A stretch of 64,000 bases of DNA, taken from a virus. Its lineage: Duplodnaviria; Caudoviricetes. The position numbers and the translations under genes were made by a program. The stretch covers positions 54,653-118,652 of the IMG/VR virus record IMGVR_UViG_3300014031_000001. One strand, 5' to 3'. This document shows positions 1 to 64,000 of the stretch, in pieces (the stretch's first letter is position 1; each line of letters begins with the position of its first letter). The notes beneath the pieces are model-generated. The model was not told where the DNA came from, did no database searches, and saw only the letters and a list, made by a program, of their open reading frames with translations.

Positions 1-4
1 CAGA

Positions 5-934
5 TCAGATCGTGCCGCCGACGGGGATCGGGTTCGGAACGTCGAGCTCGATCTTGGCGATCGACTTGATGTTTCCGAAGCCTTCGGCGATGTACTCCCA
101 GCTCTTCCAGAGGACCAGGTCGGCCTCCTTCTTGATCCAGAACTTGATGTCGTTCAGGATGAAGAAGTTTCCGAGGTAGCTCGGCTCCGTATAGGCCCAG
201 ACTTCGCCTGGGGCCACGATGTCGTGCTTGTTGGTGACAACCAACTTACGCTTCAGGATCGTCTGGTACTTGTAGCCGTCGACCGTGATCTCGGACGCCA
301 GGGGCGAGCCGATTTCAGTGGCGGGCTGGATCAACCAGTCATCCCAGTCGACGGTGTTCATCAGCACGGTGCCGACGGACAGCTCATCGTAGTCGATCAT
401 CTTGAAGAGACTGTTGATCTCTTTACGGTCGATCGCCGTCGCCGCGGAAACGAGGCGCTTGCCCGTGATGGACACGGCCGCTTCCGAGTACTCGATGAAC
501 TTCTCGTCTTCGACGCGCTGGATGTCCTTGACCGAGTTCTCTTCGATGACCTTGGTGATCGCGTAGTCGTAGGCGAGGAGCTCGCCTTCGGACTTCACGA
601 ACTTCTCGGACTCGACCTTGAAGAACGGCAGGGCGTAGCGCTTGCCTTGCAGGTAGCGCTCGTCGGCTTCGGAAGCGAAGTTGACGGGCATCGCCTTCGA
701 GTTGTGCTCGATGTCGACGATCTTGATCAGGGTGTCGTGGTTCGTCGCGCGGGTCAATTCGGCCCGGGTGACGTTCTCCGGTGGAAGGACCCGCCGGGCA
801 AACCCGATTTCACGGATCTTGCTACGGACGAAGGAGGCGCCGGCGGCGGCGGTCTTCTGGAGACCTTCGGTCGTATCCAACCGCTCAATGAAGAGGTTGT
901 TGAACGTTTGCGCGTCCAAATCGTTGTTATGCAT
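5..934 (-). CDS. Major capsid protein (probable HK97 fold) with N-terminal K-T-A candidate processing site
   Basis: 309 aa. Last gene of a protease/scaffold/decoration cluster. 'GLQKTAAAG...KIREIGFARRVLPP' N-arm-like segment. Call rests on size and synteny. Confidence 0.75.
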   Translation of the reverse strand: MHNNDLDAQTFNNLFIERLDTTEGLQKTAAAGASFVRSKIREIGFARRVLPPENVTRAELTRATNHDTLIKIVDIEHNSKAMPVNFASEADERYLQGKRYALPFFKVESEKFVKSEGELLAYDYAITKVIEENSVKDIQRVEDEKFIEYSEAAVSITGKRLVSAATAIDRKEINSLFKMIDYDELSVGTVLMNTVDWDDWLIQPATEIGSPLASEITVDGYKYQTILKRKLVVTNKHDIVAPGEVWAYTEPSYLGNFFILNDIKFWIKKEADLVLWKSWEYIAEGFGNIKSIAKIELDVPNPIPVGGTI

Positions 935-1012
935 CTAGTGCATTCTCCTGCGATGTTTTTTATGTGGCTTTTAGAAACGGGGAGCGTCGAGCCTTGATCA
1001 GGTCACTGCGAC

Positions 1013-1492
1013 TTAGGCGTTGGCCATTTCGCAGATCAGGTAGCCGGTGCCGACGGTCTGGACGACCGCAACGCAGGCTTCGGCGCTGACGACGGGCGCA
1101 AGCCACGCCTGGCCAGTGCCGCCGGACTTCGCCGCCAGCTTCACGCCAGGCGTGTAGGATCCCGCAGGGTCGTACACGGTGGTCTTGAAGATGACGCCAG
1201 GTCCCATGATCAAAGTGACAGCGCCCGTCGCATGGACGTCGAAACGGTCCGTGCCACAAAACACCGGGTAGGAGTTACGAACGCCAGTCGCGCCGGGGCG
1301 CTGAACTTTGTCGTCCGAGTTGAGAACGGCCCACTCGCCCTTGAGGAGCGTCGTGGTGTTCAGGTCAACGAGCTTCTTGTCGACGCGGTGCATGCTTTCC
1401 AAGCCGCGAAGGACTTGGAACGCATCGTCGTCGAGGGTCAGATCGGCCGTGACCGGTGCGACCCGGGTAGGATCGATTGCATTGAGCGACAT
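1013..1492 (-). CDS. Capsid decoration/cement protein
   Basis: 159 aa, beta-rich, immediately upstream of the capsid gene. Confidence 0.55.
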   Translation of the reverse strand: MSLNAIDPTRVAPVTADLTLDDDAFQVLRGLESMHRVDKKLVDLNTTTLLKGEWAVLNSDDKVQRPGATGVRNSYPVFCGTDRFDVHATGAVTLIMGPGVIFKTTVYDPAGSYTPGVKLAAKSGGTGQAWLAPVVSAEACVAVVQTVGTGYLICEMANA

Positions 1493-1512
1493 CTCTTGCC
1501 TCCAGACAATGT

Positions 1513-2373
1513 TTAAACTTCATCCCCAAGGATAGCGGCCTGGAATTCTTCTGAGGCGTTAAGCGTGCGCGAGTCGAGTCTAGCTGCGACCTCACCAAGC
1601 TTCGTCGTACCACCTGTCAATTCCAGCGCCTTCTCGACAATCACAAGGTCTTGGTTGATCAGCGTTGCGAGTTTTTCCTCGAATTCGCCGAAAGAACGCG
1701 GCATCTCGCTTAGCCCCATCTCCACCTGGCGGTAGAGCAGTCGCGTAGCGTGAGCCCGCTTCCTGTGCCCCTTGTTCTCCGAGTGGAGATGAAGCATTGC
1801 AGAAGCAACTTTTTCGCGAAGCTGTCGATCGGCCATTCCGACCTCAGCAGACGCATCTTTTTCCATAGGGTTCTGTCCCCGAGTATGTCGGAAGTCCCGA
1901 ACCTTTTCTAAACCTTTTTCTAGACCATACCCGATAATAAACGGTTCGCTGACATCCCGCAATTTCGTAAGCGGTGCCAAGGCCGAAGCGCGTTCAACAT
2001 CTTTGTGGAGCTTGTCGCCCCAGGGGAGCTTCTCGGTCGTGCGAAAGAGCTTCTTGCCGACCAGCGGGATCTTCGAGAGAACGTGCCCCGCGCCGATGTC
2101 AGCCATCAGCGCCGGCTTGCTTACGTACTTCCACAGGGCGTCGTCGACCTTGCCCTTGCCGAGCAGCTTTTCGGCGGCCCAAATAGCAGGAGTTGCCAGC
2201 AGCGAGTCAGGCCCGCCGCTGTGGGTCGCCTGGTGCTTGTAGCCGGCCAGCGCCTTCATGTGGTCGGGGTCGCCGACCGCCTTGGCGAAAAACTTGGGCA
2301 CGTGCTCGGCGGCCTGCGCCACCTGGTGGCCAAGGCCCTTGAGTAGGGCGGTCTTGGAGGACTCTTTCTGCAC
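1513..2373 (-). CDS. Head scaffold/internal head protein with KxA motifs
   Basis: 286 aa with SKTA, EKDA, EKVA. Helical C-terminus. Lies in the head operon. Confidence 0.5.
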   Translation of the reverse strand: MQKESSKTALLKGLGHQVAQAAEHVPKFFAKAVGDPDHMKALAGYKHQATHSGGPDSLLATPAIWAAEKLLGKGKVDDALWKYVSKPALMADIGAGHVLSKIPLVGKKLFRTTEKLPWGDKLHKDVERASALAPLTKLRDVSEPFIIGYGLEKGLEKVRDFRHTRGQNPMEKDASAEVGMADRQLREKVASAMLHLHSENKGHRKRAHATRLLYRQVEMGLSEMPRSFGEFEEKLATLINQDLVIVEKALELTGGTTKLGEVAARLDSRTLNASEEFQAAILGDEV

Positions 2374-2382
2374 GATCCCTCG

Positions 2383-2931
2383 TTATTCGCCCGACTGGCC
2401 GCGGCGGTAGCCTTCGACAAAGCCCAAGGCGGCGCCTTCGCGGCGGCCCTCGTCTTTGCCCTTCTTCTTACCGCGCGAGTGCCCGACGGCACCTGCCGTC
2501 AGAAGGCCGGCGGCGCCGCCGGCGAGCCAGGGGGCAGCGCGCGCGAGGTTGGACTTCTGAGCGCCGGCCGTCTTGTCGAATTGGGCCTGGATCGCCTCGT
2601 CCGAATGCCCGGCGGCGCGCGCCTTCTCTTCAAACTGCGCCATCTTTACGAGCAGCGGCAGGTTGGCCAGCGTGTCGTTGATGGCCGTCGCCCAGGCGAC
2701 CTTCTCGCTTAGGGTCTCGAGGGCGTCGTCGCCGGCGGGGTCCGCCAAGTCGGGGGCTGCGACCTTCGCGGTGCCAAGAGGTGTACGAATCTGCTCGGCA
2801 AGCTTGAAGATGTCGTCATCGGCGAACTCGGGCTTCGCTCTTTGGGCCGCGGCCGTCTTGCTGTGGCCGCCGGCGCGCGTTTCCACAAGCAGGTCAGCTT
2901 CCGCGAGGAGCTGCTCCAGCGTCTGTGCCAT
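2383..2931 (-). CDS. Internal head protein (KxA repeats, C-terminal Gly/Ala hydrophobic segment)
   Basis: SKTA, FKLA, AKVA, EKVA, VKMA, DKTA, then 'WLAGGAAGLLTAGAVG' followed by basic residues. Confidence 0.55.
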   Translation of the reverse strand: MAQTLEQLLAEADLLVETRAGGHSKTAAAQRAKPEFADDDIFKLAEQIRTPLGTAKVAAPDLADPAGDDALETLSEKVAWATAINDTLANLPLLVKMAQFEEKARAAGHSDEAIQAQFDKTAGAQKSNLARAAPWLAGGAAGLLTAGAVGHSRGKKKGKDEGRREGAALGFVEGYRRGQSGE

Positions 2932-2949
2932 GTCGTCCTCGATGGTGGG

Positions 2950-2982
2950 GGAAGAAAGGCCGGGACCGCACGGTCCCGGCCA
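2950..2982 (-). terminator. Probable intrinsic terminator hairpin
   Basis: ggccgggaccg-ca-cggtcccggcc followed by TTTCTT on the minus strand. Confidence 0.5.
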
Positions 2983-2991
2983 GGCGAGAAC

Positions 2992-3732
2992 TTAGTCTTC
3001 TTTTTTGCCGAAGTAGCGGCTGGCACCGTAGCCAGCACCGCCGGCCGCGGCGACGCCGCCTGCGACGGGGGCCATCTTCTTGGCGCCCGAAGCCGCCAAG
3101 GCGAGCCGCGAGCCGCGGTCCATCTTGCCGACCATGTGCTCAGTGTTGCCGGTCACGGCGCGGCCGACTTCCTTGGCACCGGTGCCGGCCCTCGAGACCG
3201 CGCCGCGAACGGCGTCGCCGGCGCGCTGCGCGCCCTGGCGGGTTGCCGCGAACGCATCAGCGCCGTGCGCCTTCACCCGGTTTTTCGCTTGGCCGAGGGC
3301 GTTGCGGAAAACCTTGAGGGCCGAGTCGGCGCCAGCCGCCGCGACCTTCTGCTCGAGGTAGGGGTAGAGGTAGTGAAGCTGGTCGCCATGCTCCGAGGCG
3401 CCCTTCTCCATCAGGGAGTCGAGCGTGCCGCGCGCGATGAGCTTGCCGAGCTCGGAGGCGCTTTTTTCGGACTCGGGGTCCATCTTGCCTTCGTGCTCTT
3501 CTTTTTCTTCGTGCTCTTCCTTGTCCTTGGCGGCGAAGGGGTTTTCCTTCTTCTCGTCTTCGGAGGCGGTCTTGTTGAGCTGGTCGACGATCGCCGTGGC
3601 GATGACGTCGTAGCCCTGCTGGTACATTTCGTTGGCAAGGGCAACGCGCTCGGCAGCAATTTTTTCCACATCATCGCCGAAGTTCGTCTTAACGAGACGT
3701 TGATCTTCGGGCGACAGGTCTTGAAAACGCAT
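2992..3732 (-). CDS. Internal head protein (KxA repeats, C-terminal Gly/Ala hydrophobic segment)
   Basis: EKIA, NKTA, EKSA, EKGA, QKVA. Ends 'APVAGGVAAAGGAGYGASRYFGKKED'. Confidence 0.55.
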   Translation of the reverse strand: MRFQDLSPEDQRLVKTNFGDDVEKIAAERVALANEMYQQGYDVIATAIVDQLNKTASEDEKKENPFAAKDKEEHEEKEEHEGKMDPESEKSASELGKLIARGTLDSLMEKGASEHGDQLHYLYPYLEQKVAAAGADSALKVFRNALGQAKNRVKAHGADAFAATRQGAQRAGDAVRGAVSRAGTGAKEVGRAVTGNTEHMVGKMDRGSRLALAASGAKKMAPVAGGVAAAGGAGYGASRYFGKKED

Positions 3733-3796
3733 GACTATCTCCCAGGATAATTAGTGGTTCGTGACAGAGGCTCTCAGAGAAGCGGCACCGCGCAGC

Positions 3797-4363
3797 TTAC
3801 CTGGTAAGCTGGCTCAGGATCATGTGCTTACGGACCGCGGCGGCCGTCTTCTGGCTCGAGACCGGGGTCGACTCGTAGTGGCCGACGGTCCGGCTGTCGT
3901 TGAGCTTCTTCACTTCGTCCGTGTACTCGGGCGTCGTGTCGATGGCCTGGCCGCCTTGGCCGGCGTAGTTGCTCGGCTGGGACTGCTCAGGGCGCGTGTC
4001 GCTGTGAACGTTGCCCTTGCCCATCTTGGCGACGGGGCCGAGCACTTCGGAGGCGATCTTGTCCATCGCTTGATCGAAGTAGTAGCCGAAGTAGTCGTGG
4101 GCGCGGGCGCCTAGAGCTTCCTGGTAGCTCGCCACTTTGTCTTCTTCGGCGCTTTTTTCGGTGCCGAAGGTGTCGTCGCCGCCGAAGAACTCGCCGTAGA
4201 GCCCCTCCAGGCTGCCAGCGGTCTTTTCCGTACCGACGTCATCGGTCAGGCCGATTTCGGTCGCCAACGTCTCGAGCGCCGGATCATAGGTCTCCGTCTG
4301 GCTCGCCACTTTGGTTTCGCCGAGCAGGTCCATGTCATCCATCAATTCTTGCAACGTAGGCAT
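3797..4363 (-). CDS. Acidic scaffold-like head protein with KxA repeats
   Basis: 188 aa, acidic. TKVA, EKTA, EKSA, DKVA, DKIA, QKTA. Strong RBS (ggagggg). Confidence 0.55.
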   Translation of the reverse strand: MPTLQELMDDMDLLGETKVASQTETYDPALETLATEIGLTDDVGTEKTAGSLEGLYGEFFGGDDTFGTEKSAEEDKVASYQEALGARAHDYFGYYFDQAMDKIASEVLGPVAKMGKGNVHSDTRPEQSQPSNYAGQGGQAIDTTPEYTDEVKKLNDSRTVGHYESTPVSSQKTAAAVRKHMILSQLTR

Positions 4364-4387
4364 TCGTTCCCCTCCGAAAAGTTGAGT

Positions 4388-7300
4388 TTAGGCCTGCGGC
4401 ACACGCGGTGCCGACGGACCTTTGTTTCTTTCGACCAGCTTCTGACCTGCTGCGAGGACAGCCTGATCAAACAAACCACCGACAATCTTGCCGGGGAGTG
4501 CCGACGATCCGCGCGCGAAGGCCAGCGGCCACACGAGCGCCTGCGTCAACACGTCCTCGACCGCTGCCACCTTGGTCAGGGAGGAGGAGCTTGCCCACCG
4601 CTTGGCAAGGTCGACGCCTTTGCTGCCCATCGTGCGCAGCGCGGGGCCGACCTTCTGCAGGTGCGGGTGTGTTCCCTTCCCTCTCAAGTGCAGCATTGCA
4701 TCGGCAATCAGAGCACCGCTAACGACGTCGGGGTTCAAACGGAAAAACCGCTTGAGTTGGCCCTCTTCTTCGTTGGGGTTGAGCTCTCGATGCTTCTGCA
4801 ACATCCCTGAACCTACATAAGCCCCGACAGGGCCTATAATCAGCCGATTCATCAAAGGTGAGCTTGGAAACGCCACCTTATACATCGGCTTTTGCTTATG
4901 CTCTTCGATCCGGTCGTAGACGTCTTTGTTGGTGTCGGGGCTCTCGACGCCGGGCTGCGCGTACTGCCCTTTCGCCTTGTCGCCCACGATTTTATTGAAA
5001 ATAGCCGCAAGGCCGATGCCAAGCGCGGCCGCAAGCGGCGCGTGCTCTCCAACGACTTTATCGATACCGGACAGCGCCTCGCGCGGACCGCTCTTTGCTG
5101 CTGCGGCGTAAAGGCCAGCAGCAAGCATCATCATTGGCAATAGACCTATGGGTTTTCTTTCCCGTTCATTATTGTCCGCGGCGAGCTTTTCCTCAAGCGC
5201 CTTGGCGTTCGTGGCGTTGATGAATGTCGGCAGAGGCTGGCGCGCGCCGCCCTCTTTGATCAGAATAAAAAGCCGCTTGCCAAGCGGCGGGGCGAGGTAG
5301 CTGCGATCGGCCAGAAACGGCTGCAGCAGCGAGAAGATCGATGGGTCAAAGCGCCGGTAGTCCATACCGACAGCTTGCGTCTGTGCCAGCGTCGGCTCGT
5401 CGACCAGCCCGGGGTCAAAGCAGCAGCCCATCTGGTCGAGCTGATCGGCCAGGCCGGGGCGCCCCATCTTGCGCAGGACGATCCTCTGAAACTCTTGGGG
5501 TTTCAAAAGCATGCCGCTCAGGGCGGTCGTGGACAGCAGCTCCGGCAGAGGCGCGCGCGCCAGCTGGTCCAAGGTCTGGCGCGGCAGGGAGGGCTCGTAG
5601 GACTTCACCTCGCGGATGCCGTCGGCCAGATCCTTCAGCGCCTCCTGGCTGAAAGGCGGCTCGTCGGCCGGGATCTCTTTTTCGATCGTCGCGGCCTTGT
5701 CGGCCACCGCCATCTTCTCGGCCAAAAGCGCGGAACTCGGCACGATGACGCCCCCGGGGGTCGAGGTGTGCGCCACCTTCATCAAAGTCTTGGCGATGCG
5801 GTCGGCGCCGATGAAGACGATGCTGATATCGTGAAAGCGCGGGAACGTGTTGAGGACGTAGACGACCTTGTTGTACTTCGGGTGCCAGCGGCCAAGGTAG
5901 TAGCGGGCGCACTCGCAGTACTGCTTTCTCGTCGGCGCTTTGTTGCCGCAGCAGTTACAGACGTCGTAGGGGACGCGGCAGTTGTGCAGCGCGACGCCGT
6001 TGACCACGTACGAGTCGCTGTCGTAGGTTTCCGACCTAATGGCGACGTTGTAGACCGGCTCGTCGCAGACCTCGGTGCTGATCGCCACGATGGGGGACCA
6101 AAGATGTCCGTCGTAGATAAAGCGGTGGTTTTTCACCATTTTATTGGGGCCAGCGAGCTTGCGCGTTTTAAACGAGTAGCCCTTGAGCGCCGGCGCGGTG
6201 TCGCGCCCGACCCAAATCTGGTACTCGACCGTGTCCTTAAAGACCGCGGTCGAGGGCTTGTGCAAGTTGACGTTCATGGACGAGATGCAGCCTAGGCGCA
6301 GCAGCACCATCTGCACCTGGCCAGCCAAGTGGCGGTTGCACGTCGAGAAGTAGACGGCGTCCTTGTAAACGCCCCCGTCGCCGTCACAGTAGGCGCCAAG
6401 CAGAATCTTCTGGGACTCAACGTCCCAGCGCATAGCGGTCGCCGACAGCCGTTTCGTGCCGGCACCCCGCCCGGCGTGAGTGTCCACGTAGCGCGCGAGC
6501 GCTTTGTCGTAGATGTTGATCCTGGCGGCGTTGGTACTGTTGGTGCGGGGCGTCCACTTGATGCTCACGTCGGGAAAGTACGACGCCAGCTTATCGAGCA
6601 GCTGGCCCTCCGCCGCATTGACGTTAAGCTCGATATAGCCATCGGCGGTGATGTGCCCTTCAGCCAGGTAAAGGCCGAGAAGGTACGCCATCCTAGGCTC
6701 GGGTACTTCGCTGATCCCTTGAATCACCGGGGTGGCCACGTAGTCGCCCAGCTCAAGCTCGGCCGCGGGCTTCCACACCTTGGCGTACTGCCGCGCTTCT
6801 TCTGGGCAGGCGACGCAGCCCTTTTTTTGGCCCCTGTTTGGCAGGCACAGGTTGATACGCCGGCTTTTGTTGTTCGGATTACCCGAGCACTCCGTCTCCT
6901 TGGCGGGGATGACAAGCCACGGGTGCTCTTCCGTCGTGGGCTCGAGCTCGGCACTGTGCATGCCTAACACGGTGACGTGGTACCACGTGCCCTTGTGGTG
7001 GTGGCTGTGGGGGTAGTCGACCTCAGAAATCCCACCGAGGCCGTTAACCACGCGGTCGCCAGGTTGCAGCTCGGACACAGCCCTCGACGTGAAGTCTTCC
7101 AGAAGCACCGGAGCGTCGGCGCGTAAGCAGCCCATCGACCAATCTGGATACTCGCCGTGCTCGATCTTTTTCACGACGTCGAGCGAGCCGGCGTTGTCCA
7201 AAAGGACGATCAGCTCGACCCGGTGATAGGTCGGGTTGTAGACGGCGAGCGCGACGGTGCCGAAGCTCGCGGTCGGGTCCTTGTTGACGTGGTGCTTGTA

Positions 7301-7591
7301 GATTTTGGCGTTGGTCTCGAACGTGCGAAAGCCGTACTGGGGGCCGTCAAAGGCCAGGCCCGCCTCGGTGAAGTAGTCGCCATTGACGTTGTGGCCCCAC
7401 CACTCTCCGGCGCCAAGTGCGGTGATCAGTAGCTGCGTCTTGCCCTTGATGGGCTTGGCGGCGTGGATGTAGGCGGCGATCGTCGGGTGATACTCGGCAG
7501 CCGTCTTCTCCAGAAAACGATGCTCGGCGTCGATCACGTAGGTGAAGACGCCGCGGTCGGTCTTGCCGGGGAAAAGAAGGAGCTTATCCAT
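4388..7591 (-). CDS. Putative prohead maturation protease with intein and long C-terminal extension
   Basis: Spliced extein reads 'YKHHVN...DWSMG|CRVPYDVCNCCG...YCEC', a His...SMG serine-protease-like motif plus a Cys cluster. Located upstream of scaffold/capsid genes. Confidence 0.65.
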   Translation of the reverse strand: MDKLLLFPGKTDRGVFTYVIDAEHRFLEKTAAEYHPTIAAYIHAAKPIKGKTQLLITALGAGEWWGHNVNGDYFTEAGLAFDGPQYGFRTFETNAKIYKHHVNKDPTASFGTVALAVYNPTYHRVELIVLLDNAGSLDVVKKIEHGEYPDWSMGCLRADAPVLLEDFTSRAVSELQPGDRVVNGLGGISEVDYPHSHHHKGTWYHVTVLGMHSAELEPTTEEHPWLVIPAKETECSGNPNNKSRRINLCLPNRGQKKGCVACPEEARQYAKVWKPAAELELGDYVATPVIQGISEVPEPRMAYLLGLYLAEGHITADGYIELNVNAAEGQLLDKLASYFPDVSIKWTPRTNSTNAARINIYDKALARYVDTHAGRGAGTKRLSATAMRWDVESQKILLGAYCDGDGGVYKDAVYFSTCNRHLAGQVQMVLLRLGCISSMNVNLHKPSTAVFKDTVEYQIWVGRDTAPALKGYSFKTRKLAGPNKMVKNHRFIYDGHLWSPIVAISTEVCDEPVYNVAIRSETYDSDSYVVNGVALHNCRVPYDVCNCCGNKAPTRKQYCECARYYLGRWHPKYNKVVYVLNTFPRFHDISIVFIGADRIAKTLMKVAHTSTPGGVIVPSSALLAEKMAVADKAATIEKEIPADEPPFSQEALKDLADGIREVKSYEPSLPRQTLDQLARAPLPELLSTTALSGMLLKPQEFQRIVLRKMGRPGLADQLDQMGCCFDPGLVDEPTLAQTQAVGMDYRRFDPSIFSLLQPFLADRSYLAPPLGKRLFILIKEGGARQPLPTFINATNAKALEEKLAADNNERERKPIGLLPMMMLAAGLYAAAAKSGPREALSGIDKVVGEHAPLAAALGIGLAAIFNKIVGDKAKGQYAQPGVESPDTNKDVYDRIEEHKQKPMYKVAFPSSPLMNRLIIGPVGAYVGSGMLQKHRELNPNEEEGQLKRFFRLNPDVVSGALIADAMLHLRGKGTHPHLQKVGPALRTMGSKGVDLAKRWASSSSLTKVAAVEDVLTQALVWPLAFARGSSALPGKIVGGLFDQAVLAAGQKLVERNKGPSAPRVPQA
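5981..7129 (-). mobile_element. Intein (383 aa) with LAGLIDADG homing endonuclease in the protease
   Basis: Starts CLRADAPV, block B TEEHPW, LAGLIDADG motifs LLGLYLAEG and LLGAYCDGDG, ends VALHN, +1 Cys. Confidence 0.92.
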
Positions 7592-7604
7592 GCGTCTGTG
7601 CTCG

Positions 7605-8717
7605 TTACGGCCTAGGGTGGAGGCTCGGCATAATTTCGCGGTTGAACTGCTTCACGTTTTCCACGAGGTGGCCGCCAAGCCCCATGGAGGCGGCGCCCGA
7701 CGTGAAGCCTGCCATGAACGGCGACGGTCCGCCGGCCTGGCCGATGTTGCGCTCGATGTCGGTGAGGTCGCGCACGTCGGCCGTCTGGATGCCCATGTCG
7801 TAGGAGACGATCTTCTCCATGAAGGCGCGCGCCGCGTTGGGCTCGGTCGCCACGTGGGGGGCGAAGTGCACGAGGCTTTGGAAGGCCTGGAGTGCCTTGG
7901 CACGGTCGTTGTGCAGCGGCGACGTGTCGGGGTTGGCCATCTTCATGGCGGCCTCGAAGGTCTCCCGGTGGCGCTTCGCCATCGCCTCGGCGTTGCGGCC
8001 AGACATGGCGACGTTGAAGGCGCCGGCGCCGGCGGCGACCATCAGCGGGATGGCCGCGACGGTAAGGTGGGCGCCGAGCATGCGCTTGGTGGCGGCACCC
8101 ACCTGGGCGACGCTGGCGGCTTCCTTCACCATGGTGAGCGCGTCGGCGTACATCTCGCCTAGGCGGCAGGCGGCGGTGACGTTGACCACGGCCGACGCCA
8201 TCTTCTCACGGCCGAGGGCGGCCTTGAGCTTGGGGTCGGCGTAGCTCGCCTGCATCATCGCCAGCGACATGACGTCTTGGTCGGTAAAGCCGCCGTGCAG
8301 CTTCGCCTTCACCAGGCGCATCGAGAGGGCGCGATTGGCGGCGACCAGCGGGGCGAGCTCGGCCAGCTCGACAAAACGCGCCTGGGCCTTGTCCTTGTCC
8401 ATGGCGAAATCCGCGTGGCCAAGGATGTGATCGCGGTTTTCGGTGATGGCCTTCATGGTGCCGGTGACCAGCATCCGCTGCTTCACCTTGTCTTCGGCAT
8501 GCTCGAAGAGAGCGCCGGCGCCGAGGCCGGCAAAGCTACCCGCCAAGGAGCCGGCGGCGTTGCCGAAGAACTGCTCGCCCTTTGCCAGGAAGGCGTCGAC
8601 CTTTGCGGGGTCCATCGCCGTCTTCAAGATCTCGCCGCAGTCGGCGTAGATCTTGATCATGGCGCGCTCGCTGATGATGCCGTCAGCCGCCAACTTCTCG
8701 ACCCAGGAAATCTGCAT
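7605..8717 (-). CDS. Internal virion protein with KxA motifs and hydrophobic segments
   Basis: Start reassigned to ATG 8717 (RBS gaggagagg). Begins MQISWVEKLAA; also LKTA, EKMA, VKEA. Two Gly/Ala hydrophobic stretches. Confidence 0.55.
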   Translation of the reverse strand: MQISWVEKLAADGIISERAMIKIYADCGEILKTAMDPAKVDAFLAKGEQFFGNAAGSLAGSFAGLGAGALFEHAEDKVKQRMLVTGTMKAITENRDHILGHADFAMDKDKAQARFVELAELAPLVAANRALSMRLVKAKLHGGFTDQDVMSLAMMQASYADPKLKAALGREKMASAVVNVTAACRLGEMYADALTMVKEAASVAQVGAATKRMLGAHLTVAAIPLMVAAGAGAFNVAMSGRNAEAMAKRHRETFEAAMKMANPDTSPLHNDRAKALQAFQSLVHFAPHVATEPNAARAFMEKIVSYDMGIQTADVRDLTDIERNIGQAGGPSPFMAGFTSGAASMGLGGHLVENVKQFNREIMPSLHPRP

Positions 8718-8727
8718 CAGCCTCTCC

Positions 8728-8937
8728 TCAGAACGTCTGCATTGGCCGCGCGGCGCGGGCCATGTTGTAGTAGAGGCCCTTGTTTTCGGTACCAGCTTTG
8801 GCGCCCTTGGCGGCGGCGCCGAGCATGTCGGCGCCCGTGCCGATCGCACCGAGAGAGCCCACGACCTTGCCGAGGACGGTGCCGGCCGTGCCGAGCACGC
8901 CCGCCCTCTTTGAGAACCCCGCCCAAAATGGCGTCAT
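8728..8937 (-). CDS. Small protein with FWxGFxKxA leader
   Basis: MTPFWAGFSKRA then a Gly-zipper-like helix. Start overlaps the upstream stop codon (TGATG). Confidence 0.7.
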   Translation of the reverse strand: MTPFWAGFSKRAGVLGTAGTVLGKVVGSLGAIGTGADMLGAAAKGAKAGTENKGLYYNMARAARPMQTF

Positions 8938-9854
8938 CAGAGGGCCCGAATTTTCTGACCCATGATGTGCAGGCGGTCGTCGATCGTTTGGTAGCGCTCA
9001 CGGTGGAGATTCAAGGCGGCGCTGTAGCCGTGGTAGGTCTTGAGCGTGATGTAGAGCGGGTGCTCGCCGTTCACGACTTCGGCGGGCAGGAAGCCGCTGA
9101 TGAGCTCCTGGGGGGCCTTCTGGTCGGCGGTCTTCGTCAAGAAGAACTCGACCACCTGGTTGCCAAGCCGTGGCTCGACGAGGCCTTCCCCCTTGAGCAC
9201 GTGCGCTAGCTTGCCAAGCGCCGGGCGCGCCAGGTCGGCCATGCCGGCCGCCTTCGTCATGTGATAGACCGTGCCGAGAAGCGACGTGCGCTCGGGGCCG
9301 CTGCCGCCGGAGAGGACCACCTGGCGGGCCTCCTTGATGAAGGCGCGCTCGGCGGCCAGACAGGCCACCTCGGCCTTGTAGACGGCGTCGCCGGCGCGCT
9401 GCTTGTCGAAGGCGACCTTCTCGGAGCGCTGGCGCAGCTCGCGCTTGACGCCGGCCGTCTTGTCCATGAGTTCGGGCTCGACGCCGAACATCTCAAAGGG
9501 CGACGGGTTTTTGTCGCTGAAGACCGGGTCAGGCATCGCCATCGCGATCTTCTGCGAGCCGCCGTCGACCTGAAGGCCAGCGATCACCGCCGTGGCGTCA
9601 GCCAGTGGGAAGTGCGCGGCGTGGTACTTCGACTCGTCGTTGGCGTACTTGTGCTGGTGGATCAGCTTATTCGCTTCACCGGCCAACAGCTGCACTTGCT
9701 CGGGCGTCAGGTCTTCCGACTGCGCGATCTTGGTGAGGCTCGTCGTCGGCTCGGTCCCCTGCGTGAGGTAAGCGCTGGCGATCGATCCCGCCCACTCGCG
9801 GAAATGCTCCATAGAGAGCTTTTGCTCTGTGAAAGAGCTAGCGTCGAAAAACAT
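8937..9854 (-). CDS. Head-associated protein with KxA motifs
   Basis: TKIA, QKIA, DKTA, EKVA, TKAA, GKLA, TKTA. First gene of the head operon. Confidence 0.55.
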   Translation of the reverse strand: MFFDASSFTEQKLSMEHFREWAGSIASAYLTQGTEPTTSLTKIAQSEDLTPEQVQLLAGEANKLIHQHKYANDESKYHAAHFPLADATAVIAGLQVDGGSQKIAMAMPDPVFSDKNPSPFEMFGVEPELMDKTAGVKRELRQRSEKVAFDKQRAGDAVYKAEVACLAAERAFIKEARQVVLSGGSGPERTSLLGTVYHMTKAAGMADLARPALGKLAHVLKGEGLVEPRLGNQVVEFFLTKTADQKAPQELISGFLPAEVVNGEHPLYITLKTYHGYSAALNLHRERYQTIDDRLHIMGQKIRAL

Positions 9855-9980
9855 GCTGACGTTCCTCGAATGTCGGGTGATGTAGATTTGTCAAAGTATA
9901 GCCCCCCTTCATATAAGAGTCCAAGGATTTCAACCAACTTACGCCTCCCGCCGCTTGACTTTTCCGACTTCGCCAAACGC

Positions 9981-10008
9981 AAAAAGGCCGGCGAGGTGCC
10001 GGCCTTTC
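9981..10008. terminator. Hairpin, probable minus-strand terminator
   Basis: aaaaaggccggc-gaggt-gccggccttt. Confidence 0.5.
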
Positions 10009-10049
10009 GGGTGTTTGGTTTGACCCGTGATTAAATAGAAGGGCGCCGC

Positions 10050-10277
10050 CTACCCGGCGAGCGCCTTGGCGAAAGCCTGGCCGCCCCGGTGGGCCCACTT
10101 GGCGAGCACCCCGCGCAAAGAGGCCACGATGTGGGCGCAGAGCACCTGCTCGACTGTCGTTACGGCCGCCGCCGGGTCGGACGCGCCGTCGCGCAGCGCC
10201 CCCTCGAGCTTGCGCCGGGTCGTCGTCGAAAAGAGCGGTCCGTCGCGCTGTCCATCCATCTGCCGCACGTCACCCAT
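10050..10277 (-). CDS. Hypothetical protein
   Basis: ATG at 10277 with RBS aggagg; 75 aa. Confidence 0.45.
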   Translation of the reverse strand: MGDVRQMDGQRDGPLFSTTTRRKLEGALRDGASDPAAAVTTVEQVLCAHIVASLRGVLAKWAHRGGQAFAKALAG

Positions 10278-10501
10278 GGCCAACCTCCTGGCTGTGTAAT
10301 CCGACGTCACCATAGGAGCCGCGGCCCGCACGTGTCAACCGATCACCCCGGGGGCTGACATGTTCCAGTGCGAGATCTGCGAGGACCAGGTGTCAAAAGC
10401 AGGCACCCAGTGCACCTGTGGACATCTGACAATCGACCCGCAAAAACGAGTGACTGGGCTTTGTTTTCGACGAATCGCCGAAGCCGGACGGGCCGCAGGG
10501 T

Positions 10502-10509
10502 GGTATAAG
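10502..10509 (+). promoter_or_regulatory. GGTATAAG motif (candidate phage promoter)
   Basis: Exact octamer about 30 nt upstream of the HD nuclease start; one of 8 copies. Confidence 0.65.
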
Positions 10510-10540
10510 TCTTCCGCAATAAACACTGCGGAGGATCCTG

Positions 10541-11554
10541 ATGGGTTTGAAGGCGTTAGTCGCGGGGTCGACCGTGGAGGACCCCCTCGAAGTGCTCGTC
10601 CTAGGCGTGACCGAAGGCATCACAAAAAAGGGCGACCCCTACCTAAAACTGAACCTGCGGGACCTCACGGGGGAGCTTGAAGCTCGCCTGTGGAAGTACG
10701 ACAAAGTGTTGATGGGCTTCATCAAAGTAGGGGTCGTCCTGGCCATCACCGGGCGCGCCGACTCCTATATGGACCAGGTGCAGATGCACCTCGACTCGGT
10801 GACCCTGGTGGACAAAGACCCGATGGTGTTCGCCAAAATGACCCGATTTGACATCGACGTGATGTGGGGCTACGTCGGGGGCGTCATCACCGGCATGACC
10901 GAGCCGCTTACTAAGGCAGTGGCGCGCCAGATCATGACGGGTCACCAGAGCTTCATCGCCGCCTACAAGAAAGCCCCGGCCGCCAAGGCGGTCCACAACG
11001 CCTGGTATGGCGGTCTTTTAGAGCACGTCTACTCGCTGTGCCTTCTGGCGCGGCCGGTCATCGGCCACTACCAGCGCCACTACTGCGACCGCTTCAGCGC
11101 CGACAAGGTCTACTTCGGCCTGCTCCTCCACGACGCCGGCAAGATCATCGAGTACGACGCCAGCAACCCCGCCTTTCCCCTTACGGGCGAAGGCATTTTC
11201 GCCAACCACATGGTGCTCGGGCCGGCCTGGGCCTACGAGAAGGCCAACCTCTGGTGGGCCGAAAACAAGGACGTGATGCCGGTCGCCAAGTTTCGCCTCG
11301 AGCGCGCGCACCTCATGCACGTGCTCGCCGCCCACCACGGCCGCGTCGACTGGGGCAGCCCCGTCGTGCCGGCCTCTCTTGAGGCAATCCTAGTGCACCA
11401 CCTAGACAATTTGGACGCCAAGATGCTGCACGCCATGGACTATGTCGACGGGGCTGAAGGGCCGACGGCGGGCTTTAGCGAGAAGAGCTGGATCGAGCGT
11501 GCTTGCTACTATCAGTACCCAGACTGTAAAGTCGATAGTGGCAAAGACGGGTAG
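10541..11554 (+). CDS. YhaM/Cbf1-like OB-fold + HD-domain 3'-5' exonuclease
   Basis: 'TKKGDPYLKLNLRDLTGELEARLW' OB-fold, 'PAAKAVHNAWYGGLLEH', 'LLHDAGK', 'AHHG', 'EAILVHHLDNLDA'. Confidence 0.88.
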   Translation: MGLKALVAGSTVEDPLEVLVLGVTEGITKKGDPYLKLNLRDLTGELEARLWKYDKVLMGFIKVGVVLAITGRADSYMDQVQMHLDSVTLVDKDPMVFAKMTRFDIDVMWGYVGGVITGMTEPLTKAVARQIMTGHQSFIAAYKKAPAAKAVHNAWYGGLLEHVYSLCLLARPVIGHYQRHYCDRFSADKVYFGLLLHDAGKIIEYDASNPAFPLTGEGIFANHMVLGPAWAYEKANLWWAENKDVMPVAKFRLERAHLMHVLAAHHGRVDWGSPVVPASLEAILVHHLDNLDAKMLHAMDYVDGAEGPTAGFSEKSWIERACYYQYPDCKVDSGKDG

Positions 11555-11587
11555 ATCAACCTGGCACTGCCGGAAAAAGACGTGGAG

Positions 11588-11622
11588 GGCGCGGCCTAGG
11601 TCGCGCCTTTCGTTTTTTTTTC
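11588..11622 (+). terminator. Intrinsic terminator
   Basis: ggcgcggcc-ta-ggtcgcgcc followed by a long T tract. Confidence 0.65.
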
Positions 11623-11657
11623 TTGCGCGCTATAGTCTCTTTCCCCGGAGGAACACA

Positions 11658-12083
11658 ATGACGCGCCTGAACTTGCCGAAGATGAAAGTCCGCCGCCGCG
11701 GCTCGACCGTCTACTCGGAGGCTGTCGTCGACACGACGCCCCAGCTTCTCACCGACAAGATGCGCAGCTTCGAGGGGGCCTGCCTGCAGATACCGGCGAC
11801 GGTCCCGGCCCACGCCGCCCTCACCCTGCGCGCTCTGTTCGACTGCTTTACGAAGGCGGGCACCGTCCGCGAGGGCCTACTCGGTGACATCGTCTACGGC
11901 TTTGCCGCCGCCGGGCACACGCCGCTTGCGACCATGCAAGGTCTCTTTGCGCTCGAGACGGCCGGCTACCTGCGCTTTCAAGCCGCCGACGGCGCCTTCG
12001 TCCACCCCGAAAGCGACCAGATCGGCCGCGCCTGGGTGCGCTACCAGCCGAAACTCCACGCCCTGCTTTACGTAAAGGCCTGA
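11658..12083 (+). CDS. Hypothetical protein (possible winged helix)
   Basis: ATG 11658 with RBS ggagg; 141 aa. Confidence 0.55.
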   Translation: MTRLNLPKMKVRRRGSTVYSEAVVDTTPQLLTDKMRSFEGACLQIPATVPAHAALTLRALFDCFTKAGTVREGLLGDIVYGFAAAGHTPLATMQGLFALETAGYLRFQAADGAFVHPESDQIGRAWVRYQPKLHALLYVKA

Positions 12084-12086
12084 CCC

Positions 12087-12482
12087 ATGTCGACGCTCTA
12101 CACCCCCGATGGCTTCAAGGTCCCGCCCAAACGCGCCGCGCCGGTCAACAACATGGCCCAGGTTTTAGGTAAGCTCGAGCGCGTGATGGGCCTTCCCGTC
12201 GGCTCGCGTTTTCCTCAAAACGAAGTCGGCGCCGTGTCGCTTAAGCCCGAGGACTCGATGACGGTGGCGCTCACCTGCGCCCTGGCCCTCGAGAAGTCCG
12301 GGGTGCTTGACCGGGCCGTGGTGGCCGTCGAGCTCGAGGCGGCCCGTAACGATCTTGCGTCCGCTACCTCTGAGCTTCGGACGATGTCTGCCGAGCTCGC
12401 CATCGCCAAAGCCGAGGGCGCCTCGCTGCGCGAGAAGCTGGCCGAGGCCGCCCGCCAGGCGCGCGAGGCGGCGGCGCATTGA
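12087..12482 (+). CDS. Hypothetical protein with C-terminal coiled coil
   Basis: 131 aa, operonic spacing. Confidence 0.55.
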   Translation: MSTLYTPDGFKVPPKRAAPVNNMAQVLGKLERVMGLPVGSRFPQNEVGAVSLKPEDSMTVALTCALALEKSGVLDRAVVAVELEAARNDLASATSELRTMSAELAIAKAEGASLREKLAEAARQAREAAAH

Positions 12483-13423
12483 TCCGTGTCCTCCACCTTT
12501 CTGACACCCAGCTCTCCGGCAGCCCGGTTCGCATCGTCGACATGCTCAACCGCCACGCCGAGGGCGTCGAGGCCCGCCACATGGTCTGGCACCCGACGAT
12601 GGGCTACCGCTCGTTCAAGACCGACCTCGTGTCCAGCACCATGGCGGCCGACGAGGCCCAGTCGTGGCTCGCCTGGGCCGACATCATTCACTTCCACAAC
12701 CGCTGGCGTCGCCAAGAGATTTTCCAAAAGCACGGCCTCGAGGTCCCCAAGCGGCCGGCCGTCATCCAGGTGCACAGCCCCCGCCAGTCGGAGGACTTTC
12801 GCGACGAGGTCGCCTCGAAGCTGCCGCTCGCCATCATCGCCCAGTACCATGTGCGCCAGTGGCCGGAGCTTAGCTACATCGTACCGAACGTCGTCGACAT
12901 CTCCGACGAGCCATACGTCAGCCGCGTGCGGGTGCCTGGCAACTCACTGCCGACCGTCTCCTACGCGCCGAGCAACACCAACGCCATGGGCTGGGACAAC
13001 AAGGGCTACGGCGTCGTCGCACCGTTTCTAAAGCGCCTGCGCTTCAGCGGCGCCATCAACTTCCAGCTGCTCGTTGGTAAGCCCCACGACGAGGTCCTGG
13101 CGGCCAAGGCCGACGCCGACATCGGCATCGACGAAGTCGTCACCGGCAGCTACCACCTGAGCTCGCTCGAGTACCTGGCGTTTGGCATCCCGTGCATCGC
13201 CCACCTGGACGCGCTCACTGAAAAGGTCGTGAAGGTCCTGACCGGTGCGGCGACCTTGCCGTGGACGCCGGCCACGCGGGCGACCTTCACCGGCGTCGTC
13301 AGCGCCATCCTGCAGCAGCGCGACTGGGCTGCGCGCGGCCTCGAGGCCGCCTCGTGGATGGCCCGCTACTGGAGCCCCGAGACGCTTGCCCGCCACTACT
13401 GCGAGCTCTACGCGAAGCTCTAA
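12479..13423 (+). CDS. Glycosyltransferase (GT-B fold, GT4-like)
   Basis: 'WADIIHFHN', 'IVPNVVD', 'ADIGIDEVVTGSYHLSSLEYLAFGIPCI' nucleotide-sugar-binding motif. Confidence 0.75.
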   Translation: MIRVLHLSDTQLSGSPVRIVDMLNRHAEGVEARHMVWHPTMGYRSFKTDLVSSTMAADEAQSWLAWADIIHFHNRWRRQEIFQKHGLEVPKRPAVIQVHSPRQSEDFRDEVASKLPLAIIAQYHVRQWPELSYIVPNVVDISDEPYVSRVRVPGNSLPTVSYAPSNTNAMGWDNKGYGVVAPFLKRLRFSGAINFQLLVGKPHDEVLAAKADADIGIDEVVTGSYHLSSLEYLAFGIPCIAHLDALTEKVVKVLTGAATLPWTPATRATFTGVVSAILQQRDWAARGLEAASWMARYWSPETLARHYCELYAKL

Positions 13424-13432
13424 GCCCTTCTG

Positions 13433-13440
13433 GGTATAAG
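13433..13440 (+). promoter_or_regulatory. GGTATAAG motif
   Basis: Intergenic, about 40 nt upstream of small ORF 13480. Confidence 0.65.
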
Positions 13441-13479
13441 ACTGTTGGATAAAGTTGACAACCTATAGGGAGGTCCGAC

Positions 13480-13677
13480 GTGGAGCAGCCTGCCAGCATA
13501 CGCAAAGCTTTTCGTCTTGTGGAAAACTTCGACTACCGCGCGGACCTCGCCAAGAGGGAGGGCCTCGCGGCGGCCGTCACCTGTCTTGGCCTTCTCGTGG
13601 CGCTCGTCGGGGTGGCGAAGATCGTCAAGGCCCGACAGAAACCTAAACCGCGCGCCAAGCTGCGCGTCGTGGCTTAA
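13480..13677 (+). CDS. Small single-pass membrane protein
   Basis: GTG start with RBS gggagg; hydrophobic helix 'AAAVTCLGLLVALVGVA' then a basic tail. Confidence 0.6.
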   Translation: MEQPASIRKAFRLVENFDYRADLAKREGLAAAVTCLGLLVALVGVAKIVKARQKPKPRAKLRVVA

Positions 13678-13684
13678 CCAGGTA

Positions 13685-13712
13685 GCCCGGCCACAGGGCC
13701 GGGTTTCTTTTT
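13685..13712 (+). terminator. Intrinsic terminator
   Basis: gcccggcc-acag-ggccgggt followed by ttctttttt. Confidence 0.7.
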
Positions 13713-13722
13713 ACCAGTGCCT

Positions 13723-13730
13723 GGTATAAG
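13723..13730 (+). promoter_or_regulatory. GGTATAAG motif
   Basis: Directly after a terminator, about 38 nt upstream of the DNA polymerase ATG. Confidence 0.7.
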
Positions 13731-13767
13731 TAATTCGGTATGCACTACACACCGGAGGACGCAGCCC

Positions 13768-15627
13768 ATGAGCTGGAACTATATCACCACGCAAGGTGAA
13801 GTTGAGGCACTTCTGCCCCGACTCATGGAGAAGCCGTCCTGGGGGTTTGACACCGAAACGACCGGCCTTGATTCACACGTCGACAAGGTGCTGACGATTC
13901 AGCTCGGGCGCCCCGAAGAGCAGTTCATCATCGACGCGCGTAAGGTCGATGTCTCGCCGCTACGCCCCTTCTTCGAGTCATCGATCAAGAAGATCGCCCA
14001 CAATGGCAAGTTCGACTACAAGATGATGAAGGGCAGCTTCGGCATCGACGTCGAGAGCATCCGCTGCACCTATCTTGGCGAGAAGGCTCTGCACGTCGGG
14101 CGCCGCTTTGCCGGCTTTGATCTCGGCAGCATCATCCAAAACCGCCTCGGCATCACCGTCGACAAGGCCCTGCAAAAGTCCTTCATCGGCCACAAGGGCG
14201 AGTTCTCAAGAGAGCAGCTCGCGTACGCCGCGGCCGACGTCTCCCATCTTCTGCCGCTTTCCTTGAGCCAGTGCACCGAGATGATCGCCGACGGCATCGG
14301 CCCCACCTGGGTGCTCGAGTGCGAGGCCTTGCCGTGCTTTGGCGACATGGAGTTCGCCGGCGTCCTTCTAGACCAAGACCACTGGAAGGAGCTTATCGCC
14401 AGCAACGAAGCCGAGGCCGCGCGCCTGCGCCAAGAGATGGACGAGTACGCGCGTCACTTTTTCCCCGTCAATCTTTTCGGAGACGTCGAGATCAACTACG
14501 ACTCGCCGCCGCAGATCCTTTCGCTCCTACAGCGCATGGGGGTGCAGGTAAACGAGATGGATTTCAAAACGGGAAAGGGGTTTCAAAAGCTCGTCTACAA
14601 GACCGACGACAAGACGCTTAAAAAGGTAAAGGACACGCCTTTCATCAAGCTTCTGAAGGCCTATCGTGGATACCAAATTCGTATCAACACTTTTGGCTAC
14701 CCCTTCCTCAAAGCGGTCCACCCGGTAACGGGGCGCATCCACCCGTCGATTCGCCAGTACGGCACCGAGACCGGACGGCCCGCCGCCGCCAAGGACAAGG
14801 GCTCGGTCAACATGCTGAACATCCCGCGTGAAAACGCTTTCCGGAAAGGGTTTATTGCCCCTGACGACTACGTTGTCGAGACCGACGACTACAGCGGTTG
14901 CGAGCTGCGCATCCTCGCCGAACGCTCGCGCGACCCCGGCCTGATCGAGGCCTTCGCCAACGGCATCGACGTACACTGCTACGTCGCCAGCCGGCTCTTT
15001 GGCGTGGAAGTGACTAAAACAAATGAGAATAAAGGGCTGCGCACGCCGACCAAGCCGCTCAACTTCGGCATCGCCTACGGCATGGGCATCAGCTCCCTCT
15101 ACGAAAGAATCAACGCCGAGGGCTACCCCATCACGCTCGACGACACGGCGAAGCTCTACCGCCGCTACTGCGACGTCGAGTTCAAGGTGGCCGTCAACCA
15201 CCTGCGCGACACTGGCAAACTGGCCGTCGAGCAGGGCTACCTGGCCAACGCCAACGGGCGGCGGCGCTACTGGATGCCGCCTAACGCGCGCGATCGCGAC
15301 AAGTACCCCAACGGGGAGCGCGACCCGCGCTACCGCGGTGCCGTCGGCAAGCTCGAGCGCGAAGGCGGCAACTTCGACATCCAGTCGGTCAACGCCGACA
15401 TGACAAAGGCGGCGATGGCGTCGATCCGCGCCTACAAGAAAAAGCACAAGGTCCGCACCGAATTCGCCAACCAGGTCTACGACGAAATCGTGACCATGAC
15501 CCACAAGGGCGACACAGAGGCCTTCCACCCCATAAAGCAAAAACTGATGATCGAAGCCGCTGCGCGCTGGCTCAAGGTCGTGCCGATGGAGGTCGACGGG
15601 CACGTCGGCCCCGCCTGGCAAAAATAA
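13768..15627 (+). CDS. polA: Family A DNA polymerase (3'-5' exonuclease + polymerase, no 5' nuclease)
   Basis: Exo I DTETTG, Exo II HNGKFD, Exo III YAAADV; motif A DYSGCELRILA, motif B RTPTKPLNFGIAYG, motif C QVYDEI. ATG 13768 with RBS ggagg. Confidence 0.93.
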   Translation: MSWNYITTQGEVEALLPRLMEKPSWGFDTETTGLDSHVDKVLTIQLGRPEEQFIIDARKVDVSPLRPFFESSIKKIAHNGKFDYKMMKGSFGIDVESIRCTYLGEKALHVGRRFAGFDLGSIIQNRLGITVDKALQKSFIGHKGEFSREQLAYAAADVSHLLPLSLSQCTEMIADGIGPTWVLECEALPCFGDMEFAGVLLDQDHWKELIASNEAEAARLRQEMDEYARHFFPVNLFGDVEINYDSPPQILSLLQRMGVQVNEMDFKTGKGFQKLVYKTDDKTLKKVKDTPFIKLLKAYRGYQIRINTFGYPFLKAVHPVTGRIHPSIRQYGTETGRPAAAKDKGSVNMLNIPRENAFRKGFIAPDDYVVETDDYSGCELRILAERSRDPGLIEAFANGIDVHCYVASRLFGVEVTKTNENKGLRTPTKPLNFGIAYGMGISSLYERINAEGYPITLDDTAKLYRRYCDVEFKVAVNHLRDTGKLAVEQGYLANANGRRRYWMPPNARDRDKYPNGERDPRYRGAVGKLEREGGNFDIQSVNADMTKAAMASIRAYKKKHKVRTEFANQVYDEIVTMTHKGDTEAFHPIKQKLMIEAAARWLKVVPMEVDGHVGPAWQK

Positions 15628-15631
15628 GGAG

Positions 15632-15826
15632 GTGCCCGTGCCCCGCGAAACGCTCGCAGAGCAGCTCGCTCGCCTCGCCCAGCTTGCCCTCAAGGCGGAC
15701 CGCCAAGGCCAAATGGTCAGCGTCTTTGAGGTCGGCGAGATCGTGACCATCCGTTTTCAAAAACCCGACGCGCAGCCTGCGCGCAGGGTCCGCACATCTG
15801 GAGCCCGCGATGACAGCGCAGTTTGA
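15632..15826 (+). CDS. Hypothetical small protein
   Basis: Follows the polymerase, RBS taaggagg; true start may be the second GTG. Confidence 0.5.
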   Translation: MPVPRETLAEQLARLAQLALKADRQGQMVSVFEVGEIVTIRFQKPDAQPARRVRTSGARDDSAV

Positions 15827-16124
15827 GACGTCCGACCTCGAGACGAAGGTTCTTCATTTCGAGGACAAGGTCCAGGAGGTACGCCGGCGCCACGGCCGCC
15901 TCCACTACCTCGACAAGACCGGTATGCGCACGGCCGGTGACATCGAAACGGTCGTGCGGGCCTACTCGCCCAACGACAACCCGCGCAACTGTATGGTCGA
16001 CATCGTGACCGACTTCATGCACTTTTGCACCGCTGAGCAGGTGAGCTTCGAAAAGGTCCTTACGGCTGCCCGTAAAAACTACCTGCGGGAAGCAAAGCCC
16101 GGACTTGACTCGTTTTTGATTTAG
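15810..16124 (+). CDS. Hypothetical protein
   Basis: 104 aa, operonic. Confidence 0.55.
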   Translation: MTAQFETSDLETKVLHFEDKVQEVRRRHGRLHYLDKTGMRTAGDIETVVRAYSPNDNPRNCMVDIVTDFMHFCTAEQVSFEKVLTAARKNYLREAKPGLDSFLI

Positions 16125-16163
16125 CTAGAAATTGGTTGCTACCACTGCGAAGGAGAATTCAGC

Positions 16164-16553
16164 ATGGCAAAGAAGAGCAAGGCCACCCGCGGCCAACGTA
16201 AGACAGGCCGCCCCGCGGCGGTGAAGGCCGCCGCCCGCAAGGTCGCCAAGGTCGGCGGACGCGGCAAGCGCACCGTCGTCAGCCCCTTCACCGTGCCTGA
16301 GGGCTACGCCGGCACAAAGCTCAGCTTCCACAACGACGCGCCGTTTGTGGCGCTGTCGATCGAGACCTTCACCGTCGGCTCCGACGAGTGGCTTTCGGCG
16401 ACGGGCGGCGACGGCAGCCGTATTGTGGTGCGGCTCAACAGCGTTGCGCGGCTGGCATCGTTTCTTGGAAACGATCTGCTGTCGGACGATTTTGACGAGC
16501 TCGAGAAGGAGACGGAAGAAGACAAAGATCCGCACGCGGGTCTGCATGCCTAA
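16164..16553 (+). CDS. Hypothetical protein, basic N-terminus and acidic C-terminus
   Basis: RBS aaggag; 129 aa. Confidence 0.6.
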   Translation: MAKKSKATRGQRKTGRPAAVKAAARKVAKVGGRGKRTVVSPFTVPEGYAGTKLSFHNDAPFVALSIETFTVGSDEWLSATGGDGSRIVVRLNSVARLASFLGNDLLSDDFDELEKETEEDKDPHAGLHA

Positions 16554-16767
16554 GGCAGCACGCAGAAAGCGCAGCCCGACGCCGCGCCCTGGGCAGGTCT
16601 GGCAGGACAACGACCCGCGCTGCATGGGCGAGCGGCGGGTCGCCGTCGTTGAGCTGCACCCCAGCTATGCGTTGGTTCGCAACGTCCTGACGGGGCGCTG
16701 CACGAAGACGAGCCGCGAGCGCTTTGACGACCGCCGCAGCGGCTTCAGCTACGTCTCAAAACGCTAG
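16546..16767 (+). CDS. Hypothetical small SH3-like protein
   Basis: ATG overlapping the upstream gene end; 'PRPGQVWQDNDPR'. Confidence 0.5.
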   Translation: MPKAARRKRSPTPRPGQVWQDNDPRCMGERRVAVVELHPSYALVRNVLTGRCTKTSRERFDDRRSGFSYVSKR

Positions 16768-16774
16768 AATCCCA

Positions 16775-16782
16775 GGTATAAG
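16775..16782 (+). promoter_or_regulatory. GGTATAAG motif
   Basis: Intergenic, followed by a hairpin and ORF 16836. Confidence 0.6.
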
Positions 16783-16835
16783 TATCCTGCAGGCGCCGCT
16801 CACTTTCGAGCGGCGCCTTCTTTATTGGGGGCGCG

Positions 16836-17027
16836 ATGGTTCCAGACTTCCTTTTCTTGTGGCTCATCCACAGCCTCTTTTGGTTCGTGCTCAGCGTGCT
16901 GGCGGCCGTCCTACGCGGCGGCTATAACGCTATGCGTCCGCGCAGCGCCGTCGCCATGGCGCTGGCGTCGACAGCCCTTCAGACCCTATCGCTCGTCTAC
17001 ATCAGAATGCATTGGAGGCTCTTATGA
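16836..17027 (+). CDS. Small two-TM membrane protein
   Basis: Hydrophobic 63 aa; stop overlaps the next start (ATGA). Confidence 0.5.
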   Translation: MVPDFLFLWLIHSLFWFVLSVLAAVLRGGYNAMRPRSAVAMALASTALQTLSLVYIRMHWRLL

Positions 17028-17803
17028 CCGCCGTTTCTTATGACTTTCCCGTGGCCCTGGAACCGGTCTTCACCAGCAAGGGTAAAAGTATCGCCAACTC
17101 GCGCGCCGTTGTGCGCACCGACACGGGCGAGGCGTTGTCGGTCGTCAGCGACCGCTACAGCATCATCCGCCACGACACGGTGCTGAAGGCCGCCGATGCC
17201 TTCGTCAGCCACTTCGGCGCCCCCGAGGTGCGCCACCACCTGACCGGCAACGGCGCCAACCTGGTGGCCGAGTACTCGTTTAAAGACCAGCAGGCCGACG
17301 CCGGCGTCAACGACACGGTAGGGCTCGTCGTCTACATCCGCAACGCCTACCGGCCGGGCGTGTCCGCGCAGGTGCGCGTCGGCGCCCTCGTCTTGGCCTG
17401 CAAAAACGGCATGGTGATCCCGCGCACCGTCTTTAACCTGTCCGTGCGCCACACCGGTAACGTCCAAGACGTCCGCTTCCCCGAGCCTGACCAAGTCATG
17501 ACGGCCTTCCGCGAGCAGTCGGCCGGCTGGAGGACGCTGGGCAGGATCCAACTTTTAAAGGACACGGGTTACGACTTCCTTGCCGAGGGCGGCCCACTTA
17601 GAGACGCTCTGCCCGCCGCGACGGCCCGCGAGGCCTACGCTATGTGGCTCGACAACTACGACAAGGACCAGAACACCGCCTGGCACATGATGCAGCACAT
17701 CACCAACCTTGTGACGCATCGGCCAGGGAGGCTCTCTTACCTCGGGCAGCTTGCCCGCCTTGAGCGGGTCGTCGGCACGTTCAATAAACACTTCGTGGAC
17801 TGA
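17024..17803 (+). CDS. DUF932-like phage protein
   Basis: 'AVVRTDTGEALSVVSDRYSII' and 'LACKNGMV' motifs typical of the family. Confidence 0.7.
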   Translation: MTAVSYDFPVALEPVFTSKGKSIANSRAVVRTDTGEALSVVSDRYSIIRHDTVLKAADAFVSHFGAPEVRHHLTGNGANLVAEYSFKDQQADAGVNDTVGLVVYIRNAYRPGVSAQVRVGALVLACKNGMVIPRTVFNLSVRHTGNVQDVRFPEPDQVMTAFREQSAGWRTLGRIQLLKDTGYDFLAEGGPLRDALPAATAREAYAMWLDNYDKDQNTAWHMMQHITNLVTHRPGRLSYLGQLARLERVVGTFNKHFVD

Positions 17804-17811
17804 GGCTTTTC

Positions 17812-18462
17812 ATGCAACCAACCATGGCGCTGGCCCCCGCAGCGCCGGCGCCGGATCCGGCCTACATCATCGAAAACAGAAAGCGCCTCCTGGCACTCGA
17901 CTGCCGCGAGGCGCTTCGCTACGTGCGGGTGCTGAGCGGGGTGGCCTCGATCACCAACGGGCTCGTCCTTCTGCGCGCCCCTCTCGACATCCCCAACGGC
18001 CTCTACACCTACACCGACTCCAACCAGCTGCGGCCCGAGCGCGCTGGCTGGATGAGCTACCCCGACATCGAAGTCATGGCACCCCCTTTTGCCCGCATGC
18101 AGCCCTACTGCGAGATCCTAAACACCCCGGAAATGCCCACACTCGGCAGCATGATCCCTTGGGTGGAGCGCGCCCGCGAGCTCAACGGCACCATCGTTTT
18201 CGCAAAGGACGGGGCCTACTTTCAGCAGCACCCCGACTTCTGCTTCAACTTCCCCTTCAACGTGCGCGACGAGATCGTCGTGTCGGCGCACTATCTGCGG
18301 CTGGTTCTTGGCGAAATGTTGCGGTACGATCGCATTTATCTTTCCAGAGAAGAAAACCGCTTCGACAAGATCACACCCCTGGTGTTTGGCAAAAGCTGGG
18401 CCGAGTGCGCACTGCTCATGCCGCAAGACTCCGCCGGTTACGGACTAGGCACCAGGTGGTAA
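17812..18462 (+). CDS. Divergent sliding-clamp (beta-clamp)-like protein
   Basis: 'SYPDIEVMAP' resembles the DnaN YPxYxxVIP motif. The C-terminal 'VSAHYLRLVL...TPLVF...ALLMP' resembles the last DnaN domain. Confidence 0.4.
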   Translation: MQPTMALAPAAPAPDPAYIIENRKRLLALDCREALRYVRVLSGVASITNGLVLLRAPLDIPNGLYTYTDSNQLRPERAGWMSYPDIEVMAPPFARMQPYCEILNTPEMPTLGSMIPWVERARELNGTIVFAKDGAYFQQHPDFCFNFPFNVRDEIVVSAHYLRLVLGEMLRYDRIYLSREENRFDKITPLVFGKSWAECALLMPQDSAGYGLGTRW

Positions 18463-18495
18463 AAGAGGGCTGCCATCGACACTTCGTTCGACAAG

Positions 18496-19356
18496 ATGTT
18501 CTACCAGGAGGGTGAGCGCCTTGGCGGCGTCGACGAATCAGGGGTCAGCGACATCGCTGGCCCGCTGATCGCGGCCTGTGTAATTTTACCTCGCATCGAC
18601 ATGCAGCGAGACGACCTCAGGATCTTCAACGTCGACGACTGCAAGAAGATCCCTGAGAAGTACAGAAAGCAGCACGCCGAGGTTATCTTGCAGACGGCGA
18701 CGGCCTTCGGTATCGGCGAGGTGAGTCCCGCCGAGGTCGACTACCTCGGCAAGCCCAACGCCTCGCGGCTGGCGATGATGCGCTCGATCCTGGCGTGTAA
18801 GACTGTGGCACGCAGCAAGCCCATGCGCCCCGACTTCCTCATTGTCGATGGCGAGAACCCCGTCCAGGTGTCGATCCGCCAGCGCGTCGTTCAAGACGGC
18901 GACCAAAAGAGCCTTTGTGTGGCCGCCGCCAGCATCATCGCCAAGGTCTACCGCGACGACATCATGGCCGAGCTCCACAAGCGCTACCCCCAGTACGACT
19001 GGATCAGCAACAAGGGCTACCCCTGCGAAAACCACTTTCGCGGGATGGACCGGCACGGTATTCAGATTGGCATACACCGCATACGTTTTTGGCCCTTCAC
19101 GCCCTCGACGATGCGCGCCGAAGACGACCCCGGCGCTATCGTGCGCTGGGACAGGCGCCGCAAGAAGTGGCGCCAGGCGACGGAACAAACCCTCGGACAG
19201 GAACTAGGAGAGCAGCTTTGGACGTCAAAGCCTCCATTGTGGAAGCCCTCGGTCAGCTCCAAAGCCTCACCGCTCCAGGGAGTGACGACTACCAGGAGCT
19301 CGAGCGCCAAAAGGCCGCCATCCACGGAGAAACCGATGAGCGGAGGCTCTTTATGA
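18496..19356 (+). CDS. rnhB: Ribonuclease HII-like protein
   Basis: 'GVDESG...AGP', 'LIVDG', 'GDQKSLCVAAASIIAKVYRD', 'NKGY'. Confidence 0.88.
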   Translation: MFYQEGERLGGVDESGVSDIAGPLIAACVILPRIDMQRDDLRIFNVDDCKKIPEKYRKQHAEVILQTATAFGIGEVSPAEVDYLGKPNASRLAMMRSILACKTVARSKPMRPDFLIVDGENPVQVSIRQRVVQDGDQKSLCVAAASIIAKVYRDDIMAELHKRYPQYDWISNKGYPCENHFRGMDRHGIQIGIHRIRFWPFTPSTMRAEDDPGAIVRWDRRRKKWRQATEQTLGQELGEQLWTSKPPLWKPSVSSKASPLQGVTTTRSSSAKRPPSTEKPMSGGSL

Positions 19357-19532
19357 TGCACCAGACCTTGCGCGAGTTGACCAACGGCGCCATCACCGGC
19401 ACGGCCGAGGCGCCCTTTAAAGTCCGCCAGCCCGACGGCACGGTGCGCGAGTTCAAGCACCTAGGCGAGCTTCCCGCCGCCGAGACGCTTCCGCCGCGCA
19501 CGGGCAGCCAGCCGCGCCGGCGCCGCCGCTAG
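19218..19532 (+). CDS. Hypothetical protein
   Basis: TTG start with RBS aggag; overlaps the low-complexity tail of RNase HII. Confidence 0.5.
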   Translation: MDVKASIVEALGQLQSLTAPGSDDYQELERQKAAIHGETDERRLFMMHQTLRELTNGAITGTAEAPFKVRQPDGTVREFKHLGELPAAETLPPRTGSQPRRRRR

Positions 19533-19565
19533 CGGGCGCCCACCTGGTCGGGCTATAATCGCCCT

Positions 19566-19763
19566 ATGCCTGCACCTAAAAAAGCGCGCTGCCGTATCCC
19601 CCTACAGCGCGAGGGGATCTGGATCCCCGAGGACGCCGAGGTCCTTTGGACGCCGAGTACGTGCGGCGGCGGCCGCGTCGTTGTCACCTTCGATGACGTC
19701 GACCATGTCATGGCCGACGTTGAGTTTTGCATGCACTTTTACACCACCCACGAGGCCGCCTGA
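19566..19763 (+). CDS. Hypothetical small protein
   Basis: 65 aa. TATAAT lies about 6 nt upstream, so the mRNA may be leaderless. Confidence 0.4.
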   Translation: MPAPKKARCRIPLQREGIWIPEDAEVLWTPSTCGGGRVVVTFDDVDHVMADVEFCMHFYTTHEAA

Positions 19764-20037
19764 TGGCAGCGTCTTGGACCGGGTTTGAGAAGTCGGCGGG
19801 CCTGATCGGGTGTTTTTTTAGAAACGGCGTGAGCGCATCCAGCCCGTAAGCGTCCTCGAGGGCGGCGCGGTCGAGCGTCTCGCGCTCGTCGGGCGCGGCC
19901 GACAGCACGAAATCGCCGAGCTCTTGCGTCGTCCCTTTCGGGTACTTCTGCATGATCAGCGCCTTCAGATGCTTCTCGTTTCTCTCGGCCAAACGCCGGC
20001 GGCGCGTCGCCTCAAAGAGGTTGCGCACGGTCGCCAT
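19708..20037 (-). CDS. Hypothetical protein
   Basis: 109 aa with protein-like composition. Confidence 0.5.
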   Translation of the reverse strand: MATVRNLFEATRRRRLAERNEKHLKALIMQKYPKGTTQELGDFVLSAAPDERETLDRAALEDAYGLDALTPFLKKHPIRPADFSNPVQDAAIRRPRGWCKSACKTQRRP

Positions 20038-20407
20038 CAGCTCGATTTTCTCGTGAAACTCCGTCCTCGCAGTCCGTAGTTATAACTAGCGTGTTTCGCA
20101 AAAGATACACGCGACAAGACCATCTGCGGAGCATCAGGGATTGGGGGGCGGGACCGTATGGTTGTGCGATAGCACGTCAAAACTGGCTCAGGAAGGATGA
20201 GCGCGGCGTGGTCCCCGAGGCATCCAGGGGGACTTTCTAGCAAGGAGCGCGCCAATAAGAAAAGGCCCATATAGGGCCTAAAAAGTGCGCAAAGCAAGGG
20301 GCCGCCGGCGGATGCCGGGGTCTCCCTCAAAGAGGCAAGAGTGACGCTCAAATCACTGTTGAGCGGGCATCGTGGCCCCTTCGCAAAGTACTGTCAACGC
20401 GGGAAAG

Positions 20408-20480
20408 TCGGCACGTCTGGAGTCGAACCAGAGACCTCCGCCTTATCAGGGCGGCGCTCTACCAGCTGAGCTACGTGCGG
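20408..20480 (-). tRNA. tRNA-Ile(GAU); C2:C71 acceptor mismatch, no encoded CCA
   Basis: Reverse complement CCGCACG TA GCTC AGCTGGTA GAGC G CCGCC CTGATAA GGCGG AGGTC TCTGG TTCGACT CCAGA CGTGCCG A folds into a full cloverleaf. Confidence 0.9.
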
Positions 20481-20483
20481 GCA

Positions 20484-20765
20484 TCAAGCACTTTCCGGCA
20501 GACTGTGGGCGGACGCGTAGGCGGCCATCACGGCCAGCACGACGTCGATCTTGCTCTCCGCACCGGTCTTAGCAAAGATCCCCTTCAGGTGGTTGTTCAC
20601 CGTGTGGGGGCTCATCCCGACCTTCGCCGCGACGAGGTCGGTGCGCGTCGGGCCGACGCACAGCCGGCGGACGATGTCCGTCTGGCGCTTGGTGAGCTTG
20701 TGGCGACTGGCCACGAGCAGCACGGCCTCCTCATAGAAGCTGTCCATCGCTGCCTCGCATTTCAT
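20484..20765 (-). CDS. LuxR/GerE-family HTH regulator
   Basis: 'LTKRQTDIVRRL...VAAKVGMSPHTVNNHLKGIFAKTG'. Confidence 0.85.
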   Translation of the reverse strand: MKCEAAMDSFYEEAVLLVASRHKLTKRQTDIVRRLCVGPTRTDLVAAKVGMSPHTVNNHLKGIFAKTGAESKIDVVLAVMAAYASAHSLPESA

Positions 20766-21103
20766 CAGGCTGGTTTGACATGAGACTAGCTTAAGTAAGT
20801 CAGTTCGGGCAACCAGCAGCGAGGCGCAGACGCTTATCTATGCGATTAAAGCAGCACATTAACAACACAACGGTTGCCATAGAAATCATAAAAAGCTTCT
20901 ACGTCGCCGAAAACGAGACGTGGAAGCTCAAGGTGCGGTGGTGGGGCGTCTCGTCGCGCCGCGCGACCTGAATATCCAGCAGCGCATCACGGTGTCGAAG
21001 GCGGCGATGCAGGACTGGAAGCCTTACGTATGGCTGGAAGTTACGAGTCCGTAACCTGACCCGCCAGAGAGACGGCCGAGGGGCTGCCAACGGTCAAGGG
21101 GGC

Positions 21104-21270
21104 TGTGGACAAGCTGAGGATAACTTGGGGATGCGTGGCTGGCGGCAAGGCGAGATGGGTGACGACCGTGGCTGCCTGTCTTTCGGCCCCAGCACGAGCT
21201 TCTTTAGAAATGTCATGAAACTATAACACATATCAAGATATTGCATAGTTGATTATAAAATAGACATGTC
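21104..21270. promoter_or_regulatory. Tandem DnaA-box-like 9-mers followed by an AT-rich tract
   Basis: TGTGGACAA (21104), TGAGGATAA (21115), TGGGGATGC (21126) at 11-bp spacing; AT-rich 21200-21267. Confidence 0.45.
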
Positions 21271-21702
21271 GACGTTTTGTCGTTTCTTCGCCCTATCAAG
21301 GGCGACGTGTCGTTGTTTTACCGCATTGTCGATGTATCGCGTGGTCGGCTATGGTGCCGCCACACCGGGGAGACATCGCAACGCGGCGGGTGAGTGACCG
21401 AAGGCCACCGGGCCTTCGTGCGTCCGTACCGGCGCCCTGGGGGGATAAGCCTCCGGGGCGGTTTCTTTAAGTCAGCCTTATCGGTGACTTATAATGGCTA
21501 CCCGGTGGCGCTGTACCAGCGGTTGCTGATAGACTGTACACATTCAGCTCTGCGGCGACGGCCACCCGGTCTAGCCCAAAGCCCCCGCCGCCCGCTGCGA
21601 GCGCCCCGCGACGCTCGGAGAGCCGCTCCCCCGCCGGGAGCGGCTCTCTCGCTTCTAGGGCCCGTTTTGCCAGCCGAGGGGGCACTCCTGGGGGCGGCCG
21701 CC

Positions 21703-24700
21703 CTAGTACATCGGCCCGCCCTCGATCTGGGTGTAGCGCCGCGACTTGCCGTGGAAGATGTCGGCCGCGAGCTTGCAAAAGAGCAAGCTGTGGAAAAAGT
21801 CATCAGGGTCCGAGGGCCGGTGGTCAAATTTAATCTCCCGGCGGAACTCGTTGTACTCCGTGTAGATCGACAAAATGTCCTTGGCATACGGCTCGAACTC
21901 TGCCCACTTCGGAAAACCGACGTGGCCGTTTTTCATGTCGTAGAAGAGCTCCGACATGAAAAGGTTGCGGTGCAAGTGGTAGCGCGTGCCGAGCGCGTCC
22001 CACTTGATGCGGTTTTTCAGCTTGTGCAGATACTGAAACTGCATGACGCGCTTCGGACCAAGCTTGCGCACGAGCACGTTGTTGAGGCCCCAGCCGTGGC
22101 CGTAGTCGACCCCGAGCACACGCACGCCTAGTCCGGCCGAGATGCGGCAGATGTCGTTGACGACGTGCTCGGGGTCAACCTCGCGGCCGACGTACTTCTT
22201 CACGAGCACGGTGCGAAACTTCCGCTGCGTCTCGTAGTAGCCGAGCGTGAGCACCGTGTAGGAGGCGTTACGGATCTTGCCGCTCGGGCTCTTCTCTGAG
22301 CCGTCGTTGCCCTCGCCCCAGTCGACGCCCCCGATCAGCACGCGGCTGCGCGCGTCGGCCAGATAAGGCGTCAGGTTGTTGGGGTCCCAGAGGGCGTAGT
22401 CGCCGCAGATCCCCATCAGCGCCGCTCGGCTAATCGGCTTTGACGCGGCGTCGTAGGAAAGCCCAAGCACCTCATTGGCGAACTGCCCGAAGGGGTAGTG
22501 GTCTCTCTTCCAAAGCAGCCGCGACCACTGCGACATGGTCGAGATGATCCAGGGCACCATGAGCTGCGGGATGCGGTAGCCGGCGATGGCCTTGCCGCCC
22601 GACAGCGACATCCACTGGCCTTTCGTCACGTCAAGCGGGCGCACGCACTTGGAGCAGACGGGGCCGGGCGGCAGGCGCCCCGACTCGTACCACTGCGTCG
22701 GCCCGATCGTCGTCTCGTCGAGCATGTTCCAGTGGCCGCAGCCGCATGGGACGAGCCACTCGTTTTGCGTCGAGCTCTGCCAGTAGATCTCGATCGGGTT
22801 GTCGAGGCTCTTTGGCGTCCCCGCCATGATCTCGATGGCGTCAGGAAAGTGCGACGTGCACTCGCGGATGACCGGGATCTCCGAGATGAGCATGTCCTGG
22901 AACTCGTCGAGCGCCAGCACGCGCGCCGAGATCCCGCGCGCTCTGTCGGCGCTGCGAAAGGCCGAACGCAGGAAGATGAAGGCGCCGTTGGTGAAGCCCT
23001 TCTCGAAGACCTGGTTACTGACGCCGGAGTCCTGCAGGTACTTCATGATCAGCGGCGACTTCTCGATCGCCGGCTTCAGCTTCTCGGACGAAAACTGCCG
23101 CGTCTGCGTGTGCGACGGCGACACGTAGAGGCACTTGTTGAAGGGCTTGACGGCGCTGATGGCGACGAGGTTGTTTGCGAGGAATGTTGTGTTGTGGTTG
23201 AGGATGAAGTCCGCGACAAAGGTCTCGGTCTCGGTCTGGATGCCCCAGGTGGGCTGCATGCCGAGGTCTTCGATGGTGACTATCTCGTCCCAGATGACGT
23301 CGGACTCAAGAATCGCCGCCAACGCGCCGCTCTCAAGCTCGACGTTCATCGCTGCGACTTTTTCATAGGTCGGGCAGTAGCTGCGGTTCACCCGCAATCC
23401 GGCCGACTGAAAGCCGTTGCGCTGCCAGTAAGTGCCGCGATCTTTTCTGGCCTGCAGAATGAACTCGTGGATTTCTTTTGGGAGGGTGTCGAGGTTGCTG
23501 TTGGCACGGCACGTCGACAGGGTGAAGGGCTTACCTGGAATAGGACCGAGCTCGCGGTGGAAACACGCAACAGCACGCCGCGTGATGACGCGAATATTGT
23601 AGGCGAGGCGGCCGCCGTTGCTTAGTTTGTTTTCGCGCTGGACCGTGACCACCCCAAACTTGCGCAAGAGGAGCCGCACCTGCCGCGCCAGCACCGGGCT
23701 CGTCGTGCAGTAGACGAGGTCTACTTTGGAGCTCGAAACATTTTTGCAGTGGCCGTCGGTGGCCCATAGGCCACGAAGAAGATCCCGCGTCGTCTCTTTG
23801 TCCCAACCAAAGACCTCGGCCGGGAGGTGCTTCTCGCGGGCGCAGGTGTTGGCGATGCCGCGGTCGCGAAACCAGACGGCAAGTGGCCCCTTTAGGCTAA
23901 ACGCGTAGCGCTTCGTGCCCGACCGCTCGTCGATCCAGGTGCGCGAGGGGCGGTCACCGGCGAGCTCGAGCAGACGGTCGGCCCAGGCGTTGACCTCGTC
24001 GCCCTTTTGCGTGAACCCGAAACTACTGCCGCCCGCCTTGTGCCGGTAGTAGTGGCCATCGCCCACCAGCAGCCCGAGAAGGGCCGCCCAGGAGAGGCGC
24101 GCCGTGCCGAAGGTCCCGACCGTGCGCAGGGCGGCGACGCGGTCTCCAGGCACCAGCCTGCCCGCCTCAACCCAGCCATCAAAGCGACGCAGTGGGTGAT
24201 TGAGGGTCACCTCGAGCGTCGACCCAAGCCGCGTCCTTAGGCGCACGCATCGCCGCGGCCCGTTGTCCTCGGAGGCGACGACGGTGTCGACCGCCTGGTG
24301 GCCGGCCGCATCGATGGCGATGACAGTGTCGCCGACGGTCATCTGGTCGATGGGCTTTTCGGAGCCATCCGACAAGGTGCACTGGCTAGACGCGACTAAA
24401 CATTTTTCGACCTGCCTGGCCGTCTTCAAGAGGATGCGCTGATCGGAGCGGTCGTAGATCGGCTCGAGGTAGCGGCGCCCCGTGAAGTCGAACTTCTTGC
24501 CGTCGAGATGGATCAGGTTGTGGACGAAGGCCGACTTGCGCGCGCGGATCAGTTTGCGCACCGTGCCGTCGTCGTTGAAGAGCTCGTTGATGCGGGCGGC
24601 GTGAAGAGCCGACGGCAGCTGCAGATCCTTCTCGTCGGTGTAGTCGTCGGCGTCGCGACCCTCGAGCTCGGCGAGCTCGTCGGGATCTAAATGGTCAGTG

Positions 24701-24732
24701 ATGACCATGCTGTTCACATTAGAGTCAGTCAA
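21703..24732 (-). CDS. terL: Terminase large subunit with intein
   Basis: Spliced Walker A 'LKTARQVEK|TT', 'RARGISARVLALDEFQD' Walker B, 'AGTP' coupling motif, 'GVDWG' nuclease, 'PDDFFHS'. Confidence 0.9.
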   Translation of the reverse strand: MTDSNVNSMVITDHLDPDELAELEGRDADDYTDEKDLQLPSALHAARINELFNDDGTVRKLIRARKSAFVHNLIHLDGKKFDFTGRRYLEPIYDRSDQRILLKTARQVEKCLVASSQCTLSDGSEKPIDQMTVGDTVIAIDAAGHQAVDTVVASEDNGPRRCVRLRTRLGSTLEVTLNHPLRRFDGWVEAGRLVPGDRVAALRTVGTFGTARLSWAALLGLLVGDGHYYRHKAGGSSFGFTQKGDEVNAWADRLLELAGDRPSRTWIDERSGTKRYAFSLKGPLAVWFRDRGIANTCAREKHLPAEVFGWDKETTRDLLRGLWATDGHCKNVSSSKVDLVYCTTSPVLARQVRLLLRKFGVVTVQRENKLSNGGRLAYNIRVITRRAVACFHRELGPIPGKPFTLSTCRANSNLDTLPKEIHEFILQARKDRGTYWQRNGFQSAGLRVNRSYCPTYEKVAAMNVELESGALAAILESDVIWDEIVTIEDLGMQPTWGIQTETETFVADFILNHNTTFLANNLVAISAVKPFNKCLYVSPSHTQTRQFSSEKLKPAIEKSPLIMKYLQDSGVSNQVFEKGFTNGAFIFLRSAFRSADRARGISARVLALDEFQDMLISEIPVIRECTSHFPDAIEIMAGTPKSLDNPIEIYWQSSTQNEWLVPCGCGHWNMLDETTIGPTQWYESGRLPPGPVCSKCVRPLDVTKGQWMSLSGGKAIAGYRIPQLMVPWIISTMSQWSRLLWKRDHYPFGQFANEVLGLSYDAASKPISRAALMGICGDYALWDPNNLTPYLADARSRVLIGGVDWGEGNDGSEKSPSGKIRNASYTVLTLGYYETQRKFRTVLVKKYVGREVDPEHVVNDICRISAGLGVRVLGVDYGHGWGLNNVLVRKLGPKRVMQFQYLHKLKNRIKWDALGTRYHLHRNLFMSELFYDMKNGHVGFPKWAEFEPYAKDILSIYTEYNEFRREIKFDHRPSDPDDFFHSLLFCKLAADIFHGKSRRYTQIEGGPMY
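23191..24402 (-). mobile_element. Intein (404 aa) with LAGLIDADG endonuclease in the terminase P-loop
   Basis: Starts CLVASSQC, TLNHP block B, LLGLLVGDG and LLRGLWATDG, ends ILNHN, +1 Thr. Confidence 0.92.
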
Positions 24733-24736
24733 GGTT

Positions 24737-25211
24737 TGTCACCACTTCGACTGGTGACAAACGCAGGCGCGCAACATGGCAACACTGCTGACTTAATCAA
24801 GAAGTATACAGGGGCTGTCACCAAGAGGCGGTTTCGACCGGTGACAGCCAAACCCTTGCAGCCCAAGGGGTTGGCCGATTTGTCACCGATGTCACCGGTA
24901 TTTTCGCCCGTAAGAGAACTTCCTGGGGATGACATATGTGGGACGAGGCCCCTATGTGTACGTGTGAGTATCCTGTGTGAAATCCCACGGGAGGTCTTAT
25001 CCTGTATATACGTGGTGACACCGGTGACAAGGATGACAGTCTATATATAACCCCTTGTTTTTCTGAGCCTATTTTGGCCAAAATTTGTCACCACTTTTAC
25101 TTATCCCCAGGTGACAAGCGGTGACAGAAAACTTGTCCACAGACTTAGAAAGCTTGAAGCGCGGTCACGGCGCCCAGTTCAGAGCGATTGCGGTTAGCTA
25201 GGTTTGTCACC
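24737..25211. repeat. Array of 12 TGTCACC/GGTGACA heptamers in both orientations (iteron-like; candidate origin or pac site)
   Basis: Copies at 24737, 24753, 24816, 24840, 24881, 24890, 25014, 25023, 25086, 25110, 25120, 25205, plus two GATGACA variants, in a low-GC intergenic gap. Confidence 0.8.
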
Positions 25212-25221
25212 AGCAACTAAA

Positions 25222-26181
25222 TTATACAGGCGTCGCAGGGGCGTTTTGGGGGGTCTCAGGTTCGCCCTCCGGGCTGCCGGAAAAGCCCATCGCGTCCATG
25301 TCTTTGTCTTTAGATTTAGCTTCCTTAGCCTTGATCTCGGCCTGCAATCTGGCGAGCGTCTCACCGTCGGGTGTTGGGAAGTCCGTATCGACAAATTCGA
25401 ACTCCATTTGCAGCGCATTGCCAAAATCAGTGCTGTCGCCTGACCGATATTTTTCATACTTATCAGCTAGTTCCACGGTCAGTGTGATGAACCGGCGGGC
25501 CTCTTCGTTTGACTCTTTTGTAGACAGCGCGAGGTAGGTTTTCGCCTTCTGAAAAGTCTTGGACAGCAAGTGCTGCAACATGTCTGAGACGGAGACCTTC
25601 GCCGGAAGCTCGAGCTCCGTCTTGACGACGTCGATCCCCTCCGTGAGTGCCAAGAAGTAGAGATGCTGCTCGTGGGGCTCGAGCCAGGCGAGGTAGTTCT
25701 TCCAGTCCCCCCGGCTCATTCTAGCCGGGTTAAAAAAGAAGTTGCGGTAGAGGGCGACGTGCTCCTCCTTCAGCATCGAGGCAAACCGCGAGCGGATCGA
25801 GTTGAGCAGGTCGGCCGGCGGGACGCCCTTGATCAGCAGCGCGTTGATCACCAGCCGGATCTGAAGGTCCTGGTGGATGTCGTAGGTGAGCTTCACGACC
25901 GGGCGCTTTACCGGGTCGCGAAAGGCCTTCTCGTAGGCCCACAGCGCGTCGACCTCGAGGACCCGCATCCACTTCATAAAGTCGACGCTGTAGCTCTGGT
26001 TTTCGATCTGCGCGAGCACGCCCTTCGGCACGGTCGAGGAGACCTGGCGGTACTGCACGTCGAAGACCGCCTGGCGGACCTCAGGAAGGTTCAGGTCGGC
26101 CAGAGCCGCGTTGACGTCGCGCAGGTCGACCACGTTCTTGGTCGCCAAAAACCGTAGAAAAAGATCGTACGGTACAGCCAT
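25222..26181 (-). CDS. Hypothetical protein (candidate small terminase by position)
   Basis: 319 aa, helical, directly upstream of the repeat array and terL. Confidence 0.45.
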   Translation of the reverse strand: MAVPYDLFLRFLATKNVVDLRDVNAALADLNLPEVRQAVFDVQYRQVSSTVPKGVLAQIENQSYSVDFMKWMRVLEVDALWAYEKAFRDPVKRPVVKLTYDIHQDLQIRLVINALLIKGVPPADLLNSIRSRFASMLKEEHVALYRNFFFNPARMSRGDWKNYLAWLEPHEQHLYFLALTEGIDVVKTELELPAKVSVSDMLQHLLSKTFQKAKTYLALSTKESNEEARRFITLTVELADKYEKYRSGDSTDFGNALQMEFEFVDTDFPTPDGETLARLQAEIKAKEAKSKDKDMDAMGFSGSPEGEPETPQNAPATPV

Positions 26182-26190
26182 AAGCCTGCG

Positions 26191-26502
26191 TCACACGTGC
26201 GCCTTGCGGAAGAGCTGCTCCAGCAAGGTCTTGTTGCTTCCAACGAGGCGATCCACTTCACGTCCGTCTTTCAAAAGAAGGACCGTGGGCAGCGAAAACA
26301 CACTGTGCCGCGAGGGCTTCGCCGGGTCTTTTTCGAGGTTGATGACTTTTACTTTAACAGACGGGTACTTAAAAGACAGCTGTTTCACGCCGTCGCGCAT
26401 CCGCGTGCCGGCGTCGTCGGACGTCCAGTAGCAGATGATGACGTGCTTTTTAAAGGAGACGGGGGCGGCACTTTTGGCGAAGCCGTGCCAGAAGGGCTTC
26501 AA
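26191..26502 (-). CDS. Thioredoxin-fold protein lacking CxxC, with FWxGFxKxA leader
   Basis: TTG start overlapping the upstream TGA. MKPFWHGFAKSA; 'VKVINLEKDP...SVFSLPTVLLLKDGREVDRLVG'. Confidence 0.7.
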   Translation of the reverse strand: MKPFWHGFAKSAAPVSFKKHVIICYWTSDDAGTRMRDGVKQLSFKYPSVKVKVINLEKDPAKPSRHSVFSLPTVLLLKDGREVDRLVGSNKTLLEQLFRKAHV

Positions 26503-27014
26503 CCTAGGGGCTTCTTTCCCCGACGAGCCCTCCAAAAATCAATCCCGTCACTCTTCTGTTCGGCAGAAGGTTTGATCCGCGCGCCACTGTTTTCGAGGTG
26601 GGCATACATAGCCGTGGCCACGCCCTTTCTGCGAGCTGGTGCGCCCACGTCTACAGCGTGTGCTTCGAAAGCATGCGCACTGGGCTTGTAATGGAAGCCC
26701 GCCCGCCCGATCTCCGCCCCGTCGCGCGCTCTAGCCCGAATAACCCGTCCGCCGACGCCGGCCAACTCTTCACGTACGAAGAAATGTCCCGGGGCGCCTT
26801 TGAACGCGCGCCTTCCGTTGATTCGGTCGTTTAGGCTGAGCGCCGTAGACGAGTCTGGAAGCTTGGCTTTCAGGGAGACCTCTTTCACCATCTTATCGAA
26901 GAGGCCGGCTTTGACGTAGTCAGGGTCTGTCTTGCGCAGGAAGCGCTTCAGCGCGTTTGAGGCCAGCTTCTGCAGCTCGCCGCGCCTTTCAAACCCGGCC
27001 CAAAAGCTAGTCAC
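26499..27014 (-). CDS. GNAT-family acetyltransferase with FWxGF leader
   Basis: MTSFWAGFERRGELQKLA; acetyl-CoA motif A 'VDVGAPARRKGVATAMY'. Confidence 0.7.
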   Translation of the reverse strand: MTSFWAGFERRGELQKLASNALKRFLRKTDPDYVKAGLFDKMVKEVSLKAKLPDSSTALSLNDRINGRRAFKGAPGHFFVREELAGVGGRVIRARARDGAEIGRAGFHYKPSAHAFEAHAVDVGAPARRKGVATAMYAHLENSGARIKPSAEQKSDGIDFWRARRGKKPLG

Positions 27015-27025
27015 GCCGGCACCTC

Positions 27026-29020
27026 TTAGTTGATGCCCATCGTCTGCGTCGCGCGCAGCTTTTCCAGGCCATTCACGACTTCTACGAGCTTCGCCATGGC
27101 GCTCGTCGCGGCCTGCTCGGGGATCTCTTGGATGCCCAGGCGACTTGCGATGAGGCAGCTCGCCATGTGCGAGATGGCGCTTTTGAAGAGCGGAATCTTG
27201 CCGACGAACTTCTGGACGTTCTCGGGGTTGACGAAGTTGAGGCTGAGCAGCGCGTCGACCGTCTGGCTGTCGGCGAAGTAGCTCGCCTCCTTCACCAGGT
27301 CGGTGCGCAGCGCGGCCGCCGAGGCCAGCTTCAGGCGCGCCGCGGGGATCGCCGCGGCGATCTTCTCGCCCTTGAGCTGCACGTCTTTGAGGCCGTGGAT
27401 CTCAGCCGAGCCGGCGCGGTGCGCGTGTAGCAGCACCTCGGCGATCTTCTCCGTGCCGCAGCCGAGCGAGGCGAGGAGAAACTTCACCTGGTAGCGCTCA
27501 AGACAGGTGCGGTCCCAGCCGGCCTCGGCGGCGTACTTGTTGACGCCCCGCATGGCGTACTGGCTGAAGCCCGTTGGGATGAGCGTCACCGGCGTCGTCG
27601 TCAGCCGCGCGCCCGCCGTCTTCACGGCGTAGTCCTCGGCCGAGTTGGTGACCTGGTCGAAGCCCTCGAGGACCTGCCAGCGCATCTTGTGGGGGATGAT
27701 GTAGCCGCCTTCGACCTGGGCGATGCGGTGCAGCTCCAAGTCGGGGCTGATCTTCACCGAGAAGCTGGCGCCCAAGGCGTCCACGACTTTCATCTTCACC
27801 GTCTTGTCGGTGTCCTGGAGGATCGACTCGATCGTGACCGGCACGGTGGCGATGGCGTGCGTCTGGTCGGGCTGGAAGACGAAGGTTCCTGTCTGGCCCA
27901 CCGCCGGCATCGAGCCGCGAATCGCGAAGCGGTGGTTTTTCACCCGCACGCCGTAGATCTCGGCTTGGATCGTGCCCATGTTGCCGCAGACGAAGATCTT
28001 CAGGTCGACGGGCTTTTGGTTAAACGCGATGACGTGCGGGATGACGAGCCCTGTGTAGGCCACGCCGTTTTTGTTCTTGACGACGTAGTGGTCAAACTCG
28101 TCGCAGCTTTCGGCGACGTCGCGGTCGGGCTTCGCGAGGAAAATGCCGCCGTCGTCTTTCGGCACAGCCAGCAGCTTTTCACCGTTGCGGTCGACTTCGT
28201 TGATGTCGTCATTGACGTGGTCAGACACCGTCGAGAGAAAGTGGACGGCTTCCTGGCGCTTCATGGGCGAGAGGGCCGGCGAGAAGACGTTGTCGGCGTT
28301 TTGGAGAAGCGTGTATTTGTTGGGGCCGTCAAAGCGCAGCATCGAGATGTTGCGCGGGATCAAGGCGTCAGCCGAGCGACGAAACTCGTTCATGTTGACG
28401 GGCTGCAGGTTGGCGATCTTCTTGATGGCCTCGGCGTGGCCGTGCTTGTGAAAGCGCATGGCCGAGCTCGCGTCCTTTACGAGCTGGGCCTTGAACGCCG
28501 TGGCGTCGACCGACTCGCAGATCAAGTCCATCATGGGCCAGCTGGCCGACGCGTAGGCGTAGCGGCCCATGCTCGGCGGGTAGATGGCGCTCCACAGGTT
28601 ACTGTCTTCAAAGCGCGCGAGCCCACCGAAGCTTGGGAAGTCTTCAGTCTTGTCGAACACCTGGTTGGTCGAGAAGACCGACATAAAGTAGTCGGGCGTC
28701 AGCGGCAGGATCTTCTTCTCGGTGATCATGACGTCCAAGGGGTACATCATGAAATCCTTGATGATCACCGGGATGACGGCACTCTTGTCGGTCGAGTTGA
28801 GGACGATCGAGCCGGTGGCAGCGCCGTTCTCCGCGTCTTTCTTCATAAACTTGATCATCATGTTCAAGTTAGCGGCCACGGGCACGCGCTCTTTGAGCTT
28901 CTGCGTGATCTCTTCGGGCCAGCTATCGACGTCGCTGGAAAGCTGGTGCAGCGAAACGTCCTGCATCTCCGGCGTGTCGATAAAGAGATTCGTAGGAATC
29001 GATGCCAGCTTTTGCGTCAT
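27026..29020 (-). CDS. Large virion (probable head/core) protein with KxA motifs
   Basis: 664 aa. QKLA at the N-terminus; also KKIA, VKTA, EKIA twice, LKLA, VKEA. Confidence 0.55.
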   Translation of the reverse strand: MTQKLASIPTNLFIDTPEMQDVSLHQLSSDVDSWPEEITQKLKERVPVAANLNMMIKFMKKDAENGAATGSIVLNSTDKSAVIPVIIKDFMMYPLDVMITEKKILPLTPDYFMSVFSTNQVFDKTEDFPSFGGLARFEDSNLWSAIYPPSMGRYAYASASWPMMDLICESVDATAFKAQLVKDASSAMRFHKHGHAEAIKKIANLQPVNMNEFRRSADALIPRNISMLRFDGPNKYTLLQNADNVFSPALSPMKRQEAVHFLSTVSDHVNDDINEVDRNGEKLLAVPKDDGGIFLAKPDRDVAESCDEFDHYVVKNKNGVAYTGLVIPHVIAFNQKPVDLKIFVCGNMGTIQAEIYGVRVKNHRFAIRGSMPAVGQTGTFVFQPDQTHAIATVPVTIESILQDTDKTVKMKVVDALGASFSVKISPDLELHRIAQVEGGYIIPHKMRWQVLEGFDQVTNSAEDYAVKTAGARLTTTPVTLIPTGFSQYAMRGVNKYAAEAGWDRTCLERYQVKFLLASLGCGTEKIAEVLLHAHRAGSAEIHGLKDVQLKGEKIAAAIPAARLKLASAAALRTDLVKEASYFADSQTVDALLSLNFVNPENVQKFVGKIPLFKSAISHMASCLIASRLGIQEIPEQAATSAMAKLVEVVNGLEKLRATQTMGIN

Positions 29021-29174
29021 TGCAGCTTCTCCAGATTTACCTACGATGTTAGCGCACTAAGCTACGCGTCGCCAGCTCAACACACGGGGGCAGAGTTGAT
29101 TGCGTTTGGGGTCTGCCGCGGCGCGGAGTAAAATGGTTGGTTTTGTACGAGCATTCTAACACCGATTGGGGCCT

Positions 29175-29810
29175 CTACGAGAGCTTTCCACCGGTTGCGA
29201 CCCCTGAGGCAAGCGGGCCGCCGCCGGGTGGGCAGGTGCCCTTGACGTCGCCCGGCAGGTAGGTTGCCTCGCAAGCATCTGTGATGTGCTTCACGATCGC
29301 GCCACATTCGGCTTTGAGGGTAGCACTTACGCCCCCGCGCGAAGCACCGATCAGCGCGGCCAGCGCGTCGCCGTCGAGGCCCAACACCTGACCTTGTTTG
29401 CCCTGCGCCGCGGCAAGCGGCCCGGGCGAGCTGGACGAGCTCGTGGCAGACCCGGTGATCTTGCCAGGGGGGAACAAGACCTGGGCCGTGAGCATGTGTT
29501 TTACGAAGGCGGCGGCGTAGTCTTTCGTCTCTTTCGTCACGGACGGTGCGACGCCGTTGGCGACAAAACGGCCCGCCAGACTTGCCGCGACAAGCCCCGT
29601 CACCGTGCCGTTGGCGGCGGCGCCGGCGGCCAGCGGCGACCCGGCTGCCGTCGTTCCAGTGACGAGCGCGTGGGCGACCTTGCCGCCTTCTTTGATCTCG
29701 TCGACGATCGACTTCGTCAGGCCCTTAGCCTGCGGGGAGATCGCCGTGCTCGCCGGCTGACCGAGGGCCTTGTGGACGGCCTTCGCCATGTCGTCGGCCG
29801 ACATCGCCAT
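29175..29810 (-). CDS. Baseplate/spike-associated protein
   Basis: 211 aa, Ala/Gly-rich with an internal repeat; coupled to the spike gene. Confidence 0.4.
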   Translation of the reverse strand: MAMSADDMAKAVHKALGQPASTAISPQAKGLTKSIVDEIKEGGKVAHALVTGTTAAGSPLAAGAAANGTVTGLVAASLAGRFVANGVAPSVTKETKDYAAAFVKHMLTAQVLFPPGKITGSATSSSSSPGPLAAAQGKQGQVLGLDGDALAALIGASRGGVSATLKAECGAIVKHITDACEATYLPGDVKGTCPPGGGPLASGVATGGKLS

Positions 29811-31051
29811 TAGATTTTCCCTAGCGTGGCTTGGACGAGAACGATCAGCTGCTGCACGGTGAGCTGAGCATCGATGTAGGCCGACGGGTCGATCGGCGGG
29901 CTCGTCGGGTAGCCCATGTTGCCCATGTGGGTCATGGCCTGGATCGCCGTGAGCACGCCGTCAAACTTCTGGAGGAGCTTTAGGAGCGTGTCGACCAGGC
30001 CGCCGGCGGGTCCGCCAACTTCGACCTGGCCGGCGCCGATCACGATCTTGGCGGTCGTCGCGTCCAAGGTGATCTTGCCCTCGGGGGTCTGCGAGATGGT
30101 CGTCGACTGGTTGAAGCTCTTGACGTTGCCGTCGACGCCGGCGGTGATCTCGACCAGCGGGTTCTTGAAGGAAAAGTTCCCGAGCGCGTCGACCGCGACC
30201 GTGGCCCCCTGGTTTTCGAAGGTGAAGTCCCCGAGCGGCGACACGGTAAAGCTCGCCGTGGGGGTTGTGACGCTCGCGGCGCCCGTCGGTAGGACCTCGG
30301 TCACCACCTGGAAGCCGGCGAGGCCGACGGTCGCCGTGTGGCTGCCGTCGAGGTCGATCTCCTCAAGATAGGTCGCAATCGGCACCGTGAAGGGCGGAGC
30401 TCCGATGGAGGCGCCAACCTCGCGCCTAAAGACCGTTGTGCCCTCGACAGCGCCCTTTTGGTCGACCAAGGCCCCGGTCTTCAGGATGTCGGTGCGGAAC
30501 TCGCCCCGCCAGAGCGTTGCCCCGTCGGTGTCTTCCCAGGTGAGAAGGCCCCCGTCAGTCTGCATCGAGTAGTTGCGGCAGAGGTCACGGATCGAGCTTG
30601 TCGTCGGAAAGTAGACGCGCTTTAGGGTCTCGCTCGAGAAGACCTCGATGAGGCCATTGCTTTTGATGACGACGCGGTTGCCGCCGGCCGTGCGCAGGAT
30701 CTTGTCGCCTTCGCGCAGGACGACCGGGTCGTTGTCGCCGATCGTCTTACCTAACTTCGGGATCGGCCGGAAGGCACCAAGGACGAAGCCCTCGCCGTCG
30801 ATGATGGCGAGGACGACAAAGGAGCCGACGCGCGGGATCGCTGTCGACTCGTCGCCGTCGATGTGGAAGTCTGCGGCAAGCCACTGACAGCCGGCCATGT
30901 GTTGGTCGTCCATCTCCTTGCGGGGACTGAAAGTCTTCACGTCACACAGACGTTCGTTCGGGTCGACGCGCACGATGCGGCCGAACGTCAGCAGAAAATT
31001 GCGGTCCATACGCCGCGGATGCCGCCCCTCGAAGAGGCTGTAGTCGCCCAT
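29810..31051 (-). CDS. Baseplate central spike (gpV/gp5-like)
   Basis: N-terminal OB-fold 'GRIVRVD...PRVGSFVVLAIIDG', beta-strand repeats, C-terminal 'THMGNMGYPTSPP' tip motif. Confidence 0.65.
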   Translation of the reverse strand: MGDYSLFEGRHPRRMDRNFLLTFGRIVRVDPNERLCDVKTFSPRKEMDDQHMAGCQWLAADFHIDGDESTAIPRVGSFVVLAIIDGEGFVLGAFRPIPKLGKTIGDNDPVVLREGDKILRTAGGNRVVIKSNGLIEVFSSETLKRVYFPTTSSIRDLCRNYSMQTDGGLLTWEDTDGATLWRGEFRTDILKTGALVDQKGAVEGTTVFRREVGASIGAPPFTVPIATYLEEIDLDGSHTATVGLAGFQVVTEVLPTGAASVTTPTASFTVSPLGDFTFENQGATVAVDALGNFSFKNPLVEITAGVDGNVKSFNQSTTISQTPEGKITLDATTAKIVIGAGQVEVGGPAGGLVDTLLKLLQKFDGVLTAIQAMTHMGNMGYPTSPPIDPSAYIDAQLTVQQLIVLVQATLGKI

Positions 31052-31092
31052 TTATGCTGCTCCGAATTATACGGAAAGAGTAGCAAAGGGAC

Positions 31093-31100
31093 GGTATAAG
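31093..31100 (+). promoter_or_regulatory. GGTATAAG motif
   Basis: In a divergent intergenic region about 45 nt upstream of ssb. Confidence 0.7.
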
Positions 31101-31145
31101 CACAATGAAAGCCCTTTAGTAACAGCCACTTTTGGAGGACAGCAG

Positions 31146-31640
31146 ATGTCGTACAACCGCGTGACTTTGGTCGGCCACCTAGGCGCCGACCCGGAACTTC
31201 GCCACACTCCCGACGGCACCCCCGTCGCCACGATGAACGTCGCCACCAACGAACGCTGGGTCGGCAAGGACGGCCAGTCGCAAGAGGAGACGACCTGGCA
31301 CCGGGTCGTCGTCTGGCGCAAGACGGCGGAAAACTGCGCCAAGTATCTCGCCAAGGGCCGCCAGTGCCTCGTCGAAGGTCGCATCAAGAACACGCGGTGG
31401 ACGGACGATAAGGGCGTCGAGCGCTACGGCAGCGACATCGTCGCCACGACCGTGCAGTTTCTAGGCGGCGGCGAAGGCAAGGCGCGCGCGCCGCATCCGG
31501 CATCGGGCGACGCGCCGCCCGAAGGCAACCAGCGCTCGACGTCACCGTCGGCCTCGTCGTCACACTACGACCCGGGCTCTCCCGACAGCGCCTTCACGGG
31601 CAACAACAGCAACCCCGGACTCGACGATATTCCTTTTTGA
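31146..31640 (+). CDS. ssb: Single-stranded DNA-binding protein
   Basis: 'NRVTLVGHLGADPELR', 'TTWHRVVVW', C-terminal DDIPF. Confidence 0.97.
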   Translation: MSYNRVTLVGHLGADPELRHTPDGTPVATMNVATNERWVGKDGQSQEETTWHRVVVWRKTAENCAKYLAKGRQCLVEGRIKNTRWTDDKGVERYGSDIVATTVQFLGGGEGKARAPHPASGDAPPEGNQRSTSPSASSSHYDPGSPDSAFTGNNSNPGLDDIPF

Positions 31641-31855
31641 TACACCGTCTTACCGACGAATGCGCGACGCTCTTGTCGTCGCTCGCGGCGAGCTAGAGGT
31701 CGCGCGTGACGACTGCAAAACGGCACGCGCGACCTTGCCGCTTGGCGCGATGGCGCGCAAGAATCATTGACGAATGCAGTGCTCACAACTTGCAATTTCT
31801 CCAATGAACCTTATCATCGGTTGACTGCTGCCAAGCAGAGAGCAAGGGGGGTTCA

Positions 31856-32371
31856 TTGAATACTGCGGAGCTAAGTCAACGAATTGCAGAAAAAGCTGGC
31901 TTCACCCGTGTGCAAGCTAAGCGCGCCGTGGTCTCGGTCATTGCCGAGATCCAAAATGAGGTTCTTGCGGGCCACAAAGTGACGCTGTCGGGATTTGGCA
32001 CCTTCGAAAAGGTGACACGCCGCGCTCGCCAGGGCCGCAACCCCTACACCGGCGAACCCGTTGCAGTGCCAAAACGCGCAGTCGCGCGGTTTCGCCTAGG
32101 TAAGAATTTCAAGGACGCGCTGAACAGCCCAAGACACGGAGAAGACAAGTTGAAAAAGACCACCAAGAAGAAGACGAAAAAAGTGAAGGCCGCCGGCAAG
32201 GCGAAGGCCAAGCGCACCCCGGCGAAGACGGCGGTCGCCAAGCGGGCGCCGGCGAAGAAGGCAGCGTCGTCGATCAAGCCCGGCAGTAAGAAGGTCGCCC
32301 GCAAGGTCGCCAAGAAGAAGAAAGCGACGGGCCGCATCGGTCGCCCGCCGGCAAAAAAGAGCAAGAGCTAA
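31856..32371 (+). CDS. hup: HU family DNA-binding protein with Lys/Ala-rich H1-like tail
   Basis: 'GFGTFEKVTRRARQGRNPYTGE' HU signature, then about 75 aa of KKA/PAK repeats. Confidence 0.92.
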   Translation: MNTAELSQRIAEKAGFTRVQAKRAVVSVIAEIQNEVLAGHKVTLSGFGTFEKVTRRARQGRNPYTGEPVAVPKRAVARFRLGKNFKDALNSPRHGEDKLKKTTKKKTKKVKAAGKAKAKRTPAKTAVAKRAPAKKAASSIKPGSKKVARKVAKKKKATGRIGRPPAKKSKS

Positions 32372-32377
32372 AGCACG

Positions 32378-32409
32378 AAACCCCTTCTACCGAAGGGGTT
32401 TTTCTTTTA
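32378..32409 (+). terminator. Intrinsic terminator
   Basis: aaaccccttc-tacc-gaaggggttt followed by ttctttt. Confidence 0.75.
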
Positions 32410-32410
32410 C

Positions 32411-32794
32411 GTGAGAGCCGTCTATACTCAAGGCTTCCCTCCACCGCAAGGCCCCCAACGTATGCGCCCACCCCCGGTCAACGGCGTCCCGGCCGCAGCC
32501 CCCTCGGCTGTCGCGACCACGGTGTCGGTGGGCGCCGTCAACGACCTTGTGGCGACCGAGCAGGTCGTCCTCTGGACGCTCGTCGGCGGCGGCGTCCTCC
32601 TGGCCCTCACCTTGGTCGGCCTAGTCATCTATATGGCCGTGAAGCGCCGGGCGCTGTCGATGGCGGAGCACCTGGAGCAGGTCGAGCCGCGCTCGCGGGC
32701 GGCGCCCTCCAACGATGCCCCTATGACCCTTACGCAAGACGACCTTTTGAAGTCGAAAGTAGAGTCGAAAATCGAACCCGAGTGGTTTAAGTAA
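32411..32794 (+). CDS. Single-pass membrane protein
   Basis: TM segment 'VVLWTLVGGGVLLALTLVGLVIYMAV'; start uncertain. Confidence 0.55.
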   Translation: MRAVYTQGFPPPQGPQRMRPPPVNGVPAAAPSAVATTVSVGAVNDLVATEQVVLWTLVGGGVLLALTLVGLVIYMAVKRRALSMAEHLEQVEPRSRAAPSNDAPMTLTQDDLLKSKVESKIEPEWFK

Positions 32795-33055
32795 CTCCTG
32801 GGTGCGTGTGCGTGCTTCGGCGCGCCGAGCATCCGAAAGCTGAAGTAGAGCATGGAGCTGACGAGCGGCCAGCCTTCGGGCACCAAGTCGCCGATCTGGA
32901 ACATGCGCGGTCGCAAGTACCTCAAGACAGAGGGAAACAGGTGCTAGCCCTGTGCGGTCGGCCCGAGACGTCGGAGGTGGGGGTCGCGCCCCGCCTGCTT
33001 CAGCCCTTTTCCCTCCCCGCGCGGCCATCCCGCGAAGACCTAGCACGAGGCCCCC

Positions 33056-33334
33056 ATGACGAGCGCGCAGGTCCACATCGGGCAGTGGTTGGCCCTGGCG
33101 GCCATCGTCGCCGGCAGCAGCCTGATCAGCTTCCTTGTCGGGCGCCGCAGCGGCCGTGAGGACGAGCAGCTGCGTCTTTTCCCCCTCTACGGCGCCTACT
33201 GGGCCCTCTCGCGTCTTCTAGACGCCGAGCTGCGCCACGGCAAAGACAGCGTCGAGTACGGCACGGCCGTGCTCGCGGCGCGCGCCCTCGCCAACGAGAT
33301 CGCCACCAACACAAGCCTCCACCAAAACTACTAA
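33056..33334 (+). CDS. Small membrane protein
   Basis: N-terminal TM helix, RBS gagg. Confidence 0.5.
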   Translation: MTSAQVHIGQWLALAAIVAGSSLISFLVGRRSGREDEQLRLFPLYGAYWALSRLLDAELRHGKDSVEYGTAVLAARALANEIATNTSLHQNY

Positions 33335-33452
33335 AAGCCGTACCAACAAGGCCCCTTGCGCCGGCGCGAAAGTCTTCGTCAAGTTGCCGCCGGCGGCCGA
33401 CGAAAGCTCTATGGCGGGACGTCGGTAAGCGCGCTACGGTTGGGGGGCCGAT

Positions 33453-33920
33453 ATGGGAGACTTGTTTGTGGTGACCTTCCTCCCCGCGATGATGGCCTTG
33501 GCGGCAGCCGCCAATGAGCCGGCGTGTGTGCCGAACGCCGCGACCTTCTGCGCCGTGCGCTACGTCGACTGCGCCGCGCCAGGCGTCGTCGAATTCATGT
33601 CACCGTCGGGGCGCCTAAAGCCCATCGTCGTCCACATCGCCGGCCTACGTGTGCCGCGGCTTGAGACGAGAGACGCGTGCGAGCACGAGGCGGCCGTACG
33701 CGCTCGCGACATCGCGCACCGCTGGCTACAGGCCGTAAGTCGCGTCGACCTGCGTCGCTGCAGGAAGACCCCCGACCGCTTCCTGACGTGCGACGTCGAG
33801 GTTGACGGCGAGTCGCTTGCGGCGATCTTGCTGAAAGACGGCAGCGTCGTTGACGCCTACACGGCGCCGAAGAAGCCCGACTGGTGCGCCTTTTTGAAGC
33901 GGCTCGACGATCTTCCTTGA
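33453..33920 (+). CDS. Secreted thermonuclease (SNase)-fold protein, catalytic motifs degenerate
   Basis: Signal-peptide-like N-terminus; 'VHIAGLRVPRL...CEHEAAVRARD...DVEVDGESLAAILLKDG'. Confidence 0.65.
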   Translation: MGDLFVVTFLPAMMALAAAANEPACVPNAATFCAVRYVDCAAPGVVEFMSPSGRLKPIVVHIAGLRVPRLETRDACEHEAAVRARDIAHRWLQAVSRVDLRRCRKTPDRFLTCDVEVDGESLAAILLKDGSVVDAYTAPKKPDWCAFLKRLDDLP

Positions 33921-34054
33921 CACCTTTGATCTTGCCGTTTAGGCAGTTCACCGCCACAATACACCCCAGAGTTTACCTACACTGGCAGCGGTTCCTTGGC
34001 TTGGCGTGCAGTCGCGCGCCGGGCCGCCGGTGTGTTTTGCCCGCGGAGACCTGA

Positions 34055-34312
34055 ATGAGTCGGAAGTTATTTGTGGCGAAGCTCCCCTACGACATGACGG
34101 AAGCGGAGCTGCGCACGACGTTCGAGTCGTTCGGCACCTTGAAGTCGGTGCGCGTCATCATGGACCGCGACACCAAGACCTCCAAGGGCTTCGGCTTCGT
34201 CGAGTTCGAAAGCGACATCGATGCCGCGCGCGCCATTACGGCGCTCGACGGCGCGCAGGCGGGCAGCATGAAGCTCGTTGTGAAGCCTGCCGAAGAGCGC
34301 GGCGCCCGCTAG
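34055..34312 (+). CDS. RRM-domain RNA-binding protein
   Basis: RNP2 'LFVAKL' and RNP1 'KGFGFVEF'. Confidence 0.93.
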   Translation: MSRKLFVAKLPYDMTEAELRTTFESFGTLKSVRVIMDRDTKTSKGFGFVEFESDIDAARAITALDGAQAGSMKLVVKPAEERGAR

Positions 34313-34326
34313 AAAACGGAGGGCCG

Positions 34327-34524
34327 GTGTCGGAAGCTTTAGCCCCCCTTGTCATCTGGCTGAGCTCGGTCTTCTCTGGCGCCGCCCTGGGCTTCATCGT
34401 GGGCGGCAGCTTTATGAAGTGGTGGCTGCGCCGGCGCGCCCGTGACTCAGGGTTTGTGCCCTACGACGCCCAGCTCTTTGACGCCCACGACCGGCCACGA
34501 AAACGTCGGTGGCCCTGGGTATAA
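34327..34524 (+). CDS. Small membrane protein
   Basis: GTG with RBS ggaggg; TM helix followed by RRR. Confidence 0.5.
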   Translation: MSEALAPLVIWLSSVFSGAALGFIVGGSFMKWWLRRRARDSGFVPYDAQLFDAHDRPRKRRWPWV

Positions 34525-34525
34525 G
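34518..34525 (+). promoter_or_regulatory. GGTATAAG motif
   Basis: Overlaps the stop codon of the preceding ORF; precedes a structured non-coding tract. Confidence 0.5.
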
Positions 34526-34530
34526 AGGGT

Positions 34531-34661
34531 TGAGGCAGTGAGCTGTAGGATTTCCAGCGGGGGTCTAAAGAGTTCGCTGATTGTGCGCCTGCGGGCTGAG
34601 AGCCCCCTCGACTGGAGGGTTTGCGATGAATGATCTAGCCGATGTTGAATGTTCTGCCTCG
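34531..34661 (+). ncRNA. Candidate rod-shaped ncRNA
   Basis: Nested helices GAGGCAG/CTGCCTC, TGTAGGATTTCCAG/CTGGAGGGTTTGCG, GGGGGTCT/AGAGCCCCC, AGTTCGC/GCGGGCT, with many G-U pairs. Confidence 0.55.
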
Positions 34662-34684
34662 AGAGAGTCGAAAAACACACACGC

Positions 34685-34731
34685 AAAAAAGCCCCGAGAG
34701 GGGCTAGGCCGCTAAGGCGGTCTCTTTTTTT
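34685..34731. terminator. Paired hairpins terminating convergent transcripts
   Basis: aaaaaagccc-cgaga-gggct, then aggccgc-taag-gcggtct followed by a T tract. Confidence 0.6.
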
Positions 34732-35377
34732 AGCTACGGAGCGTGCGCGCCGTGAGCCGGTTGAGCGCCGCCGAGGCCTGCTTGCCGAGCTCCATGTTGC
34801 CGGCTCCCGGGCTCGCCACCGCCGTTGGCGGTGGCGCTAGGCCAGCCGAAGGCGGCGCGCCGGCGGCAGGACCCGCAGGACCCGTCGACATCGTCTCGGC
34901 GGTCTGCGGCGCCATGGCCGGCTCGATGATGGTCTTCTTCTCGATGATGGTCTTGCGTTGGCCGCCAGCGCCAGCGGCCGGCGGAGGCATGAGCCCGGCC
35001 GAGGGGGCCGCGCCTTCTTGCGCCGCGGCGGCCGCTTCGGCCTGGGCGCCCTGGGCCTCCATGTTGGCCTGGAAGCCGTCGGGCGACTCGCTTGGCAAAG
35101 GGATCCCTTGGGCCATGGCGTTGGCGTCGTCCAAGACGGGGTTGCCCTGGGAGGTCGTGTCGCCGTCGGCGCTTGGCTGGGGCTGGCCGATGTCGCCGCC
35201 CTGCTCTTGCACCTGCGCGCGCATCGCCTCCTCGGCCTGTGCCTGCGGCGACTGGGTCACCTTACGGCCGGCGCCGGGCCCCATCAGGCTGTCCTGCATC
35301 GACGGCGTCTTCGCCGGCTCGGCGCCCTGCAGGTTGGCCCGGTCGTTGGCGGTCTTGTCGAAAAGGAACTTGCGCAC
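34730..35377 (-). CDS. Low-complexity Ala/Pro/Gln-rich virion protein with F..KTA leader
   Basis: GTG start with RBS ggggag; MRKFLFDKTA. Confidence 0.6.
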   Translation of the reverse strand: MRKFLFDKTANDRANLQGAEPAKTPSMQDSLMGPGAGRKVTQSPQAQAEEAMRAQVQEQGGDIGQPQPSADGDTTSQGNPVLDDANAMAQGIPLPSESPDGFQANMEAQGAQAEAAAAAQEGAAPSAGLMPPPAAGAGGQRKTIIEKKTIIEPAMAPQTAETMSTGPAGPAAGAPPSAGLAPPPTAVASPGAGNMELGKQASAALNRLTARTLRS

Positions 35378-35403
35378 GGCGTCTCTCCCCTAGCGGTGGA
35401 TGG

Positions 35404-38400
35404 TCAATATTTTCCGTCCTTGCCCTGTCCGAAGGTGGCTCCGTGTGCGAAGGCAGGGATCGGGTGCGTTCCGGCAAGGTCAGTTTTCCAGCCTTGTGCC
35501 GCGCCCTCGGTGATCGCCTTCGACAGGTTCTGGAAGCCCAAAGCCGCCATCCAGTTTTGCCGCATGAGCGGCACCGAGCCCATGCCCTTCATCAAGGGGG
35601 CATGCTTCAGCGGCTCGCGCCGGACCGAGATCTCTGCGTGTCCGTGCGATTTTAGAACTTTTGCGTCGCGCGCGTCCACCACGTGGCCCTTCTTCAAGTC
35701 CTCATAGTCGGCGTCGAGCTCGTAGCCGATGGCGTCTTCCGGCTTGGCCGTGAAGCCGAGGTTGGCGTTGTAGTGGTTGGCGACCGTGTAGCCGATGACG
35801 TCGCCCGGCAGGTGCGGGCTGTCCTTGGGGCTGTTGAGCACCTGGGTGAAGTTGCCGAGGCTGCGGACGACCGTCTCGAACATCTTGCGCTCGATGCGGA
35901 TGCCCTGGTCCTTGTAGGTCTTGTGGAGCTCGTCGACCAGGTACTCCTGGGCCGGGCGCATGCCCTTGAGCTTCACGAGGTCTTGGGGCTTCACGGCGCC
36001 GTCGGAAAGGACGTCGCCCTTGGTCACCTCGTCGCCGACCTTGACGGTGAGCTTGCGGCCGACGGGTACGTAGATTTTGTGGCTGCCGACGAAGACGTTG
36101 TGGCCGCCGCCGATGCCCTTATCGATGCGCTCCACCTTGCCGCCGACGGGCGTCAGGGGGGCGGCCCCTGGCAGGTCACCCGGCATCTTCAGAAGCTGGC
36201 CGATGCGCGCGTAGCCGCCAACGTCGGTGCCGGTGCCCGCAGCGCCCCCCGTGTGGAAGGTGCGCATGATCATCTGGACGAGCGGCTCCGAGATGGTCTG
36301 GCTCGCCTTGGCGCCAATGTTATCCCCGATGGCAGGCGCACCCCCGTGCTCATCGTGTCCAAAGCACTTGGCGCAAGTTCCTCGGGGCTGAAGGCATGTG
36401 AGAGGGGAGCGAACCTCGATTTTAGAAACGCCCCTCTTTTGAAGCGCACTGACCAGCTGCTGGTCGACAGGGGTATTACGCGCGACGCCGTCTTGATCGT
36501 GGGCCAGGTAGCGCCCCACTGCATCAGGACTGGAAATGCCGAGGGTAATACCCGCTTTAACGCCACAGTCCACCGCCGTGATGACGTTGTCTAGCGTGGT
36601 GGCCGAAATCGATTTCGAGAAGGCCCCGGGCTCACTTGTTTGGATGGCTCTGTCCATCATACCACGGCGCGCACCGTACATACTTGTCCAGTAGTCGCCG
36701 ATATTTAGCCCTTCTGAATAGGACTTTTTGATGGCGCGCGGGACGATCTTGCCGCGTGCGTCGGAGACGAAAAGCGGGGTCGCCATGATCTGGCGCAGCT
36801 GGGTCGGCTCGCCGCGGCCGCCGCCTTCGACCATGTCGAAAAGCGAGTTGCCCGTGCCGCGAAGCTTCGTCGCGAGCATGCGGTCCAAAAGCCCGACGGC
36901 GTCCTTGTTGATCTTGGTGAGGTCGGCCTCGGTCTTGGCCTTGGCGAGCTCCTTGTCGACGTGCGTCGTGATGAGGTCGCGGCTTTTGCTAAAGTCGTGC
37001 AAGTCGTCGAGCCCGAGCGAAAAGCCCTTCTCGTAGGAGTGCGTCTCGCCGGCGCTCTTGAGGGCCTGGAGGACTTTGGCGAAGTCGCCTGACGGCAGCT
37101 CTTTGGCCATACGGTTAAGCATGGCAGCCGTACCTTTTTTGTCGAGGACGGCGGTGACCTTGTACTTTTCGCCGACGATAGCGTCGAGCTTGGCGCGCCC
37201 TGCGGGGGTCTGCGACAGGTAGAAGATCCCCGTCTGCGCTTCCCAGGCGGGCGCCATCATCAGAGCGCCGCTGCCAGGCTGGAAGAGGTTGCGCGACGGC
37301 AGCATGCCCTCGGCTTCCTTGTTGGCCTCGTTGCTGATCGGCACGTGCACCGTCATGGTGTTATGCGTCAACAGTCCGTTCTGGATGCAGAAGATCTCGC
37401 CATCCGGCACGGTGAAGTCGAACATTACCTCGTGCCGTGGAACTTCAGTGATCGACGTCACCTCCTCCCAGAGCAGATCTTCGTTCAGGACGAGCTGAGC
37501 CCACTTCTCGAAAAGTCCTGAAGCCAACATGCCGTACGTGTGGAGAATATCTTTAGCGATGTGTCTCGAGATGAAGTGCGTTTTTTTCTTGAAGTGGTCA
37601 TGTAGATTGACTCTGCGTCCAGGAACCGCCTCTCGCCAGGCTGCAATCTTCGCGCGCAGCTCCTTGTTCGGGACCCGGAGCTCCTTCCCGATTTCTGCTA
37701 TTTCGTCAAACAGCGCAGCGCTGAAAGGAACGATGTCGTAGAGATTTTTACGTCGGCGCCCCGCTTTGACTTCGCAGGCTGTCTTCAGAAGCTCGGATTT
37801 ACGCCCCTCTTTCAGGGCCAGTCTGTGCATATCGTCTTTGACAACGCGCACTATTGCGAAGTCGCGGCAGCCCTTGTGCTCGCTGTCGCGGATATAGGCG
37901 CCTATCCCGACGCTAGCCATGATGAAGCGAAGCGCCTCAAGAAAGGGGCGGTTCTTCATCTCAATGCGGGCGAGCCAGTTGCCGAGCGCATCCTTGCCGA
38001 TGCTGCCTTCTGCCTGAAAGAGGCCCTGCACATAGGCAAGCCGTACGCTGTCGGGGCTTGAGACGATGCAGTCGGGAACTCGCTTGTCCTCGCACCGTGC
38101 CCCGCACTCGTCTGCGAACCAGGCAGCGATCGTTTTGTTGTAGATGCGGGCAATACAGCCGGCATGCTTGGCCGTGCTCTGTCGTTTTGTGTCCGAGTTG
38201 AAGACTGCCTTGATTGTCCGACAGCTCCGGTCGAGGAGGGCGCGCTCGGTATCGCAGATAGTGACGGTGTTGTCTGCGCTACACCCATCGCCAGCATAGT
38301 GGCCCAGGAGCCAAGCGAAATCTTCATCTACGACGTGCGACTTTTCCCCGATTTTTACGCTCTGTATGTCCTGCCCGAGCCTCGGCCGTGCTTTTGGGAG

Positions 38401-41400
38401 CAAGACCCCCGCGGGCATAACTTCTGTTTTGACGCACTGAAGGTTGAACTTCTCGTCGATGTAGCTGAAGTTGTGGTGCTCGGTAGCGACGACGCGCGTG
38501 CCGGTGTGCGTCTCGAGCTGGTAGCACGGCCCGTGCGATGTATGCACGGTAAGTCTGCGCACGTCGGCCCAGATGGGGGTGCTGTTGACCATAGAGATCG
38601 TCTGCAGGCGGCCTGGCGAGAGTTCGTAAATAGCTGTGTAGCCCCCGGCGTCTGCCACCATGTCCTCCACGCTCTTGCCGACAAGGAGGGGGAATAGCTC
38701 CCCCGCGCGGAGACTTAGGTACACCCACTGTCCGTCGTCTGTCAACAGGCGAGTGTGGCACAACGTGCTGATATCGCAGCTGTCTCCATTGAAGTCAGCG
38801 TTGAAGCCTTTGATTACCAACGGCGGAATCTTCAGCGCACGCCCCGTCGTGATCTTCGGCTTGAACGCCATGATCGAAAACTTGTGGAGCGACGGCGCGC
38901 GGTTTAGAAGGACGTGGCGGTCTTTCATGACGCGGTCAAGCGCCGTGCGTGCGAGCTTCGTGCGCCCCTTCACCTCTTCGGTGGCGGCCAGCGGGCTTTT
39001 GCCGTGGCCCTTCAGCTCGCGGATGACGAACGGCTCGAAGAGCTTCCAGGCCATCTCTTCGGGCATCGCCATCTCGTCGATGCCAAGGTCAGGCTCGGGG
39101 ATGATCGTGCCGCGGCCGACAAGATCCTGCTTTTTGGAGAGCAGCTTCGAGATGAAGTAGCCCTCTTTCGGCTGCCCACCGTCGGCGCCGCCCTTGATGG
39201 CGGCGATGAAGCCGTCACGCGTGCGACCCTTGACGTTGAGGTTCGTGAGCCCCGAGACGGCCGACACGTGGTCGTAGAGCTCCTTGCGGATGTCGGCCTT
39301 CTCGGTCTCCGGCAAGAGCTTGGCGCCCGGCAGCTGGGCCACGTAGTTGACGACGCCCGTGTTGTGGTAGAGGACGTTGATGTCGCTCGTCGTGACGTTG
39401 CCGTCGGGCAGCGGGTAGAGCGGGCGAAACTGCGGCGGGATCACCGGCAGCTTCCTGCGGATGTAGGCGTCTTCCGGGCGCAGGTTGAGCCGCACCAGGT
39501 TCTTTAGGATCTTCAACTTCTTGTTGATGTCGTCGAGCTTGTCGGCGCGCACCGTCTTGGCTTTTTCCTCGAGACGCGTGATGGCGCCCGCGACGTCGAC
39601 GCCCTTCAGGATCGACTCGATCGCCTCGCCCGAGGTGAGGCCCACGCCCGTCTCGTTGAAGGTCTTGGTCTTGGGGTCCAAGAAGAGCTTGCCCGCCATG
39701 ATCTTGTCGTAGCGGCTGCCGAGGTCGGTGATCTTCTTGACGGCGTCTTCGAAGACGGGGTTCACGACGGCGTGCGCCAGGTCCAGGTGGGACCACTTGT
39801 CGCCCTGGAAGCCGCCGAGCTTTTGGTGATCGAAGAAGCCACCCTTGACCGGCACGAAGTCTTTGGCGCGGAAAAACTGCGGGTCCTTGATCGCCATGAC
39901 CGAGATCTTCTCGACGTGCTTATCAGTGAGCGGCCCGAGCGTCAGCTCCGTGCCGTTCTTCTCGACGTCGACGCCCGCAGCCTTCAGGTAGTTCAGAAAC
40001 TTGGTGTAGGCGAACGTCTGGCGCGGCGCCGGCACCGGGTCGCCGACCTTGAGGGCCCGCCAGAACTCCTCGTTCTGGTCGCTCTTGTAGGTGGCCATCT
40101 CGCGCAGGTTGTGGCGCGCGCCGTGGGCCAGCATGGCGTTCATCGTGAGCACGTCGAGGGCCTTGGCCCCCTCGGCGCCGCCGGCCTTCAGCGGCTGGTG
40201 GTTGCCGTCGTAGGGGTGGCCGCTGCCGCCCTGGCGCACCGAGTAGTTGTGGGTGCCCTGCTTGTAGAGCTTCAGGATGTAGGGGTTGCCGACGTGGACC
40301 TTGCCGAGGCTCTTGCCCGTCGCGGCGTCGAAGAGCTCCTCTTTGTCGAGAACCCCCGACTTCTTGAGCTTCTGGCGCGTCGTGTCGAGGTAGTTCTCGC
40401 CTGAGAAGTTGTCGACGACGTGGGGCTTGCCGTCCTTCAGCGCGGCCTTGCCGGCGGCCGACTCGTAGATCTGGCCGATGTTGATCCGGCTGATGACGCC
40501 GTGGGGGTTCAGCAACATATGGACGGGGTTGCCCGCCTTGTCCTTCGGCGCCTCGCTGTCGGGGATGATCTTGGTGATGATCCCCTTGTTGCCGTTGCGG
40601 CCCGCGATCTTGTCGCCGATGCGCGCGCGTTCTTCGGTCTTCACGTAGACCAGGATCTTGTCTTTGCGCTTTTGGACGTCCATGACGTAGCCGGTGTCTT
40701 CGTAGTGCCAGTAGACGGAGACGTCGCGGGGCCTTTCCGACAGGGCCTTGTTGATGACGGCGATGACCTGGCTTGGCGGGCGCTGCTTGAGCGCCGCGAC
40801 GAGGATCGTGCCCTGCGTGACCTTCGAGCCCTTCTTGATGACGCCGTCTTCGTCCAAAAGCTGGGCGTTCGCCGGGGTCAGCTGGCTCGGGTAGGTGGCG
40901 CGAAACTTCGCCAGGTTGAGCTGGATCGTGACGTCGCGGTCGATCGCTTCCTTGTGGACGTGCTCGCTTGTGAGCTGGTCGGCCCCCGAGTTGGTGATGA
41001 CGACGCCGTCTTCGAAGTTGAGGCCCTTGTAGGGCAGGTAGGCGACGCGCATGTTGGTGCCGAGCGCGAGCGTGCCGTTTTTGCTGAAGTTGCTATCGGC
41101 GAGCAGGTCGCCCTTGGCCACCTTGTCGCCGACTTTGACCTTCACCTCGTGGTTGAGAAAACTTTTCCGGTTGAGCGTGAAGTTGTTGTATAGGTTCACC
41201 TGCTTGTCGCCTGACGGTGTCGCCAGCACGAGAAAGTCGGGGGTCACCTTTTTTACCGTGCCGCTGTCGGGCGCCATCGCCGCGACCGAGCCGCCGATCA
41301 CCTCCTCCATCGAAGCCCCGGGGGTCGCGCCGACTTGGACGAGAGGCGCCTCGCGATGCTTCAGGCTGATCGCCTGCTCCATCTGCTTGGCGGCCATCAT

Positions 41401-42858
41401 CGCCCGGTTGCCCTGGTTGGAGGCGAGAAAGGGGATGAGGTTGGTCGACCACGAGAAGAGCGCCGACGGCGCCGGTGTGAAAAAATCCACGTCCTTGCGC
41501 TTCACCCGGATCGTCTCGCCGCGGTGCATGGCGTCGATGACGTCGCCCTTTTGCCCAGGCAGCGCGACCTTCTTGTCCCAGGCGGCCCGCGCCGTCAGGA
41601 AGTGGTCTTTGCCGTCTTGGTCCTTCACCGCCATCTTCAGGTCTTTGCCGTCCTTGCGGACACCGATCGGCAGGTGCAGGTTGGCACCTATCTTTTTGCT
41701 TTCGGGAGTATGGATCGGATCAAGAAGACCATAGTGCGTCGGATGAATCTGACGCATCTCCGGCGTAATCGCGTGCTCAGAGCCAATGCCGCCGGCGCCC
41801 ATGATGGTCGTAGCGTAGGCACCAGTAAGCATCTCAAGAGGGTTGGTCTGCTCTGGTGTTGCCGACTTGTCGTCTTGGGTGAAAAAACTCTCGACGGTGG
41901 AGCTAAAAGACCCAGGGTTAAGAATCTGCGAAATCTTCGTTCGCTTGGGGTTGTTGAGGCCCCGCTGGATCTTATAGCCGAGAGACCGAGTATTTTTTTC
42001 AAGGCGTTCCCCGATAAAATCTTCCACCGAGTGGATGTCCTTGAACATCAAGGAATCGCGGTCCACGGGCTCTTTTTTACCCATGTGGACGTCGTGAAGA
42101 TTTTTCGAGGCGGCAAGCAGCATCGGCCCGTCGACCTTGTCGAAGGCCTTGCCGAGCACAAGCTCGGTCGTCTCTTCGCCGAGCTTCGTCTGCGAGAGGT
42201 AGTCTTTCAGCTGGCTGCCGGGCTTGACGCCAAAAGCTGCCGCGGCCTTGGCGATAGCGCGCGGGTCGTTGCTGCGGTTGGCGGCCTCGATGTCGGTGCC
42301 CCAGGTACGCGCGATAAGCCCGGGGCTGACGCCCAGGTAGGTGAGCACCGGGTAGAGCGGCACCTTGCCGGTGCCGCCGGCGATGTTGGTCATGTAGAAG
42401 ATGCCGGACTCTTCAGCGAACGTCAGGTCGAAGTTCTTGCCCTTCGCCAGGTTCACCTGGGTCTTGAGCTGGCCGTTCTGACGGCGCAGCGTGTAGACGC
42501 CGGGCTTAAGCCGCAGCTGATTGTGGACCTGGTACTCGTTGCCCTTGACGATGTAGCTCATGCGCGCCGTCAGTTTCGGTAGCGTGAAAAGCCGCACCTT
42601 CGTCGCGCGGTCCAGCACCGTGCTCGTGGCGTTGTCTTTTAAAGTGACGCTCGCGTAGACGTTGACGCCCCAGGTGCCCTCGTCATTTTTCGTCTTCGCC
42701 TGGTCGACGTAGTCGTGCGCGCTCGACGTGTCCTCGATAGTGACGCCGTCAAGGCTCAGCGTGCGCGTGCGGCCGACAACAGGGAAGACGCGGCCAATGG
42801 CCAGCGTCGCGGCCTTCTTGATGTCTTCGAACTGCTGGTCGATTCCGAAATTTCGCAT
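35404..42858 (-). CDS. DNA-directed RNA polymerase, fused beta-beta' single polypeptide, with intein
   Basis: Beta motifs: HTPESKKIG, NRAMMAAKQMEQA, GDKIAGRNGNKG, LNPHGVISRINIGQ. Beta' motifs in the same ORF: LPVIPPQFRP, LLNRAPSLH, NADFNGD|TM, bridge helix ARRGMMDRAIQTSEPG, trigger loop EPLVQMIMRTFHTGG. Confidence 0.95.
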   Translation of the reverse strand: MRNFGIDQQFEDIKKAATLAIGRVFPVVGRTRTLSLDGVTIEDTSSAHDYVDQAKTKNDEGTWGVNVYASVTLKDNATSTVLDRATKVRLFTLPKLTARMSYIVKGNEYQVHNQLRLKPGVYTLRRQNGQLKTQVNLAKGKNFDLTFAEESGIFYMTNIAGGTGKVPLYPVLTYLGVSPGLIARTWGTDIEAANRSNDPRAIAKAAAAFGVKPGSQLKDYLSQTKLGEETTELVLGKAFDKVDGPMLLAASKNLHDVHMGKKEPVDRDSLMFKDIHSVEDFIGERLEKNTRSLGYKIQRGLNNPKRTKISQILNPGSFSSTVESFFTQDDKSATPEQTNPLEMLTGAYATTIMGAGGIGSEHAITPEMRQIHPTHYGLLDPIHTPESKKIGANLHLPIGVRKDGKDLKMAVKDQDGKDHFLTARAAWDKKVALPGQKGDVIDAMHRGETIRVKRKDVDFFTPAPSALFSWSTNLIPFLASNQGNRAMMAAKQMEQAISLKHREAPLVQVGATPGASMEEVIGGSVAAMAPDSGTVKKVTPDFLVLATPSGDKQVNLYNNFTLNRKSFLNHEVKVKVGDKVAKGDLLADSNFSKNGTLALGTNMRVAYLPYKGLNFEDGVVITNSGADQLTSEHVHKEAIDRDVTIQLNLAKFRATYPSQLTPANAQLLDEDGVIKKGSKVTQGTILVAALKQRPPSQVIAVINKALSERPRDVSVYWHYEDTGYVMDVQKRKDKILVYVKTEERARIGDKIAGRNGNKGIITKIIPDSEAPKDKAGNPVHMLLNPHGVISRINIGQIYESAAGKAALKDGKPHVVDNFSGENYLDTTRQKLKKSGVLDKEELFDAATGKSLGKVHVGNPYILKLYKQGTHNYSVRQGGSGHPYDGNHQPLKAGGAEGAKALDVLTMNAMLAHGARHNLREMATYKSDQNEEFWRALKVGDPVPAPRQTFAYTKFLNYLKAAGVDVEKNGTELTLGPLTDKHVEKISVMAIKDPQFFRAKDFVPVKGGFFDHQKLGGFQGDKWSHLDLAHAVVNPVFEDAVKKITDLGSRYDKIMAGKLFLDPKTKTFNETGVGLTSGEAIESILKGVDVAGAITRLEEKAKTVRADKLDDINKKLKILKNLVRLNLRPEDAYIRRKLPVIPPQFRPLYPLPDGNVTTSDINVLYHNTGVVNYVAQLPGAKLLPETEKADIRKELYDHVSAVSGLTNLNVKGRTRDGFIAAIKGGADGGQPKEGYFISKLLSKKQDLVGRGTIIPEPDLGIDEMAMPEEMAWKLFEPFVIRELKGHGKSPLAATEEVKGRTKLARTALDRVMKDRHVLLNRAPSLHKFSIMAFKPKITTGRALKIPPLVIKGFNADFNGDSCDISTLCHTRLLTDDGQWVYLSLRAGELFPLLVGKSVEDMVADAGGYTAIYELSPGRLQTISMVNSTPIWADVRRLTVHTSHGPCYQLETHTGTRVVATEHHNFSYIDEKFNLQCVKTEVMPAGVLLPKARPRLGQDIQSVKIGEKSHVVDEDFAWLLGHYAGDGCSADNTVTICDTERALLDRSCRTIKAVFNSDTKRQSTAKHAGCIARIYNKTIAAWFADECGARCEDKRVPDCIVSSPDSVRLAYVQGLFQAEGSIGKDALGNWLARIEMKNRPFLEALRFIMASVGIGAYIRDSEHKGCRDFAIVRVVKDDMHRLALKEGRKSELLKTACEVKAGRRRKNLYDIVPFSAALFDEIAEIGKELRVPNKELRAKIAAWREAVPGRRVNLHDHFKKKTHFISRHIAKDILHTYGMLASGLFEKWAQLVLNEDLLWEEVTSITEVPRHEVMFDFTVPDGEIFCIQNGLLTHNTMTVHVPISNEANKEAEGMLPSRNLFQPGSGALMMAPAWEAQTGIFYLSQTPAGRAKLDAIVGEKYKVTAVLDKKGTAAMLNRMAKELPSGDFAKVLQALKSAGETHSYEKGFSLGLDDLHDFSKSRDLITTHVDKELAKAKTEADLTKINKDAVGLLDRMLATKLRGTGNSLFDMVEGGGRGEPTQLRQIMATPLFVSDARGKIVPRAIKKSYSEGLNIGDYWTSMYGARRGMMDRAIQTSEPGAFSKSISATTLDNVITAVDCGVKAGITLGISSPDAVGRYLAHDQDGVARNTPVDQQLVSALQKRGVSKIEVRSPLTCLQPRGTCAKCFGHDEHGGAPAIGDNIGAKASQTISEPLVQMIMRTFHTGGAAGTGTDVGGYARIGQLLKMPGDLPGAAPLTPVGGKVERIDKGIGGGHNVFVGSHKIYVPVGRKLTVKVGDEVTKGDVLSDGAVKPQDLVKLKGMRPAQEYLVDELHKTYKDQGIRIERKMFETVVRSLGNFTQVLNSPKDSPHLPGDVIGYTVANHYNANLGFTAKPEDAIGYELDADYEDLKKGHVVDARDAKVLKSHGHAEISVRREPLKHAPLMKGMGSVPLMRQNWMAALGFQNLSKAITEGAAQGWKTDLAGTHPIPAFAHGATFGQGKDGKY
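37360..38781 (-). mobile_element. Intein (474 aa) with LAGLIDADG endonuclease inserted directly after the RNAP catalytic motif
   Basis: Starts SCDISTLC (Ser1), TEHHNF block B, LLGHYAGDG and VQGLFQAEG, ends LLTHN, +1 Thr. Removal restores NADFNGD-TMTVHVP. Confidence 0.92.
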
Positions 42859-42864
42859 ACGCCG

Positions 42865-42872
42865 GGTATAAG
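42865..42872 (+). promoter_or_regulatory. GGTATAAG motif abutting the divergent RNAP start codon
   Basis: About 40 nt upstream of small ORF 42914. Confidence 0.65.
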
Positions 42873-42913
42873 CCTTGTGAGTAAGAACGCTAAACGTTCA
42901 CCGAGGAGGCTGC

Positions 42914-43069
42914 GTGATCGAACTAGAGGAAATCGCTTTGAAAATCATACTAACGCCTAACGACATTGTAGCACAACGAAAACCAGGGCTTGAGCAGGGA
43001 GGCGACGATCGTGGAGCAGCAAAACCAGGTGCCACCAAGCCGCGCGCAAAGTGCCGTCCAAGTCCGTAA
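42914..43069 (+). CDS. Small hypothetical protein (51 aa)
   Basis: GTG with strong RBS gaggagg; below the ORF-track length cutoff. Confidence 0.4.
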   Translation: MIELEEIALKIILTPNDIVAQRKPGLEQGGDDRGAAKPGATKPRAKCRPSP

Positions 43070-43364
43070 AATGGGGGCGCTGGCACAGGTATTTGGACAG
43101 TTTTGGACGGCGGCCTTTTGGCGCGAGTTCGTTGCCAAGATCGTGCAGACCCTGGTCGAAGCGTCGCTCATTGCGTTCGGTGAGGGGATCGTCGAGTACG
43201 TGCGCGTGAAGCGCGGCGTGACGGCGCCACGCTCAGTGGCAGGCGTTGCGGCATCGGCCTTCCACGGCGGGCCACCGCCCGGACCGTCCTACGGCAGCAA
43301 CTATGCGCCCGCGCACAACAGCTTTTCTACTGACCGCACGGCCTTTGGCTTTCCGTCGCGATGA
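43011..43364 (+). CDS. Hypothetical protein with amphipathic helices
   Basis: GTG with RBS gggagg; stop overlaps the next ATG. Confidence 0.55.
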   Translation: MEQQNQVPPSRAQSAVQVRKMGALAQVFGQFWTAAFWREFVAKIVQTLVEASLIAFGEGIVEYVRVKRGVTAPRSVAGVAASAFHGGPPPGPSYGSNYAPAHNSFSTDRTAFGFPSR

Positions 43365-43693
43365 CGGAGCTGGACAGCTATATCGCTTGTCCCAAGTTCG
43401 GGGGCTATAGGACGGCCCCCGCTTGCATCGTTCTCGACCGCTACCGCATCTGCCGTCGCAAGTGCACGAGCCTTGAGCGGTATCTTAAAGATCACCCCGA
43501 AGGGGCAAAGGAGGCGGAAGACGCCGCGAAGCACAAGAGCCCCGCACTGATAAAGGTGAGCCACCACGCCGGACAAAGTTTGCCGGACGCCGCGCTGCGC
43601 TGCAGCGTGTGCCTCTACCAGGCGCGAAGCGAGCGTGGCCTGAAGACGCATCTGACACGCAGTCACAAGAGAAAGACGATGCCCCGCATGTAG
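43361..43693 (+). CDS. Zinc-finger protein (N-terminal Cys cluster + C2H2 finger)
   Basis: 'CSVCLYQARSERGLKTHLTRSH'. Confidence 0.7.
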   Translation: MTELDSYIACPKFGGYRTAPACIVLDRYRICRRKCTSLERYLKDHPEGAKEAEDAAKHKSPALIKVSHHAGQSLPDAALRCSVCLYQARSERGLKTHLTRSHKRKTMPRM

Positions 43694-43714
43694 GCGGGGC
43701 ATCGTCTTTTTTTT
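43672..43714. terminator. Bidirectional intrinsic terminator
   Basis: aaagacgatgccccgc-atgtag-gcggggcatcgtcttt followed by a T tract. Confidence 0.8.
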
Positions 43715-43910
43715 AGCGCCCCATGGCCCGGCTAATAGACGCACTGATATTGCCGCCGAGGCTGCCGGTGTCGGCCGGCGCGGGCGGCGGCGGTGGGGGC
43801 GGAGCAGCCTTTGAGCCGCCACCGAAGGCGCCTGAGATGGCACTCGCTGCGGCCTGCTGGCCGCTGTCCCAGGCCCGCTTTTCAAAGCCTCTCCAAAACG
43901 GCGTCGTCAT
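43713..43910 (-). CDS. Small protein with FWxGFxKxA leader
   Basis: MTTPFWRGFEKRA; poly-Pro linker; ATGA overlap with the upstream gene. Confidence 0.7.
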   Translation of the reverse strand: MTTPFWRGFEKRAWDSGQQAAASAISGAFGGGSKAAPPPPPPPAPADTGSLGGNISASISRAMGR

Positions 43911-44266
43911 TCGAACCCCCTGCTCATCTGCGAGGGCGGCGGCGCGGCGTCTTGGCGCCCCGGCTCCTCGAGGCTGGTGATTTTATTGGCGCCGGCGGCC
44001 AGCGCGCCGGCGCCGAGCAGGCCGAAGCCGACGGCCTTTTTGGCACGAAAGCCGGGGCTCGCCGCCTCGTTGCGGTAGCGGTTGACCTGCTGCTTCACGC
44101 GCCCAAGCAATCCCGGGGCGTTGAAGGCGCCGGGGTTGCTGCGGCGTGCCGTAGCCAGCCGCTGCACGGCCGCGAGGCGGCGCAGGGGCGCGCGGATCCC
44201 CGCCATGACGTTGCCGGCGGCAAGCTTTTCGAGAAAGCCCTTCATAAAAGAGTCCGTTCTTCCCAT
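43907..44266 (-). CDS. Basic protein with FxxGFxxKxA leader and hydrophobic segment
   Basis: MGRTDSFMKGFLEKLAA...'AVGFGLLGAGALAAGA'. Confidence 0.65.
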   Translation of the reverse strand: MGRTDSFMKGFLEKLAAGNVMAGIRAPLRRLAAVQRLATARRSNPGAFNAPGLLGRVKQQVNRYRNEAASPGFRAKKAVGFGLLGAGALAAGANKITSLEEPGRQDAAPPPSQMSRGFE

Positions 44267-44454
44267 GTCACCACCAAGTAGATGAATTCCGTGGAGCCGA
44301 CGATCTGGCCTTCGTTGTAGTCGCGTTCGACTTTCTTTATCTGGCGCTCGGTGATGATCGTGCACAGCGGGTTGTTCAAGATCGCCTGGTAGTCGGCCAG
44401 GTTATTGTCGTCCAGCAGGTCGAAGCGCCCCACGTGGCGGCGGCTCTTGTACAT
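44242..44454 (-). CDS. Hypothetical small protein
   Basis: 70 aa, coupled to the portal stop codon. Confidence 0.6.
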   Translation of the reverse strand: MYKSRRHVGRFDLLDDNNLADYQAILNNPLCTIITERQIKKVERDYNEGQIVGSTEFIYLVVTWEERTLL

Positions 44455-47400
44455 CAGCTGGCCCCGGTCATGGGCCGCGCGCCGACCATCTCCATGCGCT
44501 GGGCGCCGACGCGCCCCTGCGGCATGGCGTCCATGTTGGGGGCCGTACTGACGCCGCCGCTGCCCCCCATCTCGGCCATCTTCATCTTATAGAGCCGCTC
44601 GAGCTGCTGGCCGACGTCGGGCATCTTCACCTTGATGTCGGTGATCGTGAGGTTGGCCTGGCCAGGGTCCATCTTGATCAGCTGGCTCGTCCAGCGCTCA
44701 AGCCGCTGCTGGACCATGTCGGGCTGGGGCGGGCCCTTGCCGCCCGCCGCGGGGGCGCCAGGGGCGGGCGGGCCGCCGGCGCCGCCCTGGGCGGCCTGCT
44801 GGACGTTGCCAGGCATCCCGCCCGGGTCCTGGCCTTGGCCGCCACCGGGGGCGCCGGCGTCAGGGGTCGCGCCTGGGAGGGGCTGGCCGTCAGGGCCGAC
44901 CTGGCCCTGCTGGAACATCTCGGGGGTCGCCTCGCCCTTGGCGATCATCTGCTGCATCTTCTTTTGGGCGGAGATCTGCGCCTTCTGCGCGAGCTCCTGG
45001 ACTTTCGACTGGTAGTTGAACTGCACGAGCGAGGCCTCGCCCTGGGCCTTGGCGGCGCCCTTCGTCTGCAGGTCGGAGATGTAGTTTTGGATGAAGAGCT
45101 CTTCGATCTTTTTCTTGGTCTCCTGCTCGTAGTCGAAGCCAAGCTCCGTGAGCATCGTGTGGTCCGAGAGCTTGCCGGAGGCGTTGAGGCCGACGACCTG
45201 CTGGTTCCTCTGGACGTCGTCGGCCATCCGGAAGTCGGCAAAGCGCACGCGCTTCACGTCAGGGATGTCGAGCCACACGCGGATCTTTTCTTTGATCCAA
45301 AAGACCAGGTCTAGAAGCTGGCTGCGGTTTTGGATGAAGTCGTTTTCCAAGGTACGCAGCGAGATCGAGGACCCCGTGTTGTGCGAGATGATCCCGTTGG
45401 CAACGTAGCTGTGGGTGTTGAAGACCGTGAGGTCGCACATCTCGACTTCTTCGTCAGAGAAGGTGACCTCCTCGATCTGATCCCACCAGTGGTCGGCCTT
45501 CTTGGCCTCCGCGACCCGGTCGTAAAGTACAGGGTCTAGGGCCTTGACGCCCTCCCAGTTCACAAGCTCGTAGTTGTTGTCTGTCAGCTCCCAGGTCGTC
45601 TGACCGAGGGCAGCGCGCTTTTGCGTGCCGTAGTTTTCTAGGAAGGCTTCCAGCGCGGGCTTCGTGATGAGCCAGCTCGGGTAGCGCCCGTCGTTTCGAG
45701 CTTCCTTCTCGGCGACGAGCTTGCCCTTACGGATGTAGAGGATGACGCTAGAGACGTCTCGGTCCAGGATGTCGGCGACTTCCGCAGTCGTGTAGAGGTC
45801 TTTTTGCAGGTCGTGCTGGCGATGCTCTTTGATCCATGCGCCGAAGCCGTTTTGCAGCTTGCGTAGGGCCTTCAGGTTGTCCATGACGTAGGGGATCTTG
45901 TTGGCTTCGCAGCGAAAGCCTTGACGATCCGCGACTTCACGGTAAAGCCGGTTTTTACGCTCTGTGGTAAAGCCGATCTCCTTCATGAAGAGGCTGACGT
46001 ACTCGGAGCGAATTTGCAGCGAGTGGGTGTTGTTGTTCAGGCCGCTGAAGCTTTCAGCGCACTCGCCGGTGTAGGGCGGGTAGCGCGTCGACAAGATGCC
46101 GAAGTTCATCAAGAGGAGCTGGACTTCCTCGATCAGCCGCTCGGACACCGAGTTGTAGTGGATCGTCTGTTTTTTATCGCGGTCGACGATGCACCCGTCA
46201 CCGCTAAAAAGCGCGCTGAGGAACGCGGCGACGGACGCCTTGGTGCCTTCGCGGATGAGGCGCGGCACGCGCTTGGTATGGGAGTAGTGCTGCATGTCGA
46301 GCGTCTTGAGCTCAGCCGTGACGGCGGAGTCGCGGCACTGGACCTGCGCGTAGGGGTGGTTGCCGCCGCTCTCCGAGAAGTCGCGCCACTGCAGCGCGGG
46401 CCGCTTGCCGAAAGTCCCCTCAAAGCAGTCGAGGTAGTCCTCAAGAATTGCCTTGTCGGTGTTACCGAAGTCGGTACATTTTTCAGTGACCGAGCCCTCT
46501 GCCACGAGGTAGCCGAGCAGTCGGCACAGATTCGGGTTTACAGCCCGGTCGCCCCAGAGGCCAGTCTGCTTTTTGAGCGCGACGTACTCGCCCGGCTTGA
46601 AGTTCTGCAGCGCCTTCCAGCCCATTTCAACTTCGCCGTCGATGGTCCAAACTTTGTGGACCGGTGAGCCGGTCAGCGTCAGACCCGAGCGCATCTTGAT
46701 CTTGACCTGCTTGCGCTTCGCGGTGTGGTGCGTCAGCGCAACACGCTCCACGCCATCCTTCGTCAAGACAGAAAAATCAGCCTCCGCGATTCCGGGCTCT
46801 TCCGGGCAGAGTTCCTCGAGGCGAAGAAGGCCCTTCGATGTCATGCAAAGCGTTGATTTTATTGAGCAAAAGTTCAAACCGCCGAAAAGAAATTCTTGTG
46901 GAATTCCCATTCCCCCAACAATCGTTTGCGTCAGGTAGTTGAGCTCGGGGGACAGCAGCAGCGCCTTGCCGTCACCGCCGATGCGGCCAAAGCCCACCGG
47001 AATCGGGATGACCGCCTTGAAGTTGGGGTCGGCCCGGTGGCGCGTGATGATGTCTTCGATCTTGACCTTCCAGTCGGCCAGGTCGGTGTGGATGTAGGGG
47101 TCCTGCTGCGCGTTCGGCATCGGGTAGATGATGTCGAAGGGGACGATGTGCTCAAGTGCGATCGCCTCCTGGGCGCGGCGCAGCGTGTAGAAGTAGAACA
47201 TGTCTTTTAGCACGTGGATGATCGTCGGCTTGCCCCAGCCCTGGTCTTGCTCGGCCAAGGTCGGGTTCTTCAGGTGCTTGATCGCGCGGTCGTCGAGGCG
47301 AATGAGTCGGCGCTTTTTGAGCGCATCCAGGACGACCAGCGGGATGTCTTCCAGCACGTCCTTGTCGCCGCGCTGGATCATCGAGCGCAGCTTACCAGGC

Positions 47401-48023
47401 ACCGAGTACATGTAAATGTAGCGGCCCGTGTAGTCATTGAACTTGATGTGGATGTTCTCGGGGTTCCAGCGAATCAAGCGGATCGACTTGCGGTCTTTGT
47501 AGGGCACGTCTTTGACGTCGACGGCGCCGCGCTTATTGCACTCGGCGCAGACGCCCGTGAAATGGTAGTCGCCGCCGTTGAAGCTCCAGTCCCACTGACG
47601 AATAGGCTGGCGGTACTTGCAGCCCTGGCAGATCAGAAAGCGCGTGAACGGCAGGTGGATCGAGACGAAGGCGTTGCCGTAGACGTGGTAGTCGAGGTTC
47701 ACCTCCATCAAGCGGTCTTTGAGCTTGAGCTCGTCGACCAAGATGGTGCGCCAGACGTCGCGCACGCTGTCGAGCTCGTCTTCGAAGATGAGGTCGGTGA
47801 TCGGGTAGCGACTGATCTTCTTGATCGAGCTGCCAATGAGTGGGCTGTTGTAGAAGTAGAACGTGCACCAGCGGAAGAGCTCTTTGATCGTCGGCGGCAT
47901 GTACTGCTGCGACAAATCGAAGAACTGGTTGGGATAGCGCGTCCCGCGGCCGCCGCCCCCAATCGAGATGTTGGGGTTGACGCTGCGTGTCTGCGACGAG
48001 CCGCTGATGTCAAGGTTGGTCAT
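44454..48023 (-). CDS. Portal protein with intein, Zn-ribbon insertion and Gln/Gly/Pro-rich tail
   Basis: 'EVNLDYHVYGNAFV', 'IRWNPENI', 'HLK...GWGKPTI', 'GMGIPQEFLFGG' are portal-like. CQGC...CAEC insertion. Confidence 0.75.
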   Translation of the reverse strand: MTNLDISGSSQTRSVNPNISIGGGGRGTRYPNQFFDLSQQYMPPTIKELFRWCTFYFYNSPLIGSSIKKISRYPITDLIFEDELDSVRDVWRTILVDELKLKDRLMEVNLDYHVYGNAFVSIHLPFTRFLICQGCKYRQPIRQWDWSFNGGDYHFTGVCAECNKRGAVDVKDVPYKDRKSIRLIRWNPENIHIKFNDYTGRYIYMYSVPGKLRSMIQRGDKDVLEDIPLVVLDALKKRRLIRLDDRAIKHLKNPTLAEQDQGWGKPTIIHVLKDMFYFYTLRRAQEAIALEHIVPFDIIYPMPNAQQDPYIHTDLADWKVKIEDIITRHRADPNFKAVIPIPVGFGRIGGDGKALLLSPELNYLTQTIVGGMGIPQEFLFGGLNFCSIKSTLCMTSKGLLRLEELCPEEPGIAEADFSVLTKDGVERVALTHHTAKRKQVKIKMRSGLTLTGSPVHKVWTIDGEVEMGWKALQNFKPGEYVALKKQTGLWGDRAVNPNLCRLLGYLVAEGSVTEKCTDFGNTDKAILEDYLDCFEGTFGKRPALQWRDFSESGGNHPYAQVQCRDSAVTAELKTLDMQHYSHTKRVPRLIREGTKASVAAFLSALFSGDGCIVDRDKKQTIHYNSVSERLIEEVQLLLMNFGILSTRYPPYTGECAESFSGLNNNTHSLQIRSEYVSLFMKEIGFTTERKNRLYREVADRQGFRCEANKIPYVMDNLKALRKLQNGFGAWIKEHRQHDLQKDLYTTAEVADILDRDVSSVILYIRKGKLVAEKEARNDGRYPSWLITKPALEAFLENYGTQKRAALGQTTWELTDNNYELVNWEGVKALDPVLYDRVAEAKKADHWWDQIEEVTFSDEEVEMCDLTVFNTHSYVANGIISHNTGSSISLRTLENDFIQNRSQLLDLVFWIKEKIRVWLDIPDVKRVRFADFRMADDVQRNQQVVGLNASGKLSDHTMLTELGFDYEQETKKKIEELFIQNYISDLQTKGAAKAQGEASLVQFNYQSKVQELAQKAQISAQKKMQQMIAKGEATPEMFQQGQVGPDGQPLPGATPDAGAPGGGQGQDPGGMPGNVQQAAQGGAGGPPAPGAPAAGGKGPPQPDMVQQRLERWTSQLIKMDPGQANLTITDIKVKMPDVGQQLERLYKMKMAEMGGSGGVSTAPNMDAMPQGRVGAQRMEMVGARPMTGAS
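45378..46868 (-). mobile_element. Intein (497 aa) with LAGLIDADG endonuclease and an extra HTH domain
   Basis: Starts CSIKSTLC, SPVHKV block B, LLGYLVAEG and LSALFSGDG, ends IISHN, +1 Thr. Confidence 0.9.
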
Positions 48024-48859
48024 TTAAAGTCCACGGGCAGTCGGTAGTCGGTGCTGGTCCCGAGATCGGTGATGAAGACGTACGCCTGGGCCGGCACCTC
48101 GACGTTGGCGCTGTAGCTAATCGCCGGGATCTCAAGAAGCACCTGCGCGCCTTGAAGCAGCGCAATGCTGAAGCGGCCGTCTTCTCTCGTTCGGGTCGCG
48201 ATGGGCGTCAACGTAACATGGGCCCCCGTGGCTGGCGACAACGGCGCGTTCTGGAGCGTGGCGGTCACCTCGCAGTCCGGCACCCGCACGCCCTGGAGGT
48301 CTGCGACGATGCCTTCGATGACGCAGATTTTTCCGGTGGTCGACGTCGCCTGCAGGTAAGCCGTCTTGTAGCTCTCTTCGCCTAGCGCGCCCACCGTGGT
48401 GACGGCGTACCAGTCTTCGGCCACGCCGTCGGGGTCGTCGAAGGTGACGACGAGCGCGGGGTCGTCGAGGGCGTCGACTTCGACAAGGAGTGCGTCTTCA
48501 CTTTTTTCGGTGATGACACGGGCGGTGAGCCCAAGCAGGGAAAGCGCCGTGCCGCCTAGGATCTCGACCTTGCCCGGGGCCTCGCGCAGCACCGAGCGCA
48601 GAACGAACGTCGTCGCGTCGACAGTCGCGTTATAGGCGCGACCTCCGACGAGCACGGCGTTGATCTGGCTCACGGCGTCGTCGGGACCGGAGTCAAAGGT
48701 GACGGTCTGGGAGGCGGTGTCGTTCAGCCGCAGGGTGAGCGTTCTGCCGGCAAGGGTCGCGGGCGCCACCAGGGGCGCCACAAAGCCGACGAGGCTTCGG
48801 TACACCCGGTACGTACGGACGGCCGCCTGTGGGAAGGGCGCCCACCTCAGGAAGTTCAT
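48020..48859 (-). CDS. Virion structural protein with Ig-like/beta-sandwich domains
   Basis: FN3-like 'YRVYRS...WYAVTTV' and a C-terminal 'TREDGRFSIAL' domain shared with ORF 58691. Confidence 0.5.
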   Translation of the reverse strand: MNFLRWAPFPQAAVRTYRVYRSLVGFVAPLVAPATLAGRTLTLRLNDTASQTVTFDSGPDDAVSQINAVLVGGRAYNATVDATTFVLRSVLREAPGKVEILGGTALSLLGLTARVITEKSEDALLVEVDALDDPALVVTFDDPDGVAEDWYAVTTVGALGEESYKTAYLQATSTTGKICVIEGIVADLQGVRVPDCEVTATLQNAPLSPATGAHVTLTPIATRTREDGRFSIALLQGAQVLLEIPAISYSANVEVPAQAYVFITDLGTSTDYRLPVDFK

Positions 48860-48951
48860 CCCGTTCTCCGGTAAGGGTCAGAAATGGCTGCGGATCATGG
48901 GAAAAGGATAGCACGGAAGAAATGACCCCTCCAGCCATAAGGCCGGCGGGG

Positions 48952-49173
48952 CTAGCCGTCCGCGTCGCCGATGACCGTCAGAAAGAGCAGCAGGTCGCGG
49001 GGCGCTTCGACAAAAAAGCCGAGCGGCGCCGGCACGAGACAGCCTTGGACGTCGAAGCCGATGGCGGGTGCCGAGACGTACATGACGTCGAAAGATTCAA
49101 GCTGGGCCACGACTTTTCCGCGGCCGTCGGGCAGGAAGAGGGGGATGGAGCCGCTGGAGAAAATGCGCATCAA
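48952..49173 (-). CDS. Hypothetical small protein
   Basis: 73 aa, coupled to the upstream ORF. Confidence 0.4.
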   Translation of the reverse strand: MMRIFSSGSIPLFLPDGRGKVVAQLESFDVMYVSAPAIGFDVQGCLVPAPLGFFVEAPRDLLLFLTVIGDADG

Positions 49174-49427
49174 AACACCGTCTTGGCAACACCGGTATTG
49201 CGGTCAAGGAGGGTGCGAGCGCGGCGCAGGTTGGGCGTCATGTCGGGGAAGAGCTCGGCGGCGGCGACGTTCATCGCCGCCAGCACGGCGCGCAGCCGCA
49301 GCGTCTCGATCTTCAGCTGGCCGAGCTCCGTGCCGCCGGCGTCTTTGAACGTGACGGTGGTGAGCCCCGAGCTTGCGTCGGAATCGTAGACTAGTTGGAC
49401 TGTGTTTTGACCCGACAGGTCGATCAT
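49170..49427 (-). CDS. Hypothetical small protein
   Basis: ATG 1 nt after the upstream stop; 85 aa. Confidence 0.5.
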   Translation of the reverse strand: MIDLSGQNTVQLVYDSDASSGLTTVTFKDAGGTELGQLKIETLRLRAVLAAMNVAAAELFPDMTPNLRRARTLLDRNTGVAKTVF

Positions 49428-49428
49428 T

Positions 49429-50040
49429 TTAGCCCACCGTGAAGAAGCTCTGGAACGATCTGCGGTCGGCGCCACCTACGCTGATCGTGATCATAATGTA
49501 GTAGTTTTTGTCGGCCAGCCCCGTAAAGGTGGCGTTCGTGAAGAGGTAGACCCCGTCCGAGTTGGGCGCCGCCTGCGTCGCCTGATAGATCTCGTGCCCC
49601 GTGCCGTCCTTCACCGAGACGCGGCAGTTGCTCGTGTCGGTGATGACAAGGCCGTTGTGCTCGCCCCAGGCGATGATCTCTTGCGCCTTCGTCTGCTGGT
49701 TGAAGGCCGTCGAGGCCTTGTTCTCGTAGCGCTCGTGGCCGCCGGGCGAGAAGAGAAAGAGCTCGGAGGCGTGCGGGTAGTAGGCGTCTTCTTCGGCGAA
49801 GGTCGGGTCGGTGTAGACGACAAAGGTGGCGTGCACCGTACCGGGCTGCGACTGCGTGAAGGTCGCAAGGTAGGCGCCGCGCCCGGCGTGGGACAGTGTG
49901 ACCTCGCCGAGGTCGCTCTGGTCTTCCACCCGTATAAGGTACGCCTTCACGCCCTTGGTGCCGTCACTCTCGAAAAGAGTGACCTCCAAAGGCGCGCGGC
50001 TTCCGGTGTCAACGTCGATCGCCATGCACGCCCGACTCAT
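49429..50040 (-). CDS. Beta-rich structural protein
   Basis: 203 aa with two Ig-like repeats. Confidence 0.5.
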   Translation of the reverse strand: MSRACMAIDVDTGSRAPLEVTLFESDGTKGVKAYLIRVEDQSDLGEVTLSHAGRGAYLATFTQSQPGTVHATFVVYTDPTFAEEDAYYPHASELFLFSPGGHERYENKASTAFNQQTKAQEIIAWGEHNGLVITDTSNCRVSVKDGTGHEIYQATQAAPNSDGVYLFTNATFTGLADKNYYIMITISVGGADRRSFQSFFTVG

Positions 50041-50148
50041 GCTCTATTTTATTGGCATTTCAGTGGCTTATAAATTAACACGCTTCCGGCTGGCCTCTAA
50101 CCCGAAAAAAGGGACCGCCTGAAGTTTCCGCTTTGAGCAGCAATTTCA

Positions 50149-50805
50149 TCAAGCGACCTGGACTTCCAGCTGCGTCGTACCGTTGAAGGCGAGGTAGGGA
50201 ATGCCGCCAGCGTCGCGGCCGGCCGACATCTGGCGGCTGTCCCAGCCGAAAAGCCACTTGTCCTTAGCCTTTTCGAAGTCGTCACCGACGACCGTGTCGA
50301 CGCCCATCGTCTGGCGCAGCTTCCACGGCGACGCGCGCCCCGTGGCTTCCTGGTAGGCGGCGTACGTCAGCTCGAAGCAGTAGAAGGCTTTGTTGTCCGA
50401 CCGGAAGTCGTAGTCGTAGGGCGTGCCGAGCTGGCGCGTCGCCCAGGCTACGGCCGCCAGGCGCTGCGCCGTCGTTGCAAAAAGCGGCGAGCAGACCGAC
50501 ATGACATCCTTGGTCATCATAAAGCTTACGAGGTCCGTCTTGACGACGCCGGCGCCGACCGCTTCGATTACCCAACCGTCGCCGACGTAGATGGCCCCGT
50601 GCGACCAAAAGCCCGGAATCAGCATCGTCGTCATCTCGCCCTCGGTGCGCGTCAAGAGCACCTGGCCGGGGACGAGCTTCGTCTTCAGGTCCATGTAGTG
50701 CATGCCCGAGATCCCCTTGTGGGAAAAGGGCGCGTGCACCTTACCGAGGTCTTTGGTCACCGGCATGGCCCAGGTCAGAAGCTTGCGGCGGATAACGTCG
50801 AGCAT
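50149..50805 (-). CDS. Permuted papain-like (YiiX/YaeF, C92) amidase
   Basis: His precedes Cys: 'FWSHGAIY...VIEA', 'GTPYDYDF...FYCFEL'. Confidence 0.85.
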   Translation of the reverse strand: MLDVIRRKLLTWAMPVTKDLGKVHAPFSHKGISGMHYMDLKTKLVPGQVLLTRTEGEMTTMLIPGFWSHGAIYVGDGWVIEAVGAGVVKTDLVSFMMTKDVMSVCSPLFATTAQRLAAVAWATRQLGTPYDYDFRSDNKAFYCFELTYAAYQEATGRASPWKLRQTMGVDTVVGDDFEKAKDKWLFGWDSRQMSAGRDAGGIPYLAFNGTTQLEVQVA

Positions 50806-50831
50806 GGGGGCTCTCTCCGTAAGGCGAGGGT

Positions 50832-51158
50832 TTAGACTTCTGGCAGATCGACCGTCTGGCCGACGAGCTCGTGGGTACAGTCGCCGAGAAACTGGATCTT
50901 GCCGTCGGTCACGAACGAGTGGCAGACGATATCTAGACCGGGGTATTTCCCGTCGGGGCCGACCTTGGCAGTCCCGTCGGAGACACTCTTAAAGTCGTCG
51001 TAGCGAAACCATTTTACGAGCATCGACGCGCGGAAGGTGGGCTTCGCGAAGTCGCCGTTGAAGGTCCAGCGGCTGTCGAACTTGTGGGCGAACTTGCAGG
51101 CGGGGCAGTGGATGAGGTAGGACCCAGGTTCGTCTGTGTAGCCCATCACGATCGCCAC
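50832..51158 (-). CDS. DUF6527-like Cys/His metal-binding protein
   Basis: 'HCPACKFAH...WTFNGD..KPTF..S...CHSFVTDGKIQFLGDCTH'. Confidence 0.65.
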   Translation of the reverse strand: MAIVMGYTDEPGSYLIHCPACKFAHKFDSRWTFNGDFAKPTFRASMLVKWFRYDDFKSVSDGTAKVGPDGKYPGLDIVCHSFVTDGKIQFLGDCTHELVGQTVDLPEV

Positions 51159-51179
51159 GGGGACCCCCTTAGGTGAAAT

Positions 51180-51332
51180 CTAGACGCCGAGCCCGGCGTG
51201 CAAGGCGTCGATCGCTTTTTTCAGATCGTCTTCTGTCTGCGGCGGAGCGATGAGCTTTTGCCCGTGCGGGAAGGTCAGCTTCCAGCCGCCCGAGCGCGGA
51301 TCCAGTTCGTAGGTGAAGCCTTGGTACTGCAT
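51180..51332 (-). CDS. Small hypothetical protein (50 aa)
   Basis: MQYQGFTYELDPRSGGWKLTFPHG...; fills the gap between flanking genes. Confidence 0.45.
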   Translation of the reverse strand: MQYQGFTYELDPRSGGWKLTFPHGQKLIAPPQTEDDLKKAIDALHAGLGV

Positions 51333-51334
51333 CG

Positions 51335-52201
51335 TTAGGCCCTGTACTGCTTATAGATAATCTGCACGCCGATCTTAGCCGCGAGGGCGTGCTTGATCAG
51401 CATTCGAACCTTCGAGGTGTGGTAGGTGGCGCTGTAAACCATGCTTTTTACGCCATGGCCGTCAACGTCGAAGAGCGAGTTGTTGGCGAAGAAGGCGAGG
51501 TTCCAGCCGCCGTTGCAAAACGGCACCGAGCCGCCGAGGTTGGCCGGAATGTCTGGGGCGATGATAGTCCACATGTAGGCGTGCTCGGGCAACACCGGCA
51601 CGTTCACCATCTGGATGTAGGCGCCGAGGATGTCGTAGTCGTAGACCGGCTCCCAGTCCATCATGGTCTCGACGCAGTTGGCGTCGAGGCGAGTCTGAAA
51701 GTTCGCGTCGGTCTCGCTGTTGGCCACGTCTTGAACGAGCAGTGTGCCGCTGGCGTCGTAGAACTTTAGCGCGCCATCGCCAAGGTCATCGCCGCCAAGG
51801 ATGGTGTGGTTGTCGGACTTGCGGTTGTAGAGGCTATTGGCGACTCCGGTCCAGTAGTCGAGACTGCGCGGCTCAAAGTGCCAGCCGGTCTTGGTCGTCT
51901 TCGTGCGCACCAGAGCCGACCCGTCGGCGTCTTTTGGATCGCTGGTGGCCACGAGCAGTGCTGACGGCGGCAAGGCAGCACCGGTGTGCGCGACAACAAG
52001 GGCGTCGAGCACTGCCGTCTGGCAGGTGACCGAGGCGACCGCCGTGCCGTCGTCGGGGAGGGCATCGCGAAAAACGATGCTCAGGCTCGTGCCGGACACC
52101 GTGATGTGGTCCAAGACGATCGTGATGACGCTCTGCTGGATCTCCAGCGTCAAGCGCTCGATAGAGACCGGGGACTTGGTGTAGCTGTAGGTCGTCATCA
52201 T
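51335..52201 (-). CDS. Probable virion structural protein
   Basis: 288 aa, coupled to ORF 52198. Confidence 0.45.
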   Translation of the reverse strand: MMTTYSYTKSPVSIERLTLEIQQSVITIVLDHITVSGTSLSIVFRDALPDDGTAVASVTCQTAVLDALVVAHTGAALPPSALLVATSDPKDADGSALVRTKTTKTGWHFEPRSLDYWTGVANSLYNRKSDNHTILGGDDLGDGALKFYDASGTLLVQDVANSETDANFQTRLDANCVETMMDWEPVYDYDILGAYIQMVNVPVLPEHAYMWTIIAPDIPANLGGSVPFCNGGWNLAFFANNSLFDVDGHGVKSMVYSATYHTSKVRMLIKHALAAKIGVQIIYKQYRA

Positions 52202-52737
52202 CCGTGGAGCCTCGCGAGAACCATGGTTCGGTCGTTGATGGTAAGAGAGCCGCCGGAGATGCTGACACGCAGGTCAACCGCCTGGGTACCATTGACCGTA
52301 ATGATGTCTAACAGCTGGATGATGTCGGCGTTGTTCGACACCGCCGACTTCTTAGTACGCGATGCCCTGGCGATGATTGTGCCGGCTAAATAGATGTTGA
52401 AGCTGGCCGTCACAACGCTGCTCGAGATGTCGACGCTAAAGTTCATCAGCACGAGGTAGGTGCCACTCGGTGGCGTGTAGGTAAAGCCCGTAACCAACGT
52501 GTCCGACGCCGCACTGGTAGAGAACGGGGTGAGTGACGACACCATGAAGTTGGGGCACCCAGCACGCGTGCTGGCGGCCACCTCCTTGATGGCGTCGCCG
52601 ACCAGCACGGACGCAAGCCCGGTGCCGGCCGGGTCGAAAACAGCGTCGTTGGCCTGGAGCACGTGCTCCTGCACCTCGGCGGCGTCGCCCTCGATAAGGA
52701 CTTTCAGGCCAGGCATGGCGCCCCCAGGAGATGTCAA
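52198..52737 (-). CDS. Fibre-tip-like (C1q/BclA-C-like) beta-sandwich protein
   Basis: 'TPPSGTYLVLMNFS...VNGTQAVDLR' jelly-roll pattern. Confidence 0.45.
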   Translation of the reverse strand: MTSPGGAMPGLKVLIEGDAAEVQEHVLQANDAVFDPAGTGLASVLVGDAIKEVAASTRAGCPNFMVSSLTPFSTSAASDTLVTGFTYTPPSGTYLVLMNFSVDISSSVVTASFNIYLAGTIIARASRTKKSAVSNNADIIQLLDIITVNGTQAVDLRVSISGGSLTINDRTMVLARLHG

Positions 52738-52832
52738 AATACTTTGTCTTGGCTACATATTACCAGCGACCACGGACTCCTCCTAGACCCCCCGCAGCGT
52801 CTGGATCGACGTGGAGATAGTTCGTGAGTTGG

Positions 52833-52871
52833 AAAAAAGAGAGCCGCCCCCTCCCCGCGAGGGGGCGGCTC
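52833..52871 (-). terminator. Intrinsic terminator
   Basis: gagccgccccct...agggggcggctc with a T tract on the minus strand. Confidence 0.65.
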
Positions 52872-52887
52872 AGGACGGTACGGTGAC

Positions 52888-55185
52888 TTAGGCGTTGACC
52901 TTGATCAGGTTCGTCTGGACGTGGATCTTGCCGGCAGCGCCAGCCTTGGCCACGATGCCGACCTGCCAAACGCGGGCGCCGGAGGCGGTGGGCATGTCGC
53001 CCGAGATCGCCGAGCCGCTCCAGTAGAGGCGGTCACCGACGGCCACGGCCGAGGCGCCCTTCATGACGGCCGAGAGGTCCATGGAGACCTTGCTGTCGTC
53101 GGCCATGACTTGGATCTGGCCCGCGTGGCCGGGGACCGCGTAGGCACCGGTGATGCCAACGGCGTAGTAGGACTGCGCCAGGTCCGAAAGCGTCGCGACG
53201 GTGTCGTCGGCGCTCAGGTAGACGAGCACGTTGGCCGCTTGCTCGGCAACGGCCGAGGGCGTGTAGTAGGTGCCCGCGGCTTCCGGCGCGGTCCAGGCGA
53301 GGCCGCCCGAGCCGTTGTTCGAGAGGAAGGTGCCAGCGCCGCCTTGCGCCAGGGGCAAGGTCATGTTGTAGGGCGTGACGCCCGATGCGGCCGACGAAAG
53401 CCCGATTTGCTGGTTCGCAGCGTTTTCCAAAACGATGTGCCGGCCCGTGCCGCTAACGAAAGCGACGAAGGCCTGGCCACCCGTACCGTCGGACTCAGCG
53501 TAGACGCCGGTACCGGTGCCGTTGGTGCCGCCGAAGATAGCCATTTGGCCGTTGGTGGCCGGATTGATATAGGACGAGAGGCCGTTCGAGCCGTCGTCGT
53601 TAATGGAGGCGTCGAGAATGAAGTTGAAACTCAAAAGCTCGGCTGTGTTCAGCACCAGGCCGCTAGTGCGCGACAGGTGGACGGGGGCGCCAGCTGCGAG
53701 AATGTCGATGGTCGCGCCGGCGTCGTAGGCGTTCTGCATCGTCACGAAGTCGTAGACGAGCTGGCCGCCTCCATCCGCCGCCTTGAGCGACATGCCGGCC
53801 GTGCCGACGGCGCTTGGCAAGGTCATGGTGTAGTCGGCGGCCAGGGCGCTCGGCGACTTCACGTGCACGCCGTGGGTGCCGGCCGTGTTGAAGAGCTGGA
53901 GCTCACCGGCGGCGTCGATCCGGACATTGCCGACGACGTGGACCGCTTCCGAGGGGGAGAAGGTGCCGACGCCAAGCTTTTTCGTACCGATGATGACGTT
54001 GGCCGAGGCGTCGACGCGAAGGCCTTCGCCCGCGGGGACCTTGATGATCGTGCTGGCGTTGCCCTGGTTGTCGATCGAGAAGTCTTGAGCGTTGCCGGTG
54101 AAGCTGACGCCGTACTGGTTGATGCCGACTGCATGTAGCCCGTCAAAGGCTTCGAACAAGGCGAGGTTGGCGTTCTGGGTCGAGAAGCCGCGCACGCGCA
54201 GCTGACCGACGTCTTCCGTACCGATGAGGTCGATCGCCGAGCCTGGGCTGGCCGTGCCGACGCCGAGACGGGCGACGTCAACCACTCGCTTGCTGTTGGC
54301 GTTGAGCGTCGCGAACAGCATGTGGCCGAAGGAGAGGCCGTTGGTCGGGTCGACGACGAGGCCCGAGTTGCCAGCGCCGTAGGCGACGCCGTCAAGCTTC
54401 AGCCTGAGATGCTGAATGCCGTTGGCCGTGTCGGAATCGAGGCCGCCGATCGGGACGAACTCGGAGATCTTGTAGTAAGGCGTCCAGAGCATCGCTTCCG
54501 TACCGACGGTGATGATGCCGTCGGCGTTGGCGTCATTGCCCGTGAGGACGAACTGCTCGTTGAAGTAGATGCCGCCTTCTTCGACAAAGACGATGACGCC
54601 CGGCTTCACTACGTGGGGCGCCGTGCCGTCCATGTCAGACGAGCGGGCCAGGCTGTAGTTGCCGCCCGTCATCGTGACGTCGTAGACGCCGTTTTCCGTC
54701 GTATCAGTTTGCGTCCAGAGAAGGACGCGCTCGCCGGCGGTCATCGTGCGGCTGTCGGCAACCAGGGCACCGGTGCCAGAAAGAGCCGTCTGGCCGGTGG
54801 TCGCGGCCTTCGCCGACTTGCGCGGGAAGAGGCCGGAGTTGGCGTAGGCGACCCGGCTGTCCGTGTAGGTCTCGGCCGAGGCCAAGGTCGCTGCGTCGCC
54901 GTTGGTGCGGAGGAGGGCTTCTGCCGCCAAGAAAGTCGCATCGATCAGGCCGTCGGAGCCCGTGATGACGAATTTGGCGGCGTCGGCGACGCCGGCCGTC
55001 GTGTTGATCGCGTTGACGACCTTGCCGAGCAAGGTGTCCGTCAGCGTGAAGTTTTCCGTTTTGAACGACTGCGCCTGGAGGGGCGAGCCGTCCGCAGCTT
55101 CGGTGATATCACCGGTGAGAGCGTCGACGAAGATGAGGCGCTGCGCCGTAGCTCCGACGATGGCCGATGTTTTGATGAGCGCCAT
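52888..55185 (-). CDS. Tail/head fibre protein
   Basis: 765 aa. 'RVLLWTQTDTTENGVY...ARSSD' fibre module, repeated 'LGVGTxSP' and 'YTMTLP...G' modules. Confidence 0.65.
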   Translation of the reverse strand: MALIKTSAIVGATAQRLIFVDALTGDITEAADGSPLQAQSFKTENFTLTDTLLGKVVNAINTTAGVADAAKFVITGSDGLIDATFLAAEALLRTNGDAATLASAETYTDSRVAYANSGLFPRKSAKAATTGQTALSGTGALVADSRTMTAGERVLLWTQTDTTENGVYDVTMTGGNYSLARSSDMDGTAPHVVKPGVIVFVEEGGIYFNEQFVLTGNDANADGIITVGTEAMLWTPYYKISEFVPIGGLDSDTANGIQHLRLKLDGVAYGAGNSGLVVDPTNGLSFGHMLFATLNANSKRVVDVARLGVGTASPGSAIDLIGTEDVGQLRVRGFSTQNANLALFEAFDGLHAVGINQYGVSFTGNAQDFSIDNQGNASTIIKVPAGEGLRVDASANVIIGTKKLGVGTFSPSEAVHVVGNVRIDAAGELQLFNTAGTHGVHVKSPSALAADYTMTLPSAVGTAGMSLKAADGGGQLVYDFVTMQNAYDAGATIDILAAGAPVHLSRTSGLVLNTAELLSFNFILDASINDDGSNGLSSYINPATNGQMAIFGGTNGTGTGVYAESDGTGGQAFVAFVSGTGRHIVLENAANQQIGLSSAASGVTPYNMTLPLAQGGAGTFLSNNGSGGLAWTAPEAAGTYYTPSAVAEQAANVLVYLSADDTVATLSDLAQSYYAVGITGAYAVPGHAGQIQVMADDSKVSMDLSAVMKGASAVAVGDRLYWSGSAISGDMPTASGARVWQVGIVAKAGAAGKIHVQTNLIKVNA

Positions 55186-55461
55186 CTAGGGGACTCCAGA
55201 GATAAAGGTTTAGCCACTACCCGCCTTGGGCAGTGACCGCGCACTGGGAAGACTCCGGCGGCCAGGCTTCGTGCCGGGGGCGCAAAGGGTGCATTTCGGT
55301 CTACATATCGGCATGCCGGCCACAAACTGAACGGGCGGACAGGCGCTTTGATCGGCAGGCTGGGGCTGTGTTTAAACGAAAAGAAGAACGTGGCGGAAAG
55401 ACGGGGGGCTAGCAGGGAGGGCGGGCGCAAAAGAAGCGGGCCCGAGGGGGGCCCGCGGCGG

Positions 55462-55908
55462 TCACTTTACGATTTCGAGCGTGTCTGGGTTGAAGCTGAA
55501 GGCCTGCCCCTCGAGGCCGTAGCGGGCACTCAGAGTCGCCATGTCCGCGACGATCTGTGACCGGTGGGCGGCCTCGTCCTGGGTAAGGCGGGCGACGGTG
55601 GCCTTGCTGGCCGCCATGTCTGCGCTAACCTTCTGGAGTTGCTCGCGCATCTGAAGCTGTAGGACCTGCGCATCGCGCTCGAGCATGCGCCCACGCAGCT
55701 CGGCCGCCTCGCGTTGGGCCGCCAGCTGCTGCGCTTTCGTGTGGGCCAGCTGGATCTTCAGATGGTCCGTCTCGGAGAGAGCCGTCGGATAGACGGGGGC
55801 CTCGCACGAAGGCGCCGTGTCCGCGGCCGGCGCTTCGGGCTGCTCCGCGGTCTCGGGCTTTCTTTTCTTCGAGAGGGCCTCACGGCCACGCGCGCTTTTG
55901 GCTTCCAT
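55462..55908 (-). CDS. Coiled-coil protein
   Basis: 148 aa, heptad-rich, RBS aaggag. Confidence 0.55.
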   Translation of the reverse strand: MEAKSARGREALSKKRKPETAEQPEAPAADTAPSCEAPVYPTALSETDHLKIQLAHTKAQQLAAQREAAELRGRMLERDAQVLQLQMREQLQKVSADMAASKATVARLTQDEAAHRSQIVADMATLSARYGLEGQAFSFNPDTLEIVK

Positions 55909-55927
55909 GAGAGACGCTCCTTCTTGG

Positions 55928-56176
55928 TTAATCAGCGCTGGGGGCGCGGTTTACGGGTAAGGGCGCGCCCTTACCCTTATAGGTGACGCCCGAGACGCAG
56001 GCGTAGTCGAGCGCGTGTCCGGTGCCGCACTGGTGCATAGCCATGCCGCACGCCTCCTGGACGTACTCGAGGCACTCAACAGGCTCGCCGCCTGGCAAAA
56101 GAAGCTCTTCAGGCTGCGAGATCTGTGCGACGCAGCCTAGGGCGAGCGCCGGCAGCAATAAGACAATGCGCTTCAT
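55928..56176 (-). CDS. Small Cys-rich lipoprotein
   Basis: Lipobox LALG-C; C-x7-CG-x5-CG-x8-C pattern shared with ORF 62490. Confidence 0.65.
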   Translation of the reverse strand: MKRIVLLLPALALGCVAQISQPEELLLPGGEPVECLEYVQEACGMAMHQCGTGHALDYACVSGVTYKGKGAPLPVNRAPSAD

Positions 56177-56193
56177 CGGTAGCTACCTTGTGA

Positions 56194-56571
56194 TTACGAG
56201 GCTTTGATTTTCAGCTCGCCGACCCGCACGATAAGCTCGCCGGTGTCGGCGCCGAGGCCCACCTTCAAGATGAAACCCGCCGTCGGCGGCAGCTCCGCGC
56301 CATAGCCGTCAGCCTGAAGAAAGTACGGTGCTCCCGGAGTGATCCCCGTGAGCCCCGGAAGTTTTCCATCGGTTAGGACTAAGATTCTAGCACCGGAAGC
56401 GGCCGCTCTAAAAGCCGCTCCGATTACGTGCCGCGTCGCGTGCTCCGACGAGCGCGCGATGGCGACCGTCCGCGGTCCGGACACATAAAGGTACTGGCCT
56501 TTTTCGACGGCCTCGCCGGCCGTGTAGGGGATGATCGTGCCGAGCCCGTAGCGCGGGGCGATGCTAGGCAT
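56194..56571 (-). CDS. Capsid cement/fibre-anchor-like protein
   Basis: 'AGEAVEKGQYLYVSG...PGAPYFL' resembles the C-terminal domain of the 765-aa fibre. Confidence 0.5.
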   Translation of the reverse strand: MPSIAPRYGLGTIIPYTAGEAVEKGQYLYVSGPRTVAIARSSEHATRHVIGAAFRAAASGARILVLTDGKLPGLTGITPGAPYFLQADGYGAELPPTAGFILKVGLGADTGELIVRVGELKIKAS

Positions 56572-57346
56572 TTTTGATGTACTCCCGGACCTCGCTCAGG
56601 CGCGCGATCTGGATGGCCAATGCCTCGTCGCCCGGGGGCGCGCTCTTGGGCCAGCAGCGCTCAACCCGAGCGAGAAGCGCCATGTTGTTGCCAAGCTTGT
56701 TCAAAAACCCCTGACAGGCCGGTGGAAACATCGGCGCCGGCAGGTAGACGACGCCGCCGGTCATGGCACAGGCGGCGATGTAGGCGGCCACCTCGGGCTC
56801 GTAGCCCTGACGCGGTCGCACCGTCGCCAGCACCTTTAGCGCCAAGGCGACGTCGTGCAGCTCGTGGGGCTGCAGCTGGTCGAAGTCGACGACGCTAAAG
56901 TTGAACGCGTGGGCCACTTTTTCGAAGACATGCCAGTGCTCAAAAGGAGCGTTGGTCTTTACGGTGACCTGAAGCGCCCCGAGCACGTTGGCCACCTGGG
57001 GCGTCACGTCGATGTCGTGGTCAGCGTGCAACGTTGCCGCCAGCGTCTCCGGCTCCCAGTCCCACCAGGCCTGCCCGTGGTCGCGGTTAAGCAGCTCGAA
57101 GAGGGCCAAGACGGAAAGCCCAGCATGCTTTTCCGGCTCTGCCATGAGGCCCCTGACGGCGGCGCCGACGATCTGCTTGGCGATGTAGCGGGGCGCCGTC
57201 GCCGCGCTAGACAGGTTCTTCACGGCCTTGACGGCGCGACCGATCGTCTGCGCCGTCTCGACCGGATTCACCGGCTCTTCGGGTTGTACTCCTTCGCCTG
57301 CCATCTTCTGCAGGAACTCGAAGGAGGCATCGTCAATACGTGTCAT
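56564..57346 (-). CDS. Virion protein with F..FxxKxA leader variant
   Basis: Start reassigned to ATG 57346: MTRIDDASFEFLQKMA; internal EKHA. Confidence 0.55.
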   Translation of the reverse strand: MTRIDDASFEFLQKMAGEGVQPEEPVNPVETAQTIGRAVKAVKNLSSAATAPRYIAKQIVGAAVRGLMAEPEKHAGLSVLALFELLNRDHGQAWWDWEPETLAATLHADHDIDVTPQVANVLGALQVTVKTNAPFEHWHVFEKVAHAFNFSVVDFDQLQPHELHDVALALKVLATVRPRQGYEPEVAAYIAACAMTGGVVYLPAPMFPPACQGFLNKLGNNMALLARVERCWPKSAPPGDEALAIQIARLSEVREYIKNA

Positions 57347-58415
57347 CCGCGAAGCCAACCATAATTTCTTTGGCGTCCATGGGGAGCGAGTCGAAGATGG
57401 CGACTGGGTCTTTCTGGAGGCACTGTAGCATCGAGGAGCCGAAGTACTCTTTGATCTTGTCGGCCTTGGCGCCGACAAGCTTCGCAAGCGCCTCGGGGTT
57501 TAGCGTCTTGCCGGCGACCTTTGCGCGCCAGCCGGCGTACTGGTCGGGCTCGAGTGCGAACGTCGCGACGAAGGGGTTGGTCAGGTAGCCGTCGTAGTAG
57601 CGGTCGAGCTTGGCCTTCTTGTCAAAGGCGTAGAGCAGCTGGGCGAACTCGGCCGGCACGAGCTCTTTTTTGAGGCTGCCGATCTTCTCGAGCGCGGCGT
57701 TGAGCCGCGGGTCGGCCACCTCGAGAAGGGACGCCCGCGCGCGGATGTGGGCGTCGACCTGGGGGCTGTAGTGGTCGCTCGCGTACTTGGCGACGGTGCC
57801 CTTCTGGGGGCCCATGCCGAGCTCGTGCGCCCGCCGCTGGATCGCCGCGGCGTACTTAAAGCGCCCGTCAGCCGGCATCTTGCTGTGCTGCTGGTCGAAG
57901 TACTGGCAGGCGATCTTCACATGGCCAGGCGTCGAAAACGCGTACTGAGCGAACGTGTAGTTGTCGCCGATCTTCTCGGCCTCGGCAAACTCGGAAAGGT
58001 TCACCGTCTTCACCGAGGCCTTCTTCTGCAGGGCGCCGTCTTCTTCGAAGTAGACGTTGGACGAGGCCTCTTTGGCGAGCCCCGTCACCGAGGTCTTGGG
58101 CGCGATGCCGAAGCGATCGCAGGCCTGCTTGATGTTATAGGCGGCGACCGACGCGGCCTTTTCCGGCAGGCGGTTGTGGAACATGTCGAAGTACTCGTTG
58201 GAGAGCCACGTGTTGTCGGGGCTGTCGACCGGGTACTTGTTGAGCTTATGGGCCTTCTTCGTGATGACCGACAGCGCGAAGTCGGTGTCACAGAGGGCAG
58301 TTTTTTCGGCGTCGCTCATCACGTAGACCGACGGGTTGGCACGGGCCAATTTCTTGATCCCGACCTTACCGACATCGTCGTAGGCGTCGATCACTTGGTT
58401 CGCAAGCCGAAGCAT
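57333..58415 (-). CDS. Virion head protein with KxA motifs
   Basis: 360 aa. KKLA, EKTA, EKAA, AKEA, QKKA, AKYA. RBS aggagagg. Confidence 0.55.
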   Translation of the reverse strand: MLRLANQVIDAYDDVGKVGIKKLARANPSVYVMSDAEKTALCDTDFALSVITKKAHKLNKYPVDSPDNTWLSNEYFDMFHNRLPEKAASVAAYNIKQACDRFGIAPKTSVTGLAKEASSNVYFEEDGALQKKASVKTVNLSEFAEAEKIGDNYTFAQYAFSTPGHVKIACQYFDQQHSKMPADGRFKYAAAIQRRAHELGMGPQKGTVAKYASDHYSPQVDAHIRARASLLEVADPRLNAALEKIGSLKKELVPAEFAQLLYAFDKKAKLDRYYDGYLTNPFVATFALEPDQYAGWRAKVAGKTLNPEALAKLVGAKADKIKEYFGSSMLQCLQKDPVAIFDSLPMDAKEIMVGFADDTY

Positions 58416-58431
58416 TTGCCTCTCCTAAGTG

Positions 58432-58439
58432 GGTATAAG
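58432..58439 (+). promoter_or_regulatory. GGTATAAG motif
   Basis: About 46 nt upstream of small ORF 58486. Confidence 0.65.
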
Positions 58440-58485
58440 AGTGTCGTAGTGCTGTAAATTTACCACAACTTTCAACGGACTACCT

Positions 58486-58659
58486 ATGCTACCTTCCGCC
58501 ACCAAGCCGCTCGCCGTCGCCTCGAATGAATTGACCCCGTTTCAAAAGCGGCTCTTCCGTTTCCTCGGTAGCCTCGTTGACGTTGCCGCCAAGACGGCCG
58601 TGGCGACGGCTTCAGCGATCATCGTTCGCCGGCTCATGGCTCCGCGCCAAGAGGGCTGA
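58486..58659 (+). CDS. Small amphipathic protein (57 aa)
   Basis: MLPSATKPLAVASNELTPFQKRLFRFLGSLVDVAAKTAVATASAIIVRRLMAPRQEG, bracketed by the promoter motif and a terminator. Confidence 0.6.
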   Translation: MLPSATKPLAVASNELTPFQKRLFRFLGSLVDVAAKTAVATASAIIVRRLMAPRQEG

Positions 58660-58664
58660 CGAAC

Positions 58665-58692
58665 GAAAAAGGGCCTCGTGCCCTTTTTCTTT
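58665..58692. terminator. Bidirectional intrinsic terminator
   Basis: gaaaaagggc-ctcgt-gccctttttc followed by ttt. Confidence 0.75.
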
Positions 58693-59290
58693 ACGTACCG
58701 GGCGTTACAAGAAGGTCTTTGAGCAAGGCGGTTTCTTGGTGCGGCACGGCGATCTGCTGCTTCACCGAGCAGCCTGTCACCTCAATGATGACGGTGGCGC
58801 CGTAGACGAGTTCCAGCATGAAGTTGCCGGCGTAGTCGGGCGTCGTCGTGACAAGCCGGTTCGTAAGAAAGCTGCTGCCGGAGTATTGGAGACCAGGCAC
58901 CTTGCGGACGATGATGGTGACCTGCGAGGCGTTGTCGGGAAAGCCGTCGATGTCGCGCACGTTGCCCGAGATAACGCAAACGTCGCCCAGCGCCGAGACG
59001 TAGGGCGGCACGGGGACGACGTCGAAGCGCGCCCGCAGCGGGTCAATGCCTGCTCCCGTAATCTCGTAGTAGACCTCGCCCAGCGCCTCCGTGACGGCGA
59101 CGGGCCAGCCGGCGGAGTAGAGCCCGAGGCCTAGCCCGACAAAGCGCGTCAGTGCCACCACGCTGACGAGGTCGGTGCCCGGGAGCACCGCCCGCACAGT
59201 GACTTCGACGGCAAGTAGCCCATTCACCGGGGTGCCGTCGAGCGTCATTCGAAGCGTGGTGTCCCACGCGCGTCCTTGGAGGGCACTCAT
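58691..59290 (-). CDS. Beta-sandwich virion protein, paralogous to the C-terminus of ORF 48020
   Basis: 'CVISGNVRDIDG...TPDYAGNFMLELVYGATVIIEV' versus 'CVIEGIVADLQG...TREDGRFSIALLQGAQVLLEI'. Confidence 0.55.
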   Translation of the reverse strand: MSALQGRAWDTTLRMTLDGTPVNGLLAVEVTVRAVLPGTDLVSVVALTRFVGLGLGLYSAGWPVAVTEALGEVYYEITGAGIDPLRARFDVVPVPPYVSALGDVCVISGNVRDIDGFPDNASQVTIIVRKVPGLQYSGSSFLTNRLVTTTPDYAGNFMLELVYGATVIIEVTGCSVKQQIAVPHQETALLKDLLVTPGT

Positions 59291-59736
59291 TAGATGATGT
59301 CCTCGCCCGCAAGGCGGACCTTGAAGCCGGCTTTGCCGACTCCCGTCACCTTCAGGTACTCGCCGGGAGACAGCGGGAAGGGGGCCGCCGATACCGTCGA
59401 GCGCGTCAGAAGCGCACCGGGCGTGGCCGGGTCCACGACGACGATCGTAACCGTGCCGGCGCCGACGTCCATGGCTTCCACGACGAGGCTGGCCTTGGCG
59501 TTGCCAACGAGCGTGAAGAGCCCGCCGGCACTGAGCGCCGTGAAGCGCGCCAGCCCCGCGGTGACAACCGGATCGGTCGAAGCCTCGTCGGTGGCAAGCG
59601 TGCGCGGCGCGACGCCCGTCAGCATGCCCGTGTCCATCTCGTGGTAGACCCAGCAGGGCTTCAGACCGACGACGCTGTAGCGGGATCGCCCTGGTAGAAA
59701 GGGTACGTTGCCGTCTCGTTTCGCTTGCAACACCAT
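59290..59736 (-). CDS. Hypothetical structural protein
   Basis: 148 aa, operonic. Confidence 0.5.
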   Translation of the reverse strand: MVLQAKRDGNVPFLPGRSRYSVVGLKPCWVYHEMDTGMLTGVAPRTLATDEASTDPVVTAGLARFTALSAGGLFTLVGNAKASLVVEAMDVGAGTVTIVVVDPATPGALLTRSTVSAAPFPLSPGEYLKVTGVGKAGFKVRLAGEDII

Positions 59737-59739
59737 GCT

Positions 59740-60015
59740 CTACTTCTCCTTCAGCATCTGTTCAATTTCGTTTTCAGCGGCCGCCTGGGCCTTCTCAGCG
59801 ACGACATTCTCAGCAGCGTTGGCAGTCTGGCGCTCGATGCGCTCGTCCTCGTTGGCGGCCGCGACGACCGCATCCGTGCGCAAAAGCGAACGGGCCACAA
59901 GTCCAGCGGCGACGATAACGGCGACGGCAAGGCTAGCGAAGCCTCCCCAGCCGCCGGAGGTCGCCGACATGACGAGGTCGTGGAAGGTGTCCCAGCTTAG
60001 TTCAGGCACGACCAC
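59740..60015 (-). CDS. Small membrane protein with coiled-coil tail
   Basis: GTG with RBS aggagg; TM segment 'FASLAVAVIVAAGLVA'. Confidence 0.5.
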   Translation of the reverse strand: MVVPELSWDTFHDLVMSATSGGWGGFASLAVAVIVAAGLVARSLLRTDAVVAAANEDERIERQTANAAENVVAEKAQAAAENEIEQMLKEK

Positions 60016-60941
60016 GCTTGCCCCTCCTTTGTCCAGGAGCAAACGACGCTACGCCCCTTTACGGTAAGAAGCCTCAGCGTGTGGTCGGCGTCCTTCGTGA
60101 ACGGGAACTCGGCCTTGTAGTCGACGACGTACTGGTCGTCCATCATGATGATGGAAACCGCCTTGTCGCTGGCGACACGTAGCTCGTCTTTGACGACCTC
60201 GAGCACGGGCTCGGGCAGGGGCGCAAACCCCTTGTCGTAGCCCCAGACGAGCCACGACAGCCGCTCGACCTGGCCGTCTTGCTTCGAGGCACCCTCGAAG
60301 CTACAGGCCTGGGTGCCGATCTCCTTGACGAGCTCGGAGAGCTGGAGCGACAAGACGCCGCCGGCGGCCGGGCGGCTTTCGTCGAACATGGTGCTGCAGC
60401 CACGCACGAAGACGCGCGACGGCGCCTCGGCGAGCGACGGGATACGCAGCTCGGCGTCGGTGCCGGCGCGCACCTTCTCGGCGACGCCGTACCAGCGGCC
60501 CTCGAGCGGCACGACCTTGATGAGCAGCTGGCCTTTGAAGTCCGACACGTGCAGCGCCGACTCGCGCTCCTTGGGCCAGCGCGGAAAGACGGAGATGTCG
60601 ACAACGCAGCTCTCGCGCGCCTTGCCGGCGATCGTGATCGGCATGAGGGCGCTCGCCGCGTACTCGTAGGTTGCCCCGAGGTGGCAGCGCGCGCTGTCGA
60701 CGCGGATGGTGCCCTCGAGGTAGCCCTGGACGGCAAAGCCGAGGTCGCTGTAGGGCGAGCCTTCGCGCAAGACGACGACCCCGAGGCCGACGTGGGTGGC
60801 GCCGTCGGCGCGAAACTCCGCCGTCGGGTAGTGGGACTCGGTCGCCGCCGGGCTTGGGTCTGGGCGTAGCAGGTGCGCGCATCCCGCCGTCACCAGCAGC
60901 GACGCAAGCGGTATCGTCCGGCCAAGCCAGGGCTTGCTCAC
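59997..60941 (-). CDS. Lipoprotein
   Basis: Lipobox 'LLVTAG-C'; 314 aa, beta-rich with paired Cys. Confidence 0.6.
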   Translation of the reverse strand: MSKPWLGRTIPLASLLVTAGCAHLLRPDPSPAATESHYPTAEFRADGATHVGLGVVVLREGSPYSDLGFAVQGYLEGTIRVDSARCHLGATYEYAASALMPITIAGKARESCVVDISVFPRWPKERESALHVSDFKGQLLIKVVPLEGRWYGVAEKVRAGTDAELRIPSLAEAPSRVFVRGCSTMFDESRPAAGGVLSLQLSELVKEIGTQACSFEGASKQDGQVERLSWLVWGYDKGFAPLPEPVLEVVKDELRVASDKAVSIIMMDDQYVVDYKAEFPFTKDADHTLRLLTVKGRSVVCSWTKEGQAWSCLN

Positions 60942-61008
60942 GAGGGCTCCTCACGCAGGGGTATCAATTCCTCATATTTTAGACAGGTTTTACGCCCTTG
61001 TCCTGGAT

Positions 61009-61266
61009 TCAAATGATAGGCCATTTAGCCTTGGGGCAGTCAGCCTGGGTCAGCATGCTTTTGGCACGCACAAAGCAGCCGCAAGCCCGGCACACGCCGC
61101 GGTGGCGGTCGAGCTCGTCGCAGGTGGCGCAGACCTTCAGGCGCTCTTCAGAGCGACTAGCCGACAGGAAGGTCCAATTCACGACGGATTTTTTAACGAT
61201 CTGGCCCATGTCGCCGGCCAACTGGCGGGCTAGCTTGTGGGCGGCGGCGCAACCTTTACAGCTCAT
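61009..61266 (-). CDS. Cys-rich DUF6171-like protein
   Basis: 'ERLKVCATC...CRACGCFVRAK...CPKAKW'. Confidence 0.6.
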   Translation of the reverse strand: MSCKGCAAAHKLARQLAGDMGQIVKKSVVNWTFLSASRSEERLKVCATCDELDRHRGVCRACGCFVRAKSMLTQADCPKAKWPII

Positions 61267-61362
61267 GGTTTCTTCCAAAAAACAAGCCGGGCCCTCGAAG
61301 AGAGCCCGGCATATGGAAAAGATCGCGCCCTCGACCAGAGGGCGGACCGTGCAGACGGCGGC

Positions 61363-61779
61363 TTACTTCGTCTTTGGCAGTAGAGACAGTTTGGGCTGGT
61401 AGCGCACGCTGGCCGGGATGTTTCCGACGTTGAATAGGCCAATGGCCCAGGCCACGTACGAGGTGAGTTTACCGATGCCCTTGATCAGTTGCGACTCGGA
61501 GCTGTCTTCAATTTTACCCCCGGTCACGCCCAGGAACCAGGAGATGGGCTTCAGGGCGGCCATGGCCAGGGCGACCAGGCCCATGATGCGGTCGACGTTG
61601 GCCAGCACGGCGTCGGAGACGTTGACACAGACGGGGTTGAGGCCGCCGATTCCCAGAAGAGCCCCCGGCACTTGCACGGCCGTCGTTGGGTCGGCGGCGA
61701 CCTGGCCGATGGCGATGTTTGCCGCCAAAGCCGCGACGGCCGCGACCACCGCGACGCCCAGCGTCCTAGATACTTTCAT
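61363..61779 (-). CDS. Membrane protein (holin-like candidate)
   Basis: Signal/TM N-terminus plus two further hydrophobic segments. Confidence 0.5.
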   Translation of the reverse strand: MKVSRTLGVAVVAAVAALAANIAIGQVAADPTTAVQVPGALLGIGGLNPVCVNVSDAVLANVDRIMGLVALAMAALKPISWFLGVTGGKIEDSSESQLIKGIGKLTSYVAWAIGLFNVGNIPASVRYQPKLSLLPKTK

Positions 61780-61822
61780 GTTGCCCTCCAAAGCGTTGTT
61801 GTTCCACAGACTTGTCGTCTCT

Positions 61823-62365
61823 TCAGACCACCGGAGGCTTATCGGTCTGCGGGTGGCTATGGGTAACGGAAGAAAGGCTTTGCGCCATCAAATCGACCTT
61901 ATCCGACACTGATTTCATCGCTGCGATCGAGCTTGTGATGAGCTGCATATGCTCGCCGACGCGACCTTCCAACTTGTGGATCTCGCGCGTCGCCGTCTGC
62001 GAGATGTTGTTGGTGACGTCGAGCGTCGCCTTCAGCTCTCCGAGCGTGCGCGTCGTTGTCAGCTCGACCTGGTGCATGCGGTCTTTGAGCCGCCCGTAGC
62101 TTTGGACGACCTCGCCTCGGAACTTCATAAACTGCTGGGCCAGCTCGCGCACCTCATCACGCGTCTCGTTACGGAACTCCTTGAGATCGACCTTGGCGTC
62201 GCTGCCGGCACTGCGAGCGCTAGCGGCGGCGGCGTCGATGCGCTTGCGGCCGTCTTCGTAGAAGGTCTTGATGAAGTAGACGAGGCAGCCCGAAATGATC
62301 GTGCCCACCATGCCGAGCAGGGTGAAAAGGGCCTTCTGGGCAAGGGCTTCTTCGAGCGCACCCAC
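61823..62365 (-). CDS. Membrane-anchored coiled-coil protein
   Basis: TM segment 'LFTLLGMVGTIISGCLVYFI' then a long heptad region; start uncertain. Confidence 0.55.
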   Translation of the reverse strand: MGALEEALAQKALFTLLGMVGTIISGCLVYFIKTFYEDGRKRIDAAAASARSAGSDAKVDLKEFRNETRDEVRELAQQFMKFRGEVVQSYGRLKDRMHQVELTTTRTLGELKATLDVTNNISQTATREIHKLEGRVGEHMQLITSSIAAMKSVSDKVDLMAQSLSSVTHSHPQTDKPPVV

Positions 62366-62489
62366 CGACCACCCCACAAAAATACACGGGCCCCCCGAAG
62401 AGAGCCCGTGCGCCACTGAAGTGTCACCCAAACCGCACATGCACTTGCGTCTTCAAGTACCAGGTGATTCGGCGTTCGGGCGCGAGACT

Positions 62490-62741
62490 TTAGTCGGGAT
62501 CGACGACACCGATGTAGGCGGATGACTTTATGCAGCTATATTCGAGGTCTTCACTGTCGCCGCAGCCAAACAGGTGCAGACCGCAGCCGGTCACCTTGAC
62601 CCCGGTACAGCGGATTTCGCGGCCGTTGTCGAGCCGGTAGACCTGCGGCAGGGTGTCGTCCGAGACGCAGCTGTAGAGCAGCAGCCCGGCGGCCCCGACA
62701 AAGTAGAGGATGTAGCCAGCATCGGCGATGCGCCCTAGCAT
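62490..62741 (-). CDS. Small Cys-rich membrane protein or lipoprotein
   Basis: 'LLLYS-C'; same Cys spacing as ORF 55928. Confidence 0.6.
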   Translation of the reverse strand: MLGRIADAGYILYFVGAAGLLLYSCVSDDTLPQVYRLDNGREIRCTGVKVTGCGLHLFGCGDSEDLEYSCIKSSAYIGVVDPD

Positions 62742-63733
62742 TACAGGGCGCAGCAGATGGCGTAGGCGGAGACGCCGGCATTGGTGGCGTTACAGTTGTA
62801 GGTCGTGAGGTTGCTTGGAAAGCCCCCAGTTATGGCGCTGGAGGCGTTGCACCCGCCGAACACGACCTCGCCGGCGTTGCAGCTGATGCTCACAAAGTTG
62901 TTGCTGCCCGAGCTGGCCACGGAGGTGGCGACACGGCAGCTGTGGAGCGTGTTGCCACTGCCGGCTGCGCCGTTGTTGGTGATGCCGCCGCCCACCGTCA
63001 ACGCCCCCGCTCCGATGTTGACGGCGCCGGCGGTCGACACAGTGACGAGGTTTGTGTCCAAAATACCTTTGGTCGCGTTGGCCGCCGTCGAGGCCTTGCC
63101 GATGACGAGGCTGCCGGAGACGTTCTGGCCGATGCCCATCGCCAAGGAGGCGCTCGAGGTCCCCATGAGCACCGTCGCCCGCGACGACGCCGACGCCGAC
63201 GGATAGTTAGGATTGTAGAGGAAGGGCAGGTAGGTGCTGTCGGCCGCCGCGGTCGCGGCGCTGGCAAGCGTAAAGACCGAGGCGGTGGTCGTCCCGTCCC
63301 ACTGCAAGAGCTTACCGACCAGGGTCAGGGGGGCCGACAGCTTCATGTCGGTGGCGCCGTAGGTCGCCACGGTACCGAGGTCGGTTGTGGCCACGGTCGT
63401 CGTGGCGCCGAGGTTGGAGATGGTGAAGGCCTTGGGCGTGGCCCCGTTGAAGCCCCGCACGACGGCGACACCGGTGCCGAGCGCGCCGGGCGCGACGTCG
63501 AGCGTCGTCGGCGCCGAGGCGGGTCCGTTTAAGATGAGGCCGCTACCTTTGACGTTGCTCGCGCCGGCGGTCGTGCCGGAGCCCAAGGTGACGGTGCCGC
63601 TGGTGTCGGCGTGCATGGTCGGTGTCAGGTTGGTGCCAGTATACCAGTCAAACGAGTCGGGGCTCGTGATGACGTAGCCCGAGACGACGAGCGCGGCGAG
63701 GAGAATGCTGGCGAGGGCAAAGCTCTTTTTCAC
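62741..63733 (-). CDS. Signal-peptide-bearing fibre-like protein with C-terminal 'AICCAL' domain
   Basis: MKKSFALASILLAALVVSG; Thr/Gly/Ala-rich body; ends 'SC..GEVVFGGC...VSAYAICCAL'. Confidence 0.55.
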   Translation of the reverse strand: MKKSFALASILLAALVVSGYVITSPDSFDWYTGTNLTPTMHADTSGTVTLGSGTTAGASNVKGSGLILNGPASAPTTLDVAPGALGTGVAVVRGFNGATPKAFTISNLGATTTVATTDLGTVATYGATDMKLSAPLTLVGKLLQWDGTTTASVFTLASAATAAADSTYLPFLYNPNYPSASASSRATVLMGTSSASLAMGIGQNVSGSLVIGKASTAANATKGILDTNLVTVSTAGAVNIGAGALTVGGGITNNGAAGSGNTLHSCRVATSVASSGSNNFVSISCNAGEVVFGGCNASSAITGGFPSNLTTYNCNATNAGVSAYAICCAL

Positions 63734-63760
63734 GAAGGACTCCTTGAGGGGCCAGGGGGC

Positions 63761-64000
63761 TTATAGGGCGCAGCACATGGCGAAGACGGTCAAGACGGCG
63801 GCCGTGCTGCCCGTGTCGCAGGTCCACGTCGTTGCCGGGTTGCCGTTGGGGTAGCCCGTGACGACGATCGTCGCCACGCTTGGGTGGCAGGCCCCCGCCG
63901 CCGCGTAGGGCAGCCCCGTCGAGCCGGTGTCGGTGCCGCAGGTGAAGGTGCCCGTCGTCACAGAAAAGAGCGTCTTACTCACCCAGGCGCAGCCGTGGAA
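63761..64000 (-). CDS. Partial gene (5' end probably outside window) with paralogous 'AMCCAL' C-terminal domain
   Basis: 'TGYPNGNPATTWTC...LTVFAMCCAL' matches the end of ORF 62741; the frame stays open to the window edge. Confidence 0.55.
   Translation of the reverse strand, partial: FHGCAWVSKTLFSVTTGTFTCGTDTGSTGLPYAAAGACHPSVATIVVTGYPNGNPATTWTCDTGSTAAVLTVFAMCCAL

Follow-up and report, generated by a model that had tools for sequence, protein, structure and literature searches.

The window analysed here is a 64,000-nucleotide stretch of a Caudoviricetes virus record (IMGVR_UViG_3300014031_000001). On its minus strand it carries a gene for a fused β–β′ RNA polymerase (RNAP) that is interrupted at its catalytic loop by an intein (Table 1). 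The Pfam domains found on the precursor are Rpb2_6, Rpb2_3, Rpb1_1, Rpb1_2, Rpb1_5, Intein_splicing and LAGLIDADG_3, and the Rpb2 plus Rpb1 domain set of a multisubunit (two-barrel) RNAP is present. The β GDK..R.GNKG motif (GDKIAGRNGNKG, residues 748–759) and the trigger loop were likewise located, as motif presence only, and the first-pass annotation was correct in describing the remainder of the enzyme as intact in appearance. No other RNAP gene lies in the 118.7-kb virus record, which is only ∼81% complete. A megablast search of a phage collection with the RNAP gene gave no match; the nearest named phages are only ∼31–33% identical to the window RNAP. The order of portal gene then RNAP gene is common to the window and phage Arash.

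Table 1. Features of the interrupted RNAP gene, with positions in the window.
Feature	Position	Strand	Basis or detail
Fused β–β′ RNAP precursor	35404..42858	-	One open frame; 2484 aa with intein, ∼2010 aa spliced
N-extein (β module and β′ as far as the catalytic loop), aa 1–1359	38782..42858	-	Alignment with intein-free homologues up to DGD
Catalytic Mg-binding loop NADFNGD, aa 1353–1359	38782..38802	-	Codons AAC GCT GAC TTC AAT GGA GAC
Asn1357 codon AAT, position −3 to intein, replacing central triad Asp	38788..38790	-	Sequence
Class-1 intein with nested LAGLIDADG homing endonuclease, 474 aa, aa 1360–1833	37360..38781	-	Pfam and motifs
Ser1 = Ser1360 (AGC), N-terminal nucleophile	38779..38781	-	Directly after NADFNGD
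HTSHGP (H-T-S/T-H), ∼15 residues ahead of block B	38527..38544	-	In all 37 aligned Asn-linked inteins
Block B T-E-H-H-N-F (T-x-x-H element beside N-terminal scissile bond); T-E-H-H is aa 1459–1462	38467..38484	-	Alignment
First LAGLIDADG motif LLGHYAGDGC	38281..38310	-	Pfam and alignment
Second LAGLIDADG motif YVQGLFQAEGS	38002..38034	-	Pfam and alignment
Blocks F and G, penultimate His and terminal Asn	37360..37428	-	End LLTHN at 37360–37374
C-extein, opening with Thr+1 (TMTVHVPIS), stop codon included	35404..37359	-	Intein-free homologues
Trigger loop MRTFHTGG, aa 2198–2205, in C-extein	36244–36267	-	Motif presence only

An asparagine in the catalytic triad

The codons at 38802..38782 confirm what had been noted at first pass, a NADFNGD loop with a central Asn that is followed directly by the intein. 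As encoded, the three-Asp Mg2+ triad is incomplete, its central residue being Asn. According to PMC4982682, which cites Sosunov 2005, the three Asp of NADFDGD are invariant and needed for catalysis in all multisubunit RNAPs. The residue forms an Asn1357-Gly1358 dipeptide, and Asn-Gly occupies this position in 43/43 alleles of the Asn-linked intein family. In the ligated product, the predicted tryptic peptide over residue 1357 starts GFNADFNGDTMTVHVPISNEANK. The codons AAT and GGA had also been called atypical for this GC-rich gene, and the counts bear this out: in the host-protein part AAT accounts for 8/82 Asn codons and GGA for 9/192 Gly codons, third-position GC being 0.859 there and 0.724 in the intein.

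The insert is in frame, and its removal restores the host sequence (DFNGD-474 aa-TMTVHVP in the window vs DFDGD-TMTVHVP in intein-free homologues). It scores 38.4 bits against PF14890 (cut-off 35.8) and 35.4 bits against PF14528 (cut-off 22.5), and among solved structures PI-PkoII (2cw7) and the V-ATPase inteins 7qss and 7qsu are nearest to it in sequence. Judged by these profiles and motifs it is a class-1 intein with a LAGLIDADG homing endonuclease, for which both splicing and homing are predicted; indirect signs of the two activities are a scattered distribution, a co-conversion patch and inteins that are far more alike than their host genes. A shifted splice register that would restore DGD was ruled out, the LLTHN end having no D-G-D and the intein-free homologues fixing the boundaries.

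Linkage of Asn to one intein family

Asn is found at position −3 in 43/43 alleles that carry this intein family. It occurs in 0/94 intein-free homologues, all of which have Asp, and in 0/∼80 alleles whose insert at this site is of another kind, where the residue is again Asp; these are counts of the sequences found, a subset of at least 549 RNAP homologues and 1537 intein matches. Among 120 close homologues, DFNGD appears in seven, each with a Ser1 intein. Searches with the intein as query reached further clusters, with identities as low as ∼25% and RNAP architectures that differ widely; every one of these clusters reads D[FYH]NGD and then Ser (once Cys). DNA pattern scans of IMG/VR and the JGI metagenomes met the RNAP motif solely ahead of this intein and never before Thr-Met. 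Chance matches to unrelated proteins were set aside, namely L006 and L008 (primase-helicase), L007, L011, L015 and L075, together with 49/50 genome matches of the pattern scan. The first-pass annotation had considered that close homologues might all have DFDGD; this is so for all 94 intein-free homologues, but the intein-bearing members of this family have Asn. We are nearly certain that the Asn is real and linked to the intein.

Within the family, intein residue 1 is Ser (n = 42) or Cys (n = 1), with both TCN and AGY codons used for Ser, and the C-terminal junction is THN followed by Thr or Ser in nearly all members (TRN in one). The ..GDG.. and ..AEG.. endonuclease motifs are kept across the family alignment. 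Other inteins at the same site, some of them with Ser1, keep DFDGD, and so Asn is not a general requirement for splicing there. A literature search retrieved no paper with ‘NADFNGD’ or with ‘intein’ plus ‘NADFDGD’, and no description of such a family.

Mobility and co-conversion

The allele with Asn and intein lies at 6–7 separate places of the host-protein tree, adjoining intein-free DFDGD siblings; each of six independent pairs is concordant (p = 0.031, sign test). A near-identical trio of alleles outlines the transferred segment. L001 and L003 have Asn and the intein, L002 is intein-free with DFDGD, and the background divergence of 5–6% climbs to 25–32% close to the intein, in flanks of ∼45 nt on its upstream side and ∼115 nt on its downstream side; the Asn codon is inside this patch. 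The inteins of L001 and L003 differ at 7/1437 nt. The trio shows only ∼2% amino-acid change beside ∼5% nucleotide change, and no compensating change in the host protein was seen outside the co-converted patch in this comparison. A foreign patch also fits the presence of the rare codons AAT and GGA in this gene, whose third-position GC is 0.86, and it is well supported by the alignments that the patch, with its Asn codon, entered with the intein. Homing co-conversion, put forward in the first-pass annotation, is thus borne out by scattered alleles, a foreign patch that spans the codon and atypical codons. It is an incomplete account because selection also maintains the Asn, which co-varies with block B of the intein.

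Selection on Asn and co-variation with block B

Asn-linked inteins constitute one deep clade (∼25% identity), whose sister inteins have Asp. Most alleles use AAT for the Asn, L020 and L021 use AAC, and GAY is never seen. A nucleotide-level constraint on AAT was ruled out because of the AAC codons. Editing of the mRNA (A-to-I, by which AAU would be read as Asp) was also rejected, as the site lacks a TACG-like TadA context and the codons on either side of it differ among alleles.

The block B motif [ST]-x-H-H-[ND]-F is present in 37/37 Asn-linked inteins vs 0/6 Asp-linked relatives, which in part retain the H-T-x-H motif; because these inteins represent one clade plus one reversal only, the co-variation amounts to few independent events. 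The reversal is P0194, the sole derivative with Asp, whose block B reads T-D-Q-H-S-M and whose endonuclease motifs have decayed. Residues that adjoin the splice junction are known to interact functionally with block B (PMC6333167). The co-variation suggests that Asn is probably kept because splicing needs it. In P0121, P0123 and P0124, the host parts are 69–76% identical vs 55–64% for the inteins, figures that point to long coexistence of the intein with a conserved enzyme.

A possible working enzyme with an intein-borne Asn

The constant association of Asn with the intein means that the enzyme either functions despite the loss of an ‘invariant’ residue or has its Asp made again after translation. 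With modest confidence, we favour an explanation in which the Asn is genuine and inherited, borne by the intein, kept by selection and tolerated in the enzyme. The residue would belong in effect to the mobile element, namely to a deep clade of class-1 inteins at the junction of DGD and Thr that are canonical in other respects (Ser1, T-x-H-H-N-F, terminal His-Asn, Thr+1 and an intact-looking LAGLIDADG endonuclease). Homing co-conversion, as the allele comparison indicates, would copy the Asn codon into each newly invaded gene because the codon lies 7–9 nt from the insertion point. Purifying selection would then hold the Asn: judging from the co-variation, the N-terminal catalytic pocket of the intein is most likely adapted to Asn at −3, in which case reversion to Asp would impair splicing.

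The precursor could not polymerise anyway because the intein interrupts the loop, which after splicing would read DFNGD-T. Our best guess, favoured only narrowly, is that the enzyme, probably packaged in the virion, works at reduced efficiency with Asn as a neutral Mg2+ ligand, a cost that homing, by spreading the intein, would make bearable; slow Asn-Gly deamidation may supply some enzyme in the Asp form. That Asn persists in the working enzyme is a tentative proposition, to which we give somewhat less credence than to its opposite. It is purifying selection that suggests RNA synthesis by the window enzyme. A working DFNGD enzyme would be unprecedented, since the triad Asp are described as invariant and required in multisubunit RNAPs.

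Alternative explanations

The Asn could instead be a masked aspartate. Asn1357-Gly would deamidate to Asp or isoAsp after splicing, such that a pro-enzyme is activated later, whether spontaneously in the virion or with the aid of bound Mg2+ or the intein, as may be the case. We consider this unlikely, although several points favour it. No dipeptide deamidates more readily than Asn-Gly, and within the triad Gly follows the central Asp alone. Near-identical siblings have no compensating change beside the Asn, and since the Asp is universally invariant, a working enzyme would be expected to need it. In phage Arash the RNAP (Gp206/Gp216) is packaged, and purified virions contain no protein in greater abundance (PMC10585845). 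Arash is a distant relative and the support from it is circumstantial, but together with the shared gene order it suggests that the window enzyme may have days to months before use.

Several considerations weigh against a masked aspartate. A sister family of inteins, DFDGN/Cys (see below), gives Asn-Thr after splicing and has no deamidation-prone context, so a single common explanation for both families would not be deamidation. The return of P0194 to Asp once its endonuclease had decayed suggests that Asn is costly. Deamidation through a succinimide normally yields mostly isoAsp. It is also slow, even free peptides needing about a day or longer, so fresh virions would hold mostly Asn enzyme. 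An isoaspartyl methyltransferase (PF01135) was not found in the 118.7-kb record, which counts weakly against this reading; the absence is uninformative because hosts have such an enzyme and the record is incomplete.

It is improbable that the Asn is a pure passenger, which arose once in a founder allele and hitch-hikes in the co-conversion tract, neutral or mildly harmful and with no role in splicing. Its codon does always travel with the intein, 7–9 nt off the junction and within the foreign patch, but the clade has diverged to ∼25% protein identity and has switched between AAT and AAC, yet the one A-to-G step that would give Asp is never seen, and block B co-varies with residue −3, one reversal included. 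Still less credible is a catalytically dead remnant in a phage that transcribes with some other RNA polymerase. Loss of a triad Asp to Asn would be expected to cripple the enzyme, and a record that is ∼81% complete leaves room for a second RNAP; yet this is the sole RNAP gene in 118.7 kb, its 2484-aa frame is intact with all other catalytic motifs present, and Asn-bearing lineages show strong purifying selection and long divergence with the host protein conserved.

Finally, the suggestion made at first pass of a sequencing or assembly error, or of a private recent mutation of one phage, is refuted, the codon being one base away from GAT and the gene taken from a metagenome contig notwithstanding: run-wise assemblies agree, and the residue is common to 42 further sequences from many samples. 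Over 38300–39300, Logan contigs from three soil-metagenome runs of one study (depths 12.6, 32.9 and 18.8) match the window without a difference, in a contig-level comparison in which minority variants would not show. Because these runs are possibly the source samples of the window, the 42 other Asn-bearing sequences are the stronger support.

Implications

The Asp triad of NADFDGD is among the most invariant features in biology, and in dozens of diverse phage RNAPs one mobile intein family has the central Asp always encoded as Asn; a second, unrelated intein family has the same for the third Asp. If Asn is tolerated, as we favour, multisubunit-type RNAPs may run on two Asp and one Asn, and the triad requirement would need revision. 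If Asp is made again post-translationally, this would be a new route of enzyme maturation and a possible timer for a virion-packaged polymerase; the intein would then force a pro-enzyme whose triad is completed post-translationally, and would be indispensable to the host gene. The family offers a clean natural example of a selfish element that imposes its own sequence on a host active site.

Comparison with known systems

The window family resembles other class-1 LAGLIDADG inteins, such as PI-PkoII (2cw7) and the V-ATPase inteins (7qss/7qsu), in Ser/Cys1, T-x-x-H, the His-Asn end, Thr+1 and two LAGLIDADG motifs, in interrupting an essential enzyme where conservation is highest, and in the sporadic distribution typical of homing. 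Unlike them, it brings a change of the central Asp to Asn at −3 in the host enzyme, and it has a block B with H-H-N-F and the extra invariant motifs G..T, HTSHGP and KT.

Deamidation ‘clocks’ at Asn-Gly, and cases in which deamidation brings a gain of function, such as NGR to isoDGR in fibronectin, would provide a parallel for an Asn-Gly at a place that needs a carboxylate. We know of no case in which deamidation re-creates a polymerase metal ligand. Retention of activity with an Asn in the triad is paralleled by the D211N mutant of Ty1 reverse transcriptase, in which one of three active-site Asp is replaced by Asn and polymerase activity is kept, with a preference for Mn (PMC2148107). The D211N change was engineered in a polymerase of unrelated fold; it lowers kpol 223-fold and abolishes transposition in vivo (PMC2148107).

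Partnerships between host residues and inteins have been described for the M86 DnaB intein, in which the −1 residue compensates for the block B His (PMC6333167), for Pyrococcus horikoshii RadA (PMC5790916) and for Mycobacterium tuberculosis SufB, in which N-extein histidines take part (PMC8891592). As proposed here, splicing is tuned or gated by host residues, whether close to the junction or distant from it, that co-evolve with the intein; unlike here, these residues are not catalytic ones sacrificed by the host enzyme.

A close counterpart of the window family is the DFDGN/Cys...[YW]D/Thr family, seen in the catalytic loops of 12 phage RNAP proteins. It occupies the same site in the same kind of host enzyme, and there too a triad Asp becomes Asn only with the intein. 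The two differ in that the DFDGN/Cys family replaces the third Asp (−1) and has Cys1 and a terminal Asp instead of the His-Asn end, whereas the window intein, which lies outside that family, replaces the central Asp (−3), still has Asp at −1 and combines Ser1 with a THN end. Since the splice residues of the window family are fully canonical, a ‘swap across the junction’ does not explain its Asn. After splicing, the predicted products are Asn-Gly in the window family and Asn-Thr in the DFDGN/Cys family.

A canonical intein behind an altered catalytic loop

The fused RNA polymerase (RNAP) gene lies in the window, the 3'-terminal 64 kb of an IMG/VR record (118,652 bp, ~81% complete) originating from soil metagenomes. 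The gene's frame is broken by an insert that matches Intein_splicing and LAGLIDADG_3 above the cut-offs, directly after a catalytic loop in which Asn1357 replaces the central Mg-binding Asp. The loop and its codons are exactly as read in the first-pass annotation, and the rest of the enzyme, which it had judged intact, retains both its frame and its other catalytic motifs. Both boundaries of the insert follow from intein-free homologues, in which the loop runs straight on as ...DFDGD-TMTVHVP.... By every sequence criterion the insert classifies as a canonical class-1 LAGLIDADG intein, and the solved structures most similar to it in sequence are those of PI-PkoII and V-ATPase inteins. With that of the RNAP counted, at least three phage inteins, perhaps four, occur in the 64 kb.

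Features of the window bearing on the RNAP intein, with other genes that have an intein or a LAGLIDADG domain and the DNA polymerase
Feature	Position	Strand	Description
Fused RNAP gene	35404..42858	-	single 2484-aa frame; bacterial-type Rpb2 (beta) then Rpb1 (beta') domains
Catalytic loop NADFNGD	38802..38782	-	residues 1353-1359; codons AAC GCT GAC TTC AAT GGA GAC
Asn1357 codon	38788-38790	-	AAT; third residue before the intein
Intein	37360-38781	-	474 aa; opens at Ser1360, ends ...LLTHN, then TMTVHVPIS; boundaries from intein-free homologues
Intein block B	38467..38484	-	T-E-H-H-N-F
Probable portal gene	44454-48023	-	intein and LAGLIDADG domain
Terminase large-subunit gene	21703-24732	-	intein and LAGLIDADG domain
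Third large gene	4388-7591	-	1067 aa; LAGLIDADG domain
Family-A DNA polymerase	13717-15627	+	3'-5' exonuclease domain (Pfam)

Asn at position -3 accompanies one intein family

The suggestion that the Asn codon is a sequencing error is refuted by agreement among three assemblies and by recurrence of the same Asn across the alleles of the family. Over window positions 38300-39300, a single soil study supplies three separately assembled runs (depth 12.6, 32.9, and 18.8) whose contigs are identical to the window; the window may itself derive from these samples, and the comparative evidence weighs more. Homologous RNAPs with and without the intein were aligned, as the first-pass annotation had proposed, and Asn was found at position -3 (the third residue before the insert) with inteins like that of the window, here called Asn-linked, and Asp in the intein-free proteins. 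Among the best 120 homologues of the region, DFNGD is present in seven, each with a Ser1 insert of this type, and every intein-free protein has D-x-D-G-D. With the intein as query, an index of 5.8 billion proteins yielded 13 further RNAPs, and an every-sequence HMMER search of 1.84 billion cluster representatives added ~20 clusters with an Asn-linked intein. The added members extend to an intein identity of ~25% and to RNAPs of widely differing architecture, whose catalytic loop can lie anywhere between residues 24 and 2263, and all of them show D[F/Y/H]NGD with Ser, or in one case Cys, as the next residue. In total, Asn occupies -3 in 43 of 43 Asn-linked alleles, in none of 94 intein-free loops, and in none of ~80 alleles where a different insert occupies the DGD/T site, two rows of this tally having been corrected by eye.

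Degenerate DNA patterns applied to IMG/VR and JGI metagenome contigs detected no RNAP with the motif before Thr-Met; in RNAPs it precedes only the Asn-linked intein. Among 185,579 prokaryote species (one genome each), a single RNAP contains the exact motif, at locus L074, an intein-less cellular-type rpoC fragment (...AAFNADFNGDQMAVHLPLS..., minus strand near 4835-4858 of a 5.3-kb contig) from a MAG assigned to Salinibacterium, which may reflect misassembly, a minority variant, or a true anomaly. We found no prior literature account of the Asn-linked family; that a whole intein family carries a substitution of its host's invariant catalytic residue is new.

The Asn codon travels with the intein

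In a host-protein tree (1910 columns, catalytic-site region removed), the seven Asn-plus-intein alleles fall at six to seven different points, where their neighbours are DFDGD siblings that lack an intein or carry another insert, and all six independent pairs are concordant (sign test, p = 0.031). Closer resolution is afforded by a trio of loci, L001 and L003 (Asn and intein) versus L002 (DFDGD, no intein), whose host genes differ by 5-6% in nucleotides and only ~2% in residues. Divergence rises to 25-32% within ~45 nt upstream and ~115 nt downstream of the intein, and the inteins of L001 and L003 differ at 7 of 1437 nt; therefore, a foreign patch holding the Asn codon entered with the intein. 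Such a patch appears still visible in the window itself. AAT and GGA, which the first-pass annotation had called atypical, are indeed rare in the RNAP gene (8 of 82 Asn and 9 of 192 Gly codons), third-position GC is 0.86 in the gene and 0.72 in the intein, and TTC AAT GGA GAC is identical in L004, the locus of the closest relative of the window's intein. Scattered tree positions, the trio patch, the rare codons, and the L004 match together support homing co-conversion, one of the origins originally suggested.

The near-identical RNAP genes of L003 and L001 were also compared over alignment columns 1155-2210, where a second insert of ~350 residues in the beta part is present in protein P0015 and absent from P0012. 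Other RNAP homologues, of 2877-3221 residues, have two or three inserts, and on both counts these RNAP genes are intein hot spots.

Selection on Asn and its link to block B

The Asn-linked family is old, with intein identities to ~25% and tree paths of 2-3 substitutions per site. Its Asn codon is AAT in most alleles, AAC in two (L020 and L021), and GAY in none, though GAY is one transition away. The Asn-linked inteins form one clade, and its sisters P0164, P0174, and P0180, which end in THQ, carry Asp at -3. Block B, the intein element abutting the N-terminal scissile bond, has the form [ST]-x-H-H-[ND]-F in 37 of 37 Asn-linked inteins and T-D-[DQ]-H-[GS]-[ML] or similar in all six Asp-linked relatives. 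Protein P0194 (1930 aa, loop at residue 1365) combines Asp at -3 and a T-D-Q-H-S-M block B with decay of both LAGLIDADG motifs; its best full-length matches are Asn-linked members, and it looks like a reversal to Asp coupled to block B remodelling after mobility was lost. Junction-proximal host residues and block B are known to interact functionally (PMC6333167). Given this precedent and the block B co-variation, we infer that the family needs Asn at -3 for splicing. Asn is maintained by selection, and its link is probably to the catalytic pocket of the intein. At this insertion site, DFDGD suffices for other inteins that start with Ser1 or Cys1.

How the spliced enzyme could work

According to PMC4982682, which cites Sosunov 2005, the Asp triad is invariant and every multisubunit RNAP requires it for catalysis. 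The reading we tentatively prefer, at somewhat under an even chance, is that Asn stays in place as an uncharged ligand of Mg2+, the cost being one that homing elements could impose. It draws on the Ty1 reverse transcriptase mutant D211N, which remains an active polymerase, with a 223-fold lower kpol and Mn2+ preferred (PMC2148107), on a second intein family that replaces the third Asp, and on P0194, where Asp seems to have been regained once the endonuclease had decayed.

Deamidation of Asn-Gly to restore the catalytic Asp, also raised in the first-pass annotation, is possible but on the unlikely side. The central Asp is the only triad member that has Gly as its following residue, no compensating change accompanies Asn in the trio, and the enzyme may wait days to months before use, since RNAP ranks first in abundance among the proteins of virions purified from the distant relative Salmonella phage Arash (PMC10585845); however, deamidation yields mainly isoAsp and is slow, so that fresh virions would hold mostly Asn enzyme. 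Other routes to a mature enzyme take up what these two leave. A catalytically dead polymerase is unlikely, because the frame and other motifs are intact, the gene is the sole RNAP gene within the 118.7-kb record, and the clade of P0121, P0123, and P0124 (host parts 69-76% identical, inteins 55-64%) indicates that a conserved polymerase has long coexisted vertically with Asn. With the Asn-linked family, the supposed indispensability of the RNAP Asp triad becomes directly testable.

Comparison with other systems

The Arash polymerase (L076, OQ632216.1) is ~33% identical to that of the window, and both phages have the portal-then-RNAP gene order. Arash divides its RNAP between gp206 and gp216 (130093-134670 and 139441-141261, ~4.8 kb apart), and homology of the window's N-extein to Arash stops right at the catalytic loop. 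Both Arash products are abundant in virions (PMC10585845). At the DGD/T site, 22 of the best 120 homologues (including P0005-P0011, P0023, P0024, and P0030) carry a different ~510-residue insert that starts with Gln/Glu/Asn/Ser, then Gln/Met and Leu, lacks an N-terminal nucleophile, ends ..LSN/T, and keeps DFDGD. The family replacing the third Asp (DFDGN/Cys...[YW]D/Thr) is represented in this analysis by 12 proteins at the same site, including P0117, P0142, P0179, P0182, P0218, P0220, P0239, P0253, P0254, P0260, and P0272. Its Asn-Thr context is not deamidation-prone. In contrast to the window's intein, its members start with Cys and end in Tyr-Asp or Trp-Asp before Thr+1, and the family is an unrelated, convergent case of an Asp encoded as Asn, with different junction chemistry.
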